From Fidelibacterota bacterium (GTDB taxonomy: Bacteria > Fidelibacterota > UBA8477): a DNA stretch of 64,000 nucleotides. The DNA lies in assembly GCA_021734065.1 (NCBI GenBank), contig JAIPJQ010000003.1, forward strand, positions 1,497 through 65,496, read 5' to 3'. The translations under genes and the position numbers were made by a program. Shown here piece by piece: positions 1 to 64,000 of the stretch. Each line of letters starts with the position of its first letter. Position 1 is the first letter of the stretch. The notes below the pieces were generated by a model. The model was not told the origin of the DNA. It saw only the letters and a program-made list of their open reading frames with translations, and made no database searches.

Positions 1-1
1 C

Positions 2-907
2 ATGAAAAATATCAATAACTCTGTCTACTATCACGCCATCAGCAAGTGGCTGGATCGTCCGGTGGAATGGACCTGGCCGCTCTGGGCAGGCTATCTATTG
101 GTATTTCTGGCAGGTGTTATGGCGGCTTTGATCGTGGCCGCTATCGCACTAAAACTACAGGTCCGCAAAATCACAAAAGAGCTCATGGCTGCTCAGGAGA
201 AAATCATTCAAAATCAGCGCCTTTCTGCTCTGGGTGAAATGGCCAGTGGTATTGTACATGACTTTCGGAACTACCTGACTCCCATTTTGGGAAATGTGGA
301 TATGTTGCTAATGCACACCGAAAAATGGACGGACAAATCCTTTGTGCAGCCCATTCTGGAACAGATTCGCAAGGTCGTGGGCGACTCGGAACAGATCGTG
401 GAGCGTCTGCAGGAATTTTACCGACCGCGGGAGGGTTCGGAAAGACTGGAACCGGTGGATCTGAATCTGGTGGTATCCGAATCCATGGACCTGGCCAGAC
501 ATCGTTCCCTGGACATGATGAAGCTGAAAATTGACCAGAATCTCACCAACCGCTCAAGGATCCTTGGCAAGCCGGGTGAACTACGCGAAGCCGTCATCAA
601 TTTGATTTTTAATGCCATTGATGCAATGCCGGAGGGCGGTACACTTTCCTTCACGACCCGCGAGGAGGAGGACCAGGTCATTCTCGCCATCCAGGACACG
701 GGACTCGGTATGGCTGAGGAGGTTAAAATTCGCGCGCTGGACCCTTTCTTCACCACCAAAGGTGAGGAGGGAACCGGCATGGGTCTGGCCATGGTGTATG
801 GCACTGTGGTGCGGCATAACGGAACCATCCAGATTGATTCAGGACCGGGTCGGGGAACCACCATCCTGATTACATTTCCCGCACAGAAAGCCTACACCGT
901 CACCTGA
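2..907 (+). CDS. membrane sensor histidine kinase (TM + HisKA + HATPase_c)
   Basis: 301-aa ORF. TM helix LLVFLAGVMAALIVAAIALKL, H-box SGIVHDFRNYLTPI, ATPase boxes NLIFNAIDAM, DTGLGM, GTGMGLAMV. The ATG is at nt 2, so the true 5' end could lie outside the window. Confidence 0.8.
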   Translation: MKNINNSVYYHAISKWLDRPVEWTWPLWAGYLLVFLAGVMAALIVAAIALKLQVRKITKELMAAQEKIIQNQRLSALGEMASGIVHDFRNYLTPILGNVDMLLMHTEKWTDKSFVQPILEQIRKVVGDSEQIVERLQEFYRPREGSERLEPVDLNLVVSESMDLARHRSLDMMKLKIDQNLTNRSRILGKPGELREAVINLIFNAIDAMPEGGTLSFTTREEEDQVILAIQDTGLGMAEEVKIRALDPFFTTKGEEGTGMGLAMVYGTVVRHNGTIQIDSGPGRGTTILITFPAQKAYTVT

Positions 908-1287
908 CAGGCTTCCTGCCACCTCGAATTAAAGTGCCAATTCACTTGGTGTTTGATCATGGCGAAAGGGCTTTTATGGCATTTCCTGCCCGTTGGTGCT
1001 TTTGTGTTCTGTGGCACCCCCGGCTTCAGGCATGGAGGCCGTGTTTATCACAATTGGCCTTATAATGGTTTTTCCATCAATATGGAGCGACTCAAATGCC
1101 AAAAAATGGACGCATTTTATCAATAATGGATTAAGTTTGGTTGAGCGTCTGTCAAATTATAAGTGTGGTGACTGACCGAAGGAGATACAACAACCTTTAT
1201 CTGTTTAATTTTATATATTGAATGGGTAATTGGTAGGTCAATCCGCAAATATTCGCCAGGAATCACTATCAAACTGAGGGACTGACC

Positions 1288-4200
1288 ATGAAACGTACAT
1301 TAGTATTACTGACTGTTTCCATTTCATTTTTTTGGATTGGGTCCTGTTCGTCCGATAAGGATGAGCCCGGGGAAATTGGTCAACAAGCAACCTCCCGGGC
1401 TATCCAGAAGGAGTTGGGACAAAAAATTGACCTGGATAATCTCGTGATTAATAAACCGCCGGCAATTTTGCGATCCACAGAGCCCATCATTCTGACTTTT
1501 CAGAAACCGGTCGTTCCCACTCATCTGGTCAATACGAATCTGGCAGATAATCCCTTCACTTTCCAACCCAAAATATCTGGTACAGCCTCCTGGCGGTCTC
1601 CCCGTGAATTACGTTTTATACCGGATGTCCAGCTAACTGCCGGAAAATTTTATCAGGGGACATTGGATGGTGAAAAATTGCTTGGAGATCCGGGCAAGGG
1701 ACAGGAAATCACATTTCAGTTTAAGATCGCCGAACAAGAAATCTTGCGCCTGGAAGGTGATTTCGAACCGGTGGGCGATGCTGAAAACACTGTGAGTTAC
1801 ACCGGGTCCATTATTTTCGCCCAACCCGTTGATGCGAATTCGGTCGGGAAGGAATTAACCTGCACTCTGGATGGACGCAGGGTCGATGTGACGGTTACCG
1901 CTCATAATTCATCTGAAAAAGTTAAAATTGAAACAGCCCCGATTTTGCGAAAAGCTGAAGGTCAAAATATTGAATTCACATTGCCTGAAACCTTCACCGC
2001 TGATAAAAAGGGATGGAAATCAAGCATCTATCTCGCCGGTATTGCTCAGTTCCGCATCCTCTCCGCCGGTGAGCGTGAAGGGGGTGAATCCAATCAACTA
2101 GGGTACGAATTTCGATTTTCCGATCTGCTGAAAAAGGACATGGATCTATCCGGGTTCGTTTCGGTAACCCCGACAACCAAACACAGCGTACGGATCTCAG
2201 GTAAAAGCCTGATTCTGGAGGGTGATTTCCAACCGGGTCAGGATTATACCGTTAAAATTGCAGCCGGATTACCAAGTGCATTTAAACAGAAATTACAGGA
2301 GCCCTACACATCACTCATCAGTTTCACAAATCTAAATCCGGAAATCCAGTGGTTATCCGAAGGGGTTTATTTACCAACCGACAATCATTATAAACTACAA
2401 TTTAAATCTGTAAATGTGAGACGCGCAAATATCCGGGTTTATGAAATCCAAAAGCAAAATGTGGGGTTTTTCCTTCAAAACAATGACCTGCTAGATCAGA
2501 ATCCGAGTGACGACAATTATCATTACAATCGGAACCGGAATTTTGCTGATCTGAAGCGCGTTGCTGAGAGTATCTATAATCAACGGCATGACCTGACATC
2601 TGAACGAAATCATTGGACTAAAACGGAGATAGATTTATCTGGTGTTTTCAGAGATAAACCCGGTTCGGTTTTCATCGTCGACATCACCTTCGATAGTCAA
2701 GATCTGTGTGGCCAGTGTACGAATTCGAAAAATGATGTCGCACCGAAATTTATCTACTACCCCAACAACAATTATTATGCGAATCCCTGTAGGAATGGTT
2801 ATTACTATAAAAATGGAGCCATTCGTAAGCTTCTGATTTCCACCAATGTTGGGCTGACATTAAAACAGGCAACAGATCATCATCAAATTATTCTGGCGAC
2901 CGATCTTCTCACTGCCCGTCCAATGCCGAATGTAAAATTAGGCCTTTATAATTACCAGAATCGTCTCATCGAAAGCCAGGTTACTGATAAAAATGGTGAA
3001 GCTGTATTCACAAATCCGAACGGGTACCGATTCTATGGCGAGACCAATCGTGGTGTGGCCATTTTACGGAAGGATCACAAAACCTGGGATTTGACCCGCT
3101 TTGATGTGGGGGGCAGTCAGGCAAGCCAGGCCGGCATTGATGTTTTTACATATACGGATCGTGGCGTTCACCGCCCCGGAGACACGATTTACCTCACGGG
3201 GATCGTCCGGCTGGAAAGAAAAAACCCGCCCAATGAGTTCCCGGTTCATCTTGTAATGTTCAATCCCAAACGTCAGGTTGTGTTTACCTCACGCACGAAT
3301 TGTGATCTGAATGGGATGTTTCATTTCAGCATAACGACCGACACCAAAGCAGAAACGGGCGACTGGCAGGCAAACCTTCAGGTTGGTGGAAAACTTTTTA
3401 GCAAAACCCTGAAGGTTGAGGCTGTCAAACCGGTGCGACTCAAGACTGAACTCGACTTCCCCGAAAAGGTATTTGCCGATGATCTGAACATCCGGGGTAA
3501 AGTCAAAACCCGCTTCCTGTTTGGGCAGCCGGCTGCGAATCTGCAGTACAAAGTTGAAGCGCGTTTAACAAGTCTGCCGCTCCGGTTTAAATCCTGGTCG
3601 GACTACACCTTCGAGAACCCTTTTACCCATTTCACGCTACGGGACCTGACGTTAAAAGAGGGAAAATTGGATTCGAATGGCGTGGCGGAAATTAATCACA
3701 ATCTCACCGAGGTTACCCAAGCGCCATCATTGGTACTGGCCAGAATCAAATCACGAGTGAATGAGCAGGGAGGAAACTTTCAGGAGCAGACAACTTACAG
3801 CACGATTTATCCTTATCATCATTTCGTAGGTGTAAAAAAACCCTTCCGTCGCCAATGGATCCGAATCGGTGAAGAATATAAATTGCCCGTTGTTGTCGTT
3901 GATACCGCTGGAAATGCTTTGCCAAACCAGCGTGTTCGGGTTCGACTCTATCTGAACAAACGCTGGTGGTGGTGGCATTACGACGATCGTGACCGGAAGG
4001 ATTTCACTTCCAGCAACACAACCTATTTGGTTAGTGAAAAGGAATTCACAACTGGAACCGAATTGACCGAGTATGACTTAAAACCCGACGATTATGGTCA
4101 GCATTATCTGGAAATAAAGGATCTAAACAGTGGTCACACAACCGGACTGTTCTTCTATGTTTCGAATTGGGGTTCAGGACCGGATCAGAGCGCTGGTGGA

Positions 4201-6843
4201 CCGGGTGCCAATCAGCTTGACCTGAAATTGAATCAGGAAAAATATGCACCCGGCGATCAAGTGACAGTCACGTTTGAATCGCCCTCCGAGGGCATGGCCT
4301 GGCTAAGTGTGGAACAGGACACTAAAGTATTTTTTACCGACTGGAAGCCCCTGAGCCCCGGACATACCTCATTCACATTTAAAACGACACCGGAAATGCT
4401 GCCGAATTGCTATGTGAGCATCAGCATGATCCAACCACATGGCCAATCGGAAAATGATTTACCACTGCGTGTAATCGGGATTAAACCGGTGTTTATTGAG
4501 GAACCGAAATCACATCTTGATTTACGATTGAATGCACCGGAAAAGTTGGAACCGGGTGAAGACTTCACCATGCGGTTGACATCTTATGCCGACCAACGCG
4601 TTTCATATACCGTTGCCGTCGTGGATGAAGGCTTGCTGAGTCTGACCGGGTTTAAAACGCCCATGCCGTGGGATCATTACTTTAAGCGGGTTCGCCTGGC
4701 GATAAAATCCACTGATAATCTGGAGGAAATTCTGGGCGCACTCTTCCCTGACATTGATAAATATCTTTCTATCGGCGGGGATGCGATGGCAATGGCTGAG
4801 GGAGCCGGTGATCTGAATCGACTCAAACGATTGGATTTAAACGATACAAAGCGTTTCAAGCCAGTCGTCCTGTTCCAGGCGCCCTCTATCGTAGAGCCGG
4901 GCGACATCAAGGATATTCACTTCACGATGCCCGACTATATCGGCGAGGTGCGCGTCATGCTTATCGCCACGGCAGGTGATGCCTACACCACAATCGAACG
5001 AAACATTCCGGTCAAGCAACCCTTGATGTTGTTGACCACAATTCCCCGGGTTGTGCGACCCGGCGACAAGTTCAGCGTGCCGGTGTCAATTTTTTCGGCG
5101 GAAGAGTCCATTGATACGGTCCAGGTTCAGATTGCAGTTTCAGACAATTTGAGCTTGGTGGGCAACCGCGAGCAAACCGTAACTTTTTCGAAAACCGGTG
5201 AGAAAGATGTCCATTTTAATTTGCGTGTCGGTGAACATCTCGGCGCAGATACCATCACCGTCACCGCCAGGAGTAAAGCCAACTCTGCGGTGAATGTCAC
5301 CCATCTACCGGTAAGCGCACCTAATCCTTTCTATACTCAGGTCACCGAGAAAGAATTATTGCGTGGTAATCCGGTGACTTTTACCCCACGAAAAGTTGGC
5401 CTGGCAGGGTCCAATGCCGCCCGATTAAGCGTCTCCCGAATTCCGGACATCCAGTTGGATGATCGGCTGAAGCGATTGATCCGATATCCTTATGGGTGCA
5501 TTGAACAGACCACATCGGCTATTTTCCCGCAAATTTATCTAAATTTCCTGACAGATTTGAAGCCCTACCAGAAACAAATGGTTTCAGATCTTGTCAATGC
5601 AGGTATTGCGCGATTAAGTGGGTATCAGACCGGCGATGGATTTGCGTATTGGCCGGGACAGTTAAGCACATCAGAGTGGGGATCTGCATACACCGGGCAC
5701 TTTCTCATTGAGGGTCGCCGACTCGGGTTTGCTGTACCCGATCAGCTATATAATCATTGGCTGAAGGGCGCACAGTCAAAAGCCCGCAGGGTTAATGAGA
5801 AAGATCATCGTATCCAGACCTATCGACTATTTTTATTGTCATTAATCGGAAAAGCAGATGATGGGGCCATGAATCTTGTGCGGGAGAATTATCTCGCCAA
5901 ACTTGATCCATTGTCCCGAAGGTTATTAGCCGCCGCGTACTATCTCAGCGGTAAACAGGATATTGCCGCTCAAATAGATGTATCGGCACCAACCATTCGA
6001 AATGATCGTGAATTGGGGAATACCTGGGCGTCACCCATCCGTGATGCAGCCTTGATGGGTTATTTGTCCCTGAAGATGGGCGATGAAAGGACCGCTGGGC
6101 GCTTATTGCGCGAAGTCGTCAGAAAGTTCCAGCCATATGCATGGTATTCCACGCACGAAACCGCCATGACGCTGCTGTTCATTGGGAATTATTACGAGAC
6201 GGTGGCGGTACCCGGCAATCATGCGGAATTTACCTTCCAAATGGGCGATACGCCGGCTCAGGCCATGACCTTGACCACGCCTCAATCCATAATTCCTTTA
6301 GAGAATGCCTGGGACATGGAAATCAAGCTGACCACCGACGAGCCTTCTGCGATTTTCCTGACTTTGTATGAAGAGGGTATTCCGTTGGACAACCGTATCA
6401 AGACAGAATACAATGGCATTGAATTGAAGCGGAATTATTACGATGAAGCCGGGTTGCCGATTGATGTTTCGGTGATTGAACAGGGGGCTCCTTTCTGGAT
6501 CGTATTCAATGTGCTGAATGTCAATCGAATCACGCTCAAAAATGTAGCTCTGACCTGTGTTCTGCCATCCGGCTGGGAAATCATGAATCTTCGCCTGACC
6601 GGTGAGTCGCCGCCAGACTGGATTAAACAGAAACGGGTCACCGAAGGGGATTACATGGATATCCGTGATGATCGGGTGAACTGGTTTTTTGACCTGAACA
6701 CAAATCAATCCGGGATGAATTTTGCGGTAAAGATCAATCCAACTTTCAAGGGACAATACCGAATGCCACCGGTTTCAGTTGAGACCATGTATTCACCGGA
6801 GTATTACGCCCGAATCGCAGCAAGCATGGTGACGGTGAAATAG
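1288..6843 (+). CDS. bacterial alpha-2-macroglobulin family lipoprotein with intact thioester
   Basis: 1851-aa ORF. Lipobox-like signal FFWIGSC. Thioester motif GCIEQ encoded at 5494-5508. Followed 31 nt later by pbpC, the classical A2M-PBP1C pairing. Confidence 0.9.
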   Translation: MKRTLVLLTVSISFFWIGSCSSDKDEPGEIGQQATSRAIQKELGQKIDLDNLVINKPPAILRSTEPIILTFQKPVVPTHLVNTNLADNPFTFQPKISGTASWRSPRELRFIPDVQLTAGKFYQGTLDGEKLLGDPGKGQEITFQFKIAEQEILRLEGDFEPVGDAENTVSYTGSIIFAQPVDANSVGKELTCTLDGRRVDVTVTAHNSSEKVKIETAPILRKAEGQNIEFTLPETFTADKKGWKSSIYLAGIAQFRILSAGEREGGESNQLGYEFRFSDLLKKDMDLSGFVSVTPTTKHSVRISGKSLILEGDFQPGQDYTVKIAAGLPSAFKQKLQEPYTSLISFTNLNPEIQWLSEGVYLPTDNHYKLQFKSVNVRRANIRVYEIQKQNVGFFLQNNDLLDQNPSDDNYHYNRNRNFADLKRVAESIYNQRHDLTSERNHWTKTEIDLSGVFRDKPGSVFIVDITFDSQDLCGQCTNSKNDVAPKFIYYPNNNYYANPCRNGYYYKNGAIRKLLISTNVGLTLKQATDHHQIILATDLLTARPMPNVKLGLYNYQNRLIESQVTDKNGEAVFTNPNGYRFYGETNRGVAILRKDHKTWDLTRFDVGGSQASQAGIDVFTYTDRGVHRPGDTIYLTGIVRLERKNPPNEFPVHLVMFNPKRQVVFTSRTNCDLNGMFHFSITTDTKAETGDWQANLQVGGKLFSKTLKVEAVKPVRLKTELDFPEKVFADDLNIRGKVKTRFLFGQPAANLQYKVEARLTSLPLRFKSWSDYTFENPFTHFTLRDLTLKEGKLDSNGVAEINHNLTEVTQAPSLVLARIKSRVNEQGGNFQEQTTYSTIYPYHHFVGVKKPFRRQWIRIGEEYKLPVVVVDTAGNALPNQRVRVRLYLNKRWWWWHYDDRDRKDFTSSNTTYLVSEKEFTTGTELTEYDLKPDDYGQHYLEIKDLNSGHTTGLFFYVSNWGSGPDQSAGGPGANQLDLKLNQEKYAPGDQVTVTFESPSEGMAWLSVEQDTKVFFTDWKPLSPGHTSFTFKTTPEMLPNCYVSISMIQPHGQSENDLPLRVIGIKPVFIEEPKSHLDLRLNAPEKLEPGEDFTMRLTSYADQRVSYTVAVVDEGLLSLTGFKTPMPWDHYFKRVRLAIKSTDNLEEILGALFPDIDKYLSIGGDAMAMAEGAGDLNRLKRLDLNDTKRFKPVVLFQAPSIVEPGDIKDIHFTMPDYIGEVRVMLIATAGDAYTTIERNIPVKQPLMLLTTIPRVVRPGDKFSVPVSIFSAEESIDTVQVQIAVSDNLSLVGNREQTVTFSKTGEKDVHFNLRVGEHLGADTITVTARSKANSAVNVTHLPVSAPNPFYTQVTEKELLRGNPVTFTPRKVGLAGSNAARLSVSRIPDIQLDDRLKRLIRYPYGCIEQTTSAIFPQIYLNFLTDLKPYQKQMVSDLVNAGIARLSGYQTGDGFAYWPGQLSTSEWGSAYTGHFLIEGRRLGFAVPDQLYNHWLKGAQSKARRVNEKDHRIQTYRLFLLSLIGKADDGAMNLVRENYLAKLDPLSRRLLAAAYYLSGKQDIAAQIDVSAPTIRNDRELGNTWASPIRDAALMGYLSLKMGDERTAGRLLREVVRKFQPYAWYSTHETAMTLLFIGNYYETVAVPGNHAEFTFQMGDTPAQAMTLTTPQSIIPLENAWDMEIKLTTDEPSAIFLTLYEEGIPLDNRIKTEYNGIELKRNYYDEAGLPIDVSVIEQGAPFWIVFNVLNVNRITLKNVALTCVLPSGWEIMNLRLTGESPPDWIKQKRVTEGDYMDIRDDRVNWFFDLNTNQSGMNFAVKINPTFKGQYRMPPVSVETMYSPEYYARIAASMVTVK

Positions 6844-6874
6844 CCTGACGGATCAAGGTAAGGACTGGAATCCC

Positions 6875-9259
6875 ATGACGGTCAATTTGAACCCAAACCA
6901 CCTGCTTTCGGAGCGGAAACGTTTGATTCGAATGATTGGCAACGGGCTGAGCTGGAAACGAATCAGCCTCATTCTGGCCGTTGTTTTTCTGATCTGGTTG
7001 ATTTGGCCCATGTCCTACCCATTTCCCGATAATACCTCACAACTAATCCGCTCCTCAGACGGTGATTTATTGCGCGTCACGCTGGCTACTGACGACCAAT
7101 ACAGGTTCCCGCCATCGAATCAACCTTTACCGGAAAAATACCGGCAGGCTGTCCTGTTGTGGGAGGATCATCGCTTTTATCGGCACCCGGGTGTTGATCC
7201 AATTGCACTGATTCGGGCGGCTTCATCGAATATTAAAAATGGACATTTGGTTAGTGGGGGCAGCACCATCACTATGCAGGTTGCCCGCCTGGCATGGCCA
7301 AAACCGCGTACATACTTCAACAAACTTCGCGAGTGCTTTACTGCGGTAAAGCTGACACGCCATTTTTCCAAAGCTGAAATTCTGAAGATGTACGCTGATC
7401 ATGTCCCCATGGGTGGAAATTTTGTGGGGGTCAACACGGCATCCTGGTATTATCTGGGTAAATCAGCCCAGCAGCTTACCTGGGCTGAAGCGGCACTTTT
7501 CGCGGTACTCCCCAATTCACCATCGATGATGAATCTGGAAAAGGATCGACGACTCCTGCAAAAAAAGCGCAACCGGCTCATCAATCGTCTATTTCAAAAT
7601 CATGTGATCAATCAAGCGACGTCCAGACTTGCCATGGAGGAACCACTGCCCGGTCATTCCGGAAAGTTTCCTTTTATTGCGCCGCATTTTACACAAAAGG
7701 TATTGACCCGGGCTCCCCATAAACCCGACATCATCACTACATTGAATAGTCACCTTCAGAACACGGTAGAGCAGCTGGCTGACAATTATCATACACAATT
7801 ATCAGTTAAGGGTATTTCCAATCTGGCAGTATTGGTTGCCGAAACCAGAACAGGAAAAGTTCGGGCTTATATCGGGTCAGCTAACTGGTTTGATTCAACA
7901 GCGAGCGGACAGGTAGACGGTATCCAGGCAGCTCGCTCAACCGGCAGCCTGTTAAAACCGATTCTGGCTGCTATGGCTTTGGACAATGGGCCCTTCACCA
8001 TGGCTTCACTGCTGCAGGATATACCCACAGCGTATGGTACATTCATCCCTAAAAATGCTGATCTAACATATCGCGGTATGGTGAGTCTGGAAGAGATGCT
8101 GCTCCATTCCCTGAATATTCCGGCGGTCAGGCTCCTAAAAACAATCGGCATTATCCCGCTATATGATCTACTTCACGATGCTGGTTTACAGGATTTATTC
8201 CGGAGTCCGGATGGCTATGGATTATCACTGATTTTGGGAGGAGCAGAAGCCAGGCTTGCGGAGTTGGTGCAGCTCTATTTAATGCTGGGTAATGACGGCC
8301 GACCACAATCGTTGGTTTACCTTGATGGCGTTGATTCAGAGGCAGAAACTCAGCCCGGCAATTTGGTGAGTGCAGGAGCCAGCTGGCTCACGCTTGAGAC
8401 GCTGCAAAATGTCACCCGGCCGGATGTAGATTTTTACTGGCAAAATTTTTCTCAACAAATCCCCGTCGCATGGAAAACCGGAACCAGTTTTGGGAACAAG
8501 GATGGTTGGGCTATCGGGCTGAATGCGCAGTGGACTGTCGGTGTTTGGGTTGGCAATTTTTCGGGTGAAGGGAATGTGGAGATCGGTGGCGCAAAAGCTG
8601 CTGCACCTTTGCTGTTCGATATTATTAACCAAATTACGGATCCGAATGCCACGCTTTGGTTTGAGGAGCCGGATCTGGATTTGAAATCAATCGAGATTTG
8701 TTCAGAAAGTGGCTACCCGGCCGGTCCAAATTGCTCCCAAAAACGACTGATTAGTGTACCACTGTATACAACAAAAAGCGGGATTTGCCCTTTCCATCGG
8801 CAGTTTATTCTGGACAAGGCAACTGGAAAGGCTGTCTGTTCACAGTGCTGGAACGGTCTTCAGACCGAACGGGTGACAGCATTTGTTCTACCCCCGGCAG
8901 CACAACGGATCTATCAGCGCAATGGTCGCACCGTTGATTATATACCGCAACATTTGGCCGCGTGTCCCACGAGCAGCAATCAAGACCGGTTGGAAATTGT
9001 CTATCCGGTCAATGGCATCAGTATTCTGGTCCCCCGGAATTTTGATGGCAATTATGAGCAAGTCGTATTTCAGGCCAATTCTCAGGTCAAGGATACACGC
9101 CTGTTTTGGTTGCTGGATAATTGCCTGATTGGTGAAACTGAGCATCATCACGAATTGGCTGTAGATCTGAAAGCAGGAGAACATACGCTGGTCATCATGG
9201 ATGATGAAGGTTTTACCCGTCGGGTCCATTTCAGGGCATTCAGGAATACACCGAGCTAA
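6875..9259 (+). CDS. pbpC: penicillin-binding protein 1C (transglycosylase/transpeptidase)
   Basis: 794 aa. N-terminal TM anchor. GT51 motifs EDHRFYRHPGVD and GGSTITMQ. Transpeptidase SxxK (STGSLLKP) and KTG (WKTGTS) boxes. Sits downstream of the A2M gene. Confidence 0.88.
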   Translation: MTVNLNPNHLLSERKRLIRMIGNGLSWKRISLILAVVFLIWLIWPMSYPFPDNTSQLIRSSDGDLLRVTLATDDQYRFPPSNQPLPEKYRQAVLLWEDHRFYRHPGVDPIALIRAASSNIKNGHLVSGGSTITMQVARLAWPKPRTYFNKLRECFTAVKLTRHFSKAEILKMYADHVPMGGNFVGVNTASWYYLGKSAQQLTWAEAALFAVLPNSPSMMNLEKDRRLLQKKRNRLINRLFQNHVINQATSRLAMEEPLPGHSGKFPFIAPHFTQKVLTRAPHKPDIITTLNSHLQNTVEQLADNYHTQLSVKGISNLAVLVAETRTGKVRAYIGSANWFDSTASGQVDGIQAARSTGSLLKPILAAMALDNGPFTMASLLQDIPTAYGTFIPKNADLTYRGMVSLEEMLLHSLNIPAVRLLKTIGIIPLYDLLHDAGLQDLFRSPDGYGLSLILGGAEARLAELVQLYLMLGNDGRPQSLVYLDGVDSEAETQPGNLVSAGASWLTLETLQNVTRPDVDFYWQNFSQQIPVAWKTGTSFGNKDGWAIGLNAQWTVGVWVGNFSGEGNVEIGGAKAAAPLLFDIINQITDPNATLWFEEPDLDLKSIEICSESGYPAGPNCSQKRLISVPLYTTKSGICPFHRQFILDKATGKAVCSQCWNGLQTERVTAFVLPPAAQRIYQRNGRTVDYIPQHLAACPTSSNQDRLEIVYPVNGISILVPRNFDGNYEQVVFQANSQVKDTRLFWLLDNCLIGETEHHHELAVDLKAGEHTLVIMDDEGFTRRVHFRAFRNTPS

Positions 9260-9468
9260 ATCACCAACAATCCGCCAATTACCCATCAAAGGTTTATATC
9301 CCAAATACTGCCGAATGAATTGGCATTCCGCTCGGGGAAATGATATACTTGCGGCTGTGAATAATGTCAGATACATACCGCATTACTCCTGCCCTCTCCG
9401 GTGTAAGGAAATGCGTTGTTCAATGACAAAATCTTAACCCCAACAAGAAACAATCGAACACACACATT

Positions 9469-9927
9469 ATGATTTACAGAAACACCTATAATTTAATTCG
9501 CGCGAAAATTGACGAGATTCAGGAAGCCATTAAGCAAAACAGCAAAGACATCAAACGGGCGGCTGATTTTGGCGATTTGAAAGAGAATGCCGAATACCAC
9601 GCCGCCAAAGAAAATCAGGTGCTGCTGCATGATAAACTGCGGCGCTATGAGCAATTTCTCCACAACGAAGTGGTGGAGCCCCATGAAATCGATCTGCAGC
9701 ATGTGGGTTTCGGGACCAGGGTCACCTACCACGACGGCCAGCGGGATGTGACCATTGCCGTGGCCGGTTCCGCCGAGTATGAACTGGACCTGTACGATAA
9801 TATCTGTACCACCCAATCCCCTCTCGCCCGGCAAATCCTGGGCAAGCAGATCGGCGAAAAATTTACCGTCACACTGCCGGGCGGCCAAAAAACCCTCACC
9901 ATCAAAGAGATCCAGCGGCTGGAGTAG
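9469..9927 (+). CDS. greA: transcription elongation factor GreA family
   Basis: 152 aa. Coiled-coil N-terminus with GDLKENAEYHAAKENQ and a C-terminal globular domain, typical of GreA. Confidence 0.85.
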   Translation: MIYRNTYNLIRAKIDEIQEAIKQNSKDIKRAADFGDLKENAEYHAAKENQVLLHDKLRRYEQFLHNEVVEPHEIDLQHVGFGTRVTYHDGQRDVTIAVAGSAEYELDLYDNICTTQSPLARQILGKQIGEKFTVTLPGGQKTLTIKEIQRLE

Positions 9928-10126
9928 TGCTTAGCCAGATAATCGCTTTCAAAACCAGGCTGGATAAACCCGCAATATTGGGGTTGTACACGATACATCT
10001 ATTGAGGCGCATTTGGTCTCGGCCGGAGCTAGTCTGGGTGACCTGGTCGGAAGCGAAACAAAGTACAACCCGTTGCCGCCTGATCTGACATCAACACACC
10101 GGGCGGGGCATCTCCGTCAGATAATC

Positions 10127-10154
10127 CCGGGGTCATAACATGTCCAGACCCCGG
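10127..10154. terminator. possible bidirectional stem-loop between convergent greA and the flgM-like gene
   Basis: CCGGGGTC-N12-GACCCCGG (8-bp GC-rich stem). No clear U-tract on either strand. Confidence 0.35.
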
Positions 10155-10231
10155 TAAGTTATGAGTTCACTGCATTAACAAATGTTTTGATCAGATATAG
10201 TGAAGTGAAATAATTGATGAGATGAATTGAA

Positions 10232-10744
10232 TCAATCACCTGGCCGAAGGATTCTCCCCGCGATATCTTCAATCACCCGGGGTTGTTCATAATATCCCTG
10301 CTGGATTTTTTCACGTATGGATTGGATTTCCTCATCGCTGAGCTGGTGCGGATTCTCACGCTGCTTTTGTAATTCTTCGAAACGCGCCGTCAGGATTTCC
10401 CTGATTCCCGGATCACCCATGATTCCCTCTGCGATCTTCTCGTGACTCTCGGGCGTATCGTATTTACCGGAGGTTATCGCTTTATTTATTCGCGCTATTT
10501 CAGCCGAATCTGACTCTTTCAGCACCTGAAGGTAGCGTCCCACCTCTTCCATTTGCTGTAACAGATTTCGGCCGGTATTGGAGATCTTCACACGGGCGGC
10601 GTTTCCGGATTCGGGAGGATCCGAATTTGTGGTCTCTTGCTTACCGACTTTCGATTGATTACCGGTACGATTGTTCGTGGCTTGGTTTTCTCGCAGGCGA
10701 CGAAATTCCGGTGGAAGGTTGTTTATGTCTTTAATTGGTCCCAT
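10232..10744 (-). CDS. flgM: anti-sigma-28 factor FlgM-like protein with duplicated C-terminal motif
   Basis: 170 aa. Polar, disordered-looking N-terminus. Two copies of the FlgM signature (EIARINKAITSGKYDTPESHEKIAEGI and EIQSIREKIQQGYYEQPRVIEDIAGRI). Last gene of the late flagellar block. Confidence 0.6.
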   Translation of the reverse strand: MGPIKDINNLPPEFRRLRENQATNNRTGNQSKVGKQETTNSDPPESGNAARVKISNTGRNLLQQMEEVGRYLQVLKESDSAEIARINKAITSGKYDTPESHEKIAEGIMGDPGIREILTARFEELQKQRENPHQLSDEEIQSIREKIQQGYYEQPRVIEDIAGRILRPGD

Positions 10745-10764
10745 GGTTCAAATCTTTCCAGCAG

Positions 10765-11244
10765 CTACTTCTGCTGAATATCTATAAGATGCGCTCGTTC
10801 CTTATCCATTGTCAATGTCATTGTCGACGGATCCCTACTACGATGATCGGCAAGGTGTGTCAAATCTTTAGCGATCCGCATTTTCTCCGATCGCAGGCGA
10901 TCATACAATTTCTCATTGGCCAGATTGAGTTGTTCCGCAAGCGTGCTGATCTTTTTTTGTGTCGACCTGTGGGATTGGAACCCACTTGGCAGCGCCGCTC
11001 TCAGCTCCTCCAGGGCTTTAATCCCATCCATCTCCGTCTCACGGTCAGAGAGTAATTCCCCGATTTCAGTAATCGTCAGACTCTCCACCCTTTCGAGTTT
11101 TTCCTCGGTCATTTTCAGTAGCCGCTGAAATGATCGATGTTCTTCCAGTAAGATCGCCTCGGCGGATTCAAAGGCTTCATTCTCATTGGAAGGCTTTGAC
11201 GTTGGTCTATCCTTTTCGTGAGCCATTTTTTCTCGATTCAGCAT
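10765..11244 (-). CDS. hypothetical coiled-coil protein of the late flagellar operon (FliT/FlgN-like chaperone candidate)
   Basis: 159-aa helical, charged ORF between flaG and the flgM-like gene with 20-24 nt gaps. The functional call rests on position only. Confidence 0.4.
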   Translation of the reverse strand: MLNREKMAHEKDRPTSKPSNENEAFESAEAILLEEHRSFQRLLKMTEEKLERVESLTITEIGELLSDRETEMDGIKALEELRAALPSGFQSHRSTQKKISTLAEQLNLANEKLYDRLRSEKMRIAKDLTHLADHRSRDPSTMTLTMDKERAHLIDIQQK

Positions 11245-11268
11245 TTTTTTAATTTCAGAGCGTGCCGG

Positions 11269-11655
11269 CTAACCCCGGCCCCTGAAAAGCATGCCATTTA
11301 TGTCATTCAGTTTATCGACCAATTCCAGCATTTCCTCCTGGGGGATTTGTCGTATCACCTCACCCGTTTCCTGATCGCGGACCACAATCACCGGACGGGA
11401 AACGCGTTCATCGTACTTGAAAGAGATTTTTATCCCTTTGGAACGAACATACCTATTCAAAGTATCGGTCAGTTTGGGAAAATCAACGGGCTCCTTTCCG
11501 GAACTCTCCTTATTCGCTTTATTAAAGCCTGTTCCCGTAGATCGGGAATCGGCGACCATTCTCGCCTGGGTTCTGACAACTTCTGGTTTTAGCGTTGTTT
11601 TGACATTGCTTTCCATCACCGTGTCAGTGCTGGTAATATTTTTTATTGGCTCCAT
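11269..11655 (-). CDS. flaG: flagellar protein FlaG
   Basis: 128 aa. C-terminal region ISFKYDERVSRPVIVVRDQETGEVIRQIPQEEMLEL matches the FlaG family pattern. Adjacent to fliD. Confidence 0.75.
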   Translation of the reverse strand: MEPIKNITSTDTVMESNVKTTLKPEVVRTQARMVADSRSTGTGFNKANKESSGKEPVDFPKLTDTLNRYVRSKGIKISFKYDERVSRPVIVVRDQETGEVIRQIPQEEMLELVDKLNDINGMLFRGRG

Positions 11656-11698
11656 TCTCCTTTCCTTTCATTCAGCATGTCTCATTACCAACTCTGGG

Positions 11699-13180
11699 TC
11701 AATAGTATGTAAATTGAGAAAGGAAATTCTGCTGATTTGCCAACATGCTCATAGCCGTTTGCAGGGAGGCAAATTCTTTACGAAGCTGGGCTTCCCGGGT
11801 TTGCATACGTTCTTCTACCCGGGAGATGTGCGTGTTTAAAAATGTAAGTTGGTTATCGATGCTTTCTTTGCTAGTGGCGATCTTCCCACCTGTTTTGCGG
11901 TATTTATCCAGATAGGTCTCCAGGGAAGTAGCAATCCCATCCGTACCCTGAAAAATATCGGTAACATTGCGAGAACTGTCTTCCAGAGCGGCGATAAATT
12001 TACTCTCGTCTTTCAGAGATAAATTTCCTGAAGAATCGGCTTCGATCCCGATGTTGTACAACTTAGAGTAGCTGCTGTTATTCACATCCGTTACTGTACC
12101 GGTGGTGTATTGACGCAGGTCAGTAATCATGTTTCTGTATGCATAATCCCGGGCTAACACACCCGGCGTATTGGTATCCGGATTGGTAATGGCATATTTC
12201 CGCAATGTTTTCATTACACCATTATATCCGTCCAGAAAGTTTTTGACTTCACTTTTCACCTTATCCGTGTCGACTGATACAGATAGGCTCTCCGGCGTAC
12301 TAAATGTGTCCAAAAGCCGCAAGCTTACACCAGCAAACATATCTGAAATATCATTGGAATCCCGGAAAAATGTTAATCCGTCCAGGGTAAGCTTTGAATT
12401 CAGCAGACTATCAGAAGAGCTCGTTCCGATATCTGTAATGTACCCTCCTGAAGTCCCGGAAGATTGAACGGCACTGTTCACCTCAAGGGCTTGTAAAAGA
12501 TTGTCCGCACTATCCGTAAAGTCCATTCGATAGGTATAGCCGCTCTCATTGGAGCGAAGCACCAGCCGAGAGACCCCATCCTGTTCGGACACTACGGATG
12601 CCCGTGCTATTTCAGTACTGTTGATTACATCATCAGCCACGGCATCTGACATGGCTGTGTTAATTGCCTCGGCAATAGCAGATAGTGCATCGTCATTGGT
12701 TCCAGCTAAATCAGCCGCGGCAACCGTAACATCAATGGAGACCCGATTGGTGCTGTCCGCATCTGTGGGATGTGCCAGAGTTATTGAAAATACCTGATCT
12801 GTTAAAAATCCGGTAAAGTCACTGTTGGTGCCGGTATATTGCATGGAGACCCGGGTGTCCACGGTGGCCAGTCGATCAACCGTTAACTCATGATTCCCTA
12901 ATTGAGCCGTGGATGATGCGGTAGCGGTGAATTTAGCTGAATCACTGCTGGTTGCTTTCTTGGCGGCCAGGTAATTGGTAATCGTATCATCCAACAGACG
13001 TGTGGATTTATTGTAGAGAGTTGAAACCTTGGAATTCAGATCAGATAACGCACCCTTCCGGTCATTTAATAATTCCCGCCGCTGCTCCAGTTGGTCCAGC
13101 GGTCGCCGCTCTATCTGCATCATCTGTTGGATGAGCTGGTCCACCGAGTTCTGGTTGCTAAAAACTGAACTGATTTCCAT
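11699..13180 (-). CDS. fliD: flagellar filament cap protein FliD
   Basis: 493 aa. N-terminus IDQLIQQMMQIERRPLDQLEQRRELLNDRKGALSDLNSKV and C-terminal coiled coil, typical of FliD. Sits between fliS and flaG. Confidence 0.88.
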   Translation of the reverse strand: MEISSVFSNQNSVDQLIQQMMQIERRPLDQLEQRRELLNDRKGALSDLNSKVSTLYNKSTRLLDDTITNYLAAKKATSSDSAKFTATASSTAQLGNHELTVDRLATVDTRVSMQYTGTNSDFTGFLTDQVFSITLAHPTDADSTNRVSIDVTVAAADLAGTNDDALSAIAEAINTAMSDAVADDVINSTEIARASVVSEQDGVSRLVLRSNESGYTYRMDFTDSADNLLQALEVNSAVQSSGTSGGYITDIGTSSSDSLLNSKLTLDGLTFFRDSNDISDMFAGVSLRLLDTFSTPESLSVSVDTDKVKSEVKNFLDGYNGVMKTLRKYAITNPDTNTPGVLARDYAYRNMITDLRQYTTGTVTDVNNSSYSKLYNIGIEADSSGNLSLKDESKFIAALEDSSRNVTDIFQGTDGIATSLETYLDKYRKTGGKIATSKESIDNQLTFLNTHISRVEERMQTREAQLRKEFASLQTAMSMLANQQNFLSQFTYY

Positions 13181-13235
13181 GACGAACTCTCATTCCCCGA
13201 TTATTAATTCATACCCTCATTCATTCACACCATAA

Positions 13236-13616
13236 TCAAACCAGGTTCATGGCCGTCACCCAGGACTGCCGAATCTCGGTCAACATGGCAATTGCCCGAT
13301 CCCATTCGTTCCGTCCGATAAGATCCGTAATGGCACTATAGGTTCGATAAAAATTCATGGCGATGTCACCCCCCTGATCAAAACGAAGGGCGTTGATCAA
13401 CTCTTGCAGAACTTCCAGTGCCTTTGACTTTTGTTTCCGTTTACAAGCAATAATACCGGCGTCATACAGGTACTTGATCAGCTCTTCCGGGCTGGCGGTC
13501 ATAATCTTTTGTTGCAGGTAAATATTCACGGGTTTGGTTGCCTCAACTGCCGGCGTGACCGTCTGTTGCCGCAATTGGGTGCCATACTGGGGATTGTTGT
13601 AAGGTTGATGTTCCAT
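13236..13616 (-). CDS. fliS: flagellin-specific chaperone FliS
   Basis: 126 aa. FliS four-helix pattern (IMTASPEELIKYLYDAGI ... LINALRFDQGGDIAMNFYRTYSAI). Confidence 0.88.
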   Translation of the reverse strand: MEHQPYNNPQYGTQLRQQTVTPAVEATKPVNIYLQQKIMTASPEELIKYLYDAGIIACKRKQKSKALEVLQELINALRFDQGGDIAMNFYRTYSAITDLIGRNEWDRAIAMLTEIRQSWVTAMNLV

Positions 13617-13774
13617 GGTCGTTCATTCTCCGTTGCATTCTGTTCCGGGGATTGGGGATGGGTTTTTGTAACAAGCGCCCTTTCCGCCTTTACCAGGAAC
13701 TCCCCCGGGATTTATTCGATCTTTCACTGTCAATAATCCTGATCCACTGTCTCAAATGCTGCAACCACCGTTTT

Positions 13775-13829
13775 AAACAAAATCACCGGAGACGGATAAA
13801 GGTGGGAGAACCCACCTTTATCCTCCCGG
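13775..13829 (-). terminator. rho-independent terminator downstream of flagellin
   Basis: Perfect 13-bp stem GGATAAAGGTGGG-loop-CCCACCTTTATCC (13794-13823), extendable by flanking CCGG pairs. On the minus strand it is followed by TGATTTTGTTT. Lies 18 nt after the flagellin stop. Confidence 0.75.
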
Positions 13830-13841
13830 AAGGTGTCCTGT

Positions 13842-14666
13842 TTACTGGAAGAGCGAGAGGACCGACTGAGGCGCCGTATTCGCTTGAGCGAATGACGACA
13901 GAGCGGTCTGCTGGAGGATCTGTAATTTCATTACCTCCATTTGCTCTTCAGCAAAGTCCGCATCTTCAATTGAACTTCTCACCGCTTCGGTGTTGGTGGC
14001 TGCCAATTGTAAAGTTGTCTCCTTGGAAGACAGACGAGACTGGTAGTTACCAACATCCTGCATTGAGGCCGCCAAAGTATCAATGGCAGAGCTCAGTGAG
14101 GAGATCGCTGCAGAAGCACTGGCCTGGGTGCTGATCGCCACTGAGTTAATGGACAGCGCTGCAGAATCGGAATCACCGAGTGTGACACTCAGGGTGTCAT
14201 TAGCGCCTTCACCAACCTGGAAATCATTACTGGAAACGCTACCATCGATCAGGGCTTTTCCATTGAACGTCGTGTTGGTGACGATGTCATCAACTTCTTC
14301 GATCAGAGCAGTGACCTGATCATTCAGAGCTGTGCGCTGATCGTCTGACAGGGTATAATCCGCTGCTTGGGTGGCTTTTTCTTTTACTGTTTGCAAAATG
14401 TCCATGATGCTCTGATAGCCACCCTCGGCCACATTCAGTACATTCTTGGCATTGGAAACATTCTGCAGAGCCACGTTCAGACCACGGCTGCGAGACTCCA
14501 GACCGCGTGCCAATTGATATCCAGCTGGATCATCAGCAGCAGAATTGATCTTCTTGCCCGTGGACAGACGCATCTGATGCACACCAATTTTGTTGTTGAT
14601 GTCCTGCATCGAGCTTAACGATTGCAGTGCCCGTACGTTTGTGAAAATCCTTGTTAGATCACCCAT
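13842..14666 (-). CDS. fliC: flagellin (short, about 274 aa, lacking large D2/D3 insertion)
   Basis: Conserved N-terminus (RIFTNVRALQSL..., LSTGKKINSAADDPAG) and C-terminus (MEVMKLQILQQTALSSFAQANTAPQSVLSLFQ). Start reassigned to ATG 14666, which is preceded by GGAGG. The ORF-track start at 14741 adds 25 non-flagellin residues. Confidence 0.92.
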   Translation of the reverse strand: MGDLTRIFTNVRALQSLSSMQDINNKIGVHQMRLSTGKKINSAADDPAGYQLARGLESRSRGLNVALQNVSNAKNVLNVAEGGYQSIMDILQTVKEKATQAADYTLSDDQRTALNDQVTALIEEVDDIVTNTTFNGKALIDGSVSSNDFQVGEGANDTLSVTLGDSDSAALSINSVAISTQASASAAISSLSSAIDTLAASMQDVGNYQSRLSSKETTLQLAATNTEAVRSSIEDADFAEEQMEVMKLQILQQTALSSFAQANTAPQSVLSLFQ

Positions 14667-14673
14667 AATAAAA

Positions 14674-14709
14674 CCTCCGTGTTTGTTGACAGATGATGTC
14701 CTTATCATC
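14674..14709 (-). promoter_or_regulatory. candidate CsrA binding sites in the flagellin 5' leader
   Basis: The minus strand reads GATGAT-AAGGAC-ATCATC (14709-14692), a 6-bp hairpin that presents GGA in its loop. A second GGA lies in ACGGAGG (14680-14674), overlapping the Shine-Dalgarno. csrA and fliW are present in the window. Confidence 0.55.
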
Positions 14710-14834
14710 CGCTGGGTTTCCGGTGGCATGTCCCATCTCACCCTTTTCGAGCGACTTCCGATGCCGACAATTCACTGGTATTCTCTTGTCAAGGCGCCCA
14801 TCTCCGTCTTGGATTCGCTGGGCTTCACTATCCA

Positions 14835-14861
14835 TTATCGGCTGGCTTCAAAAAAACTTTA
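14835..14861 (-). promoter_or_regulatory. sigma-28 (FliA) promoter of the flagellin gene
   Basis: The minus strand reads TAAA-N15-GCCGATAA, an exact match to the sigma-28 consensus, about 170 nt upstream of the flagellin ATG. Confidence 0.8.
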
Positions 14862-15163
14862 ATTTTCGCTGAAAATGATACCAGATAAGCCTTGAACAGG
14901 AAGTGTTTTGGTACCCGTCATATAAACGGGCATCAATCTCGGGCATTTCCCGCGACCTCCAGCCCCGGACATGAAACTCATGACCACCCCGTGAATCCAG
15001 CGGTTCACTCCGGCTCGTGAAGCTCCCCATAAACCATTAATAAATCAGGTTCCCCTTTACACCATTCTATACGTGAATAAAATACTTGCCTTGCGATTCC
15101 CTCGGGTTCCTGCAAAAGGAGCAACATCTTCCCGGATGAATGCAGAAACATGCAAATGCCTGC

Positions 15164-15190
15164 TAAAGATTTGCAAACTCCGGCCGATAA
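15164..15190 (+). promoter_or_regulatory. sigma-28 (FliA) promoter of the HTH/REC-HD-GYP/motAB operon
   Basis: The plus strand reads TAAA-N15-GCCGATAA (exact consensus), 33 nt upstream of ATG 15223 and divergent from the flagellin promoter. Confidence 0.75.
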
Positions 15191-15222
15191 TGGATAATGG
15201 GAATGAAAAATCGAGACACACC

Positions 15223-15456
15223 ATGAATGAAAATGAAGAAATACTGGATTTAGATACTGCCTGTGAACTCCTGAGAATTCGCCATCGCACCATGTATACC
15301 CTGCTGAAAGAGGGCAAGGTACCCGGGGTCAAGATTGGTGGCCAGTGGCGCTTCTCTAAAAAAGCCTTGCTGGATATGTTCAACACAAACAATCCCATAA
15401 GCCCTGTATCCGGTGAAGAACAACAAGAAGATACCGGAACGCCACCTCATGAATAA
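15223..15456 (+). CDS. small excisionase/MerR-type helix-turn-helix DNA-binding protein
   Basis: About 77 aa from ATG 15223. Motif LDLDTACELLRIRHRTMYTLLKEGKVPGVKIGGQWRFSKKAL is typical of the HTH_17/excisionase family. The longer ORF-track start (15073) lies upstream of the sigma-28 promoter. The stop overlaps the next gene's ATG. Confidence 0.65.
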   Translation: MNENEEILDLDTACELLRIRHRTMYTLLKEGKVPGVKIGGQWRFSKKALLDMFNTNNPISPVSGEEQQEDTGTPPHE

Positions 15457-16825
15457 TTCTTTACAGCAAAAGAACTCCGGAATCGTACGCTATAAAATAC
15501 TGGTGGTGGATGACGATCCGGCTACCCGTGAATTTCTGAAATTTGTTTTCAAAGAGGCTCAATACATTCTGAAAGAAGCAGTCAACGGCAAAGAAGGCAT
15601 CCAGGTGGCCCGTGAATTTCGTCCCGACCTTATTCTCAGCGATGTGGTCATGCCCGAAATGGATGGATTGGCGTTTTGTCAGGCTGTCCGGAACGACGAA
15701 AAGCTCCAGATGGTGATATTTTTACTCATGTCCTCTGTTCACCTGGAGATCAGTGACCGGGTTGATGGATTACGCGGCGGAGCCGATGAATACCTGTTGA
15801 AACCACTGGATGAAAATCAGATCAAAGCTCAGGTTCAAGCTTTTTTGCGTATAAAAATTCTTCAGGACCAATTGGTTTCCAAAAATGACCGACTGGAGGA
15901 AATGAACACGGCTCTGGAAGAGAATAAGCGTAAGGTTGAGGAGACAAACAAAGCCCTGGAGCACGAAAAAGAGCGGCTCACCTACTCCCTGAAGGAAATC
16001 TCGAAGCTGGCCGAGGAGCTGGAAAAATCACACAAAAACCAATTACAACTTAATATCACTTTAAAAGAGAGTTTTGATGATCTGGTGGCGCTTCTGGCGA
16101 CTATTGTAGAATTACGCAATCCCTACCAACCCGGTCACTCCAAGGAGGTGGCGCAGATTTCCATGTATGTTGGCGAACGCCTGGAACTTGACACCTCTCA
16201 GTTAAAAAACCTGCGGATGACGGCACTGTTACACGAGATTGGCATGATCGGTCTACCGGATGACATCATTAAACTAACACCGGATCAAATGTCGCCTGAA
16301 CAACTGAAAATATACCTTCAACATCCTGTTGTGGGTGAATCTCTGTTACTTAGCCTCAAAGGCTGCCAGCAGATGGCCAAAATTATCCGGCATCTGCACG
16401 AAAATCTGGATGGGTCCGGATTCCCCGATAAGTTGATCGGCGATGAAATTCCTCTGGAATCCAGGATTATTAAAGCCGCCGCTGATTTTAGTCGCGCACT
16501 TCAGAATGTCAGCGACCACGGCCAGATTTACCGGGTTTACCACGCGATGAAAAATGAAAGTGATATCCGCTACGATGCGCGGGTATTCGCCATTCTGAAA
16601 GATTATGTGGATACCATCGCCGACCGCAGGAAAAACCGAAAAATCGAGACCATCAGTCTGGCTCATTTACAGCCGGGAATGGTGCTGGCGGCAGACGTTT
16701 TCACCAATTCAGGTATTAAGTTAATACCGGAAGGTATTGTACTCACGGAAGCCTCCATCAAGGGTATTCTCAACTACAGTTACAACGATCCCCTGCCACC
16801 CGGGATCAAGATCATCGTGCAATAA
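15449..16825 (+). CDS. response regulator: REC + coiled coil + degenerate HD-GYP domain
   Basis: REC motifs VVDDD, LILSDVVMPEMDG, LLKP. HD-GYP-like core GHSKEV...LLHEIGM...HLHENLDGSGFP...AADFSRAL, with HD changed to HE and GYP to GFP. C-terminal LQPGMVLAADVFTNSGIKLIPEGIVLT module. Confidence 0.8.
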   Translation: MNNSLQQKNSGIVRYKILVVDDDPATREFLKFVFKEAQYILKEAVNGKEGIQVAREFRPDLILSDVVMPEMDGLAFCQAVRNDEKLQMVIFLLMSSVHLEISDRVDGLRGGADEYLLKPLDENQIKAQVQAFLRIKILQDQLVSKNDRLEEMNTALEENKRKVEETNKALEHEKERLTYSLKEISKLAEELEKSHKNQLQLNITLKESFDDLVALLATIVELRNPYQPGHSKEVAQISMYVGERLELDTSQLKNLRMTALLHEIGMIGLPDDIIKLTPDQMSPEQLKIYLQHPVVGESLLLSLKGCQQMAKIIRHLHENLDGSGFPDKLIGDEIPLESRIIKAAADFSRALQNVSDHGQIYRVYHAMKNESDIRYDARVFAILKDYVDTIADRRKNRKIETISLAHLQPGMVLAADVFTNSGIKLIPEGIVLTEASIKGILNYSYNDPLPPGIKIIVQ

Positions 16826-16894
16826 AATGAGATAAATAAGAGAGATAACATGCTGATTAAACAAACAAGATTGAAAAAATAGGCCGGAGTTCCA

Positions 16895-17707
16895 GTGGAC
16901 ATTGCCACCATATTAGGAATCATTTCAGGCGTGGGGCTTATCCTGATTTCAATCACCATGAACAGCGGCTTGGAGTTGTTTGTAAATATTCCCTCCATCA
17001 TGATCGTCGCCGGTGGCACCCTGGCGGCAACCCTCATTGCTTTTCCTCTCCATGAAGTCCTGATGGTCCTGTCGCTGCTCAGACGCATTTTCTTTCATAA
17101 ACGCTCCGATGCCCGGGCATTGATAACTCAACTGGTGGAGTTGGGTGTCCAGGCGCGGAAAGGTGGCGTGCTCTCGGTTGAGAATCAGCTCGCACAAATT
17201 AACAATGAATATCTGCGCAAGGGGCTCCAGCTGGTAGTGGACGGCGTCAGCGAATCCGGCATTATCAACATGCTTAAAATCGAAGAGGTCAATACGCGCA
17301 AACGACACCAGACCGGTTGGGAAATATTTGCTGAAATGGGTAAATACTCACCGGCATTCGGTCTGGTGGGCACCCTGATCGGGTTGATCCAGATGTTGGC
17401 GAATTTGGACGAACCGTCAACCATCGGACCCCGGATGGCCGTGGCGATGATCACCACCTTTTATGGCAGTATCATGGCCAATCTGATCTTCATTCCCATG
17501 TCCGTCAAACTCAAACGCCGTAGCCAGGAGGAAGCCATTCTCATGAGTCTGGTTATGGAGGGTATCAAATCAATCCGGTCGGGTGAAAATCCCAAACTCA
17601 TGGAGGACAAACTCAACAAATTCCTCTCGAATGAGCAGCAGAAAAAAATCGCAAAAAGTCTGAAAAAGGGCCGGGGGGCCAAGAAAAAGCCTGCGGACAA
17701 AACCTAA
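16895..17707 (+). CDS. motA: flagellar stator protein MotA (set 1)
   Basis: 270 aa with a GTG start preceded by GGAG. Four TM segments and the MotA/TolQ/ExbB signature (PAFGLVGTLIGLIQML, TTFYGSIMANLIFIP). Confidence 0.88.
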   Translation: MDIATILGIISGVGLILISITMNSGLELFVNIPSIMIVAGGTLAATLIAFPLHEVLMVLSLLRRIFFHKRSDARALITQLVELGVQARKGGVLSVENQLAQINNEYLRKGLQLVVDGVSESGIINMLKIEEVNTRKRHQTGWEIFAEMGKYSPAFGLVGTLIGLIQMLANLDEPSTIGPRMAVAMITTFYGSIMANLIFIPMSVKLKRRSQEEAILMSLVMEGIKSIRSGENPKLMEDKLNKFLSNEQQKKIAKSLKKGRGAKKKPADKT

Positions 17708-17725
17708 CCGGGAAGACCCAAACTG

Positions 17726-18586
17726 ATGCCAGATTCGGATCAAAATAACGACGATACTCTGTTTGAGGAAGTTATCGAGGACGAGGAGCAGGATGGATCA
17801 GCATCCTGGTTAATGACGTTCGGCGATATGATGACGCTGTTGCTGGCGTTTTTCGTCCTGCTGTTTGCCATGAGTGAGACCCAGATGGAAGATTTCGCTC
17901 AATTGATGGAATCGCTCAAAAAAGCAATTGGTAAGCAGGAGGTCCCTGAGGCCGGTACCCGTGTTGGCTTGAAAATGATGGAGATTAAGGCAGAAGAACA
18001 GCCGAAAGCGGTGGATGAATTGGGCGCTCTGGTTAAAAAGGAGATGGAGGACTTCGAGAGTCAGACCGAGGAGTTTATTCTTGCGAATACGCTGGCAGGC
18101 CAGGTGAAGGTTGAGGAGGACGGCCGGGGGGCTGTTATCACGATCTCGGATCTAATTCTTTTCCCATCAGGTGAGGCCGATTTTCTGACTGATGCCGAGG
18201 ACGTATTATTAAAAATCAAAGAATTGATCAATCAATTTAAATATCATGTAAAGGTTGAAGGACATACCGACAATGTCCCAATTAACACCCCCGAGTTTCC
18301 CAGCAATTGGGAACTATCAGCAAATCGGGCGAGTAAGATCGTGCGTTTTTTTATCGAACAAGGAGTTGATCCTGATCGGCTATCTGCTGAAGGTTTTGCT
18401 GAATATCGACCCATTGAAGATAACTCAACGATTGAGGGGCGCGCAAAAAACCGGCGGGTAGAGATTGTCTATCAGCGAGCGGATGTCACCCGGGCAATTC
18501 AGGATTCCCTGAACCAAGTTGATAACACCAACCCGATTGAAAAACTTCCAACCTCCACATCTCGGGACAGTACCCGCGCACCTTAA
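17726..18586 (+). CDS. motB: flagellar stator protein MotB (set 1), OmpA-like C-terminus
   Basis: 286 aa. SWLMTFGDMMTLLLAFFVLLF carries the conserved proton-channel Asp. C-terminal OmpA/peptidoglycan-binding motif (GHTDNVPI...NWELSANRA...NRRVEI). Confidence 0.88.
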   Translation: MPDSDQNNDDTLFEEVIEDEEQDGSASWLMTFGDMMTLLLAFFVLLFAMSETQMEDFAQLMESLKKAIGKQEVPEAGTRVGLKMMEIKAEEQPKAVDELGALVKKEMEDFESQTEEFILANTLAGQVKVEEDGRGAVITISDLILFPSGEADFLTDAEDVLLKIKELINQFKYHVKVEGHTDNVPINTPEFPSNWELSANRASKIVRFFIEQGVDPDRLSAEGFAEYRPIEDNSTIEGRAKNRRVEIVYQRADVTRAIQDSLNQVDNTNPIEKLPTSTSRDSTRAP

Positions 18587-18738
18587 CGAATTTCATCGAA
18601 TACCCGTTCACAGACCCTTCCACCGTCACCATGTGCCCCGAATGGACATCCGGTACTTTTCCAGTGGTATTGAAAAGGGAAAAAGAGGGCTCGGATGAAT
18701 GGAATGAGACTTTTCAAGGATGTCGTGTTGTATATCGG

Positions 18739-19413
18739 CTATTCGGAATCGTCCAGGCTAATCATTTCCGGACCGCGGGTCGTATACTTCTCCGAGCGGA
18801 TCTGGATCATGTTTTCCAGTTTTTGAGTCACGGTTCTGATACGAGAGACATTATCCAGGATTTTCCGTAAACTACCTAAGACATTTTCCGGTAAATCTTT
18901 ATGTTTAAACAAGATCGTCTCGGCGTACATCTCGATAGCCTGAAGTGGATTATTAATTTCATGATTTGAAGTAATGGCCATCTGATTCACGAGTTTGATC
19001 GCCTGGAGCCTGTCATTTTCACGCTGCAATCTTAAAATGCGCAACCCGGTGCGCACCCGCGCTAAAAGCTCTTTGATATTGCACGGTTTGATGATGTAAT
19101 CGTCAGAACCCTTCTCGAATCCCAGGACAATATCTTCGATGTCATCCTTTGCTGTGAGCAGGATGAAGTAAGTCCGCTTCAATTCCGGATTTTGTTTGAT
19201 TGCCAGACACAGTTCTTCACCCGTCATTTCAGGCATCATCCAGTCTGAAATGACCAAATCCGGCTTGAATTCCTTCGCCCGCTCGTACGCTTCGCACCCA
19301 TCAGTGGTTACGGCAAATTCCACATTCTCATCCTTTAAAAACTTTTGCAGAAGCTTCGTGTACATGGCGTCATCCTCGGCGATGAGCACCTTCAAGGTTT
19401 CCGGGTGATTCAT
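18739..19413 (-). CDS. response-regulator receiver fused to a HisKA/DHp domain, no ATPase domain
   Basis: About 224 aa from ATG 19413. REC (LIAEDD, LVISDWMMPEMTG, LLTAKDD, IIKP), then the H-box ITSNHEINNPLQAIEMY, and the protein ends about 70 aa later. No N/G1/G2 ATP-binding boxes. Confidence 0.75.
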   Translation of the reverse strand: MNHPETLKVLIAEDDAMYTKLLQKFLKDENVEFAVTTDGCEAYERAKEFKPDLVISDWMMPEMTGEELCLAIKQNPELKRTYFILLTAKDDIEDIVLGFEKGSDDYIIKPCNIKELLARVRTGLRILRLQRENDRLQAIKLVNQMAITSNHEINNPLQAIEMYAETILFKHKDLPENVLGSLRKILDNVSRIRTVTQKLENMIQIRSEKYTTRGPEMISLDDSE

Positions 19414-19629
19414 TATATACACATCCGATCTTTTAGACTGAAACCAGCTTTCTTCAAACCGGACCAGGACGTCCAACTTATCCTGCCCGGCGACAGCTCG
19501 CTGTTAAATGTCCCGCTCACTTCCGGGATCTCTACACAGATGTCGTGTGAAAGCTTAATTTTTCCGGTTTTAATCAGGGTACTCCTCATCCCTTCTTCCT
19601 TCTATTCCAAGCCGCTGATGGTATCCTTA

Positions 19630-19656
19630 TTATCGGTCAAAAATCAAGCTCCTTTA
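19630..19656 (-). promoter_or_regulatory. sigma-28-type promoter upstream of the REC-DHp gene
   Basis: The minus strand reads TAAA-N15-ACCGATAA (one mismatch to consensus). It overlaps the stop codon of the GT2-TPR gene, about 215 nt upstream of ATG 19413. Confidence 0.6.
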
Positions 19657-21089
19657 GAGCTTTCTGCAGACGAGGGGGATTCACGGTTTAATTCCTGTAA
19701 AAGCCGATGTGCTTTTTCAACCTCTCCGACTTTGCTGTACAAACCCACTAACCGTTTGAGCGCCAGTCGGTTTCCCGGATCGGCAATGAACATTTGTTCA
19801 TATAATTGAATGGCACGTGGAAAATCCTGCTGTTTGACCTTTAGGATGGCCAACAAGTTCAGATATTTAATCTCGTCCGGAGCTTCGGTTAGCAACGCTT
19901 CCAGCTCGGTTTCTGCGGTTGAATAATCGTTGGTCTTCAAACTGATATCCACCAGGGATTCTCTCGCCGAAATATGATGTATCCCCAAATTCCTTGCCGC
20001 TTCCAGTGCTGCCCTTGCTCGTGCCGGTTCCTCCATTTTTAGTAGAAGCATTCCCTTTGTATATAAAATCTGTCCTGAGTCGATAGAAACATCAACGGAA
20101 ATGTTCTGGTTCAAGGATGATCGGGCTTCGCGCAGAGTCAGCAATTTATCCAACCATCCCAAAGCACCGGACAATTCGCCGGCTTGTTCGGCCAGGCGAT
20201 ACCTGAGGTAAATTGCCGAAGTCTGATGAGGAACCAGAGCGAGAGAAGCATCGGTCATTTTTCTGGCCCGGTCGGGCTCACCCAATCGCAGGTACGTTTC
20301 TGCGGTCACATTGAATAATGATGCCTTCATCCCCGGTGTAAAGTTTTCACGCGACAGTGCCACTTTCAGATGTTCCAGAGCTTCTGCGGGTTGATCCAGC
20401 AGATTGTATTGCTCACCAAGCTTATAGTGAGCATAAGCATTGCCCGGATCCTCCGTAACCAATTGTTGCAGCAATTCAAGGTTACGCCGGGCTTTGCGCG
20501 CTTTGCGATCCCCGGTAAAACCATAGCCTAAATGGAGTAGAATGATTTTTGATTCAAACTCCACACCTTTGAGTTTAATAGCGCTGGGAACCAACTGTTC
20601 GTGGATCCGGCCACTGAATTGGAGTCCAATATTATTTGAAAACAGACGGTGCGCCTTTGATAACGAAAAGGTGCACCCGTCTTCTTTAATATTGCGAATA
20701 TGAACATTATACAACGTGGGTTTTTTAACCGGTTTTAAAAGTTTTTTCAATTGGGGAATGGATTCCGGGAGTAATCGTTCATCAGCATCCAGCCATAAAA
20801 TCCAATCACTTTTGGCATATTGGATCGATGCATTGCGGGCTTTGGCAAAATCGTCTTCCCACGCGGATTCATGTACCACCGCACCGAACGATCTGGCCAA
20901 CTCAATCGTACCATCGGTTGAACCCGTATCCAGGATCAGCATTTCATCCACCACATCTCTGACGCTTGCCAGACATTCCGCCAGCATTTCTTCTTCATTC
21001 CGGACGATCATGCACAGTGATAATGTTTGCCGGACCGGGAGAATCGGCTTGCTGGTGAAGCTCTTTTTCCTGGTCATGGGCACCGGCAA
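19644..21089 (-). CDS. family-2 glycosyltransferase fused to TPR repeats
   Basis: 481 aa. N-terminal GT2 fold (LSLCMIVRNEEEMLAECL...ILDTGSTDGT...WLDADE), then about 280 aa of TPR-like repeats. Confidence 0.8.
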   Translation of the reverse strand: MPVPMTRKKSFTSKPILPVRQTLSLCMIVRNEEEMLAECLASVRDVVDEMLILDTGSTDGTIELARSFGAVVHESAWEDDFAKARNASIQYAKSDWILWLDADERLLPESIPQLKKLLKPVKKPTLYNVHIRNIKEDGCTFSLSKAHRLFSNNIGLQFSGRIHEQLVPSAIKLKGVEFESKIILLHLGYGFTGDRKARKARRNLELLQQLVTEDPGNAYAHYKLGEQYNLLDQPAEALEHLKVALSRENFTPGMKASLFNVTAETYLRLGEPDRARKMTDASLALVPHQTSAIYLRYRLAEQAGELSGALGWLDKLLTLREARSSLNQNISVDVSIDSGQILYTKGMLLLKMEEPARARAALEAARNLGIHHISARESLVDISLKTNDYSTAETELEALLTEAPDEIKYLNLLAILKVKQQDFPRAIQLYEQMFIADPGNRLALKRLVGLYSKVGEVEKAHRLLQELNRESPSSAESSKGA

Positions 21090-21158
21090 AAAGTCTGCAG
21101 TTCTGATAATGGGAAGCTTGATTTCATCATTTTAAAAGCCTTGGCTGAATACCTGAAA

Positions 21159-22142
21159 TCATCCGAGGGATTCGGTGATCTTTTTAAATTCATCAAGTCG
21201 TTTACCCCGACCCAATCGTATCTCCAACAGCTCTCGATTGACGTCATAATACTTATCCATCTGCTGATCCAGTTTGATGGTCAGAATACCGGTTCGCAGC
21301 AGGCGTTGAATTTCCGATTCAAAATCAGCCGGAGAATGCTTCAGGTCACGTTGAAGGCGATCGTTGAAATAGGTTAAAGCCAGATCATTGGCGGACCCCT
21401 GCTCAGACAACAGGCTTGCAATGAACTTGAGCAACTTTAATTCTTGACGTGATTGTTCTTCGAATTCAGGCGAGATACTTTTCCCGATACGACTGAAATA
21501 CTGCTCCCGGCAATATTGGGCGAGACTTTGGAAAGTTACGATATCGTTCACAATAAACTGACGACCTGCCTCATAATTAATTCCACTTTTCGCAATGCGG
21601 CTCAAGGTCAATTTATTCATCACCTTCTCCACAAAAGTCTGGGAGACATTGGTTAAAAAGGCAATGGTCTCGGCCGTTTCCTTCCAGGTAATCTGAAACT
21701 GGTTGAATTTGTCCGGGTCACGATGGGAAACCAGGTAGTAGAGCAGATAAACAACCTGTTTGCCTTGATCAGCCTTTGAGAGTGTGTTTTGGGTTGAATC
21801 CGCCTGACGTAAACGATCCACCAAAATTTCATAAAATGCCTGCATCCAGGAGGGGACCTCTTCCATCCGCTGTTCAAATAATATCTTGTTGATCTCGATA
21901 CATTGTGTTGTTGTCCTGGCGGTAATCGTTGCAGATCGTTGGCGCCCGTCCACCATGGACATCTCCCCAAAAATAGCGCCCGCTGTGAGTGTCGCTAATT
22001 TTACCGGTCGATTATCCACAACTTTCGTGACTTCCACCTCCCCACTCTGGAGGATGAACATGGATTTTCCATCATCACCTTCCCCACAAATTACATCGTC
22101 GGGCTGGTAGGTACGAAGGGCATTTTTTTCCACAAAAGACAT
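21159..22142 (-). CDS. cyclic-nucleotide-binding domain protein, Crp/Fnr-like with extra C-terminal region
   Basis: 327 aa. cNMP-binding motif GAIFGEMSMVDGRQRSATITA. A probable wHTH follows (ETIAFLTNVSQTFVEKVMNKLTLSRIA), then about 110 aa of unknown sequence. Confidence 0.7.
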   Translation of the reverse strand: MSFVEKNALRTYQPDDVICGEGDDGKSMFILQSGEVEVTKVVDNRPVKLATLTAGAIFGEMSMVDGRQRSATITARTTTQCIEINKILFEQRMEEVPSWMQAFYEILVDRLRQADSTQNTLSKADQGKQVVYLLYYLVSHRDPDKFNQFQITWKETAETIAFLTNVSQTFVEKVMNKLTLSRIAKSGINYEAGRQFIVNDIVTFQSLAQYCREQYFSRIGKSISPEFEEQSRQELKLLKFIASLLSEQGSANDLALTYFNDRLQRDLKHSPADFESEIQRLLRTGILTIKLDQQMDKYYDVNRELLEIRLGRGKRLDEFKKITESLG

Positions 22143-22147
22143 CTATT

Positions 22148-25100
22148 CTATGCTTTCTGTTGAGCCAAAACAGCCTGTTTCAATTCACGGGCTGATGGAT
22201 TTTCCGGATCCAGCGCAAGCACCTTCTCACTCCAGGATACCGCTTCATCCTTATTCCCCGCCTCTTCATGGAGCTGGGCCATCCGCAGTAAGCTGGGTAT
22301 ATCATCCGGGTTCCGATCCAGGATTGAGATATAGGTCTGAACACCACCAGTGTAATCTTCCTGTAGTAGCTGTATCTCTGCCAGATTACGCCGGGCATCG
22401 ATAAATGTCGGTTCCAGGTCGATGGCGTGGCTGATCAGAACATGAGCCTTTTCCAGATCCCCGGTTTCCGCTACAATAATACCACTTTGGTTATACGCCG
22501 CCGCATCGGCTGGATTGAACTTGAGAATTTTGTGCAGCAGACGTAGCGCTTCTTCAGAATGATCCAGGTTACGGGCGCAAATCGCCAGACCGAATAACGC
22601 CTCTTCGTCGAGTGGGTTTTCCCGGTAAATCTCCCTGAATAACGCATCCGCCTCGGGGAAATGTCCCTCGGCCAGTAACGCGGTCGCCCGCTTGATTTGA
22701 TAAGGATGCATCTCCTGCAAACCATTCCGAATTTCCAGCAATTCTTCGTAATCCACATCCGGCCATTTCGCGTGAAACAATTTCAGGCGTTCTTTGAGAT
22801 TTTGCTGGTAATCAATCCGGTTGGCTTTAAAGGTTTGGCTGCCAAAATGGTGCAACAGAACGGATTCATCAACCATGAGGGCCAAACCCTTTTCCCGAAT
22901 CCGTAAACTCAGATCATCATCTTCAAAATTACCCACACCAAACGAGGTGTCAAATCCACCGATCTCATCATAAAGTGATTTTTTCATCAATACCGCAAAA
23001 CCAGCCAGTCGGCGACGGGGTGTGAGCCGATTTTGATTTTGTTGATGGAGCGTTGAGGCGAATTGGAAAAATTCCTCGTCCGTGTCATAGGGTACTTCAG
23101 TCAACGCCTGACGACCACTGATATAGTTGGTGATCGGTCCCACAGCCCCGATATTTTCATCCCTTTCCAGCGATTCAACCAATGACCCAAGCCAACCTTC
23201 CGGAACGAGCACATCATTATTGAGCAGTATGATGTATTTTCCGCTGGCTATGGCAACACCTTGGTTATTGCCTTCAGCGAAGCCCATATTTTTCCTGTTT
23301 CTGATAAGCTTGTAATGCGGGTTCTTTTTAATCAGGGTATTCAGATATTTAACAGTGCCGTCAGTGGAGGCATTGTCCACAAAAACGATCTCAAACGGAA
23401 TGCTTGTATTTTTTTCAATCGATTTCATGCACTTTTTCGTGTATTCCAGAGCATTCCAGGTGAGCATGATGATTGAGACGAGGGGGTGGGCATCCGCATC
23501 CTTCATTTGGTCATGGTCATGATCAAACTTGGCTGTCATCAACTCCCGGATACGACCCGTACTCCAATTCCGCTCAACCAGGGCTCTCCCATTTTCAGAT
23601 AAGATTGTCCAGAGTGGTTGATCATGATACAGTTCAACCACAGATGCTACAAAATCTTCCGGTTTATCAGCCACCAGTGCTGTTTTACGGTGCTCCAAAC
23701 TCATACCTTCGGCACCGATCGAAGTAGTTACCACCGGGATCATCCAGGAGAGGGCTTCACCGATTTTACCCTTCATGCCGGCCCCATAGCGCAGTGGTGA
23801 AATAGAGATACGAGCCTTTTGAAGGTACGGTGTGAGATCTTCCACATAACCGGTCACGATTATCTGATCATTCGCCAGACTTTTGATCGATTCCGGAGGA
23901 TTGTTTCCCACGATGTACCACTTGATATCCGGAAGTTTTACCAGGATCGCCGGCCACATATTCTTATGAAAATGCAGAACAGCATCCACATTCGGGGTAT
24001 GGGAAAAATTCCCGACGAACAACAGATCGCTGGTTTGATCAAAGAGCCTTTCGACTGTCGGCATTTCATGGATATTGGGTATGATGTCGATGGGAATATT
24101 ACCGGTTTTGGGTGCAATGGATCGCCTGTCATTCTCGGTTACCACCCACACCTCATCCGCCTGATTATAAACGGCCAATTCCTGTTTTTGCTTTTGTTTG
24201 GCGATCTGTTTTAATTCTTGATCTTGTTTTAATTCCGCTTCCCGAATCTCACGAATAAAATGAATGTCAACCGTATCAACGATAATCTTAGTTCTGGATG
24301 TGATCTTGCGTAGACGTGGAATGAAATACTGGGCAATGTACCAGAAGGAAAGAATGGCGTAATCAAACTGGCGCGGTTTGAAAATCAGATCATAATTGAT
24401 GGGTGGAAATTCACGATTCAATTTGAATCCGGCCATTTTTAAGGCCTCGCCGTCATTCCCCCAGACCTCCACACCAATATTTTGTAGATCCCGAATGTAC
24501 CGGACATCGGGCGATAAAAGGCACGCCATATAGGTGACATGATAACCCATCTCACGCAAAATTTTGATATAACTAAACAATCGGAGGGAACCAGAAGCTC
24601 GATCATAGGCCGGCAGAAATTGATCAGCGATAAAGATATTACCCTTGATTCCACGCTGGGAAGCCCTTACTACATTCGATGGTCCCGGAGCAGATTGTTC
24701 TGACAATTCGGCTCGCCACTTGTCTAAAAATTTAGCAGCGTTGACTTTCTGGTAGCGTTTGAAACCAGTATTCAGATCGGTACCGGCCGTTTGCCCTTCA
24801 TAATGGACAACAACACTTGCCGGCTGGTAATAAACCTTAAATCCATTTTTTCGTACGGCAAAACAGAGGTCGGTATCTTCATAGTAAGCCGGAGAATAGC
24901 GTTTATCAAAACCACCGATAGTGTCCCACAACGATTTTCGAATCATTAGTGAAGCACCCGAGCAGTAATCCACCTCCCGGACAAAATTGAAAGCCGGGTG
25001 ACCCGGATTGTTACCACGGCCAAAATTCCAGCCACTCCCGTCCGAAAAAATGATCCCGCCGGCTTCCTGCAGCTTGCCATCGGGATACACGAGTTTTGAG

Positions 25101-28100
25101 CCAACTGCACCGCAATCAGGCCTTCTTTCAGCTAGTTGGACGAGCGATGTTAACCATCCGGGTTGAACCTCTGTATCGTTATTAAGGAAAAGTAAATATT
25201 CGCCCTCAGCTTCTGTTGCACCATGGTTACAGGCCTTAACAAACCCATGATTTTCATCATTAGAAACGACTTTATAATTCGAGATTTCGGACTGTTTTTG
25301 TAAAAAGTCGGGGGTATTGTCTGTGGACGCATTATCTATGATAATAACTTCATATTGGGAATATCTTGTATTCTCTTTAATCGCTTTAAGACACTTTTTT
25401 GTTAGCTCCAATTTATTGAAAACCGGAATAATGATAGACACTAAAGCTGTACGATCAACTTTTTTCTCAACGCTCCCCAAATCGCCGGAATGATCCAATT
25501 TACGATCGACAACTTTTTTTACGATCTTTTCCAAATCCACGTCAATCTCCAAGAATTTTTGGATACCTTTAAGAAGATCCGATCGGTTTTCTGAGAGAAG
25601 CGCTTTATAACTCACATTAAAGGATTCAAAAGGTTGGATATATTTGTTCATTCTTGCAATATACTCATCGTAGAGATTTTCGGCTTTGGCTCGCGTAAAT
25701 TTATTCCGCTTCATCAATGAACGAACAACGGCTTCTTTGTCCCTGTCCATTACGATTATTTTTAAGTTTTGCGGCAGAACTTTCCGCCATACAGGAAAAG
25801 TGAGACAGAGCCGAGGATCCTTCAGCGCTATCAAAGAATTATTTTGATAGCATCCGGTCACACGCTCCAACAACGGATCAACCTTGATAGATGAAATATT
25901 ATCTGGAGATGGCGGCTCATCCCAAGCACCGCCAGCGATTGATAATATCAGATCATTTGTTCCCACCACACTCTGTCGCTCAAAAAATCCATTAGGGTTG
26001 TCTGGTCGGGGACCCATAATATCATCCGATTCACCAATATAAAAACCGGCCTTATTGAGAACATTCATCATCATTGAGGTACCACTTCGATGCATTCCCA
26101 TAACCGTTACAAATTTCGTAATCGAATCAGACTGCATTTTTTTCTCATAGATATGGATTGTGCCGGCTTCATTTTCTCTGATCTGTTTTTGACTTTTAAT
26201 CTTAACGAAGTGATGTTGTCGAATAAATTGGTCTAAGTTTTCATCGACAAAATAATTCTCCGGGGTACGAATAACGAAATTTTTACGAGCCAGCACCAAT
26301 AAATTATTTAAAACTTTAGGTCGGGTTGAAACGGGCAGATGGTGATAAAGTCCTAAGAAAAGAACCGTATCATAAGCCGTTTTTAAATGACCTTGAGAGC
26401 TACTTAAAAAACGTTCCCAAGAAGAAAGATCGGCTTGATAAAGCTTAGCATTCGTTACATTATTTTTTCTCAGCAGTTCATTACCAAATTTCACTCGGAC
26501 GGCATCATACTCAAATCCATCAATCCATTTTGCCTGTCCTTCTGTTGCTAAAAATTTTGTAATCAACCCCTCTGCACACCCTGTATCAAGAATCGTGTGA
26601 TCCTTAACCTGCTCCTTTATTTGGTTTAAGCCTGAAATACGACGACTAAATGGTCTTTTGCCAAACAGTCCCAATTTGGGGTCTCTAAAATAGTGTGTCC
26701 ATTGTGGTCGCTCTAATAATTGGACGAGTATTTTACTGTACTTTCCCCAGGTATAGTTTTGCATATCACTAAATGCAGCTTGTCCAATCCTCACGCGTAA
26801 ATTATTATTATTCATCAATAATTTAATGCTTTTACCAATCTCATTTGGTGTGATGTTCTTTAAACAAAGGGAATTGGTATCGTTGGCAAAATCAATTGTA
26901 CCCGCCTGGGTCAAAATAACAGGTTTACCTACAGCCATGGCTTGTGCAGCGGTATTACACCAGCCAGCATGGGTTTCTGTTGTGACAACAATATCCATAG
27001 AACGATAGAAATTTGTCAGTTCGTCGTCGTAAAGTTTTCCCAAAAATTTAAGTCTGCCTTGATTTACAAAATGGTCTGCATCTCTATGTTGGATTCCATC
27101 TGATCCATATAGGCTCAATTTGACATTGTCTGGCAACTGATATAATGACTGAATTAATGGTATCGGGTTTTTCAATGCATATCCACCAATGTTCCATTCA
27201 CCCGCTTTTACTGACTTACCATCCACCAATACATTAGGTTTTGGGTTTGAGTGAATGGCACCGGGCAGGATATAAAAACTATCTGCCTGCAAATTGACAT
27301 AACTGTCCCAATGTGAATTATTGAAAATAACTACGTGTGGTTTAAAAACCTGATTAACTGCGTAGGCGCGTTTCTCAACACTTTTATCATTCAAGACATG
27401 CTGAATCCGGGTACCGAATCGATCATCAAGCAATAGTTCAATTTTTTTAACCTCCTTACCTTCTACACCCGCCCCAGGAATCATAACGGCATCCCACTTT
27501 GAAGTACCCAAATCAGATAAAGTCATAATGCGTTTTTCGAGATAGGGCCATTGTGTATTTGTCTTATTGGAGAGGGATAAAAATTCTACCTCATGCCCGA
27601 CTTTTTTCAAGGCTTTAGCAACCTCAATAAATCTGGCAATCCCACCATTAAGTGTAAATTCAAACCAGGCCACCAAAATTTTTAGAGTTTTTGTGTGTAT
27701 ATCTGAATTTAGTTCGGTAAATATTTTATCCAAATATTTGATATCCGAGGCTTTCAGTTCTGTACGATAATTACCAATTTTACCGTTTCTAACTTTAGGT
27801 GCTCCATTGCGGAGCCGTAACCAGGGATGTGGGAATTTACCACTTTGCTCAGTTTTTCGCATTTTTTCGATGGTTGAATTAGCAATTGCAGTGCGCAGTT
27901 CATCATCACTAACTGAAAAATTATAAAACTTGAGAAGTTTTCTTACTCCACCTTCAATATCGTGTTTACATTCTTCATAACTGAGGGTTAACACATTAAG
28001 TTCACTACTTAAGTGATGCCACATATCGCGAAAGCGTTTCAATGATTTGGCACCAAAATAATCATCTCGAATAAATTCTGAAATTGAACCTCTGTAGTTG

Positions 28101-28366
28101 AAAAAATCATCAAACCGACCTGTTATTTGGTGATACAGGCTTACAATTAAATCTCGGGGATCACGTTCCAGGTAGACAATTTTCTCCACATTTCGATAAT
28201 GTGTTAACCGCCTTGAAATGTCATAATTATGGGGAGGACAAGATCCATCATTGAACTCAAAACTATCATGTTGGAAAGTAATTTTGTTCTCCAGCCCCAA
28301 CTGAAAGAGGATGAATCTGATCCAAGACCTTCCTGATTTTGGGTATGAGATAAATTGTCTTTGCAT
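22148..28366 (-). CDS. 2072-aa multi-enzyme: sulfotransferase - GT-B - SAM methyltransferase - sulfotransferase - GT2 - GT-B - GT2 - TPR
   Basis: Uninterrupted ORF. Motifs: YPKSGRSW / ERDPRDLIVSLYH / RNGKIGNYR (aa 1-225); ETHAGWCNTAAQAMAVGKPVI (aa 229-553); ILDTGCAEG (aa 585-745); GMHRSGTS / KDPR (aa 750-960); VSIIIPVFN...IDNASTD...YEDTDLC (aa 975-1225); GAGMKGKIGEALSWMIPVV (aa 1240-1615); VSIIMLTWN...VDNASTDGT...FEDDDLS (aa 1627-1850); TPRs (aa 1885-2072). Confidence 0.8.
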   Translation of the reverse strand: MQRQFISYPKSGRSWIRFILFQLGLENKITFQHDSFEFNDGSCPPHNYDISRRLTHYRNVEKIVYLERDPRDLIVSLYHQITGRFDDFFNYRGSISEFIRDDYFGAKSLKRFRDMWHHLSSELNVLTLSYEECKHDIEGGVRKLLKFYNFSVSDDELRTAIANSTIEKMRKTEQSGKFPHPWLRLRNGAPKVRNGKIGNYRTELKASDIKYLDKIFTELNSDIHTKTLKILVAWFEFTLNGGIARFIEVAKALKKVGHEVEFLSLSNKTNTQWPYLEKRIMTLSDLGTSKWDAVMIPGAGVEGKEVKKIELLLDDRFGTRIQHVLNDKSVEKRAYAVNQVFKPHVVIFNNSHWDSYVNLQADSFYILPGAIHSNPKPNVLVDGKSVKAGEWNIGGYALKNPIPLIQSLYQLPDNVKLSLYGSDGIQHRDADHFVNQGRLKFLGKLYDDELTNFYRSMDIVVTTETHAGWCNTAAQAMAVGKPVILTQAGTIDFANDTNSLCLKNITPNEIGKSIKLLMNNNNLRVRIGQAAFSDMQNYTWGKYSKILVQLLERPQWTHYFRDPKLGLFGKRPFSRRISGLNQIKEQVKDHTILDTGCAEGLITKFLATEGQAKWIDGFEYDAVRVKFGNELLRKNNVTNAKLYQADLSSWERFLSSSQGHLKTAYDTVLFLGLYHHLPVSTRPKVLNNLLVLARKNFVIRTPENYFVDENLDQFIRQHHFVKIKSQKQIRENEAGTIHIYEKKMQSDSITKFVTVMGMHRSGTSMMMNVLNKAGFYIGESDDIMGPRPDNPNGFFERQSVVGTNDLILSIAGGAWDEPPSPDNISSIKVDPLLERVTGCYQNNSLIALKDPRLCLTFPVWRKVLPQNLKIIVMDRDKEAVVRSLMKRNKFTRAKAENLYDEYIARMNKYIQPFESFNVSYKALLSENRSDLLKGIQKFLEIDVDLEKIVKKVVDRKLDHSGDLGSVEKKVDRTALVSIIIPVFNKLELTKKCLKAIKENTRYSQYEVIIIDNASTDNTPDFLQKQSEISNYKVVSNDENHGFVKACNHGATEAEGEYLLFLNNDTEVQPGWLTSLVQLAERRPDCGAVGSKLVYPDGKLQEAGGIIFSDGSGWNFGRGNNPGHPAFNFVREVDYCSGASLMIRKSLWDTIGGFDKRYSPAYYEDTDLCFAVRKNGFKVYYQPASVVVHYEGQTAGTDLNTGFKRYQKVNAAKFLDKWRAELSEQSAPGPSNVVRASQRGIKGNIFIADQFLPAYDRASGSLRLFSYIKILREMGYHVTYMACLLSPDVRYIRDLQNIGVEVWGNDGEALKMAGFKLNREFPPINYDLIFKPRQFDYAILSFWYIAQYFIPRLRKITSRTKIIVDTVDIHFIREIREAELKQDQELKQIAKQKQKQELAVYNQADEVWVVTENDRRSIAPKTGNIPIDIIPNIHEMPTVERLFDQTSDLLFVGNFSHTPNVDAVLHFHKNMWPAILVKLPDIKWYIVGNNPPESIKSLANDQIIVTGYVEDLTPYLQKARISISPLRYGAGMKGKIGEALSWMIPVVTTSIGAEGMSLEHRKTALVADKPEDFVASVVELYHDQPLWTILSENGRALVERNWSTGRIRELMTAKFDHDHDQMKDADAHPLVSIIMLTWNALEYTKKCMKSIEKNTSIPFEIVFVDNASTDGTVKYLNTLIKKNPHYKLIRNRKNMGFAEGNNQGVAIASGKYIILLNNDVLVPEGWLGSLVESLERDENIGAVGPITNYISGRQALTEVPYDTDEEFFQFASTLHQQNQNRLTPRRRLAGFAVLMKKSLYDEIGGFDTSFGVGNFEDDDLSLRIREKGLALMVDESVLLHHFGSQTFKANRIDYQQNLKERLKLFHAKWPDVDYEELLEIRNGLQEMHPYQIKRATALLAEGHFPEADALFREIYRENPLDEEALFGLAICARNLDHSEEALRLLHKILKFNPADAAAYNQSGIIVAETGDLEKAHVLISHAIDLEPTFIDARRNLAEIQLLQEDYTGGVQTYISILDRNPDDIPSLLRMAQLHEEAGNKDEAVSWSEKVLALDPENPSARELKQAVLAQQKA

Positions 28367-28466
28367 CTTTTTAAGCCTTAATTTAACTGGATCTCATCGG
28401 ATCTTGTTTTTGGATGGTGATCTGAATACAATTAACAGATTTGCACTTTATTTAAATTTACCCCGA

Positions 28467-28691
28467 CTATAAAAATTGTCCTAATATCTCAGTTGAGAAA
28501 CTTCCTGATGCAGCGGTAGCAGCCTGATTCTCTTCCCGGATTTTCTGATAAATTTCTTCTCGGTGAACCGCAATGTTTTCCGGTGCGACAACGCCAAGTT
28601 TTACTTGTCCGGAAGATGTTTTAATGACTGAGATTATCACATTCGTTCCAATACGAAAACTCTCACCCGCTTTACGTGTTAATACCAGCAT
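28467..28691 (-). CDS. csrA: carbon storage/translational regulator CsrA
   Basis: 74 aa. [15 protein letters not shown]...[19 protein letters not shown] is the canonical CsrA sequence. Lies 2 nt after fliW. Confidence 0.95.
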
Positions 28692-28693
28692 GA

Positions 28694-29260
28694 TTAACGC
28701 TCCCCATTTGAGGTTCGCGTTGCCTGCTTGATCGTCGTGAAAGAATTTTCCTGTCCCGGGGTTGAAGTTGGTGCACTGGCTGATGAAGTGTCCGGTACCA
28801 ACGGATAAGAAATCGGCAGCGATTCATCATCCAAAATCACCTGGTATCCAGTTTTCTGCTCTGTTGAAACAATAATCGGCGCCCGCAGGTTAGCGGTGAG
28901 TTTGCCCAAACTGTGATTGAGCCGCAGGATAAAGAACGTGCAGATTTTCTCCTCCTGCGACAAAGAGATTTGGGTCAGTTTTTCAGGTGGTACGGTTACT
29001 TCAATCTTTTGAGAAATTACTTTGGGATCCAAAAGTAGCATCGCCACATGACTCGCATCGTCTGCAACCAGAAAGGCAAAGTGTGGATAATCCAGCAGTT
29101 CAAACAGATGGTAATGGTGCAGTTCTTCAAAGCCCGGAATTCCCCCTGGAAATTCTATTGCAATTCCCTGTTCTGCATCAATCCTGAACTGAGGACCTTT
29201 TTCAGGCTTTGGGGTTTGAGGTGATGAGTTTGGTTGTTGCATCATGCTTTCGTTTTCCAT
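28694..29260 (-). CDS. fliW: flagellar assembly factor FliW (CsrA antagonist)
   Basis: 188 aa. [19 protein letters not shown] and [12 protein letters not shown] motifs. fliW-csrA pairing. Confidence 0.9.
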
Positions 29261-29311
29261 CTGACACCTTATAGGTGCCTGTTCTGATTGTTCAGGTGCC
29301 TGCTTTGCCTT

Positions 29312-30187
29312 TTACAAATAATCCAACAGGTTTAACCGCAGTGATTCTGATGTCGTCTGAAGTGCGGCTTTGTAAGCAAGCTCTTCCCGGTTGTAGCGCA
29401 CAATGGCATCCATCAAATCAGCATCTTCAGTTTCAGACAAATTCGACAGCAGATTCGCATTGGCTGTTTCCAGGCGTTGCTGTGTCAAATCCAGTTGACG
29501 TATAAGCGACCCTTGCGCCGAAATAATGTTGCTCAATTGTTTCTCGGCCCCCTCCACTGCCCCCAGTGCATCATGGATGGCTGTGTCATCGTCCGCGCGT
29601 AATGCGTCCCGCAAGTCGATCATGTTCTGAAATAAACCGGTGTTAGTGAGTGTTTGGCCGGAGACGTTGATCTCCATGTTCTGATTCTCTGCGATGCGGC
29701 GCGTGATTTTATCAGTATTGCCTTGATAGGAAACTGATGTCCCATCGTAGGTAAACGGGTCGTTCCCCCTAGTCAGGGAACCACTAAAAATATACTTATC
29801 CATATACTTACCATTTGCCAGGGCAACTGTATCCTCAATGATACCATCCAGCCGGTTCGCTAATTCATTCCGCACATTTTGGTTTGCGACATCTGCAGAC
29901 TGGATGCCGATTTCACGGACCGCCATAATCTGATCTTCGAACGTTGAGAGCACCTGTAGAGAATTTTCCATCCAGGCCCGGGTACTGGTGATCGTATCAA
30001 TGTACTGTTTATTCTGCCCAATGGTTTCATTTAACCGACGACTCTTCATGTAGCCTTGTGGATCGTTACTGGGTTTTAGAATTCGTTTCCCGGTAGACAT
30101 CTGCTGTTGGATCTGGCCCATGTTTTCGCGTTTTTGATTTATCGCGTCCATCAGGTTGCGGGTGATAATCGAGTCTGTTACACGCAT
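29312..30187 (-). CDS. flgL: flagellar hook-associated protein 3 FlgL
   Basis: 291 aa. MRVTDSIITRNLMDAINQ N-terminus and a flagellin-like C-terminal helix. Downstream of flgK. Confidence 0.88.
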   Translation of the reverse strand: MRVTDSIITRNLMDAINQKRENMGQIQQQMSTGKRILKPSNDPQGYMKSRRLNETIGQNKQYIDTITSTRAWMENSLQVLSTFEDQIMAVREIGIQSADVANQNVRNELANRLDGIIEDTVALANGKYMDKYIFSGSLTRGNDPFTYDGTSVSYQGNTDKITRRIAENQNMEINVSGQTLTNTGLFQNMIDLRDALRADDDTAIHDALGAVEGAEKQLSNIISAQGSLIRQLDLTQQRLETANANLLSNLSETEDADLMDAIVRYNREELAYKAALQTTSESLRLNLLDYL

Positions 30188-30309
30188 AGGGCTACACTCC
30201 AGAGTGAGATTTCATTTATTATTTCAAGTCTATTGGCCCAATTCATCTCAGGATGAGAGAAGGACTTCACGGCGTTGATGAGAGTAAAAAGGAACATCTA
30301 TCTACCTGA

Positions 30310-31665
30310 CTAAACCATGTTAATAATTGTTTGCGTGATGTCTGAAACCGTAGAAATAACTTTGGCGGCGGCTTGGTAAGCCTGCTCAAACTCGATCAAC
30401 CGAGTCATTTCCTCGTCAAGTGATACGCCAGAAATCGCGTCCCGCTGATTTTTCAAATTGAGGACCAGTTTTTCCTGGCTTGTCTTGAGAAAATCCGCTT
30501 CCTGGACCTGCTTACCCACACCACTGACCATTTGGTTGTAGAATTGGTTTGCCGAATCACCGTGAATAATTTGGGCGAATTGCAAATCAGATATTGCTGA
30601 CGCAATTGCGCCCTCGCCGGGTTTATCTGAATCGCTAGCTGTTGCGATCAAACTCGCATCGTTAAGCACATCCGGGCTGAGGGTAAAGTTTTTGGCTCCG
30701 GTAATCCCATCTGCAAAAAAGTTTACACCGGTAACATTGTCCAAATTATAACCGGATTGATGCAATCCATTGACACGAACGGCAATATTTACGGCCAGTT
30801 CATCCAGCTGATTTCTGATCGTTTTTATGGATTCATTGTGGTGATCGAGAATACTTGCCAGCGCACCTGATTTGGGAACAACTGTCCGCTGTGAATTTCC
30901 CAGCTTCAACCCCAGAGTATATTCAGATGATTGGGAATTCCAGGTTGCCTCAGCCGAAAATGTGTTTACAATGCTCTGTGAAATCAACAGCGATCCATTG
31001 GATGCAATGGTCACCGTCCCATTAGCATTTTCCCGAACATCCATCTCCATAATGGGCGCCATTTCATTCAGGAGTGCGTCCCGTTGATCCAGCAGATCAT
31101 GGGAGGGTTGTTTGATAATTCGTCGATTGAGTTCACCCATCTGGGTCAACAGGCGATTCAGATCGTCAATTTTTTGTTGAAACTGGCTACGAAGTGTGCG
31201 CTGCAGGTCTCCCAAATCTGTATCCAGTTTTTGAAAAGAACGGACCAGGGTCTGCCCCTGACTGCGAACTTCTGTACGAGCAGCCTGACTTTCAGGGTCA
31301 TTGGCTATGGCGCTCCAGGAATTCCAAAAAGAACTCAGTACATTGGATAAGCCAAAATCACTTGGTTCCCCGAAAATATCCTCCACCTGTTGGAAAATGA
31401 TCTGATCGGATTCACGTCGTCCCAAATCCTGTTTTTCAAATCTTAATTGTGATTCGATAAAGGAATTTTGAACCCGGACCGTATCCGCATGTTTTATTCC
31501 ACCGTTCGTTGTCGAAAATCCCAGTGTCGATTCGGAAATCTTCACCTGACGCCGCTTGTAGACATCGGAATTCATGTTGGCAATATTTTTGGCCGAGGTG
31601 TTGATCGCCGATTGATTGTGTTGCAAAGACTGTTTGGCCATATCGAATATTTTTTGAATAGACAT
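30310..31665 (-). CDS. flgK: flagellar hook-associated protein 1 FlgK
   Basis: 451 aa. N-terminus INTSAKNIANMNSDVYKRRQV and C-terminus GVSLDEEMTRLIEFEQAYQAAAKVI. Confidence 0.9.
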   Translation of the reverse strand: MSIQKIFDMAKQSLQHNQSAINTSAKNIANMNSDVYKRRQVKISESTLGFSTTNGGIKHADTVRVQNSFIESQLRFEKQDLGRRESDQIIFQQVEDIFGEPSDFGLSNVLSSFWNSWSAIANDPESQAARTEVRSQGQTLVRSFQKLDTDLGDLQRTLRSQFQQKIDDLNRLLTQMGELNRRIIKQPSHDLLDQRDALLNEMAPIMEMDVRENANGTVTIASNGSLLISQSIVNTFSAEATWNSQSSEYTLGLKLGNSQRTVVPKSGALASILDHHNESIKTIRNQLDELAVNIAVRVNGLHQSGYNLDNVTGVNFFADGITGAKNFTLSPDVLNDASLIATASDSDKPGEGAIASAISDLQFAQIIHGDSANQFYNQMVSGVGKQVQEADFLKTSQEKLVLNLKNQRDAISGVSLDEEMTRLIEFEQAYQAAAKVISTVSDITQTIINMV

Positions 31666-31677
31666 AAATAATCGACC

Positions 31678-32256
31678 TTATCCTTTTCTGTCCAACAAAC
31701 AGGTATCGGTGGAATTTTTATCGGTTATGCCACGCGTATCGTACAGGGTCATGTCTGATCCCTGTTGCCGATATAAAAGGTTGATCATCCCTCGGGCATA
31801 ATCCATGGATGCCCGCAATAAATATTCATTCTGCTGGTTTGTTTCCGTGATTTGGTGTGCCACGGTTTCTGTTTGTTTGATCAGTTTGCTCAGTGCCGGT
31901 GAAAGATCCCGGGGAACCAGAGCTTCCAGATATCTCAACCGGGGTTCAGACATTTCCCGGCCATGGCATGTGGCAATTTTTTTCATCAGGCCGGCGCGCT
32001 CTTTCACCCTGTCCCCCAGTTGGTTTGTCAGCAGTCCCTCTTCGCCTGTGATCCGATCCAATTCATCCACATTCCCCGCAATGATGACCTGCTGCTTTTT
32101 CAGCACTATATCTTGCAGACGATTGCACCACATCAATTCCACCGAGAGCATTGATATCAGTGTTTGGAACATCTCATGGGTTGTGAGCGTGCTGCCCTGG
32201 TCATTGATAAATTCATCCACGGGCTTCAACAATTGATTCGTTTTTGCCTGCCCCAT
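31678..32256 (-). CDS. flgN: FlgN-family export chaperone
   Basis: 192-aa helical protein (LISMLSVELMWCNRLQDIVLKKQQVIIAGNVDELDRIT) directly upstream of flgK. TAATG overlap with the preceding gene. Confidence 0.65.
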   Translation of the reverse strand: MGQAKTNQLLKPVDEFINDQGSTLTTHEMFQTLISMLSVELMWCNRLQDIVLKKQQVIIAGNVDELDRITGEEGLLTNQLGDRVKERAGLMKKIATCHGREMSEPRLRYLEALVPRDLSPALSKLIKQTETVAHQITETNQQNEYLLRASMDYARGMINLLYRQQGSDMTLYDTRGITDKNSTDTCLLDRKG

Positions 32257-32675
32257 TATCGTGTGTCCTTGAGCAGGTCCATGCGCAACGAATGTAGGGT
32301 GTTGAAATCCCAGCTTTTCAATTCAGTAATGGCGTTTATCGGTCCGTGATCTTTTTCAGCCAGGGCACGGTAAAACATCTCTGACAAGCCCGTGGGATTA
32401 CCCTTCGCCAAAGCATCCCCCATCGTACTGCTGAAAAGCATGGAGGAAAGGGTATTCTGTTGGCCGGAAAGGCTGTTCTTAGGTACTGTTTTTTCCATCG
32501 CCTTAACGATCTGGGACAGAAAGGATGCTTCCAACTGCTCACTGGCTTGCCGGAGCTGAATATCCCGCACCTTTAGATTTTCAACGTCAAGGTTCTTGTT
32601 CTTGTATTGCTCCACCGTATTTTGACTGGAAGCTGAATGTGACTGAAGTTGGATTTGAGATGATATTGGATCCAT
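32256..32675 (-). CDS. flgJ: rod-binding protein (FlgJ N-terminal domain only, no muramidase)
   Basis: 139 aa. QLEASFLSQIVKAMEKT and MLFSSTMGDALAKGNPTGLSEMFYRAL match the rod-binding domain. Too short to carry a glucosaminidase domain. Confidence 0.7.
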   Translation of the reverse strand: MDPISSQIQLQSHSASSQNTVEQYKNKNLDVENLKVRDIQLRQASEQLEASFLSQIVKAMEKTVPKNSLSGQQNTLSSMLFSSTMGDALAKGNPTGLSEMFYRALAEKDHGPINAITELKSWDFNTLHSLRMDLLKDTR

Positions 32676-32697
32676 GGATTACCCCGTAATGGCTTGT

Positions 32698-33876
32698 TTA
32701 CATGATGATGAGTTTGGCGTTCAATGCACCGGCTTTTTTAATCGCTTGAAAAATGGCGATTATGTCCCGCGGCTTCACACCCATCTCGTTCAGAGCCGCA
32801 GCCAGTCCACTCACCGTTGTTCGGTCAGGCAGAATCGAAACGGTAGCATCTTCTTCCGTCACTTGCGTATCTGTGACAGGTACCACCACTGTTTTTCCGG
32901 CATTACTAAAAGCAGCGCCCGGCTGGGAAATAACAGGTCGTTTTTTCGTTTGGATTGTGAGATTGCCATGGGAAATCATGACTTCGCTAATCACCACATT
33001 CCCCCCGGCGACGATGGTTCCGGTCCGTTCATTGATAACGACCCGGGCTTCAACATCAGTCTGGACCCTCAGTGTTTCCACCTGGGCGATGAAGTACACC
33101 ACTTCAGCCTGGGAGGTTATGGTTTCAGGCAGGGTTAATTCCACCACACCAGCACTACGGGCCAGAGCCGGACCGGTGGACATTTCTGCCGGGGCACCCT
33201 CCGCCTGAACCGTGGGATCGAATTTTCCATTGATTGTATCGGCAATACGGGCGGCTGTGTTAAAATCCGCCTCCGACAGCAACAGGCGAATGGGTTGATC
33301 CAGCACAAATTCCTGATTGGGAATCTCCGTTTCCAGATTTCCGCCATTGGGAACACGTCCGACCAATGCGTGATTTTTCCGAATTTTCTCCCCGGCATCG
33401 GTCTGAATGTTATAGCCACCGATGGTAACCGGTCCCTGAGCCTGACCATAATACTTACCGGTGTTGGAAAGTAATGGCGTAACCAGAAGAACGCCGCCTT
33501 CCAGACTGGTGGCATCACCCAGGGATGAAACGGTCACATCAAAGTTTGAACCGACCCGGCCGAAAGCGGTGGTTCTTGCCGTCACCATTACCGCAGCGAC
33601 ATTACGGGTCCGCAAATAATCTTTCGGGACGGTAATTCCGAATCGCTCAAGCATATTTGAAATTGTCTGTACCGTGAAAACTGCACCACGATTGCCGGAC
33701 GAGCGATCACCGGTTCCATTTAAACCAATCACCAGACCATAACCAACCACTGGTATCTGTTGGGCATTTTCAATGGTGGTGATGTCTTTAATCCGGACCT
33801 GCCCCCAAGCCAGGCTTAAGATTCCAAGCCCGATAATGATCCACCGCAATCCCCTGGCGGCGACAGCCCGTCTCAT
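32698..33876 (-). CDS. flgI: flagellar P-ring protein FlgI
   Basis: 392 aa. Signal peptide, VGYGLVIGLNGTGD and AIFQAIKKAGALNAKLIIM, typical of FlgI. Confidence 0.92.
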   Translation of the reverse strand: MRRAVAARGLRWIIIGLGILSLAWGQVRIKDITTIENAQQIPVVGYGLVIGLNGTGDRSSGNRGAVFTVQTISNMLERFGITVPKDYLRTRNVAAVMVTARTTAFGRVGSNFDVTVSSLGDATSLEGGVLLVTPLLSNTGKYYGQAQGPVTIGGYNIQTDAGEKIRKNHALVGRVPNGGNLETEIPNQEFVLDQPIRLLLSEADFNTAARIADTINGKFDPTVQAEGAPAEMSTGPALARSAGVVELTLPETITSQAEVVYFIAQVETLRVQTDVEARVVINERTGTIVAGGNVVISEVMISHGNLTIQTKKRPVISQPGAAFSNAGKTVVVPVTDTQVTEEDATVSILPDRTTVSGLAAALNEMGVKPRDIIAIFQAIKKAGALNAKLIIM

Positions 33877-34502
33877 AGCGTGACCCCCAAACCAACGGCC
33901 AACAATCCCAACCCGATAGCCCAGGTCGCAACCTTTTGTAATCCCCCCGCAAATCCCAGTTTATGTTTGATACCCATTTTACTATAGGTGATTTCCGCAT
34001 TGGCAATTTGATAGGAATAGACGGTGTTATCGGTGGAAATATCCCGGGCACGCACATAACCCTTCAGACTGATGAGATTTTTCTCTCCATTTACCTCCAG
34101 GGTTCGACTCCCTTCCAGACGCAGCATACCACTGGATGTCTCTTCCACGATGGTAGCCGTGACTTTCCCTGTCAGATTTTCCCGCTGCTGCGTATCGGTT
34201 CGACCATCGAACGAATTGGAGATGTTTCCGGAAGAGCCGAAAAGCGGGAGAAAATTGGTCAGATTGCTATTAACCGATCCATCAATGGCAGCACCACTGG
34301 AAGTCGAATTGTTGGACTTGCTGGATTTGGATGCATTGGCGGATTCTGAAATTAAAATAGTTACCACATCGCCGACCTGCACACCCTTGATATCGTGGTA
34401 AAGGGAATTATAGGTCCCGGAAAATTGCTGGGCAGAGACAAAACTGATACTGTTCATCAGTAGAAACAGTGCTGTCAACACATGGACCGATCTGCTTTTC
34501 AT
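33873..34502 (-). CDS. flgH: flagellar L-ring lipoprotein FlgH
   Basis: 209 aa. Signal peptide. GDVVTILISE and LEVNGEKNLISLKGYVRARDIS motifs. ATGA overlap with flgI. Confidence 0.9.
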   Translation of the reverse strand: MKSRSVHVLTALFLLMNSISFVSAQQFSGTYNSLYHDIKGVQVGDVVTILISESANASKSSKSNNSTSSGAAIDGSVNSNLTNFLPLFGSSGNISNSFDGRTDTQQRENLTGKVTATIVEETSSGMLRLEGSRTLEVNGEKNLISLKGYVRARDISTDNTVYSYQIANAEITYSKMGIKHKLGFAGGLQKVATWAIGLGLLAVGLGVTL

Positions 34503-34505
34503 AGC

Positions 34506-35231
34506 TTATTGTGCCTCGATTATAACGGTGTTTGAATTTTGGACTTCACCGGTGAGATATATCCGGGTGGTTGTGCAGTAGACGCGGATTTTATCCCCGA
34601 TGGTCGCCGATTCGGTTGTGATCCCATCCGTGCTTATAACCAGAGCGCCCGTATGGAGCTCCAAATTAACCTTGTCACCCTTCATCACGTCCGGTGGATC
34701 CATAAACATATCCCGGGTGAGAATGCGACCGGCGGGAATGACCTGGTGCGTAATCTTATTAGGGAGTTCATCGGTGCTTCTCACTATTTTCCTGAAATCC
34801 CGGGATATTCTGGTTTTTTGAATGCGAAATGGAATTTTATCGCATGACACATATCGGCTCACCAGTTTTGTTGTCACCAATGCATCTGTTGTCACGGTAA
34901 TTTCCACTGAAACCGGATATTCTCCCTGCACCAGCGGACCCTTACGTGCCACCAACCACAAGGTTTGATAGCCAACATCCGTTGATTGACTCCGTCGCTC
35001 CACCGACCAGGAGTGGTTATTCCACCCCTTTTCCGGAATGTTAGACCAATGATGGACACGGAGCTGGATATCCTGTTCAGGCAAATCGAAAGTCCGCATC
35101 GCATAATCGAGAAGGATTCCGCCCAGTTCCTTCTGCATTGCAACAGAGGGATTTCCGGCCATTAAGAACATTGGCAGAACCAACAAAGCTCCTCTAATCC
35201 AACTCGCCCTTTCGTGGGGTTTGTTTTGCAT
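34506..35231 (-). CDS. flgA: flagellar P-ring assembly chaperone FlgA
   Basis: 241 aa. Signal sequence. C-terminal SAF-like pattern (IPAGRILTRDMF...MKGDKVNLELHTGALVISTDGITTESATIGDKIRV). Confidence 0.8.
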   Translation of the reverse strand: MQNKPHERASWIRGALLVLPMFLMAGNPSVAMQKELGGILLDYAMRTFDLPEQDIQLRVHHWSNIPEKGWNNHSWSVERRSQSTDVGYQTLWLVARKGPLVQGEYPVSVEITVTTDALVTTKLVSRYVSCDKIPFRIQKTRISRDFRKIVRSTDELPNKITHQVIPAGRILTRDMFMDPPDVMKGDKVNLELHTGALVISTDGITTESATIGDKIRVYCTTTRIYLTGEVQNSNTVIIEAQ

Positions 35232-35245
35232 ACGTACCGGGTTTA

Positions 35246-36034
35246 TCAGCGTTTGATATTATTGGTGATGGACAGAAGTTCATCGGAGGTTGTCACCGCC
35301 TTGGAATTGATCTCATAAGCTCTTTGGGAAATGATCAGGTTAATCATTTCCTGAACCACATCCACATTGGATTTCTCCAGATAACCTTGCACGACAGTAC
35401 CAAAACTGTCTTCTCCCGGGATACCAAAATTGGGGCGGCCTGATGCCTGGGTCTCCACGTACAGATTACCCCCTTCAGCCCTTAATCCAGCCGGATTCAT
35501 GAATGAAGCCAGCTCGATTTGTCCTACCTCTTCGGGTTCCGGTTGATTCGGAAACAGCACTGAAATAATACCGTTCTCACTTACATTGACACTGGTGGCA
35601 CCCAGCGGAACATCAATTTGAGGATAGACGCGCAGACCCGAGCCATTAACCAATTCACCTTCTGCGTTGACGCGGAGGGCACCATCGCGGGAGTAGGCAA
35701 TGGTACCGTCCTGGCGCATGATCTGTATAAAACCATTGCCATTGATGGCCAGATCCAGGCTGTTACCGGTTTCTTCCACATTGCCCTGAGTGAAAGAACG
35801 AAACGTGGCAACCGGACGATTTCCCATCCCGACCTGGATCTCACCGGGTTTTTTATTATTTCGGGCGGCATCGTCGTTACCGGATTTGATGGTGTCATAG
35901 AGCAGATCCTGAAATTCAACGGCGCTCTTTTTAAAACCGGTTGTATTCACATTCGCCAGATTATTGGCGACCACATCCACATTCATCTGCTGTGCGGCCA
36001 TACCGAGTGCGGCAGTTCGTAATGCACGGATCAT
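35246..36034 (-). CDS. flgG: flagellar distal rod protein FlgG
   Basis: 262 aa. ANNLANVNTTGFKK N-terminus and YLEKSNVDVVQEMINLIISQRAYEINSK C-terminus. Confidence 0.92.
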   Translation of the reverse strand: MIRALRTAALGMAAQQMNVDVVANNLANVNTTGFKKSAVEFQDLLYDTIKSGNDDAARNNKKPGEIQVGMGNRPVATFRSFTQGNVEETGNSLDLAINGNGFIQIMRQDGTIAYSRDGALRVNAEGELVNGSGLRVYPQIDVPLGATSVNVSENGIISVLFPNQPEPEEVGQIELASFMNPAGLRAEGGNLYVETQASGRPNFGIPGEDSFGTVVQGYLEKSNVDVVQEMINLIISQRAYEINSKAVTTSDELLSITNNIKR

Positions 36035-36055
36035 TGGGGGTCCTCCTGAATTAAT

Positions 36056-36772
36056 TTATGTTACACGGCTGATATCGTTGGCAGCCTTGTTCATCACAGA
36101 GTCAATGGCACTCATGGCGCGCTGGGAGCTTTCAAACTGCCGCTGGAGCTCAATGAGTTGAACCATCTCCACAATCGGATTCACATTGGAACCTTCCAGT
36201 TGCCCCTGCAGAACTGTGCTGGCGGGAGAGGCCGCCGTGGTATAGCCTGAAGGAGCCTTGAACAGGTTGTCGCCGGCCTTTTTCAGACGCGATGGATCGT
36301 CTACCTGTACCACTTTTAATTGACCCATAAATTGACTATCAATATAAATCTCACCTGAATCGTTCACCGATATATCACCCGCGGAGAATTCATCCAGGGG
36401 CAGGTTGATGCTCCCGCTCATTCCCTGTACGTAATGATTGCTCCCGTTGACTAAAAAACCATCTTCGGACACACTAAAATGACCGTCCCGTGTGAGCGCC
36501 TCTCCTGACTCAGTCTCCACCACAAAAAAACCATCCCCCCGGATCGCCAGGTCAAAAGGATTGCCTGTTTGCTGTAGCGGTCCCTGTTTATAACTGGTTT
36601 GCACCTGGACTTTTGGGGCTTTTGAATTTTCGGTCAGAATATCAAAAAAAGCTGTTTCCTTCTTAAAGCCGTTCGTACTCACATTCGCGAGATTATTCGC
36701 TACAACATCATTTTTATGAATCTGTGCGGTCATGATTTTTTGTAGCATTATCAGGCTGGTATTCATATCCAT
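36056..36772 (-). CDS. flgF: flagellar rod protein FlgF (FlgG paralogue)
   Basis: 238 aa. ANNLANVSTNGFKKE and LEGSNVNPIVEMVQLIELQRQFESSQ. The start may be the third codon, ATG 36766. Confidence 0.8.
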   Translation of the reverse strand: MDMNTSLIMLQKIMTAQIHKNDVVANNLANVSTNGFKKETAFFDILTENSKAPKVQVQTSYKQGPLQQTGNPFDLAIRGDGFFVVETESGEALTRDGHFSVSEDGFLVNGSNHYVQGMSGSINLPLDEFSAGDISVNDSGEIYIDSQFMGQLKVVQVDDPSRLKKAGDNLFKAPSGYTTAASPASTVLQGQLEGSNVNPIVEMVQLIELQRQFESSQRAMSAIDSVMNKAANDISRVT

Positions 36773-36798
36773 TTACCTCATTGTGTGCACCTTCTGGG

Positions 36799-36813
36799 GC
36801 AATTCGGGTGCCA
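36799..36813 (-). promoter_or_regulatory. sigma-54 type (-24/-12) promoter upstream of flgF
   Basis: The minus strand reads TGGCAC-CCGAA-TTGC, matching the TGGCAC-N5-TTGC consensus. It lies about 27 nt upstream of the flgF ATG, inside a 273-bp AT-rich intergenic region. Confidence 0.55.
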
Positions 36814-37045
36814 AGGACATTTTTTTTAAAAAATCCCCAACCCCTCCTTACATTTATTCGGCACTATATATATGTTATTTATATATTTATGATCCGCTTT
36901 TGTCTGTTTCCACACCGTTTTTATTATCCGGGATTTGGTCAATAAATGGGTGAAAAGCGGAAGGAATTCCCGACCGAAACGGAATTATTTTCCGTCGGCT
37001 TTACTGCACTTGATTGTGTGATTTTTTAATTAACGGTGTGGACGA

Positions 37046-37873
37046 TTATTCCGCGAGTCGCGTCATTTGGATATCGTCGCAATAATCATCACTTAACGAG
37101 GTTTCAATTTTTTTCAACTGATAGGTGATTGATCGAATTCTGTATGCCTGTGCCAGGATGATTTCCAGATGGTCCTTAACTGCTGATTTTCCGTTGATCT
37201 GTTTGTCCAGTTTGAGCTGTAATAATTCGGCATTGCCAATGATGGAAGTGAGGGGGTTGTTAATTTCGTGGTTCACGGTGACGGTAATCTCGCCGATGGC
37301 GGCCATTCGTTCCGATTCCACCAATTCGGCCTGGGTCTGCTGTAGCTTCTCCAAACTGTCCTGGAGCTCCTGATTACGTGCCTGAAGTTTTTTTCGCAGG
37401 AACAGTTGTTCAGCGGCGATGGAAAACTGGTTGGCGATCAGGACGAATTTTTCCAGATCCTCTTCCCGATAAACACCTTCCCGGGAATGACCCAGGTTCA
37501 TCACTCCCAACAACCTTTCACCCGCCCAGAGCGGGAGTGAAACAAAGGAATTAAAGAGATTCGCCTGGCCTGGCCTGGATTTCCTGAGTGAGGAAAGAAT
37601 GACCGGTTCCCTTTGATTTGCAATCCATCCCGACAATCCAGGACCGTTGTCAAATGAAACATCACGTATCAGGTCAACAACCGAATCGCCAATTTGGTAT
37701 TTGTGCTCCAGTTTTCCGCTGGCAGGGTCTTTCAGGAAGAGTGTCGCACAATCAAAAGAGACAGCGGACAGCAGGAGATCAAACAGCGCCCCAAAGAGTT
37801 GTTGATCCGATTCCCAGCTTTTTTGCAGGAGGGTCGCCAGGGTGACCAGAGGATTTTTATCGACATATACCAT
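37046..37873 (-). CDS. GAF domain fused to HisKA/DHp domain, no ATPase domain
   Basis: 275 aa. GAF region (aa 20-150), coiled coil, then H-box ITVTVNHEINNPLTSIIGNAELL. The protein ends 73 aa after the His. No N/G boxes. Confidence 0.75.
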   Translation of the reverse strand: MVYVDKNPLVTLATLLQKSWESDQQLFGALFDLLLSAVSFDCATLFLKDPASGKLEHKYQIGDSVVDLIRDVSFDNGPGLSGWIANQREPVILSSLRKSRPGQANLFNSFVSLPLWAGERLLGVMNLGHSREGVYREEDLEKFVLIANQFSIAAEQLFLRKKLQARNQELQDSLEKLQQTQAELVESERMAAIGEITVTVNHEINNPLTSIIGNAELLQLKLDKQINGKSAVKDHLEIILAQAYRIRSITYQLKKIETSLSDDYCDDIQMTRLAE

Positions 37874-37905
37874 GCGCTGTCTTTTTTTCTCCTTACTTAA
37901 ACGTC

Positions 37906-39150
37906 CTAATAGTGATGGTGGATCATCCCAATTAAATCCGTTAGTTGTTTGCGTTCATCGGAATGACCCGTGGGTAGCCGTAGCGTGAATTCGGTCCCTT
38001 TACCCGCCCAACTTTTAACGAAGATATCACCCCCCATGGAATCGACAATATTCTTGCAGATTGACAAGCCCATGCCGGTATTGCGCCCATTTTTCTTCGT
38101 GGAAAAGAAGGGGTCGAAAATTTTCCGGACGATCTCGTCGGGAATCCCGGCAGCATTGTCGGTGATATGTATTTCAACCCATCGACCATCCCGTGCAAGC
38201 GATGAAACATGGACAAACCTGTCTCTCTCCGAATCAGCCAAAACACCATAATCCAAATCGTCAAAGGCATCCCGTACATTTGCTAATAAATTCACTAAAA
38301 CCTGTTCAATATATAACGGATTAGCCAAGATGTACGGCAAGCTGTCATCTTTATCAACCCGGACCTCAATCTTGCGCTTTTCAAAGTCAGATTGAATCAG
38401 ATTGACAGCCATATCCACAACGGAATTGACATTCACTGCGGATAACAAATTTTCCTCCGTCTGATGCGAAAATTCGCGCATGGAATCAATGATCTTGGCC
38501 ATCCGATCAATGAGCTCATACCCATCATGTACCAATTGTTTCTTCTTTTCCGGATGATCAGGCTTCTCAATCTGGTTGTGAAGCATCTCCAGCTTTAAGC
38601 GTAAAATGCTCAAAGGTTGACTGATTTCATGCACAAGACCCACAGACAATTCTCCCAATGCCTTCAGCCGGTCGCGCGAAATAGTCGCTAACTGGTGCTG
38701 CCGTAGCTCCTTTTCCAGGATTTTCTGTTGGGTGATATCCTTGGCGGTAATAATAATGTACTGGACCCGACCCTTACGGTCCTGCACCAGATTGAAATTG
38801 AGATAGACCGGCGTTACCTGGTCACCGGCACGGAAACCGGCCTCAATGTTGTCTAAAACTCCCTTGTTGATGTATTGAACCACGCTGGATATTTGTTGCC
38901 CCGGCTCAGGATCATCACTCCAATCCCCCGGACAATCGGTGATGTATCGATCAATGGATTGTCCCACCAATGCTTCGAGGGTCGTGTCCAATAAGCTCAG
39001 GGCACTGCGGTTGGCATATTGAATATGACCGATGACATCTGCAATCAGGATGACATCCTGTACACTTTCCAGAATGGCAATCGTGGTTGAATAGTCTTTC
39101 AAATCCTGAGCATTCCCAGAATTGCGGGGAGAACGTTTATTGGGGGGCAT
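37906..39150 (-). CDS. PAS-domain sensor histidine kinase (complete HisKA + HATPase_c)
   Basis: 414 aa. PAS (ILIADVIGHIQYANRSALSLL), H-box LVHEISQPLS, N box NLLANVRDAF, G boxes DNAAGIP and GMGLSICK. Confidence 0.88.
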   Translation of the reverse strand: MPPNKRSPRNSGNAQDLKDYSTTIAILESVQDVILIADVIGHIQYANRSALSLLDTTLEALVGQSIDRYITDCPGDWSDDPEPGQQISSVVQYINKGVLDNIEAGFRAGDQVTPVYLNFNLVQDRKGRVQYIIITAKDITQQKILEKELRQHQLATISRDRLKALGELSVGLVHEISQPLSILRLKLEMLHNQIEKPDHPEKKKQLVHDGYELIDRMAKIIDSMREFSHQTEENLLSAVNVNSVVDMAVNLIQSDFEKRKIEVRVDKDDSLPYILANPLYIEQVLVNLLANVRDAFDDLDYGVLADSERDRFVHVSSLARDGRWVEIHITDNAAGIPDEIVRKIFDPFFSTKKNGRNTGMGLSICKNIVDSMGGDIFVKSWAGKGTEFTLRLPTGHSDERKQLTDLIGMIHHHY

Positions 39151-39229
39151 CGATTCTACATCCTCTGTTCGTGGTCCTGACCGGCGAAATGTCTGTCTGA
39201 ATTATGATAATTGGTCCGAGGAATCTCAT

Positions 39230-39514
39230 TTATCGCGATCTATCCTCTATGATTTTAAATATGGGAAAGGGATCCATTTCTTGTATGAGGACGGAAACCT
39301 CTTTCCGCTCTTCCAGATCCAGATTCGAATAAGCTATGATGTTGTAGCCGTAGATGCGTAGTATACACTTTGTTGGCGTTAATCGCCTGACAATTCTCCC
39401 CGGGATTTCCATCCCCTTCCTTAAGCGATTTAAAAGCGGATTCAATGATCCTTTCACGAAAAATCGTAATGGCTCGCCTGTGTCTGTGCGGTGTTGGCCA
39501 TCCGGTGAGGTCAT
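39230..39514 (-). CDS. hypothetical 94-aa protein, beta-rich
   Basis: ORF with an ATGA overlap to the upstream membrane-protein gene, co-directional with the flagellar genes. I could not assign a domain. Confidence 0.5.
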   Translation of the reverse strand: MTSPDGQHRTDTGEPLRFFVKGSLNPLLNRLRKGMEIPGRIVRRLTPTKCILRIYGYNIIAYSNLDLEERKEVSVLIQEMDPFPIFKIIEDRSR

Positions 39515-40434
39515 GATTCATCTCTCTCCTGCATCCAGATCATTAGTCGTGCCTCGTCATAGGTGATGCCCTGTTGCTTCATGGCCAGTCGAATCTCTGC
39601 GTCCGGATCTTTTCCCTGCACGGATTCGGAGGAATTAAATGGCATCCGCGGCTCCGATGATGGCGCTCCTGGCATCTCGGGATTCACATCCTTTGACGGT
39701 TGCGGATCCTCTACTGTTACCGGTTTGGGCGAAAGATTCTTATCACCGTCCTGACGGCGGGTCAGGCGTACCGCCACCATGATTAATCCGGTTACCAAAA
39801 CGATGATCAATGCTGCCAGCAACATTGCCTTGAGGAATAACGATTTTCCTCTCAGACCGGCAATATAGGCTGATATCCCCCGTGATTTTGACGGAACTGG
39901 TGCGGTGGAGGGAATGACATGGGTTACGCTCGGCTCCACCGGCTTAGGTGATTTCCGGACCGGTGGATTATAAATATTGATGAATATCTGATTCTCATCG
40001 TAAGCATAGAGAGGTTGAACCTTTGAAAAACCGGTGGTCTGGACCGCCAGGGACAGGGTTTGTGAATCAGGAAATGTGGCGCTGAATTTCGCCGGATGTT
40101 CGCCTCTGAATATGCCCCGGGTTCTCTTCTGCAGGCGACTGGTATCCAGTGGTGCGATGACAAGACTGAATTTTTTACCGCCCGAATCCATGATACATGA
40201 CACCAGGGGGGGTGGAAGGGTATCCAGGACACCGGTAATCACGATACGCCTGAATCCGGGGAATTCCTCGGATGATATCCCTGCTTGGATTTGACCCATG
40301 AGAGGGAGTGTTGCAACAAGGAGAAAAATCAATCCTATCCAGATCGACAGGCTCCATCGATGGAGGCAATGGTTTCCGGTGTCAGATTTTGACATCAACA
40401 TGTTGTCCCTTTTTCTTCTTCGGCGCATTTTCAT
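39511..40434 (-). CDS. hypothetical bitopic membrane protein (N-in, about 160-aa periplasmic domain, second TM, Pro/Ser-rich cytoplasmic tail)
   Basis: 307 aa. Basic N-terminus MKMRRRRKR. TM1 WIGLIFLLVATLPL and TM2 AMLLAALIIVLVTGLIMVAV. The start may be one of the internal Met codons at 40401 or 40395. Confidence 0.6.
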   Translation of the reverse strand: MKMRRRRKRDNMLMSKSDTGNHCLHRWSLSIWIGLIFLLVATLPLMGQIQAGISSEEFPGFRRIVITGVLDTLPPPLVSCIMDSGGKKFSLVIAPLDTSRLQKRTRGIFRGEHPAKFSATFPDSQTLSLAVQTTGFSKVQPLYAYDENQIFINIYNPPVRKSPKPVEPSVTHVIPSTAPVPSKSRGISAYIAGLRGKSLFLKAMLLAALIIVLVTGLIMVAVRLTRRQDGDKNLSPKPVTVEDPQPSKDVNPEMPGAPSSEPRMPFNSSESVQGKDPDAEIRLAMKQQGITYDEARLMIWMQERDES

Positions 40435-40696
40435 CGGTCTCCTCGCTGGACTTTATCACCGCTCCACCCTCACTGGCTTCAAAGGCATCTTCCTGTAAAT
40501 TATTGTCGGGGTGTGAAGTATCATGTTGGGGTGAATTTGAGTCTTCCCGCTCTTTCGGGCTCTTCTTACTCTTTGAATCACTGGTATCCTTACCCTGTTT
40601 TGCCTGATTACGCTCACCACCCCGTGATGGTTTTCCTATCGACTGAATGGAATTTGATGCGGATAAGGGGGGTGTGTTTCCAAGCTCGGATGACAT
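40382..40696 (-). CDS. hypothetical 104-aa highly charged, low-complexity protein immediately downstream of fliA
   Basis: Starts 12 nt after the fliA stop. Rich in S/K/E/D/N/P with no hydrophobic core. Coding status is inferred from operon context only. Confidence 0.4.
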   Translation of the reverse strand: MSSELGNTPPLSASNSIQSIGKPSRGGERNQAKQGKDTSDSKSKKSPKEREDSNSPQHDTSHPDNNLQEDAFEASEGGAVIKSSEETDENAPKKKKGQHVDVKI

Positions 40697-40708
40697 GCCG
40701 TCACGCCT

Positions 40709-41551
40709 TTATTTCCGGGTGGGTGCCAAATTTTTCTTCAGCTCCCCCAGGGTCTCCTTGAGGAGCTGGGAAATCCGGGATTCTGACACGCCAAGTACAC
40801 GTCCAATATCAATCAATGTTAATTCTTCATAGTAATAAAGTGCCAGAATCAAACGATTTCTCTCCGGTAACCTGGCGATTAGCTGTTTTAATTCTTCTTT
40901 TAATCCCATGGCAATGAATTCCTCTTCAGGTGAAAGCTGATCTTCATCAACGACCAGATCTTTCCGTACAACCGTCTCTGTTTCATCTTTAAATATTTCA
41001 TCATCGAGCGAAACGGATTGTTGCTGCCAAATCAGCATCCGTATCGATTCATAATCCCGGGCGGTGAGACCCATTTTTTCCTGAACTTCCGCATGGGTCG
41101 GTTCACGCCCCAGCTCGTTGCTTAAGGATTCCTGGGTATCCAATAAAATTCTAACCTGTTTGGATTGGGAGCGGGTAAGGACACCCGTTTTTCGTACGGC
41201 ATCAATAATTTCACCCTGGATTCTGAGATAAGCAAAGGTCTTGAACGTGGTGTGATGCCCCGCTTGATATCTTTCGAGCGCGTCCAGTAATCCCAGGATG
41301 CCCGAATGATACATGTCCTCCATCTGAAGGGCACCGGTTTGTGGCAGATGAATCCGCTTAATAATGTGTTTCACTAACGGCAGAAAGGCCCGCACGGCCT
41401 GGTCTTTGGTTTCACTGGTTGGATTGGCGAGATAAGCTTTCACCCATGCTTCACCATCCAATTCCTGCCGGCCGGCAATCACGCTTGGCCGGCCACCCGA
41501 TTCCACTGCAGAATCTGCAGCCTGTTGAAAATATGCGGAGCGGTGTTTCAC
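40709..41551 (-). CDS. fliA: flagellar sigma factor FliA (sigma-28)
   Basis: 280 aa. Region 2 (DMYHSGILGLLDALERY), region 3 and region 4.2 HTH (ELTLIDIGRVLGVSESRISQL). Follows flhF-flhG. Confidence 0.9.
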   Translation of the reverse strand: MKHRSAYFQQAADSAVESGGRPSVIAGRQELDGEAWVKAYLANPTSETKDQAVRAFLPLVKHIIKRIHLPQTGALQMEDMYHSGILGLLDALERYQAGHHTTFKTFAYLRIQGEIIDAVRKTGVLTRSQSKQVRILLDTQESLSNELGREPTHAEVQEKMGLTARDYESIRMLIWQQQSVSLDDEIFKDETETVVRKDLVVDEDQLSPEEEFIAMGLKEELKQLIARLPERNRLILALYYYEELTLIDIGRVLGVSESRISQLLKETLGELKKNLAPTRK

Positions 41552-41559
41552 GATTCAGA

Positions 41560-41754
41560 TCAATCCTTTATTTTTTCACGGGTAACGAACATGCCCAACT
41601 GAAAAAGCTGACCGGCAATAAAAAATGCGAAGAGAACGCCAACGAACACCACGCCAGTGCGAACCAAGCTGGTCCATAAAGAAATTCCGCCGAGGAGACA
41701 GGCTATCAGCGCGACCATCGCGACCAGGCTCGCGATACGATAAATCACCTTCAT
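41560..41754 (-). CDS. hypothetical 64-aa two-TM membrane protein
   Basis: ATGA overlap with the flhG stop; its own stop codon lies 8 nt before the fliA start. Two hydrophobic helices (IASLVAMVALIACLLGGISLW, VVFVGVLFAFFIAGQLF). Confidence 0.5.
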   Translation of the reverse strand: MKVIYRIASLVAMVALIACLLGGISLWTSLVRTGVVFVGVLFAFFIAGQLFQLGMFVTREKIKD

Positions 41755-42644
41755 ACTTCACCACCGCCGATCTGAAAATCCCGGTACTTGTACACTCCCT
41801 CGAAAAGGTTGGTTCGCCGGGATTGGGATCCGTTGGATGCCTCCATGATCTTGCGTGTTATAAACCGGATGGCTTTGGCTGGTGGAGAATTCGGGTCGGT
41901 CTGCAGGAGGGGTTGTTGATTTCTCACGGCCCAGGCGATGCGTGAATCTTGAAGGATCGATCCGATATATATTAGCGAATGGGAGAGGAAACGCTGGGTC
42001 ATGAGATTCATTTTGTGATAGATGGTCTGACCCTCATTTTCATTTGCCACCATGTTCAGCACCAGCATGACGGCAGCGTCCGATCGATTCCGCGTAATTA
42101 ATTTAATCATCCCATAGGCATCGGTGAGAGAGGCCGGGTCCGGCGTGGCAACAACAATGCTTTTATCGGCACTGAATACAAAGGATAAAACCTGAGTGGA
42201 AATTCCGGCTGCTGTATCCACCAGCACAATGTCATAGTTCTGCTGAAACCTGGAGTAGGAAGAAATGATATCCCGGAAAACATTCTGCTTTGTCTCCAAT
42301 AGATCAACGACCGCCGAAGCTGCCGGTAAAATGTCAAAATCTCCCGGAGCACGAAAAATGATCTCCTTCAGGGTTTTGGTACCCTCCAAGACATCCGCTA
42401 TGGTGAATTTCGTGCGAATTCCCATGAGCAGGTCCACATTCCCCAGGTGGATATCCGCATCAATAAGCAGAACCCGGTATCCCATTCTCGCCAGGACACT
42501 GGCCATGTTTACGGAAAGATTGGTTTTCCCCACACCACCCTTGCCGCTTGTGACTGCCCACACTTCCGGACGAATCCGGTCAACAGCTCTGGTGCCGGTG
42601 CTTGAATTAATGGACATTTGATTCACGCAAATTTCCATAACCAC
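41751..42644 (-). CDS. flhG: MinD/ParA-type ATPase FlhG (FleN/YlxH)
   Basis: 297 aa. Deviant Walker A TSGKGGVGKT. Downstream of flhF. Confidence 0.88.
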   Translation of the reverse strand: MVMEICVNQMSINSSTGTRAVDRIRPEVWAVTSGKGGVGKTNLSVNMASVLARMGYRVLLIDADIHLGNVDLLMGIRTKFTIADVLEGTKTLKEIIFRAPGDFDILPAASAVVDLLETKQNVFRDIISSYSRFQQNYDIVLVDTAAGISTQVLSFVFSADKSIVVATPDPASLTDAYGMIKLITRNRSDAAVMLVLNMVANENEGQTIYHKMNLMTQRFLSHSLIYIGSILQDSRIAWAVRNQQPLLQTDPNSPPAKAIRFITRKIMEASNGSQSRRTNLFEGVYKYRDFQIGGGEV

Positions 42645-42662
42645 TTTTGTGTTGCTTCAGGT

Positions 42663-43901
42663 TCAGGTTGAGTGTTCTGTTTCATTAATGATCTCCTGGT
42701 CAGTAAATAATTGAAGTTTGAAGGGTTTATATCGCCCGGTCACCTCTTGACCATCACAGGCAAAAACCACCGGCAACGACAAGGTCTTTGAAAGGGAAAT
42801 AACCTTGCCCGGACGAGTGGTTTCATCAAATTTTGTCGCGATCATACCGGTAGGTTTTAGAACGGAGAATCGTTCTCCACTTGCATACATATCCTCCAGG
42901 TCAGAACGCATATCAAAAACCACGTAGGATTCTGTCGGCTGAATGATCTGTAGCATGTGTCTCAGATTTCTTATGTAGTTGGGAAAGTTGGGGCTTCGTC
43001 CCGGGGTATCCACTAATATCACCTGCTTGTCACTCCAAAGGTTTAACAACTCCGATAGTGATTCCTCATCGGTAACGGTTGCTTCGGCAATCCCTGTAAG
43101 ACGACAAAATGTATTCAATGCCTTTCCGGCACCCATCCCATATGCATCCAATGAGAGAATACCGATGGAATCAATAGGCGCCATGGCCGGGTGCAGCGCA
43201 ATTTTCATCAGGGTTGTGGTCTTACCCACTCCGGGAGATCCAACAAAGGACAGAACACGCTGTCCTTCTCCCAACAGTATATCCGTCACGCGTTCATGCG
43301 GGGTGAAGGGGAAAACTTCTCGCCGGAGTGCCTGCCGGATATCAGCCGGATCAGGCTCCCGCCGATCACGAAATTCCGTCTGAACCATCCCGATGAATTC
43401 CAAAGCATCCTTCTGATCCATCCCCAGCCGGGTCATATTTTCAAACATGCCCGCGTAAGCACCTTGCAGGTTGGGTTGTACTATCCGGGCCAGTAGTCCG
43501 TGAAGATCATGGATCTGGCCGCGAAGCAACTCTACTTCAACCCTGGATTCCGGTTCCGGGCTTACCGGACGGACAGGCTCATTCTCTAAACTGGCTTTAA
43601 AAAAGGGGTGAAACGACTGATTTTCCCGGGTGACTTCCGGGATATCAGCACCGGCCTTTTCCTGTGTAGGCCATTGATAGGCATCCATTGCCTGTCTGCG
43701 CTGGGCGGCCTGTTTTGAATCAAACCCTACGGTTATCCGGGTGGTGTGATTTTCATCGTAATCGGGATCCCGTGGTGATAGCGTCTGGGTCTCCAACAGC
43801 ACAATGTCGTTTCCAAAAATGGACTTGGCCCGGGCCATGGCATCGTGCAGGGACCGACCCATAATTTGCTCATACTGCATGGGGCATCTCCACCATTCCA
43901 A
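42663..43901 (-). CDS. flhF: SRP-type GTPase FlhF
   Basis: 412 aa. G1 GSPGVGKTTT, G3 VDTPGRS, ATKFDET. The start may be an internal Met, because the ORF overlaps flhA by 32 nt. Confidence 0.88.
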   Translation of the reverse strand: MEWWRCPMQYEQIMGRSLHDAMARAKSIFGNDIVLLETQTLSPRDPDYDENHTTRITVGFDSKQAAQRRQAMDAYQWPTQEKAGADIPEVTRENQSFHPFFKASLENEPVRPVSPEPESRVEVELLRGQIHDLHGLLARIVQPNLQGAYAGMFENMTRLGMDQKDALEFIGMVQTEFRDRREPDPADIRQALRREVFPFTPHERVTDILLGEGQRVLSFVGSPGVGKTTTLMKIALHPAMAPIDSIGILSLDAYGMGAGKALNTFCRLTGIAEATVTDEESLSELLNLWSDKQVILVDTPGRSPNFPNYIRNLRHMLQIIQPTESYVVFDMRSDLEDMYASGERFSVLKPTGMIATKFDETTRPGKVISLSKTLSLPVVFACDGQEVTGRYKPFKLQLFTDQEIINETEHST

Positions 43902-45942
43902 CCGACTTTAAATTGGTATCCGCAGTCAGTTCAGAGTAGGACAGGATAAACAGTCCGGGCAAGACCGGTTCGATAAGTTTTCGGAAATGACGGCGAATCT
44001 GCGGTGATACCAAAACGATGGGCTTACTACCCGAAGCCACGATTTTTTCCACCTTTTCCGCCAGTGACTCAAAAAGTTTATTCAATTGCTGGGGTGATAA
44101 CCCCAGATTTTTTAACTGTCCATTAGACTTTTTAACCGCGTCGGCAACCGCATCTTCCAGCCGTGGATCCAGGGTCGTCACCATGATTTGACCATTGCCA
44201 CCAAAATAGGCCGTGATCGTTTCTGACAGGGCGGAACGAACATATTCAGTCAGCAGTTCCGGATCTTTGGTGAACGGTACATAGTCAGCGATAGCCTCCA
44301 GAATCGTCACCAGGTTGCGAATAGGAATCTTTTCCCTCAGAAGATTTTTTAATATCTGTGAGATAACACCCAGTGATACCATTTCGGGAACCAGACCGTC
44401 GACTACGGCTGTGTGACTTTCTTTCAGATGATCCAGCATGTGCCGTGTTTCCTGGCGATTGATAAACCGAAACGATTGGTTTTTCAAGACTTCCATGAGA
44501 TGCGTGGCAATCACTGCCGGAGGTTCCACCACCGTATTGCCGGCCAATTCCGCCTGCTCCCGAACAGTTTCTGAAATCCATTTTGCCGGGAGTCCGAACG
44601 TGGGTTCAATGGTATCGACTCCCTCGAACGCCTCGTCTTCACCCGTATTGAGCAACAGATAGGAATTCATCATGACTTCGCCACGCGTCACCTCCACCCC
44701 GTAGAGCTTGAAGATGTATTCATTGGATCGAAGCTGAATATTGTCCCGAATCCGAATTGGCGGAATGATCACACCTAATTCAAGCGCCAGACTTCTGCGA
44801 ATCGTTGTAATCCGATTGAGAAGATTCCCCCCCTGACCGGCATCCACCAGCGGTATCAGGCTATACCCGATCTCAATTTCAAAGGCATCGGGGTGGATCA
44901 GTTCCTCGATTTTCTCCTCCTGAACCTGCTCCACAGCTTCTTCCCCGGCCTGATCCATGAGGAGCTGTTGTTTTTGACTGTTCTCCATAGCGTAACCACC
45001 CACACCCAACGCACCGGCAATCAGGGCAAATGGAATGAAGGGCATCCCCGGAATAATTCCCATACCACCCAAGATCACCGCACTTACAATAACAGCACGG
45101 GGCTGTTTAGAAATCTGATTGGTGATATCAGAGCCCAGATTGGATTCGGAGGTCGCGCGGGTAATGATGATACCGGCGGATGTTGAGATAATAAGGGCTG
45201 GAATTTGTGCCAGTAAGCCATCGCCAATTGTGAGCAGCATATAAATACTGGCGGCTTCGGAGAGTGGTAACCCGCGCTGCATCACCCCGATTGTCAATCC
45301 ACCAACAATATTGACCAGTGTGATGAGTAGACCGGCGATGGCATCACCACGGACAAATTTCGCGGCACCGTCCATGGCACCATAGAAATCGGCTTCTCTG
45401 GAAATTTCGGAACGCCGGGCCTGGGCGTCACGATCATCGATGAGTCCGGCATTCAGGTCGGCATCGATGGCCATCTGTTTACCCGGTAAAGCATCCAGGG
45501 TAAACCGGGCAGATACCTCGGCAATTCGGGTGGAGCCTTTGGTGATGACCACAAAGTTGATAATAACCAGAATGATGAAAATGACAGCACCAACAACGTA
45601 ATTCCCCTGTACGACAAATCCCCCGAAGGTCTCAATAATTTCACCTGCATAACTGCGGCTCAGGATCAATCGCGTGGTGGCCACATTAAGTGAGAGACGA
45701 AAAAGCGTAATAATTAAAAGCAGACCCGGAAATACAGAGAACTCCAGCGGCCGGTAGATATAGAGCGATACAAATAAAATAATGAGTGCGCTCATGAGGT
45801 TCATGGCCAACAGAGCATCCATCATAAATGAGGGCAGGGGCAGCACCATGACACCCAGGATCAATACAATCCCGCCGGCCAGAACAAGGTTGCTGTTCTT
45901 GGACAGTTGAGTCAATTCGCGGGTTGTATCTTCAATACTCAT
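43870..45942 (-). CDS. flhA: flagellar export gate protein FlhA
   Basis: 690 aa. Eight-TM N-terminal domain, FHIPEP-like loop (RIAEVSARFTLDALPGKQMAIDADL) and a cytoplasmic C-terminal domain. Confidence 0.95.
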   Translation of the reverse strand: MSIEDTTRELTQLSKNSNLVLAGGIVLILGVMVLPLPSFMMDALLAMNLMSALIILFVSLYIYRPLEFSVFPGLLLIITLFRLSLNVATTRLILSRSYAGEIIETFGGFVVQGNYVVGAVIFIILVIINFVVITKGSTRIAEVSARFTLDALPGKQMAIDADLNAGLIDDRDAQARRSEISREADFYGAMDGAAKFVRGDAIAGLLITLVNIVGGLTIGVMQRGLPLSEAASIYMLLTIGDGLLAQIPALIISTSAGIIITRATSESNLGSDITNQISKQPRAVIVSAVILGGMGIIPGMPFIPFALIAGALGVGGYAMENSQKQQLLMDQAGEEAVEQVQEEKIEELIHPDAFEIEIGYSLIPLVDAGQGGNLLNRITTIRRSLALELGVIIPPIRIRDNIQLRSNEYIFKLYGVEVTRGEVMMNSYLLLNTGEDEAFEGVDTIEPTFGLPAKWISETVREQAELAGNTVVEPPAVIATHLMEVLKNQSFRFINRQETRHMLDHLKESHTAVVDGLVPEMVSLGVISQILKNLLREKIPIRNLVTILEAIADYVPFTKDPELLTEYVRSALSETITAYFGGNGQIMVTTLDPRLEDAVADAVKKSNGQLKNLGLSPQQLNKLFESLAEKVEKIVASGSKPIVLVSPQIRRHFRKLIEPVLPGLFILSYSELTADTNLKSVGMVEMPHAV

Positions 45943-45957
45943 TTATTCGGCACGCGA

Positions 45958-47037
45958 TCAGGCAAAATTCACCTTCCCCTGTTTCATTCGATAAACCTGG
46001 GCCAGGACCTCAGCCACAATCTGATAAAATTCCACCGGAATCTCTCCGCCCACCTCGGTTGTTACAAACAGGTGGCGGGCCAGGGGTTTATTCTGAATGA
46101 CCGGAATATTGTGTTCATTGGCAATGGCAATAATACGCTGGGCAATTTTGCGCTTTCCTTTGGCGACAACGATGGGAGCACCCTCCGTCGTGATGGATTG
46201 ATAACTCAGCGCAATGGCTATATGGGTTGGATTGGTAACCACCACGGCGGCTTCAGGCACGGCATCCATCATCCGTCTCCGGGCGGAAGCCCGCATCATG
46301 GACCGCATCTTCCCTTTAGTCTCGCCGCTGCCTTCGTATTGCTTTGTTTCGTCTTTCACTTCCTGCTTGGTCATGCGAAGATTTTTCTGGTAATCATATT
46401 TCTGATATAGAAAATCCGCTACAGCCAGGACGGCCAGGGCCAATCCAATTTTCAAGGCCATTTCAAAAATGACTTCTCCAAAGAAAAACAAAGCCTTATC
46501 GATGGTAAGGTGAGAAAGGTGGATAAAGGCATCCAAATGTTTATTAATGACCAAGTAAGCCAGCCAGGCAACAATGCCCAGCTTGACAAAACCTTTAACC
46601 GTTTCAACCAGTGACCGGGTGGAGAAAATCCGCTTAAATCCGGCGGCAGGGTTGATCTTTGACCAGGCTGGAATCAGTGCTTTGGAGGCAAAATTTATCC
46701 CGACCTGGCTGATATTCGCCAGCACACCCCCAACAACAATGAGCAGAAATAACGGCAGAACCACCTTTTGGAGGAGAGCGAACATGGCGCTGGTTTGATT
46801 CATAATCCGCTCGGTATTTCCGTCGATAAAGCGGATCTGCTGGTAGGTCTGACGCATAAAACCATTGAGACCTTCCAAAGCACCCGCGCTGACAAAATAG
46901 AGTGCGGTGATTCCCATCAGCAGAACGACGGCAGAGTTAAACTCCGCGCTCTTTGCCACATTTCCCTTCTCCCGAGCCTCTTCCAGCTTTTTAGGGGATG
47001 CCGGTTCCGTCTTATCCGATACGGGTTTCTCAGCCAA
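45958..47037 (-). CDS. flhB: flagellar export switch protein FlhB
   Basis: 359 aa. Autocleavage motif NPTH (VVVTNPTHIAIAL). Confidence 0.95.
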   Translation of the reverse strand: MAEKPVSDKTEPASPKKLEEAREKGNVAKSAEFNSAVVLLMGITALYFVSAGALEGLNGFMRQTYQQIRFIDGNTERIMNQTSAMFALLQKVVLPLFLLIVVGGVLANISQVGINFASKALIPAWSKINPAAGFKRIFSTRSLVETVKGFVKLGIVAWLAYLVINKHLDAFIHLSHLTIDKALFFFGEVIFEMALKIGLALAVLAVADFLYQKYDYQKNLRMTKQEVKDETKQYEGSGETKGKMRSMMRASARRRMMDAVPEAAVVVTNPTHIAIALSYQSITTEGAPIVVAKGKRKIAQRIIAIANEHNIPVIQNKPLARHLFVTTEVGGEIPVEFYQIVAEVLAQVYRMKQGKVNFA

Positions 47038-47040
47038 AGC

Positions 47041-47853
47041 TCAGACTCCTCCCAACTGTCTTGCCATTGTTCCGATGTACACATACATCTCGTGAAACAG
47101 GCTGTCAAACAGGGATTGAAAAATATCTACTGAAATAATCATGACGATAAAACCGATGCCAATTTTCAAGGGCAGAGTCACAAAAAAGACGTTCATCTGG
47201 GGCATGACCCGGGCCAGGAAGGCAAAAGCGGTATCGAGTAACAGCAGAAAGATCATTGCAGGCAAACTCAGCTTTACAGCATAGATCAGCGACTTGGACA
47301 TAACCCTCACTACGGTTTCTCCAGCGGCGGCCGGAAAAGCCCCCTGCCCCAGTGGCAACAGATTAAAATTATCATAGAGAGTGACCACCAACATGTGATG
47401 CGTATTGGTGACAAACAGAAGTGACACCATGATCAAAAACCAGAATTGGCTGTAAATAGGTTGTTGCTGCTGACTGCTGGGATCCATCACATTGGCGATG
47501 GCCATGCCGAGCTGGCGGGCGATGAGACCGCCGGCCATACTGAACGATTCAAAGAGAATATTGGCGCCCACCCCGATCAACATGCCAAAGAGAATTTCCC
47601 GCCCAACCAACAAAAAGAGCGCGAGTGGTTGAATGATTCCCAGGTTCGGTTCCGGTAGGATCGATACCAGCACAAAACTGAGCACGACGGCAAAAAGAAT
47701 ACGCACCTGATTGGGGATCAGGGACGCGCTTAACACCGGCATTGTCATCAACATGGCTGATATCCGGGCAAAGATCAACATGAACTGGGGAATGCTCTGA
47801 TAATATTGCTGGATCAGATCCATCGTGCTAGGGTTGGACTCCAATAGTCGCAA
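47041..47853 (-). CDS. fliR: flagellar export apparatus protein FliR
   Basis: 270-aa polytopic membrane ORF. The likely true start is Met-11 (47823), which removes the overlap with fliQ. Confidence 0.88.
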   Translation of the reverse strand: MRLLESNPSTMDLIQQYYQSIPQFMLIFARISAMLMTMPVLSASLIPNQVRILFAVVLSFVLVSILPEPNLGIIQPLALFLLVGREILFGMLIGVGANILFESFSMAGGLIARQLGMAIANVMDPSSQQQQPIYSQFWFLIMVSLLFVTNTHHMLVVTLYDNFNLLPLGQGAFPAAAGETVVRVMSKSLIYAVKLSLPAMIFLLLLDTAFAFLARVMPQMNVFFVTLPLKIGIGFIVMIISVDIFQSLFDSLFHEMYVYIGTMARQLGGV

Positions 47854-48112
47854 TCTGGTTGAATATTTCCTGGGTGAAGGAAATCAACACATCCAGGAAC
47901 CAGGGTGTGAGAATCATCAATATCAAGCCCACCACTGTGATCTTGGGGATGAAAGTGAGGGTCATCTCCTGGATTGAGGTTACCGCCTGGAAAATTCCCA
48001 CCAGCAAACCAACGGTGAGACCGGCTCCCAATATGGGTGCCAGGACATAGACGGTGGTTTTCAGTGTTTCTTTACTGATATACAGTACAAAATCTACAGT
48101 CATTTTAAACAA
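47828..48112 (-). CDS. fliQ: flagellar export apparatus protein FliQ
   Basis: About 90 aa with two TM helices (LAPILGAGLTVGLLVGIFQAVTSIQEMTLTFIPK). Confidence 0.9.
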   Translation of the reverse strand: MFKMTVDFVLYISKETLKTTVYVLAPILGAGLTVGLLVGIFQAVTSIQEMTLTFIPKITVVGLILMILTPWFLDVLISFTQEIFNQIATIGVQP

Positions 48113-48881
48113 ATCCTTTTACCAGCGACTCCATGATCAGATACCAACCGTCCACCAGAACGAACAGTAAAATCTTAAAAGGCATGGAAATCATGATTGG
48201 AGGGAGCATCATCATACCCATGGAGAGCAGCAGGCTCGCCACGATCATGTCAATCACCAACATGGGCAGGTAGAGTAAAAACCCAATCTGGAATGACGTT
48301 TTCAATTCACTGATGATGAATGCGGGAATAATGGTCGTGATCGGCAAATCGTCAACCGATTCGGGTTTTGCTTCACCTGAAAGATCAACGAACAATCCAA
48401 GATCCTTCTCCCGCGTATGGTTCAGCATGAATACGGCAATGGGCTTTCTGGCTTTTTGGAGTGCCTCTTTCTGGGTGATCTCCTCTTCCATTAATGGCTG
48501 CCAGGCATTTTCATAAACGTCATTGAACACCGGTTTCATAATGAAAAAGGTGATAAATAAGGCAAGGCTCACCAGGACCTGATTGGATGGCGTGCTCTGG
48601 GCCGCCAGTGCGGCTCGCAAAAAGTGAAACACCACAATCAGCCGGGTGAACGAGGTCATCATGATTAAAATCGATGGTGCCAGAGAGAGAACGGTCAGCA
48701 GTGCCAGGATTTGGATGGAGAGAGAAAATTCTCCCGGCTCTGTCGCTTCACCTACACTCAAATTCAATGAGGGAAGAGTTGACTGCGCGGAGAGCAGAGC
48801 AGGTACGATCAACAGCAACAGGAATAGAATCCACCTGGTGCGTGTCTGTCTTCGCTCCGGCTTCTGCAATGTTTGAATCAT
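48105..48881 (-). CDS. fliP: flagellar export apparatus protein FliP
   Basis: 258 aa. Signal-like N-terminus and conserved FliP core (ILIMMTSFTRLIVVFHFLRAAL..., FLLYLPMLVIDMIVASLLLSMGMMMLPP). Confidence 0.95.
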   Translation of the reverse strand: MIQTLQKPERRQTRTRWILFLLLLIVPALLSAQSTLPSLNLSVGEATEPGEFSLSIQILALLTVLSLAPSILIMMTSFTRLIVVFHFLRAALAAQSTPSNQVLVSLALFITFFIMKPVFNDVYENAWQPLMEEEITQKEALQKARKPIAVFMLNHTREKDLGLFVDLSGEAKPESVDDLPITTIIPAFIISELKTSFQIGFLLYLPMLVIDMIVASLLLSMGMMMLPPIMISMPFKILLFVLVDGWYLIMESLVKGFV

Positions 48882-49502
48882 CTAGCCCCGGTATTTCTGG
48901 GTAAGTTGCTGGACAATGTCAGCGAATTGAGGAGCGGTCTCAGCCGCTGAATCGAGGCCACCCGATGCCAAATCCAACTCTTTTTCAGAAAGGGTTGTAA
49001 GCAACCCGATATTTTGTTCGGTGACCCCCAGCAACATAATTTTTTCACCAACTTTCACGGCCGCCACGGATTGTTTGGGTCCTAAAAAGCGACGCCCGAT
49101 CACCTCCATGGGCAGAGCGGCCTGTCCGGTCGTTCCCTTGCGCGTTTTGAGCCATTTTGTCACCCACCAGAATGCGGCAACCAGTAAAATGATAAAGGCC
49201 AAAACCCGCATGATATATTGGGAATATTGACTGACTCCGGAATCCCGGGCTGGCGTACTCGCTGATTGTCCGCTGTGTTTTTCAAGACTCACCAACTGGT
49301 TGGTGAAAATTGTCACGCTGTCCGTGGCGGATGACGCAGCCTTCGCGGGTGAGGGGGAGACCTTCGTATCCGGTAACAACATGACCACTCCATACACGGC
49401 CACCAATGCGAAAAAGATTGAGATCAGATTGAATCGACTTGGCTTTTTACCACCCGGCAGGGTTTCGTTGGATTCAGATATCAGAGTTGAAGGATTTTTC
49501 AT
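48882..49502 (-). CDS. fliO: flagellar biosynthesis protein FliO (long form)
   Basis: 206 aa. TM helices plus the FliO C-terminal pattern MEVIGRRFLGPKQSVAAVKVGEKIMLLGVTEQNIGLL. Directly upstream of fliP. Confidence 0.75.
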   Translation of the reverse strand: MKNPSTLISESNETLPGGKKPSRFNLISIFFALVAVYGVVMLLPDTKVSPSPAKAASSATDSVTIFTNQLVSLEKHSGQSASTPARDSGVSQYSQYIMRVLAFIILLVAAFWWVTKWLKTRKGTTGQAALPMEVIGRRFLGPKQSVAAVKVGEKIMLLGVTEQNIGLLTTLSEKELDLASGGLDSAAETAPQFADIVQQLTQKYRG

Positions 49503-50476
49503 GATACCAGACCGGTCAGGCGTTCTTTGGGTCCAACGAGTTGTGTGATCCGGATACCGAACCGATCGTCCACTACAACCACTTCTCCTTCAGCCAGTTT
49601 TTTATCGCCGATGAAAATGCTCAGAGGTTCTCCGGCGGACCGGTCCAACTCAACCAGGGAGCCCTTGCCCAGCTTCAGCAAGTCCTGTATTTTCATCCGT
49701 TTACGACCGAGCTCCACATAGACTTCCAGCTCCACGTCCAGCAGCATGTCAATATTTCGGGATTTGCCATTGGAACCGTTCGTACCGCTTATGGTATCGA
49801 ATTCCGCTTGATGAACATCCACGATAGAGCCCGGATCCACGTCCTCATCGTCTGTCCCTTTCGGTTCCGGCTCGGGAGAGGCCTGGGAATCATCACCCGG
49901 TGCTGATTCCTCATCGGCATCCACCGGGTCGAAACCCTGAACGAAATGGTGAAGGGTATAAGTCTCCCCGGCAACCTCCAGGCTGTACGTCATCACCTCC
50001 CCGTCGTCCCCGGTAACCAATTCTGATAATTCGTCTTCACCCGCTACATTTTTTATGGACACATTTTCAAACTGAAATTGTCGGTCGGTGCCATCAACCG
50101 CTGCCTGCAATTGACCTAGTATCTGATTCGTGCCCTCCTGCAATCCTTCAATAACCTCCTCACTTACTGCTTCAGGTGGCTCCATTCCCAGCATCCAGCC
50201 ACTTAGGTTTAAAGCCAATGGCGTGGGTATGGTTATGTTATTCACCACGGAAGACTCAGCGCCGGCTTTGAGGCTTACCACAATGCATGGGAATTCCTGA
50301 CTGGCGACCTGGGATTTGATCTCTTCGGCGAAATCACCATCCGCAAGTTTGAATTCCTGCTGGAAGAGCTGAGTCAGTGCTTCGGTAAAAACGGGTTGAA
50401 ATTGCCGAATGGCTTCCCGAATCAGTTGTTCTTTATTTTTCACTGTCATTACCTTTTTCTCCTTCGATAATGTCAT
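49499..50476 (-). CDS. fliN: flagellar C-ring protein FliN with long N-terminal extension (FliY-like)
   Basis: 325 aa. C-terminal SpoA domain (LLDVELEVYVELGRKRMKIQDLLKLGKGSLVELDRSAGEPLSIFIGDKKLAEGEVVVVDDRFGIRI). The acidic linker and an N-terminal region of about 200 aa are unassigned. Confidence 0.85.
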   Translation of the reverse strand: MTLSKEKKVMTVKNKEQLIREAIRQFQPVFTEALTQLFQQEFKLADGDFAEEIKSQVASQEFPCIVVSLKAGAESSVVNNITIPTPLALNLSGWMLGMEPPEAVSEEVIEGLQEGTNQILGQLQAAVDGTDRQFQFENVSIKNVAGEDELSELVTGDDGEVMTYSLEVAGETYTLHHFVQGFDPVDADEESAPGDDSQASPEPEPKGTDDEDVDPGSIVDVHQAEFDTISGTNGSNGKSRNIDMLLDVELEVYVELGRKRMKIQDLLKLGKGSLVELDRSAGEPLSIFIGDKKLAEGEVVVVDDRFGIRITQLVGPKERLTGLVS

Positions 50477-51428
50477 GAATCAGGATGGAATACTGCCCGC
50501 TTGAGATTCCCACGCTGCCGTGAAATACTTCCCTGTTCATGAGATATACAGAAACATCCTGTTCTATATGCGTACCGGTGCAAATCACATCACCCACACA
50601 CAGGTTCAGAACATCATTAATTGTCATGGCGACATTCCCCAAACGCGCTTGCAAGTACACCTGGGTTCGGTGAAGATTTTGAACCATGAGTGATCGGTCT
50701 TCACGTGATCCACGATGAGCACCAAAGAGGATTTTTTCCTGAATTTCCGGCAAGCTCATGATATTGGAAATCCAGATATAGGGCATGCAGATGTTCAGCA
50801 TGCTGGTATTTCCATGAACTTTGATCTCAACCGAGATAACCACCACCGGCTCGGAACCGGGAACGATCTGCACGAATTCAGGATTGCTCTCAAACCGATG
50901 GATGTCACATTTGAGCTTTTTCATCTCCGCCCAATTATCCTGGAGTTCCCCTGCAAACCGATCGACGATGCGGCGCATGACCCGTTGTTCAATTTGGGAA
51001 ATGGGACGGGAAATAGGTTGGAAGGTTCCTTGCCCGCCAAACAGCCGCTCTACAGAGAAAGCGACCAGACGGGGATCAATTTCCAGAATGAATTGGGTGT
51101 AAGGCTCATCGATCACCCCCATATAGATTGCGGCCGGAGTCGTAATCGACATCATGAATTCGCTGTACATGATTTGGTCGATTGCCAATAGCTTCATATC
51201 CACGATCATTCGCAGTTGAGCGGAAAGAAAAACACTGAAATTCCGGATAAGCCCTTCGTGTATGGATTCCAATAACCGGAGTTGCTCTTTGGGCACCAGA
51301 TTGGGATGCTTAAAATCATAAAGGGCAATTTCCCCATCACTTTTGGCCGGATTTTTCGAATTTTTTTCTGACGAAGAAACCTTGGTCAACAGGGCATCAA
51401 TTTCCGCCTGGCTCAGTATCTTTGCCAT
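50433..51428 (-). CDS. fliM: flagellar C-ring protein FliM
   Basis: 331 aa. N-terminal CheY-P binding motif LSQAEIDALL. FliM middle and SpoA-like domains. Confidence 0.93.
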   Translation of the reverse strand: MAKILSQAEIDALLTKVSSSEKNSKNPAKSDGEIALYDFKHPNLVPKEQLRLLESIHEGLIRNFSVFLSAQLRMIVDMKLLAIDQIMYSEFMMSITTPAAIYMGVIDEPYTQFILEIDPRLVAFSVERLFGGQGTFQPISRPISQIEQRVMRRIVDRFAGELQDNWAEMKKLKCDIHRFESNPEFVQIVPGSEPVVVISVEIKVHGNTSMLNICMPYIWISNIMSLPEIQEKILFGAHRGSREDRSLMVQNLHRTQVYLQARLGNVAMTINDVLNLCVGDVICTGTHIEQDVSVYLMNREVFHGSVGISSGQYSILIHDIIEGEKGNDSEK

Positions 51429-51479
51429 GTTCGCGTCTATCTATATCCCGTGCAGCGGGTTAATCATGTTCAGAACCTT

Positions 51480-52019
51480 TTATTGCAGGATCAATTCGAT
51501 GTAATAAAGACTGTCAATGTCAGCCTGTTTGAGCAACGCATTGATCATTTCGGTTATCTCCCGGCGGGATTTTTCCTGAAAAACGATATCCAGCATCTGA
51601 TCGGCGGTATGCCGGCGGAAATACCGGATAAGCGCATCCCTTATCTGAGGATCCCGCGCTTTTAATTCCGTCTCCAGATTCTTGTGGGTGAACTCAACCG
51701 CCAAACCGGCAACGACAAAGCGTGATCCGTTTGAGTAAAGCGGATTGACGGAGATACTCTTCATGATATAGACCTGACCCATGGGAGCTCTTTCCGTTTC
51801 ACCTTCTTTAGTCTCCTTCTGGGCTTTGATCTTGAATTTAGTGTAATTCGGCATGAGGATGTATTTGGTAAGGCCAAAAGCGGCGCCACCCATGACAATG
51901 AGCAACAGAACCAAAAAGAAAATTCTCAATACCCTGGAAAGCATTGAGCGGGCGGGAGCCTCCGATTCTGTCTCAGTCTCAGGATTTGTTCCTGGTGATT
52001 TTTTTTCTTCTGCCGACAA
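51480..52019 (-). CDS. fliL: flagellar basal body-associated protein FliL
   Basis: 179 aa. Single TM (IFFLVLLLIVMGGAAFGL) and FliL C-terminal pattern. TTG start preceded by GGAGG. Confidence 0.85.
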   Translation of the reverse strand: MSAEEKKSPGTNPETETESEAPARSMLSRVLRIFFLVLLLIVMGGAAFGLTKYILMPNYTKFKIKAQKETKEGETERAPMGQVYIMKSISVNPLYSNGSRFVVAGLAVEFTHKNLETELKARDPQIRDALIRYFRRHTADQMLDIVFQEKSRREITEMINALLKQADIDSLYYIELILQ

Positions 52020-52747
52020 TTCTCAAATTCCTCCGGGTTGTTGCAATCTTAGCGTGGTTTTTTTCCTTCAGAACAGCACCATTTTATCGGTGGTGCCGGG
52101 AAAATCTCAAATCCCATGCCATTGAAAGGGGTGGGAATTTTCATCCATACGCGAATGTGCTACGTCAGGGATACAGGAAAGTAAAATTGTTCCCGTCTTT
52201 AAAATTACATCCAGGCGACACCAGACTTAGCCTATTTATTATTAATATCTTATAGGAATTTATTTTGGATATAATTCCGGAATAAATCATCGATTAATCG
52301 GTGATTTATTTTAAATAAAAATTTTTTTGGCGTGGGCAGAAAGCCAGATTGGCTCTCGTGATAGGGTGTGTTTTGTTCCGGGTAAGGAAATATTTTCCGT
52401 CAAGGTGATCTCACTGTCTCCATGGCCGGATCAGGAGGATTTCTCCCGGGTTCCGACTTGGGAGAAGGGAGCCCCACGGGTAAACCCATGTTATCCATTA
52501 CAAGACCCGCCTCCCCGTGTAAGCCCGGGTTTTTCGCGAAGGAATATGAATTTGAACGGTCCTTTTCTGTATCAACGCTTTTTTTATCAAATCACGCCTG
52601 GGTTCAATACTTCACACAGCGCTAAGCGGAGCCAAGCGGGGATGTTTGTAGAGATTTTTTTTAACCGCGATAACTGAGAGATGTAATGACACAATGAAAT
52701 GAAAATTGGAGTCCCCTGATTGCAGAAGGACAACGTTCCAGATGAAC
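52020..52747. other. 728-bp non-coding gap between motB and fliL (AT-rich palindromes plus GC-rich, structure-prone core)
   Basis: No minus-strand ORF of 60 aa or more. The only long plus-strand ORF has a non-protein-like composition. Contains a 30-nt near-perfect palindrome (52281-52310) and paired CCCGGG elements. Confidence 0.6.
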
Positions 52748-53461
52748 CTATTTCCAGGTCACTTCAAACTCGACCCGGCGGTTGATCTGACGATTTTCGG
52801 GGGAATTATTTGGCATGAGTGGTGAATATTCACCGTACCCCGCAGCCACTAGAATTCGCGGATCAATGCCATTATAATCAATCAGATACCGAACGACTTC
52901 CACGGCGCGAGTACTTGACAATTCCCAGTTGGATGGAAATTTTTCAGTGTGAATAGGGATATTATCCGTATGACCCGAAACCAGAATTCGTTCGGCATCA
53001 TTTTCCAGGGATTCCGCTAAAATATCCAAAATCGGTTTGGCCGAATCCAGAATTTTGGTTTTGCCTACATCGAACAGGACGCGGTCCCCCATTCGAATCG
53101 TAACACCATTCTCGGTGCCGGTCACCGAAACATCGTTCTGCATCCCCATCGCTTCCATTTTCTGATTCAATTCTCTGACCCGCTTTGCCCCGGGTTTTTG
53201 GTTCAAAAGATCGTATACCTGTGGCTTCTGGGCGTCCCGGAAAAAGGGGATTTTTTGATTTTCAAGTGCACCCAAAACGCCGCGCAGTGAAGAGGTTGCT
53301 ATCTCAAACTTGTTGGCATCGACCTTGGCAAAGGATAAGAGCAGTACAAAGAATGTCAGAATCAGGGTCACCATGTCGCCAAAGGTCACCATCCAATTCG
53401 GCGCGGCATTCAGAGGATCTTTCTTTTCCTCCTGATTCAGCAACTTGAATTTGGATTTCAT
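52748..53461 (-). CDS. motB: flagellar stator protein MotB (set 2)
   Basis: 237 aa. NWMVTFGDMVTLILTFFVLLL with the conserved Asp. OmpA-like C-terminus (GHTDNIPI...NWELSSTRA...NRRVEF). Confidence 0.9.
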   Translation of the reverse strand: MKSKFKLLNQEEKKDPLNAAPNWMVTFGDMVTLILTFFVLLLSFAKVDANKFEIATSSLRGVLGALENQKIPFFRDAQKPQVYDLLNQKPGAKRVRELNQKMEAMGMQNDVSVTGTENGVTIRMGDRVLFDVGKTKILDSAKPILDILAESLENDAERILVSGHTDNIPIHTEKFPSNWELSSTRAVEVVRYLIDYNGIDPRILVAAGYGEYSPLMPNNSPENRQINRRVEFEVTWK

Positions 53462-53498
53462 GGACTGACCGGTTTCGACATGATGGAAGTTTTCAAGA

Positions 53499-54263
53499 TT
53501 ACTTCTTTGATGCCACCCGATTTTTGGGCGGCAGGTAATTCATCAATTTTTTCTCAATCGTATTGGGATGTTCACCATTCTGAATCGCCAGAACGCCTTC
53601 ACTAATCATCTGTTTGCGTACAATTTCTTCGTTGGTGCGATTTTTCAGTTTACCCGCGATGGGCAGAAAGAGCAGATTCGCCAGGAATGACCCATAAAAA
53701 GTTGTGATGAGCGCGATGGCCATCCCTTCACCAATATTGGACGGATCGTCCAGATTCTTGAGCATGGAAATCAGTCCGATAAGGGTTCCCAACAGACCAA
53801 ACGCCGGGGCGTAAGCACCCAGGCTGAGGAATATCTGTTGTCCACGGGCGTGGCGCACCATCAGATAGTTTAATTCCGTTTCCATTACATCGCGAATCGT
53901 ATCCGGTTCGGCTCCGTCCACGGCTAGTTCCAGTCCGATTCGCATGAATTTGTCCTTGATGTTGGACAGCTCCCGGTCAATAGCCAGAATTCCTTCCCGG
54001 CGGGCAAGCAGAGAGAGGTTTGTAAATTGCCTGACAACCTCCATATCATCGGTTTTTCGCCAGGCAAAGGCTTTTCGTACAACGCCCAATACACCCAGCA
54101 CCTCTTTCGAGGTAAAATTGACCAATGTGGCTGCTGTCGCTCCACCCATCACAATCATCATGGATGGAATATGAACGAACGTTTCCAAATTACCACCGGC
54201 TACGATGGTGCTCCACACTAAAAATAAGCCGGAAAGAATCCCTAAAATTGTTGCCAGATCCAT
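53499..54263 (-). CDS. motA: flagellar stator protein MotA (set 2)
   Basis: 254 aa. MotA signature (PAFGLLGTLIGLISML, TTFYGSFLANLLFLP). Confidence 0.9.
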   Translation of the reverse strand: MDLATILGILSGLFLVWSTIVAGGNLETFVHIPSMMIVMGGATAATLVNFTSKEVLGVLGVVRKAFAWRKTDDMEVVRQFTNLSLLARREGILAIDRELSNIKDKFMRIGLELAVDGAEPDTIRDVMETELNYLMVRHARGQQIFLSLGAYAPAFGLLGTLIGLISMLKNLDDPSNIGEGMAIALITTFYGSFLANLLFLPIAGKLKNRTNEEIVRKQMISEGVLAIQNGEHPNTIEKKLMNYLPPKNRVASKK

Positions 54264-54287
54264 GGGTTAGGTCAGCTCCGTATAGGC

Positions 54288-54321
54288 AAGGCTGCACGGG
54301 TTTTTAGACCGGTGCAGCCTT
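54288..54321 (-). promoter_or_regulatory. strong stem-loop just upstream of the motA (set 2) ribosome-binding site
   Basis: AAGGCTGCAC-N14-GTGCAGCCTT, a 10-bp perfect stem. It ends about 11 nt before the GGAG of the motA RBS. No U-tract follows. Confidence 0.5.
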
Positions 54322-54540
54322 CCGGGGTTTGGAGAGTGAGAGAGCTCTTCAGACACCTGAAACGCATCCTGAATCCTGCTCTCATGATACATTCAACATC
54401 GGGGATTTACCCCCTCCATTATTTCAAGTCCTACTCATAGCCGAATTTTCGTCTCGTTTCATATCTACCTGCGAATTGCAGAAAAGACGGAACCGGGACC
54501 TTTAATAAAACCAACTATGCTGTCTACACAGCGGACCAGC

Positions 54541-56181
54541 TTACCGGCCAAACCGTGTGGTTTCTTCCAGGATTTGATCCAGGGTGCTCACAATTCGCGA
54601 AGCAGCCTGATACCCTTTCTGGGCATCAATCATCTGGATAAACTCATCCGCCAAATCCACATTGGATACTTCCAGGTTTCCAGACAGGATTTCCGAATCC
54701 TGACTAAAGGCACTGGTAATGCTGGCTTTTCCACTGAAGTTGGTGGGCACGAAATTACTGGCGCCAACCTTTTCCAGATTGGTGGGATCATCGAATGTCG
54801 CCATCGCCAATAAGGCAAGCCGCTTGACCACACCGTTGGAGAAGGATCCAATGATATATCCCTGTTTATCCACACGGATTCCATCCAGTTTACCACTGGC
54901 TTGTCCATCCTGTTTCTTAGCTGAAACGGATGTCACATCATCATACTGAGTCAGAGGCGACAATCCTTCGGCACCACCAAAATTAACGATGACCGACAAC
55001 GGCATTGACCCATTACCCGGATCGATCTCCAAAAAGCCTGATCCATCATCAAAGGTATTGGTGACAAACTGTCCGTTGGTGTCAAAGCTGATGGTCCCGG
55101 AAGCACCGGCCGTGATAGATTCATTTCCATCGGATGTGATTTCCCAGGCCCATTCACGATTGTTGGCGGTCTTGGTAAACTCAACGGTAAGTTGATGCGC
55201 TGTTCCGAAACTGTCATAAATGACAATCGACGTGGTTGCTTTGGGTGTATAACCCAAAATCGAATTGGCGAAAGCCGGGATTGTGATGGCACCTGTATTT
55301 CCGGCACCCGCACTAATATCAAGCGTCGATTGGCTATCACCGCCGGTGCTGTCTGTCAACATGATCTTACCCTCTTCCAACGTGGCCGTTGCTACACCGG
55401 AAAAGGCGGTGTTGATGACTGTCAGAACATCGCCCATTGTGGTTCCGTCATTCCCGGCACCATAGGTGAAGGTTGCCGTGATGTCATTTCCTTCATGATC
55501 GGTACCGGAAATTTCCAGCGTGTCCCCATCAACCAGAGGTGTTGTGGTTTGTACCAGATCATTTAATTCATCACCCACACTGGCGTTGAGCACCTCGCCC
55601 CCGCTGTTAACGCGGAATGCATCCGTTGTTGTGATGACATTCGAAATGGCCGAAAGGCCGGCGTTCAGGTTACCACTGACCCAGATATTCCGGGTTGCAA
55701 TGGCATTAACGGTCATCTCCGGGTCCAACACGATATCTTCTATGCCACCCAAATCCGGAGTCGCATCTTTGAGTGAGCTGGATTGATCATCGATGATCTC
55801 ATCCATTAGCCAGCCCTGAACCACATCGCGGTTCTGGGTGATAAACTGACCACTTTCATCGAAATAGAACGCACCTGCCCGGGTGAACTGCTGATCACTG
55901 CCACTTTGAACGACAAAAAATGCCCGCCCGTCAACAGCCAGATCCGTGGGGCTGTTTGTTGCCGAGAATTTCCCTTGTTCGAATGGTGTATAAACCATAC
56001 CCAGGGTTTGTCCCAGGGTTTCCAGAAAAGTCATCCGGCTGGCTTTAAAACCAATGGTGTTAATGTTGGCGATGTTATTACTGATCACCTCCAACCGGCG
56101 ACGCTGATTTTGAAGGCTGGATAATACAGACGTAAAAGCCGCGCCTACTCCTGAACCTTCATTTCTTTCCATACCAGACAT
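54541..56181 (-). CDS. flgE: flagellar hook protein FlgE
   Basis: About 546 aa. ISNNIANINTIGFKASR N-terminus and LEVSNVDLADEFIQMIDAQKGYQAASRIV C-terminus. Start set at ATG 56181, preceded by AGGAGG. Confidence 0.92.
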   Translation of the reverse strand: MSGMERNEGSGVGAAFTSVLSSLQNQRRRLEVISNNIANINTIGFKASRMTFLETLGQTLGMVYTPFEQGKFSATNSPTDLAVDGRAFFVVQSGSDQQFTRAGAFYFDESGQFITQNRDVVQGWLMDEIIDDQSSSLKDATPDLGGIEDIVLDPEMTVNAIATRNIWVSGNLNAGLSAISNVITTTDAFRVNSGGEVLNASVGDELNDLVQTTTPLVDGDTLEISGTDHEGNDITATFTYGAGNDGTTMGDVLTVINTAFSGVATATLEEGKIMLTDSTGGDSQSTLDISAGAGNTGAITIPAFANSILGYTPKATTSIVIYDSFGTAHQLTVEFTKTANNREWAWEITSDGNESITAGASGTISFDTNGQFVTNTFDDGSGFLEIDPGNGSMPLSVIVNFGGAEGLSPLTQYDDVTSVSAKKQDGQASGKLDGIRVDKQGYIIGSFSNGVVKRLALLAMATFDDPTNLEKVGASNFVPTNFSGKASITSAFSQDSEILSGNLEVSNVDLADEFIQMIDAQKGYQAASRIVSTLDQILEETTRFGR

Positions 56182-56345
56182 ATTGTCCTCCTGTTTTTCC
56201 ACGTCTATCATTCAGTGGAATGGGGACCTCCCGTAAGGGACCGGTCCTGTTGTTTGTGTTCTTCTTTTTGTCAATAAGGCTCGCGGATTGAATCCCTTTT
56301 AAAGAGCCTCGGTTACCCGGTGTCAACCTTGTCAAATCCATATCT

Positions 56346-56768
56346 CTACAGAAAGGCGACACTGTCGATATTGGTGAATACATTGTCACGAACCGTCTGC
56401 ATATCCATCGCGGTTACAACGGTCCGGTTTTTTACACTCACGATGTAAGCGTTGTCATCCATCAGGAGCAGAGAACTCTGTGCCCCCTTGTCTACCATTT
56501 TTTTAACACCAGATTCCAATCGGCTGACTTCATGGGAACTAAGCATAATTCCCCGGTCATCCAGGCGACGAACCGCGTGGGCGGAAAATTTCAACCCCTC
56601 AGTCTCCTTGATTTTCGTGTCTAAAACCTGGGAGAAAGGGGTGACATCCTTCGCCGCATTTCCCGCCTTACCCGCACCGGGATGACCCTGATGCTGGATG
56701 GAATGCGTCGGATCAAAGCCGGAAGTTGGCTGAGTCAGGCGTTGGATTTGAAAATCACCGGCCTTCAT
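56346..56768 (-). CDS. small flagellar operon protein found between flgD and flgE (TIGR02530-like, from memory)
   Basis: 140 aa. FSAHAVRRLDDRGIMLSSHEVSRLESGVKKMVDKGAQSSLLLMDDNAYIVSVKNRTVVTAMD resembles the family seen at this position in Firmicute-type operons. Confidence 0.6.
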   Translation of the reverse strand: MKAGDFQIQRLTQPTSGFDPTHSIQHQGHPGAGKAGNAAKDVTPFSQVLDTKIKETEGLKFSAHAVRRLDDRGIMLSSHEVSRLESGVKKMVDKGAQSSLLLMDDNAYIVSVKNRTVVTAMDMQTVRDNVFTNIDSVAFL

Positions 56769-56787
56769 AATCAGAATCTCCTTTCAT

Positions 56788-57477
56788 TCAGGACTCCAAT
56801 TCTCCCTGGGTGATTTCGATGATTTGTGAGAAAGGGATATCTACACCATTCACAACCAACATGGTATTTCCGCCTTCATACCGTACACCGGTAATGCGGC
56901 CGGATGTGAATGTGTCAACACTGATGGGCGCGTCATTTTCACCAAAAGCCTCCACTTCAAAAGTGTAGCTCCCTGCAGCCATCTGTTGACCGTCGCCGTC
57001 CTGACCGTCCCATTCGACGGACTGATCGCCGGCGATGTAGTTTTTCAGATCGATTGTTCTGATAACCTTACCGGCTTCGTTTTTGATATTGACCTTCAGA
57101 TGGTCTGCATCCGAGACCAGCCGAAACGCCAACGTGGTATCACCGGAACCACTGTAGGCCACCGTGTCTCCCACCGCCTTCACCGATTTGCCGATAAAGT
57201 TGGCAGACATGGTATTGTTGATCGCCTGGGTTAACATCATATCAATCTGAATACCCTGCTCCAGATTATCGTTTACAGCACGGAGCTCCTCCAATGAGGA
57301 GAATTCCGCCAATTGACTGGCAAAATCCTGATCCTCCATAGGATTCAACGGATCCTGGTGCTTCATCTGCTCAATAAGCAGGCGCAGAAAGTCATCCCGT
57401 CCCATTCCCGTGGGATTGAACATACTTTGGGCTGATCCCGCATTGGAGCTGCCGTTGTTTACATTTGTTACTTCCAT
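56788..57477 (-). CDS. flgD: flagellar hook capping/assembly protein FlgD
   Basis: 229 aa. DDFLRLLIEQMKHQDPLNPMEDQDFASQLAEFSSLEEL plus a FlgD Ig-like C-terminal domain. Confidence 0.9.
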   Translation of the reverse strand: MEVTNVNNGSSNAGSAQSMFNPTGMGRDDFLRLLIEQMKHQDPLNPMEDQDFASQLAEFSSLEELRAVNDNLEQGIQIDMMLTQAINNTMSANFIGKSVKAVGDTVAYSGSGDTTLAFRLVSDADHLKVNIKNEAGKVIRTIDLKNYIAGDQSVEWDGQDGDGQQMAAGSYTFEVEAFGENDAPISVDTFTSGRITGVRYEGGNTMLVVNGVDIPFSQIIEITQGELES

Positions 57478-57497
57478 AAGGATTACTCCTCCTTTTC

Positions 57498-59873
57498 TCA
57501 GGCCGTGATTTCCATCGTGTTATAACCAAAATCGCGGCTGGATTTACCGGGCTGGGAATATTCCCGGACAACCGAGCCGGATCCATTCCCCGTTCTACGG
57601 GGTGTTCCGGCTTCATGACGCCCATCCGAATCGGCGTGAGCGCCAAAATTTTTCTGAAAATTTTGATCCTGATTGCCCTGCGTCTGCTTATCGGCGCCAC
57701 CCTCCCAGGGCAACCGCACATCGATATTTTGGACCACAATGCCTTTCCGCTCCAAATTGGCCAGGAGCGCGGGCAGACTACCGCGAACTGCGTCCCTGGT
57801 CGATTCGTTTTCCACAATTATAGTGACTGCGCGGTTTCCGGTATCATGACTCAGTTGAATATTCAATGTCCCCCAACTCCCGGACTTCACCTGCATCTGC
57901 TGCATCCCGGGCTGTTGCTGGATCCGTCCTTCCAGCATGGAAAGGACACGGTGAACCATCTGGGGAAGAATTGTTGCCGGCTCACGCGATCCGGCAGATG
58001 ACGGTGTGCTCTGATGGATCGATGGATCAACCCGGTCGGGTGCCAGTCCGGTGTCACCATCGCCGGTTTTTGTTGTTGTGATGGTGGTCGATACTTGTGA
58101 TTCTGACGGGGTGAGATGTGGCGGTTGGGCGCTTTTCACGGATTCATGATCCGCAGGTTGTGTGTCAACTTTCACCTGATCACCCTTTTGAATCGTAGGT
58201 ACTGGCCCCTCCGGCTTTGTCGGTACTCCCGGAACATTCTGACTGGCTTGTTGCGACCGGGTCGTGGCGGTGTGAACGACCGGCCGTATGATCTTACCAA
58301 TTTCCGGATTTACGGATGATGCCTTTGGTGGATCACTTGATGGAACCTCACCCCTGGTAATTTTTCGTTTCCGATTGATTTCGAGCGTATCCGAAATCGG
58401 TTTCTCCAGTGTGACAGCAACCCGTGAAGTGATAAGGGGATCCGTGTTCATCTCTTTCCGAATGGCAGCATTTTGGACGGGTGCTGATTGAGACTTTATT
58501 TTCTTTGAGATGGGATCCGGTTGGGTTGTCAAAAGTTGGTCAACGGCCTGGCGCGCATCTGTCGTTGGGGGCGCCGGTGTCTTGATATCAGAAAGGCTCT
58601 TCTGGAGTGGTGCCGGCCGGTTCATCAAATTGTGGTCAGATTGCTTTGTTTCAGGTTCAAGCGTTTGAGGAATAGACGCGGCAGGCTTTCGCAGATTGGA
58701 TGTGTCGGCATCGGCCGGCTTTGAATTTACTTCGTTTGACTGGATGGAACTGATTGGTTTGGCGGCAGGCCTTCCGGGTTTGGGAGTATTTGCCAATGCA
58801 TCATTCAGAGCCGCTGTTCTATTGGTTGCTGGAGGTATCGATTCTCCCGCCCGGACAGGCTGTTTTGGTTTTCCGGGTTCGTCGATCTGAGGTAAATGAG
58901 TTGGTTTCGATGCCATACCCAAATCGATGGGCTTGCGGGGGGCTTTTCCCGTGTCCGTGGGGGAAGTTGGTTCAGCCAGGTATTTTTCCGGAGATTTCCG
59001 ACCCGCCGGCGACACCGTCTGGCGTCCTGAAGAGAGATTGGGAGTTGAAATCTCCGGAGACCTTGTCGGGGCTGACCCAATCGTATCGGCCCCTATGTTT
59101 TTTAGATTGTTCACATCAACCGGCACACCATGCCTTGACGTCCCCGCGCGATTCAGAATGTTTGATTCCCACTGAAAGCTGGAATCTTTTAATTCCGTGG
59201 CAGGCATAACTCCATTCACAAGGGATTGGGTCGGTTTTGTTGATTTTTCCAATGGTACAGCATTGATAACACCCGGAATGGATTGTTGCTGATTCGGAGC
59301 AGCGAACTGATGAATCTGGCTGGCTTGTGTTCCGGATAAAGCATGACCCGTCAAGGTCTGTTTCAAGGTACTTGTGACCGAGTTAACCGGCTTAACAACT
59401 TCAGCGGTTAAGCTTGTTATTGGAGAACGCTTTAGATTCACCGCATCATCTACCACCGGATTTGGGGGGGATTGGACCAGACCGTTGGGATTGGTGGATG
59501 CAACAATCTCCGGATTCACCGTCGGTATGGGTGTAAGAGCTGTTTTCACCGTCAAGGCTTCTACATTCTGCCCGCTAAGGGTTTCAGGAAAATCAACTTT
59601 TCCAGGTGTAATACCAGGAGGTTCGGTATTTGGGCGGTCTGGTGATTGAAGACCCGCTTCCCCTATGGCGTCAATCTGTTCGGCAACATTCTTATCAGAC
59701 TTATCGGACAGAGGCAGTTTTACCTGATTCGGCTTGGTTATGATTCTCGTCTGGGAGTGGAGTTGGTTGAAAATCTCCCCAAATGGAGCCATGGGCATGG
59801 TTCCGGACAGATTTTTTTCCTTCGGATTGGGGGCGTTGGATTCAGGGAAATCTTTAATCGGGGAGAGATTCAT
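57498..59873 (-). CDS. fliK: flagellar hook-length control protein FliK (very long, Pro/Thr/Ser-rich)
   Basis: 791 aa. Long low-complexity region, then a C-terminal Flg_hook-type domain (WGTLNIQLSHDTGNRAVTIIVENESTRDAVRGSLPALLANLERKGI). Confidence 0.8.
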   Translation of the reverse strand: MNLSPIKDFPESNAPNPKEKNLSGTMPMAPFGEIFNQLHSQTRIITKPNQVKLPLSDKSDKNVAEQIDAIGEAGLQSPDRPNTEPPGITPGKVDFPETLSGQNVEALTVKTALTPIPTVNPEIVASTNPNGLVQSPPNPVVDDAVNLKRSPITSLTAEVVKPVNSVTSTLKQTLTGHALSGTQASQIHQFAAPNQQQSIPGVINAVPLEKSTKPTQSLVNGVMPATELKDSSFQWESNILNRAGTSRHGVPVDVNNLKNIGADTIGSAPTRSPEISTPNLSSGRQTVSPAGRKSPEKYLAEPTSPTDTGKAPRKPIDLGMASKPTHLPQIDEPGKPKQPVRAGESIPPATNRTAALNDALANTPKPGRPAAKPISSIQSNEVNSKPADADTSNLRKPAASIPQTLEPETKQSDHNLMNRPAPLQKSLSDIKTPAPPTTDARQAVDQLLTTQPDPISKKIKSQSAPVQNAAIRKEMNTDPLITSRVAVTLEKPISDTLEINRKRKITRGEVPSSDPPKASSVNPEIGKIIRPVVHTATTRSQQASQNVPGVPTKPEGPVPTIQKGDQVKVDTQPADHESVKSAQPPHLTPSESQVSTTITTTKTGDGDTGLAPDRVDPSIHQSTPSSAGSREPATILPQMVHRVLSMLEGRIQQQPGMQQMQVKSGSWGTLNIQLSHDTGNRAVTIIVENESTRDAVRGSLPALLANLERKGIVVQNIDVRLPWEGGADKQTQGNQDQNFQKNFGAHADSDGRHEAGTPRRTGNGSGSVVREYSQPGKSSRDFGYNTMEITA

Positions 59874-59884
59874 CGTATTACTTC

Positions 59885-60442
59885 CTACCCTTCGGATTGT
59901 ATTCCGGCGAGTTCTTTGGTGATCTCTGCCGCGCGTTTGGTGGAGAGAGCGGTCATAATCATTTTCTTTGAGCGTGAGCCCATGTTTTGGTATATGGCAA
60001 TTACGGTGGCGTCATCCACGTTATTCAGGATGGGTCCCAGTTCGGTTACCTTCATGGTTTCGAAAGTCTTCGCCAGATCTTTGACATTTGCTGCCTGTTT
60101 TTGATCTTCATTCATTTTTTCTTTCAGTCCTGCCAATTGCTTCTCGTATTGAGACACAACGCTTTCCTGGCTGGCGATAACCCCATTCAGGCTGTCCACC
60201 TTTGTATCACGCAGGAAAATTTCATTTTTCAGGTTGGTGAATTCGGTTTTCAGGCTGTCCAGTTGTTTATCCCGGACCTCCAGCAACATTTCAGAAACCG
60301 ATTTTTGATCAGGATATTTTGATTCCCGGGTGACCTCTTCCGGTGCCTCTGGATTCAGTTGGGATAGAGCGAAAAAGATGATTACCACCAGCGTGAAAAA
60401 AACGCCGATACCTGCCGTTACCATGATGAGAATTTTCTTCAT
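59885..60442 (-). CDS. flagellar protein with MgtE-N-like domain (YlxF/FlbB family)
   Basis: 185 aa. N-terminal TM, coiled coil, then C-terminus ETMKVTELGPILNNVDDATVIAIYQNMGSRSKKMIMTALSTKRAAEITKEL. Sits between fliJ and fliK, as ylxF does in Bacillus. Confidence 0.6.
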   Translation of the reverse strand: MKKILIMVTAGIGVFFTLVVIIFFALSQLNPEAPEEVTRESKYPDQKSVSEMLLEVRDKQLDSLKTEFTNLKNEIFLRDTKVDSLNGVIASQESVVSQYEKQLAGLKEKMNEDQKQAANVKDLAKTFETMKVTELGPILNNVDDATVIAIYQNMGSRSKKMIMTALSTKRAAEITKELAGIQSEG

Positions 60443-60906
60443 GAGTCTTCCCGGTTCCTTTGTTGTGCTCCCCGCAGTCGCTGTGCAATTTCAGCTTCCT
60501 CCGATTGCTCTTTTTTGCGTATTTCTTTTCTATACTCAGTCAGATGTTTGCCTTTGAGAATTTCCAATGCCTTCTTCCTCTGATTAGCCTTGATCAGCGC
60601 CTGATGCTGGTCGGTGACACGTGAGGTGGATTCAGCCACGGTTTTTTCCTGATTTTCGATTCGGGTCGATAATTGAATCACATAATCCCTGGAGAGCTGT
60701 AATGACATTGGGTTCAGAGACGATCCCGGTCGTTGAATGGTTTCATTACCGGCCAGGGTTTGATCTTTGTTGACTTGCATGGATTCCAATTCATCGCGTT
60801 TTCCGTTCAGCTCCTGTTTCGATTTTTCCAGCTCCACCGCGTGGGTTTCCACCATCATTTCTTTGATGTCCAGAATTTTCTGTAGTGAAAAGCGTGGCTT
60901 TTTCAT
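60439..60906 (-). CDS. fliJ: flagellar export chaperone/stalk protein FliJ
   Basis: 155-aa coiled-coil protein directly after fliI, with overlapping stop/start codons. Confidence 0.8.
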   Translation of the reverse strand: MKKPRFSLQKILDIKEMMVETHAVELEKSKQELNGKRDELESMQVNKDQTLAGNETIQRPGSSLNPMSLQLSRDYVIQLSTRIENQEKTVAESTSRVTDQHQALIKANQRKKALEILKGKHLTEYRKEIRKKEQSEEAEIAQRLRGAQQRNREDS

Positions 60907-62240
60907 GGGGTCGTCTGACCTTCCCGGTTAAACATGGAAGCCATTCTGGATTTCGTTTCCGCAAATGATGTATTTTCACCCATATCCTGACGCAGGAATG
61001 TCTGCATTTGATCCAAATATTTGATGGCGCGATCTACCCTGGGGTTGCTGCCTTTCGTATAAGCGCCGATATTGATTAAATCTTCAGAATCCCGGTAACT
61101 GGCCAAAAGTTCAAGCATTTCACCAGCTTGCTCATTGTGGTCAGGGGTGATGATTTCGTTTTTTAAACGACTGACGCTCTCCAGCACGTCAATGGCCGGA
61201 TAATGATTGCGGGTCGCCAATTTTCGCGAGAGTACGATATGTCCATCCAAAATTGCCCGACTGGCATCACTGATGGGTTCATCCATATCATCCCCTTCGA
61301 CCAAAACGGTATATAACCCGGTAATACTTCCCTTCTCGTCCGTGCCGGCACGCTCTAAAAGTTGGGGTAAAAGGGAAAACACTGAGGGTGTATACCCCTT
61401 AGCGGTTGGTGGTTCACCCACCGCCAGACCGATTTCCCGCTGAGCCATGGCTACGCGGGTTAAGGAGTCCATCAGGAGCAGTACATTTTTACCTTGGGCG
61501 CGAAACGATTCTGCCATGGCTGTGGCTATCAAGGCACCTTTAATGCGCACCATGGCAGCCTGATCGGAGGTCGCCACCACAAGAATGGACCTTGCCAGAC
61601 CATCAGCCCGCAAATTACTTTCAATAAAATCACGTACTTCACGACCTCGCTCGCCAATCAGGGCGATGACATTCACATCCGCTGTGGTATAGCGGGCCAT
61701 CATCCCCAGCAGCACACTTTTGCCCACACCACTACCGGCAAAAATTCCAACCCGTTGTCCTTTGCCCAGTGTCAGTAATCCATCCACGGCTCGAACACCC
61801 GTAGCCAGCGGTTCTTTGATTCGACGCCGCTTTAATGGATTCGGGGGTGTGTTGTAAACCGGTGCCTGGTGGGTCGTCTGTAAAGGACCTTTGCCATCAA
61901 TGGGATTTCCCAATCCATCCAAAATCCGGCCCAGCAAACTCTCCCCTGCTGCGACAGTGAGTGGCGTGGGGCTCAATGTCACCCGGCTACCGGGAAAGAT
62001 CCCCAAAGTTTCCGCCAAGGGCATCAAGAGCACCTTTCCTCGCTTGAAACCAACGATTTCCGAGCGAATCGTGGAACCTGATCGCGTGGTAATATTGCAG
62101 ATGTCACCCAGTGTTCCCTGGGGTAATGAGGCTTCGATGACCATTCCAATCACCTGCGTGACCCTCCCATCAACATGGATGGAATCCTGTGCAGATAGCG
62201 ATTCGCTGTAACGGGCTAATCTGGCGGAAAGATTATTCAT
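60903..62240 (-). CDS. fliI: flagellum-specific ATPase FliI
   Basis: About 445 aa from ATG 62240 (8-nt overlap with the fliH stop). Walker A GSGVGKSVLLGMM and Walker B VLLLMDS. The ORF-track extension back to 62456 runs inside fliH. Confidence 0.93.
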   Translation of the reverse strand: MNNLSARLARYSESLSAQDSIHVDGRVTQVIGMVIEASLPQGTLGDICNITTRSGSTIRSEIVGFKRGKVLLMPLAETLGIFPGSRVTLSPTPLTVAAGESLLGRILDGLGNPIDGKGPLQTTHQAPVYNTPPNPLKRRRIKEPLATGVRAVDGLLTLGKGQRVGIFAGSGVGKSVLLGMMARYTTADVNVIALIGERGREVRDFIESNLRADGLARSILVVATSDQAAMVRIKGALIATAMAESFRAQGKNVLLLMDSLTRVAMAQREIGLAVGEPPTAKGYTPSVFSLLPQLLERAGTDEKGSITGLYTVLVEGDDMDEPISDASRAILDGHIVLSRKLATRNHYPAIDVLESVSRLKNEIITPDHNEQAGEMLELLASYRDSEDLINIGAYTKGSNPRVDRAIKYLDQMQTFLRQDMGENTSFAETKSRMASMFNREGQTTP

Positions 62241-63054
62241 GAGTCGATGGTGTGTCCGGTTGCGGCGGGTTGTCTGTTGAATCCTGATTGGCGAACAGTT
62301 CCTGCCGGAGATTCGCCAGTTGTCGATCCAAAGTGCCCTCCAGGATAAAATCGTCGGATTCGACCCGGCATTCGCCCGGTTTAAGTTTAGGATCACTGTT
62401 GAGAATGACGCGGGATGTGGATGACTGCCGGAGCGTGTCCAGCTCGTCACTTCCATTCAACCATGTGTGTTGGTCCGGGGAAAGGGTAATTCGAATCTCT
62501 TGTTGATCCATCAATCGGTTCAGGCACGAATTGATCTGATGCGATACAATCCGGCGCGACTTACCGGCATCGTTTATGAGGTCACCCACGATATTGTGAA
62601 CCGAGCGAAGGATTATATCGGAAATGACCGGTTCCAACTGATCGGGCAGGGTTTGATATTCATCACGCAGGGTTTCCAGTAGCTGGCGGAAATCCGCTCT
62701 GAGGATGTCGAGTTCCTGATCCTGGCGATCCAGATAAATTCGTTCCGCTTCAGAAAATCCGGATTTGAATGCTTCATCACGAGCATTTTGCAGGCTCTGT
62801 TCCAGGTATGAGATACGGTGCTTGAGCGTTTTTAAGCGGATATTGTCACCATTGTTGTTCCCATTCGGATAGTCGCCATTGGAAGCATGGTTGGCGGGCA
62901 CATCGCCGGATGAAACAGAGAAGTCCGATTCCCCGGAAGCCGGTGACACATCCTCATTACCGGTACGACCAAGATAATCCGGAGTTAATGGCCGATGACC
63001 AGTGATCCGAATATTGGTGACCGGTTTGGGTAGCGGGATTTGAATTAAACTCAC
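62233..63054 (-). CDS. fliH: flagellar export ATPase regulator FliH
   Basis: 273 aa. Positioned between fliG and fliI. Coiled-coil middle and a FliH-like C-terminus (RVESDDFILEGTLDRQL). Confidence 0.8.
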   Translation of the reverse strand: MSLIQIPLPKPVTNIRITGHRPLTPDYLGRTGNEDVSPASGESDFSVSSGDVPANHASNGDYPNGNNNGDNIRLKTLKHRISYLEQSLQNARDEAFKSGFSEAERIYLDRQDQELDILRADFRQLLETLRDEYQTLPDQLEPVISDIILRSVHNIVGDLINDAGKSRRIVSHQINSCLNRLMDQQEIRITLSPDQHTWLNGSDELDTLRQSSTSRVILNSDPKLKPGECRVESDDFILEGTLDRQLANLRQELFANQDSTDNPPQPDTPSTHE

Positions 63055-64000
63055 TCAATCACCTCCTCTTCGCCATGCCCCAACACAATTTCACCTGAAT
63101 CTTCCAGATCATGGACCACATCCAGAATCTTTTTCTGCGCGTCTTCCACGTCACGCACACGAACCGGCCCCAGATATTGGAGCTCATCTTTCAGCATTTC
63201 AGCGGCCCGTTCGGACATATTTTGATACACCTTCTCGCGCAATTCTTCACCGGTGGCTTTCAGCGCCAGAGCCAGAGTCTTGGAATCAATATCTTTCAGG
63301 ATCATTTGGATTGCGTTATCGGACAGCGTCACAATATCCTCGAATAAGAACATCAATCCGGTGATCTCTTCCGCCAGGTTCGTATCCCGTTCCCGCAGAT
63401 TATCCAATATGTTCTTCTCGGCTGAGCGGCTGCTGAAATTGAGGATTTCCGCCACCGCTTCCGCGCCGCCAGCCGCACTGAAGCCGCTCCCCAAAACTGA
63501 CCCCATCTGTTCTCGCAGGACCGCTTCCACATCATCGATCAATTCCGGAGATGTTTTTTCCATCCGGGCCAGGCGGAAAGCGATCTCGGCTTGCTGGTCT
63601 TCGGGTAAGTTGGAGATAATGGAGGCCGCCTGCGGCGGTTTCAAGTTAGCCAGAATCAGCGCCGCAGTTTGCGGATGTTCTTTCTGTAAAAAGTTCTGAA
63701 GCTGATTGTCATCCACCGTCTGAATGAGATAGAATGCACTCATCTCGGTCGCCGCTTCCACTCGTTTGATGACATCATCCGCCCGCTTCTGGCCCCAAGC
63801 GCTTTCCAGCACCTCGCGGGCATATTTGATACCACCTTCCATCATATATTGATTGGCCTGAAGCAACTGGTAAAATTCTTCTATACTGGCGTGGAGAATC
63901 TGAGCCGGAATCTCTTTCATCTTGGCGATTTCCAGGGTGATTTTTTCCACCTCGGACTCGTGGAGATTTTTCATCACCCGGGAGGCATTTTCCGCCCCCA
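63051..64000 (-). CDS. fliG: flagellar rotor protein FliG, 5'-truncated by the window edge
   Basis: C-terminal torque-helix region and MFLFED motif. The reading frame stays open upstream of the ORF-track GTG (…GAENASRVMKNLHESEVEKI), so the gene continues past nt 64000. Confidence 0.92.
   Translation of the reverse strand, partial: GAENASRVMKNLHESEVEKITLEIAKMKEIPAQILHASIEEFYQLLQANQYMMEGGIKYAREVLESAWGQKRADDVIKRVEAATEMSAFYLIQTVDDNQLQNFLQKEHPQTAALILANLKPPQAASIISNLPEDQQAEIAFRLARMEKTSPELIDDVEAVLREQMGSVLGSGFSAAGGAEAVAEILNFSSRSAEKNILDNLRERDTNLAEEITGLMFLFEDIVTLSDNAIQMILKDIDSKTLALALKATGEELREKVYQNMSERAAEMLKDELQYLGPVRVRDVEDAQKKILDVVHDLEDSGEIVLGHGEEEVIE

What the first reader, a model, noticed from the sequence alone, without database searches (positions are those of the whole stretch)
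37046..39150. Complete PAS histidine kinase followed by a GAF-DHp protein that lacks any ATPase domain
The 414-aa PAS kinase has all H/N/G boxes. Its downstream neighbour starts 32 nt later and has a GAF domain, a coiled coil and a canonical H-box (VNHEINNPLTSIIGNAELL, His-202). It terminates 73 aa after the histidine, too short for a CA domain, and no N/G1/G2 boxes are visible. A DHp-only sensor next to a full kinase suggests three options: trans-phosphorylation, heterodimeric DHp pairing, or a phosphotransfer or phosphatase role comparable to Spo0B or ChpT. The pair sits between the fliA operon and the sigma-54-type flgF promoter, which points to a role in flagellar gene control.
Basis: partly seen in the sequence, partly recalled or inferred. 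Interest (0 to 1): 0.65.

Follow-up and report, generated by a model that had tools for sequence, protein, structure and literature searches.

The report
Kinase-less sensor conserved in flagellar clusters
The short GAF protein is a real, conserved signalling protein that keeps the phospho-accepting histidine helix of a bacterial sensor kinase but has no ATP-using domain, and it sits in the flagellar gene cluster of about ten bacterial phylum-level lineages, so it probably removes or relays phosphate rather than making it.

Summary
Window 37906-39150(-) encodes a 414-aa PAS-HisKA-HATPase_c kinase. After a 32-nt gap, 37046-37873(-) encodes a 275-aa GAF-HisKA protein with His-202 and a stop 73 aa later. 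There is no CA domain and no CA remnant downstream.

It is not a truncation. About 98 homologue clusters and 51 non-redundant genomic loci all end 67-95 aa after the His. The H-box NHEINNPL and a tail Tyr are nearly invariant.

The conserved partner is the flagellar cluster, not the kinase. In 35 of 37 loci with enough flank, from about ten FCB-group lineages, the gene lies downstream of flhA-flhF-(flhG)-fliA. Wherever flgF follows (21 of 21), a sigma-54 -24/-12 element lies between them.

The PAS kinase neighbour is lineage-specific. Its ATP-binding motifs are degenerate in some genomes, and elsewhere it is replaced by a pseudokinase or is absent. Trans-phosphorylation by the neighbour therefore cannot be the general mechanism.

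The same CA-less "DHp + tail" module also follows REC, REC-PAS, PAS and HAMP inputs, including a second copy in this window (REC-DHp, 18739-19413).

Best reading, which is inferred: a GAF-gated DHp dimer that dephosphorylates a flagellar response regulator or shuttles phosphate to or from it. The architecture class has been noted before (Galperin 2018), but no function has been tested.

The parts
37046..37873 (-). GAF-DHp gene (275 aa), a CA-less sensor-DHp protein
   Evidence: ORF. Pfam GAF_2 24-153 and HisKA 199-253, no HATPase_c. Conserved family. Structure model.
37415..37804 (-). GAF sensor domain (aa 24-153)
   Evidence: Pfam. Closest solved GAF domains by sequence are Aquifex Nlh1/Nlh2 and PtsP; by fold they include Lcd1, PtsP and a sigma-54-regulator GAF. 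Ligand unknown.
37112..37465 (-). Signalling helix plus DHp hairpin (aa 137-254), predicted helices 137-224 and 230-254
   Evidence: DHp sequence is closest to FixL, ZraS and LvrB DHp.
37268..37270 (-). Codon of His-202 in the H-box NHEINNPL. H+1 is Glu and H+4 is Asn, which is the HisKA phosphatase motif.
   Evidence: Sequence. N201, H202, I204, N205, N206 and L208 are invariant; E203, P207 and T209 are >=90% conserved in 46 homologues.
37049..37111 (-). C-terminal tail (aa 255-275) with conserved Tyr-264 and Met-270. It aligns with the DHp-CA linker and first CA strand of canonical kinases.
   Evidence: The Tyr is invariant across 17 proteins with six input architectures.
37874..37905 (-). 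32-nt spacer with AAGGAG between the kinase stop and the GAF-DHp start (operon junction)
   Evidence: Orthologous junctions are mostly 2-17 nt.
37906..39150 (-). PAS-HisKA-HATPase_c kinase (414 aa), with a conserved C-terminal extension after the CA domain
   Evidence: Best NCBIfam hits are AtoS, EspC, ZraS and NtrB types.
36799..36813 (-). Sigma-54-type -24/-12 element TGGCACCCGAATTGC upstream of flgF
   Evidence: An equivalent site is present in 21/21 non-redundant loci, against a background of 0.047 per kb per strand.
36056..36772 (-). flgF, first gene of the flgFGAHI... operon
   Evidence: Pfam; gene table.
40709..41551 (-). fliA (sigma-28), the conserved upstream anchor of the family
   Evidence: Pfam.
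39230..40434 (-). Two conserved ORFs of unknown function between fliA and the kinase: a 307-aa protein with hydrophobic, putative membrane-spanning segments (family c4) and a 94-aa protein (family c6)
   Evidence: No Pfam or NCBIfam hit. c4 lies directly upstream of GAF-DHp in the clade without the kinase.
52107..52121 (-). Second sigma-54-type element (TGGCATGGGATTTGA) upstream of fliL. It may be the promoter of the long fliL...fliA...kinase/GAF-DHp unit.
   Evidence: Only two such sites occur on the minus strand of the window. That this is one operon is inferred.
18739..19413 (-). Paralogous CA-less module: REC-DHp protein (224 aa) with the same NHEINNPL box and Y...M..L tail

Best explanation
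The 275-aa ORF belongs to an old, conserved family of kinase-less sensor proteins built as GAF, signalling helix, DHp hairpin and a 20-aa tail. The family is a fixed component of the flagellar gene cluster in FCB-group bacteria, downstream of flhA-flhF-flhG-fliA and, in several lineages, immediately upstream of the sigma-54-dependent flgF operon. With no CA domain it cannot autophosphorylate. I propose that it forms the usual DHp four-helix-bundle dimer and docks a receiver domain. Under control of whatever the GAF domain senses, it would then remove the phosphoryl group through the intact HisKA phosphatase motif H-E-x-x-N, or accept and return it on His-202. That would set the phosphorylation level of a conserved flagellar response regulator, most plausibly an NtrC-type sigma-54 activator of the FlgR/FleR kind. 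In this genome the upstream PAS kinase, encoded 32 nt away (2-17 nt in most orthologous loci), could supply the opposing kinase activity, giving a split system with two separate sensors (PAS for kinase, GAF for phosphatase or relay). Shown: the architecture, its conservation, the absence of a CA domain, and the flagellar and sigma-54 context. Inferred: dimerisation, receiver docking, phosphatase or relay chemistry, and the identity of the regulator.
For: The protein is real and not truncated: about 98 homologue clusters of 264-300 aa are all GAF+HisKA without HATPase_c, and all ORFs in 51 loci stop 67-95 aa after the His. The phospho-chemistry residues are under selection: N201, H202, I204, N205, N206 and L208 are invariant, and E203, P207 and T209 are >=90% conserved. 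HEINNPL is invariant across 17 module carriers. The H+1 Glu and H+4 Asn form the HisKA phosphatase motif (established knowledge: Huynh, Noriega and Stewart 2010; Willett and Kirby 2012). Galperin 2018 (PMC5847659) proposes this same activity for HisKA-only proteins. The function does not depend on an adjacent kinase: the PAS kinase is absent or degenerate in many lineages. The partner appears conserved: the alpha-1 positions known to set receiver specificity (H+7 and H+11) are >=90% conserved across phyla (T209, G213), whereas the PAS kinase differs at H+7/+11/+12 and varies between orthologues. The flagellar role rests on fliA being upstream in 35/37 loci and a sigma-54 element before flgF in 21/21. 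The DHp is closest to the AtoS/ZraS/NtrB-type kinases that pair with NtrC-family activators. A REC-sigma-54 activator sits next to flgB in a related genome (L092). The module behaves as an output domain: REC-DHp is translationally coupled to a full kinase in L091, and a REC-PAS-DHp fills the same fliA-to-flgF slot in L086 and L090.
Against: There is no biochemical evidence of any kind. No response regulator could be assigned: the window's contig ends 873 bp upstream of flgB without an activator gene, and the receivers near the family differ by lineage. Conservation of the His and of Glu+1 is equally expected for a phosphorelay intermediate or for a substrate of a CA domain acting in trans. Phosphatase activity does not strictly need the His, so its invariance slightly favours a phospho-accepting role. 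A few orthologues have Lys at H+1 (L019, L022), which should impair phosphatase chemistry. Tight translational coupling to a second DHp protein in two lineage groups fits a hetero-complex model as well. The sigma-54 activator link is by context only.
Confidence: 0.45

Rival explanations
1. Phosphorelay intermediate or trans-phosphorylated substrate. His-202 is phosphorylated by the CA domain of the adjacent PAS kinase or by a phospho-receiver, and passes the group on to a terminal regulator, in the manner of Spo0B or ChpT.
For: The His is invariant and Glu is retained at H+1, the general base for phosphorylation by a CA domain. The neighbouring kinase in this window is intact and separated by only 32 nt. 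P2CS classifies HisKA-only proteins as phosphotransfer proteins (PMC2716373). REC-DHp fusions exist in which a receiver could feed the His directly.
Against: Many lineages have no adjacent kinase. In L001, L022 and all Ignavibacteria/Zixibacteria loci the neighbour's ATP-binding boxes are degenerate. Known bundle-type phosphotransferases (Spo0B, ChpT) carry a pseudo-CA domain, have no sensor and do not keep the full H-box. This family keeps the phosphatase Asn at H+4, which a pure relay does not need.
Confidence: 0.25
2. Kinase modulator by DHp heteromerisation. GAF-DHp pairs through its DHp with the neighbouring kinase-like protein and switches that protein's output, as RetS does with GacS, RocA with CovS or DivL with CckA. 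The histidine chemistry would be secondary.
For: The gene is translationally coupled to a second DHp-containing gene in two independent arrangements: kinase upstream with mostly 2-17-nt gaps, and pseudokinase downstream with 4-8-nt overlaps. The PAS kinase orthologues keep a conserved C-terminal extension even where their ATP-binding boxes have decayed, which suggests a docking role. Precedents are in the literature (PMC8498467, PMC7028121, PMC4211667).
Against: Marinimicrobia clade 2, Latescibacterota, Gemmatimonadota/Glassbacteria and Cloacimonadota have no adjacent DHp partner yet keep the protein and its H-box unchanged. Near-invariance of H-E-I-N-N-P-L is not explained by a purely structural pairing role. 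Pseudokinases such as DivL have lost the His.
Confidence: 0.2
3. Split kinase. A separately encoded CA domain docks on the DHp, perhaps through the conserved tail that corresponds to the first CA strand, and restores autophosphorylation.
For: The tail aligns with the DHp-CA linker and first CA strand and has its own invariant Tyr.
Against: No stand-alone HATPase_c gene was found next to any family member examined. The only small GHKL protein seen (L086) is an RsbW-type kinase paired with a STAS protein. The HAMP-DHp genes sit among unrelated genes.
Confidence: 0.04
4. Pseudogene or assembly artefact: a kinase truncated by a frameshift or premature stop.
For: None beyond the short length.
Against: The identical sequence occurs on several independent assemblies. 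All 51 loci end at the same point. No CA remnant lies downstream. Only 273 bp remain before flgF, and they hold a conserved promoter.
Confidence: 0.01

Closest known systems
'Nonenzymatic HK-like proteins' / 'HisKA, no HATPase' class (Galperin et al. 2018, PMC5847659; 'possible incomplete HK' in P2CS)
   Same: The architecture is identical: an N-terminal PAS or GAF sensor and a C-terminal HisKA dimerisation domain with a conserved His, with no HATPase domain. The same candidate functions were proposed (phospho-acceptor, phosphotransfer or receiver phosphatase).
   Different: That class was described for archaea (Archaeoglobi, Methanomicrobia) as a census category, with no conserved genomic context and no tested function. 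This is a bacterial family with a fixed flagellar-cluster position, a diagnostic N-H-E-I-N-N-P-L box and a conserved Tyr-containing tail.
Spo0B (Bacillus) and ChpT (Caulobacter) histidine phosphotransferases
   Same: They are dimeric helical-bundle proteins derived from histidine kinases. They carry a phosphorylatable His and cannot use ATP.
   Different: Both retain a C-terminal alpha/beta pseudo-CA domain and have no sensor domain. Their H-box is not conserved beyond the His (own knowledge). Here there is a GAF sensor, no CA-like domain and a complete H-box including the phosphatase motif.
Bifunctional HisKA kinases in phosphatase mode (EnvZ, NtrB, PleC)
   Same: They have the same DHp type and the same H-E/D-x-x-N/T motif. 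An isolated EnvZ DHp domain retains phosphatase activity (own knowledge: Zhu et al. 2000, PNAS).
   Different: Those proteins also have a CA domain and switch between kinase and phosphatase. This protein could only ever perform the kinase-independent reactions.
FlgS/FlgR (Campylobacter, Helicobacter) and FleS/FleR or FlrB/FlrC (Pseudomonas, Vibrio) flagellar two-component systems
   Same: These are cytoplasmic PAS-type kinases encoded in flagellar clusters that control sigma-54-dependent rod and hook genes. The window's PAS kinase, the sigma-54 elements before flgF and fliL, and the REC-sigma-54 activator beside flgB in L092 fit this scheme.
   Different: None of those systems is known to include a CA-less DHp partner. 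No activator gene is adjacent in the window. Orthology of the PAS kinase to FlgS/FleS was not shown; the best NCBIfam hits are AtoS, EspC and ZraS.
Pseudokinase modulators of real kinases: RetS-GacS, RocA-CovS, DivL-CckA
   Same: These are kinase-derived proteins that act without their own autophosphorylation and regulate signalling through contacts with a partner kinase.
   Different: They keep a CA or pseudo-CA domain and usually lose or do not need the His. GAF-DHp has no CA at all, keeps the His, and often has no neighbouring kinase.
CheZ (CheY-P phosphatase encoded just after fliA-cheY in Pseudomonas and Vibrio flagellar clusters)
   Same: CheZ is a dimeric four-helix-bundle protein that inserts an amide side chain into a receiver active site. 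Its gene lies immediately downstream of fliA (own knowledge). This is an analogy of position and possible mechanism.
   Different: There is no sequence relationship: Pfam gave no CheZ hit. CheZ has no sensor domain and no histidine box.

Membership tests
Classical HisKA-type sensor histidine kinase | DHp (HisKA) domain with H-box histidine | tested here: met
   Pfam HisKA 199-253, E=3.7e-9. H-box NHEINNPL with His-202.
Classical HisKA-type sensor histidine kinase | C-terminal CA (HATPase_c) domain with N, G1, F and G2 boxes | tested here: not met
   No HATPase_c hit at E<=0.1. Only 73 aa follow the His. The model shows no alpha/beta domain. No remnant lies downstream. The same holds in 51 loci.
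HisKA-only 'nonenzymatic HK-like' proteins (Galperin 2018 / P2CS) | N-terminal PAS or GAF sensor domain | tested here: met
   GAF_2 24-153, E=5.5e-15.
HisKA-only 'nonenzymatic HK-like' proteins (Galperin 2018 / P2CS) | C-terminal HisKA with conserved His and no HATPase domain | tested here: met
   The class definition was read.
Spo0B/ChpT-type histidine phosphotransferase | Helical-hairpin bundle carrying the phosphorylatable His | tested here: met
   Predicted helices 137-224 and 230-254, with His-202 on the first. Dimerisation is inferred.
Spo0B/ChpT-type histidine phosphotransferase | C-terminal alpha/beta pseudo-CA domain | tested here: not met
   Only a 20-aa tail follows helix 2.
Spo0B/ChpT-type histidine phosphotransferase | Accepts phosphate from a receiver Asp and passes it to another receiver | not testable with these tools
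   Requires in vitro phosphotransfer profiling.
HPt (monomeric four-helix-bundle) phosphotransfer domain | Match to the Hpt domain model | tested here: not met
   No Hpt family among the Pfam hits at E<=0.1.
HisKA receiver phosphatase (DHp-borne activity) | Acidic residue at H+1 and Asn or Thr at H+4 | tested here: met
   H202-E203-I204-N205-N206. E203 is >=90% conserved and N206 is invariant. Rare Lys at H+1 occurs in L019 and L022.
HisKA receiver phosphatase (DHp-borne activity) | Accelerates dephosphorylation of a cognate phospho-receiver | not testable with these tools
   Biochemical assay needed. The cognate receiver was not identified.
FlgS/FleS/FlrB-type flagellar kinase (for the 414-aa neighbour) | Cytoplasmic PAS-HisKA-HATPase_c kinase encoded in a flagellar cluster with sigma-54-dependent flagellar promoters | tested here: met
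FlgS/FleS/FlrB-type flagellar kinase (for the 414-aa neighbour) | Cognate REC-AAA+ sigma-54 activator (FlgR/FleR/FlrC), usually adjacent | tested here: inconclusive
   None in the 64-kb window or up to the contig end. One is present beside flgB in the related L092.

The most novel reading that the evidence does not exclude
The CA-less 'N-H-E-I-N-N-P-L DHp plus Tyr tail' is a distinct, previously unrecognised two-component output module. It would be a stand-alone, sensor-gated receiver phosphatase or phospho-shuttle that can be driven by GAF, REC, REC-PAS, PAS or HAMP inputs. Its GAF- or REC-PAS-linked form would be a core regulator of sigma-54-dependent flagellar assembly throughout the FCB superphylum, filling the role that FlgS/FleS-type kinases or FliX-type factors play elsewhere.
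Probability: 0.3. Interest if true: 0.75.

Novelty: new variant of a known kind. Interest (0 to 1): 0.6.

Why it matters
HisKA-only proteins are routinely annotated as histidine kinases although they cannot be kinases, and to my knowledge no member has a demonstrated function. This family offers a well-defined test case. It has one conserved genomic slot in the flagellar cluster of about ten phylum-level lineages, invariant candidate catalytic residues (His-202, Glu-203, Asn-206, Tyr-264), and swappable inputs. In some genomes it comes with a natural control, an intact or decayed partner kinase. Showing that it is a dedicated, ligand-gated phosphatase or relay would define a new kind of two-component output. 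It would also add a missing regulator to flagellar gene control in Marinimicrobia, Ignavibacteria, Gemmatimonadota, Calditrichota and their relatives, whose flagellar regulation is essentially unstudied.

Tried and rejected
1. Frameshifted CA remnant downstream: rejected. Every frame has stops and tblastn is empty at E<=10.

2. Pseudogene or artefact: rejected.

3. An apparent correlation between the PAS kinase and the sigma-54 promoter before flgF: withdrawn. My filter required GC at -12. The kinase-less clade has a perfectly conserved TGGCAC-N5-TTGA element.

4. Split kinase with a separate CA gene: no support in L066 or L086.

5. Finding the response regulator on the window's own contig: the FliG look-up failed. 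The FliJ look-up reached the contig end, which has 873 bp of non-coding sequence before flgB and no activator.

6. Exhaustive representative search with the full-length profile: swamped by giant multi-GAF proteins. Only about 16 family representatives appear in the top 150, so the family could not be sized.

7. Census with the DHp+tail profile: returned only 31 short, mostly fragmentary proteins. None has HATPase_c, so this is weak support only.

8. Fold search: only generic GAF matches and no unexpected fold.

9. Literature searches for a characterised homologue or a flagellar GAF-HisKA protein: none found.

10. Receivers downstream in Ignavibacterium: generic NtrC1, Spo0F, FleR or CheY-like, so not diagnostic.

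11. Multimer modelling of the kinase with GAF-DHp was not possible with the single-chain tool.
Full report
OBSERVATION.
Window 37906-39150(-) encodes a 414-aa protein with PAS, HisKA (167-231) and HATPase_c (278-394, E=5.9e-23). Its motifs are H-box VHEISQPL (His-174), N-box NLLANVRDA, G1 DNAAGIP (a variant), F-box FDPFFSTK and G2 GMGLSI. After a 32-nt spacer carrying AAGGAG, 37046-37873(-) encodes a 275-aa protein. It has a GAF domain (24-153) and a HisKA domain (199-253), with no HATPase_c hit even at E<=0.1. His-202 sits in VNHEINNPLTSIIGNAELL, and the stop is 73 aa later.

An AlphaFold2 model built on 46 homologues (mean pLDDT 81) shows a GAF domain and one continuous helix 137-224. A second helix at 230-254 and a short, low-confidence hairpin follow. 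Nothing resembles a CA domain.

The 273-bp spacer before flgF has 4-6 stops in each frame, and tblastn with CA domains finds nothing at E<=10.

IT IS A CONSERVED FAMILY, NOT A TRUNCATION.
A search of 5.8 billion proteins returned about 98 clusters of 264-300 aa, all GAF+HisKA without HATPase_c. In an alignment of 46 of them, N201, H202, I204, N205, N206 and L208 are invariant. E203, P207 and T209 are >=90% conserved, and the tail carries conserved Tyr-264 and Met-270.

A scan of one genome per species found 80 loci. In every locus with a full-length match and a complete ORF, the ORF stops 67-95 aa after the His. Labels on the records span these groups:
- Fidelibacterota/Neomarinimicrobiota
- Caldithrix and Hatepunaea
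- Gemmatimonadales and Glassbacteria
- Latescibacterota and Zixiibacteriota
- Cloacimonadota, Ignavibacteria and Delongbacteria

The window itself matches a contig of GCA_021734585.1. Its closest named homologue (73% identity) is from a Marinimicrobia MAG.

WHAT IS CONSERVED AROUND IT.
I ran tblastn with the window's flagellar proteins against all loci. Of 37 non-redundant loci with at least 6 kb of upstream flank, 35 have fliA upstream on the same strand within 6 kb, and 33 also have flhA. The exceptions are L009 and L048.

Clustering of the intervening genes, with Pfam on representatives, gives lineage-specific arrangements:
- A. Part of Marinimicrobia, plus Caldithrix and Hatepunaea: fliA, a small ORF, a ~300-aa unknown protein with hydrophobic, putative membrane-spanning segments, a ~100-aa unknown protein, PAS kinase, GAF-DHp, flgFGAHI. 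This is the window's type.
- A'. A second Marinimicrobia clade: fliA, the same ~300-aa unknown protein, GAF-DHp, flgF. There is no kinase.
- B. Latescibacterota: fliA, FliK-like, FlhB-C-like, GAF-DHp, flgF.
- C. Gemmatimonadota/Glassbacteria: fliA, HDOD, TPR, unknown, GAF-DHp.
- E. Ignavibacteria/Zixibacteria: fliA, DUF2225, two or three PilZ/YcgR-like genes, unknown, GAF-DHp. These are followed by a ~590-aa PAS-GAF-HisKA protein, single-domain receivers and an MCP-like fragment.

The only constant is GAF-DHp itself.

Wherever flgF follows, a sigma-54-type -24/-12 element lies 37-122 nt before it. This holds in 21 of 21 non-redundant loci, against a background of 0.047 per kb per strand. An earlier, stricter scan missed the TTGA variant in clade A' and suggested a correlation with the kinase. 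That was an artefact.

In the window only two such sites exist on the minus strand, before flgF (36813) and before fliL (52121). The kinase and GAF-DHp may therefore be the last genes of a sigma-54-driven fliL...fliA unit. This is inferred.

THE NEIGHBOURING KINASE IS NOT THE KEY.
In type A the kinase-to-GAF-DHp junction is mostly 2-17 nt. In type E the GAF-DHp-to-neighbour junction overlaps by 4-8 nt. Translational coupling to a second DHp protein has thus arisen in two arrangements.

The neighbour's ATP-binding boxes are intact in the window and in most type A genomes. They are degenerate in L001 (G1, G2) and in the Caldithrix MAG L022 (N, G1, G2). They are absent from all seven type E proteins aligned. 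Types A', B and C have no neighbour at all.

The type A kinases share a conserved C-terminal extension, DE(R/Q)xQLxNLIxML, after the CA domain. It persists even where the catalytic boxes have decayed.

The alpha-1 positions that determine receiver specificity in HisKA kinases are H+7, +11 and +12 (established knowledge: Skerker et al. 2008). They read T, G, N in GAF-DHp; T209 and G213 are >=90% conserved across phyla. They read S, L, K in the PAS kinase, and there they vary between orthologues. A shared receiver is therefore not predicted.

A GENERAL CA-LESS MODULE.
The window contains a second such protein at 18739-19413(-). It is REC+HisKA, 224 aa, with the same SNHEINNPL box and a Y...M..L tail. 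It too is a conserved family. In L092 it keeps its neighbourhood of a second motAB pair, a REC-HD-GYP protein and flagellin genes. In a Kryptoniota genome it overlaps the end of a full PAS-GAF kinase gene.

Among the remaining loci, every ORF carrying NHEINNPL ends 72-131 aa after the His. Inputs are HAMP (Chitinivibrionales), PAS, REC-PAS or GAF.

In L086 and L090 a REC-PAS-DHp protein occupies the same fliA-to-flgF slot. In L086 it is preceded by an RsbW-like kinase, a STAS protein and a free GAF protein.

Across 17 carriers with six architectures, HEINNPL and the tail Tyr are invariant, and Asn at His-1 is nearly so. The canonical relatives I inspected (P0099, P0107, P0109) have Ala at that position.

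The tail aligns with the DHp-CA linker and first CA strand of the canonical relative P0099.

MECHANISM.
Shown: no CA domain; intact and selected H-box, including the HisKA phosphatase motif H-E-x-x-N; a canonical DHp hairpin; a sensor domain; a fixed flagellar context next to sigma-54 promoters.

Inferred: the protein dimerises through the DHp and docks a receiver domain. Gated by the GAF domain, it then removes the phosphoryl group or exchanges it via His-202. The DHp is closest to the AtoS/ZraS/NtrB-type kinases that partner NtrC-family activators. A REC-sigma-54 activator lies beside flgB in L092. A FlgR/FleR-like activator is therefore the most plausible target, but none is on the window's contig.

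In this genome the intact PAS kinase may supply the kinase half of a split kinase/phosphatase pair. I put about 0.45 on phosphatase or phospho-shuttle acting on a receiver. I put 0.25 on a relay or trans-phosphorylated intermediate, and 0.2 on heteromeric modulation of the neighbour. Split-kinase and artefact readings get a few percent. These are not fully exclusive.

COMPARISON AND NOVELTY.
The bare architecture has been noted before. Galperin et al. 2018 (PMC5847659) list archaeal 'nonenzymatic HK-like proteins' and suggest phospho-acceptor or phosphatase roles, without tests. P2CS files HisKA-only proteins under phosphotransfer proteins.

By those architectural criteria this protein is a member of that class. 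It fails membership of classical kinases because it has no CA domain. It fails membership of Spo0B/ChpT because it has no pseudo-CA domain and does have a sensor.

I found no paper on this bacterial family or on a flagellar GAF-HisKA protein. What appears new:
- the conserved flagellar-cluster position across about ten lineages
- the diagnostic N-H-E-I-N-N-P-L plus Tyr-tail signature
- the swappable inputs at one genomic slot
- the repeated pairing with active or decayed kinase-like proteins

I rate it a new variant of a known kind, with interest 0.6.

Noticed in passing
window 18739-19413 (-): A second CA-less DHp protein: REC + HisKA, 224 aa, with H-box SNHEINNPL and a Y...M..L tail. It belongs to a conserved family of about 220-240 aa in Marinimicrobia/Fidelibacterota and Kryptoniota. 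In L091 it overlaps the end of a full PAS-GAF kinase gene.
   Followed up: partly
window 15073-18586 (+): An HTH_17 protein, a REC-HD-GYP (HD_5) protein and a second MotA/MotB pair lie together next to the REC-DHp gene. The same block recurs in L092. It may be a c-di-GMP-linked alternative stator module.
   Followed up: partly
window 37906-37970 (-), C-terminus of the PAS kinase; loci L001, L011-L023: PAS kinase orthologues share a conserved extension of about 20 aa after the CA domain, DE(R/Q)xQLxNLIxML. It is retained even where the N/G1/G2 boxes have decayed (L001, L022), which suggests a docking motif.
   Followed up: no
window 39230-40696 (-): Three ORFs of unknown function lie between fliA and the kinase: 104 aa, 307 aa with hydrophobic (putative membrane-spanning) segments, and 94 aa. 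None has a Pfam or NCBIfam hit. The 307-aa and 94-aa families are conserved in related flagellar clusters, and the 94-aa family also lies directly upstream of GAF-DHp in L034, L035 and L043.
   Followed up: partly
window 22148-28366 (-): A 2072-aa multi-domain glycosyltransferase/sulfotransferase ORF sits inside the flagellar supercluster, in a region of lower G+C (0.38-0.43 against about 0.48). It follows fliW-csrA and may be a flagellin glycosylation island.
   Followed up: no
window 52107-52121 (-) and L094 about 830-845: Further sigma-54-type elements with TTGA at -12: one before fliL in the window, and TGGCACAACTCTTGA about 30 nt before flgB at the contig end. They suggest that most early and middle flagellar operons here depend on sigma-54.
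   Followed up: partly
window about 14836-14861 (-): A sigma-28-type promoter, TAAAGTTTTTTTGAAGCCAGCCGATA, lies upstream of the flagellin gene (13842-14741). This is consistent with FliA control of late genes. An unusually long FlgM-domain protein (170 aa) is at 10232-10744.
   Followed up: no
L086 7905-10327: In a 'Cytophagia'-labelled MAG, the fliA-to-flgF slot holds an RsbW-like HATPase_c_2 kinase, a STAS protein, a free 148-aa GAF protein and a REC-PAS-DHp(+tail) protein. This amounts to a partner-switching module joined to the CA-less DHp module.
   Followed up: partly
L040 10774-19143: In an Ignavibacterium MAG, GAF-DHp is followed by a PAS-GAF-HisKA pseudokinase, an MCP-signal fragment and two single-domain receivers (three in related loci). 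A 1393-aa Ser/Thr-kinase-TPR-GAF-sigma-54 activator fusion follows.
   Followed up: partly
window 21159-22142 (-): A 327-aa cNMP-binding-domain protein lies inside the flagellar supercluster, next to a TPR-glycosyltransferase (19644-21089).
   Followed up: no
window 1288-9259 (+): A bacterial alpha-2-macroglobulin (1851 aa) is followed by a PBP1C-type penicillin-binding protein. This is the known A2M-PbpC pair and is unrelated to the finding.
   Followed up: no
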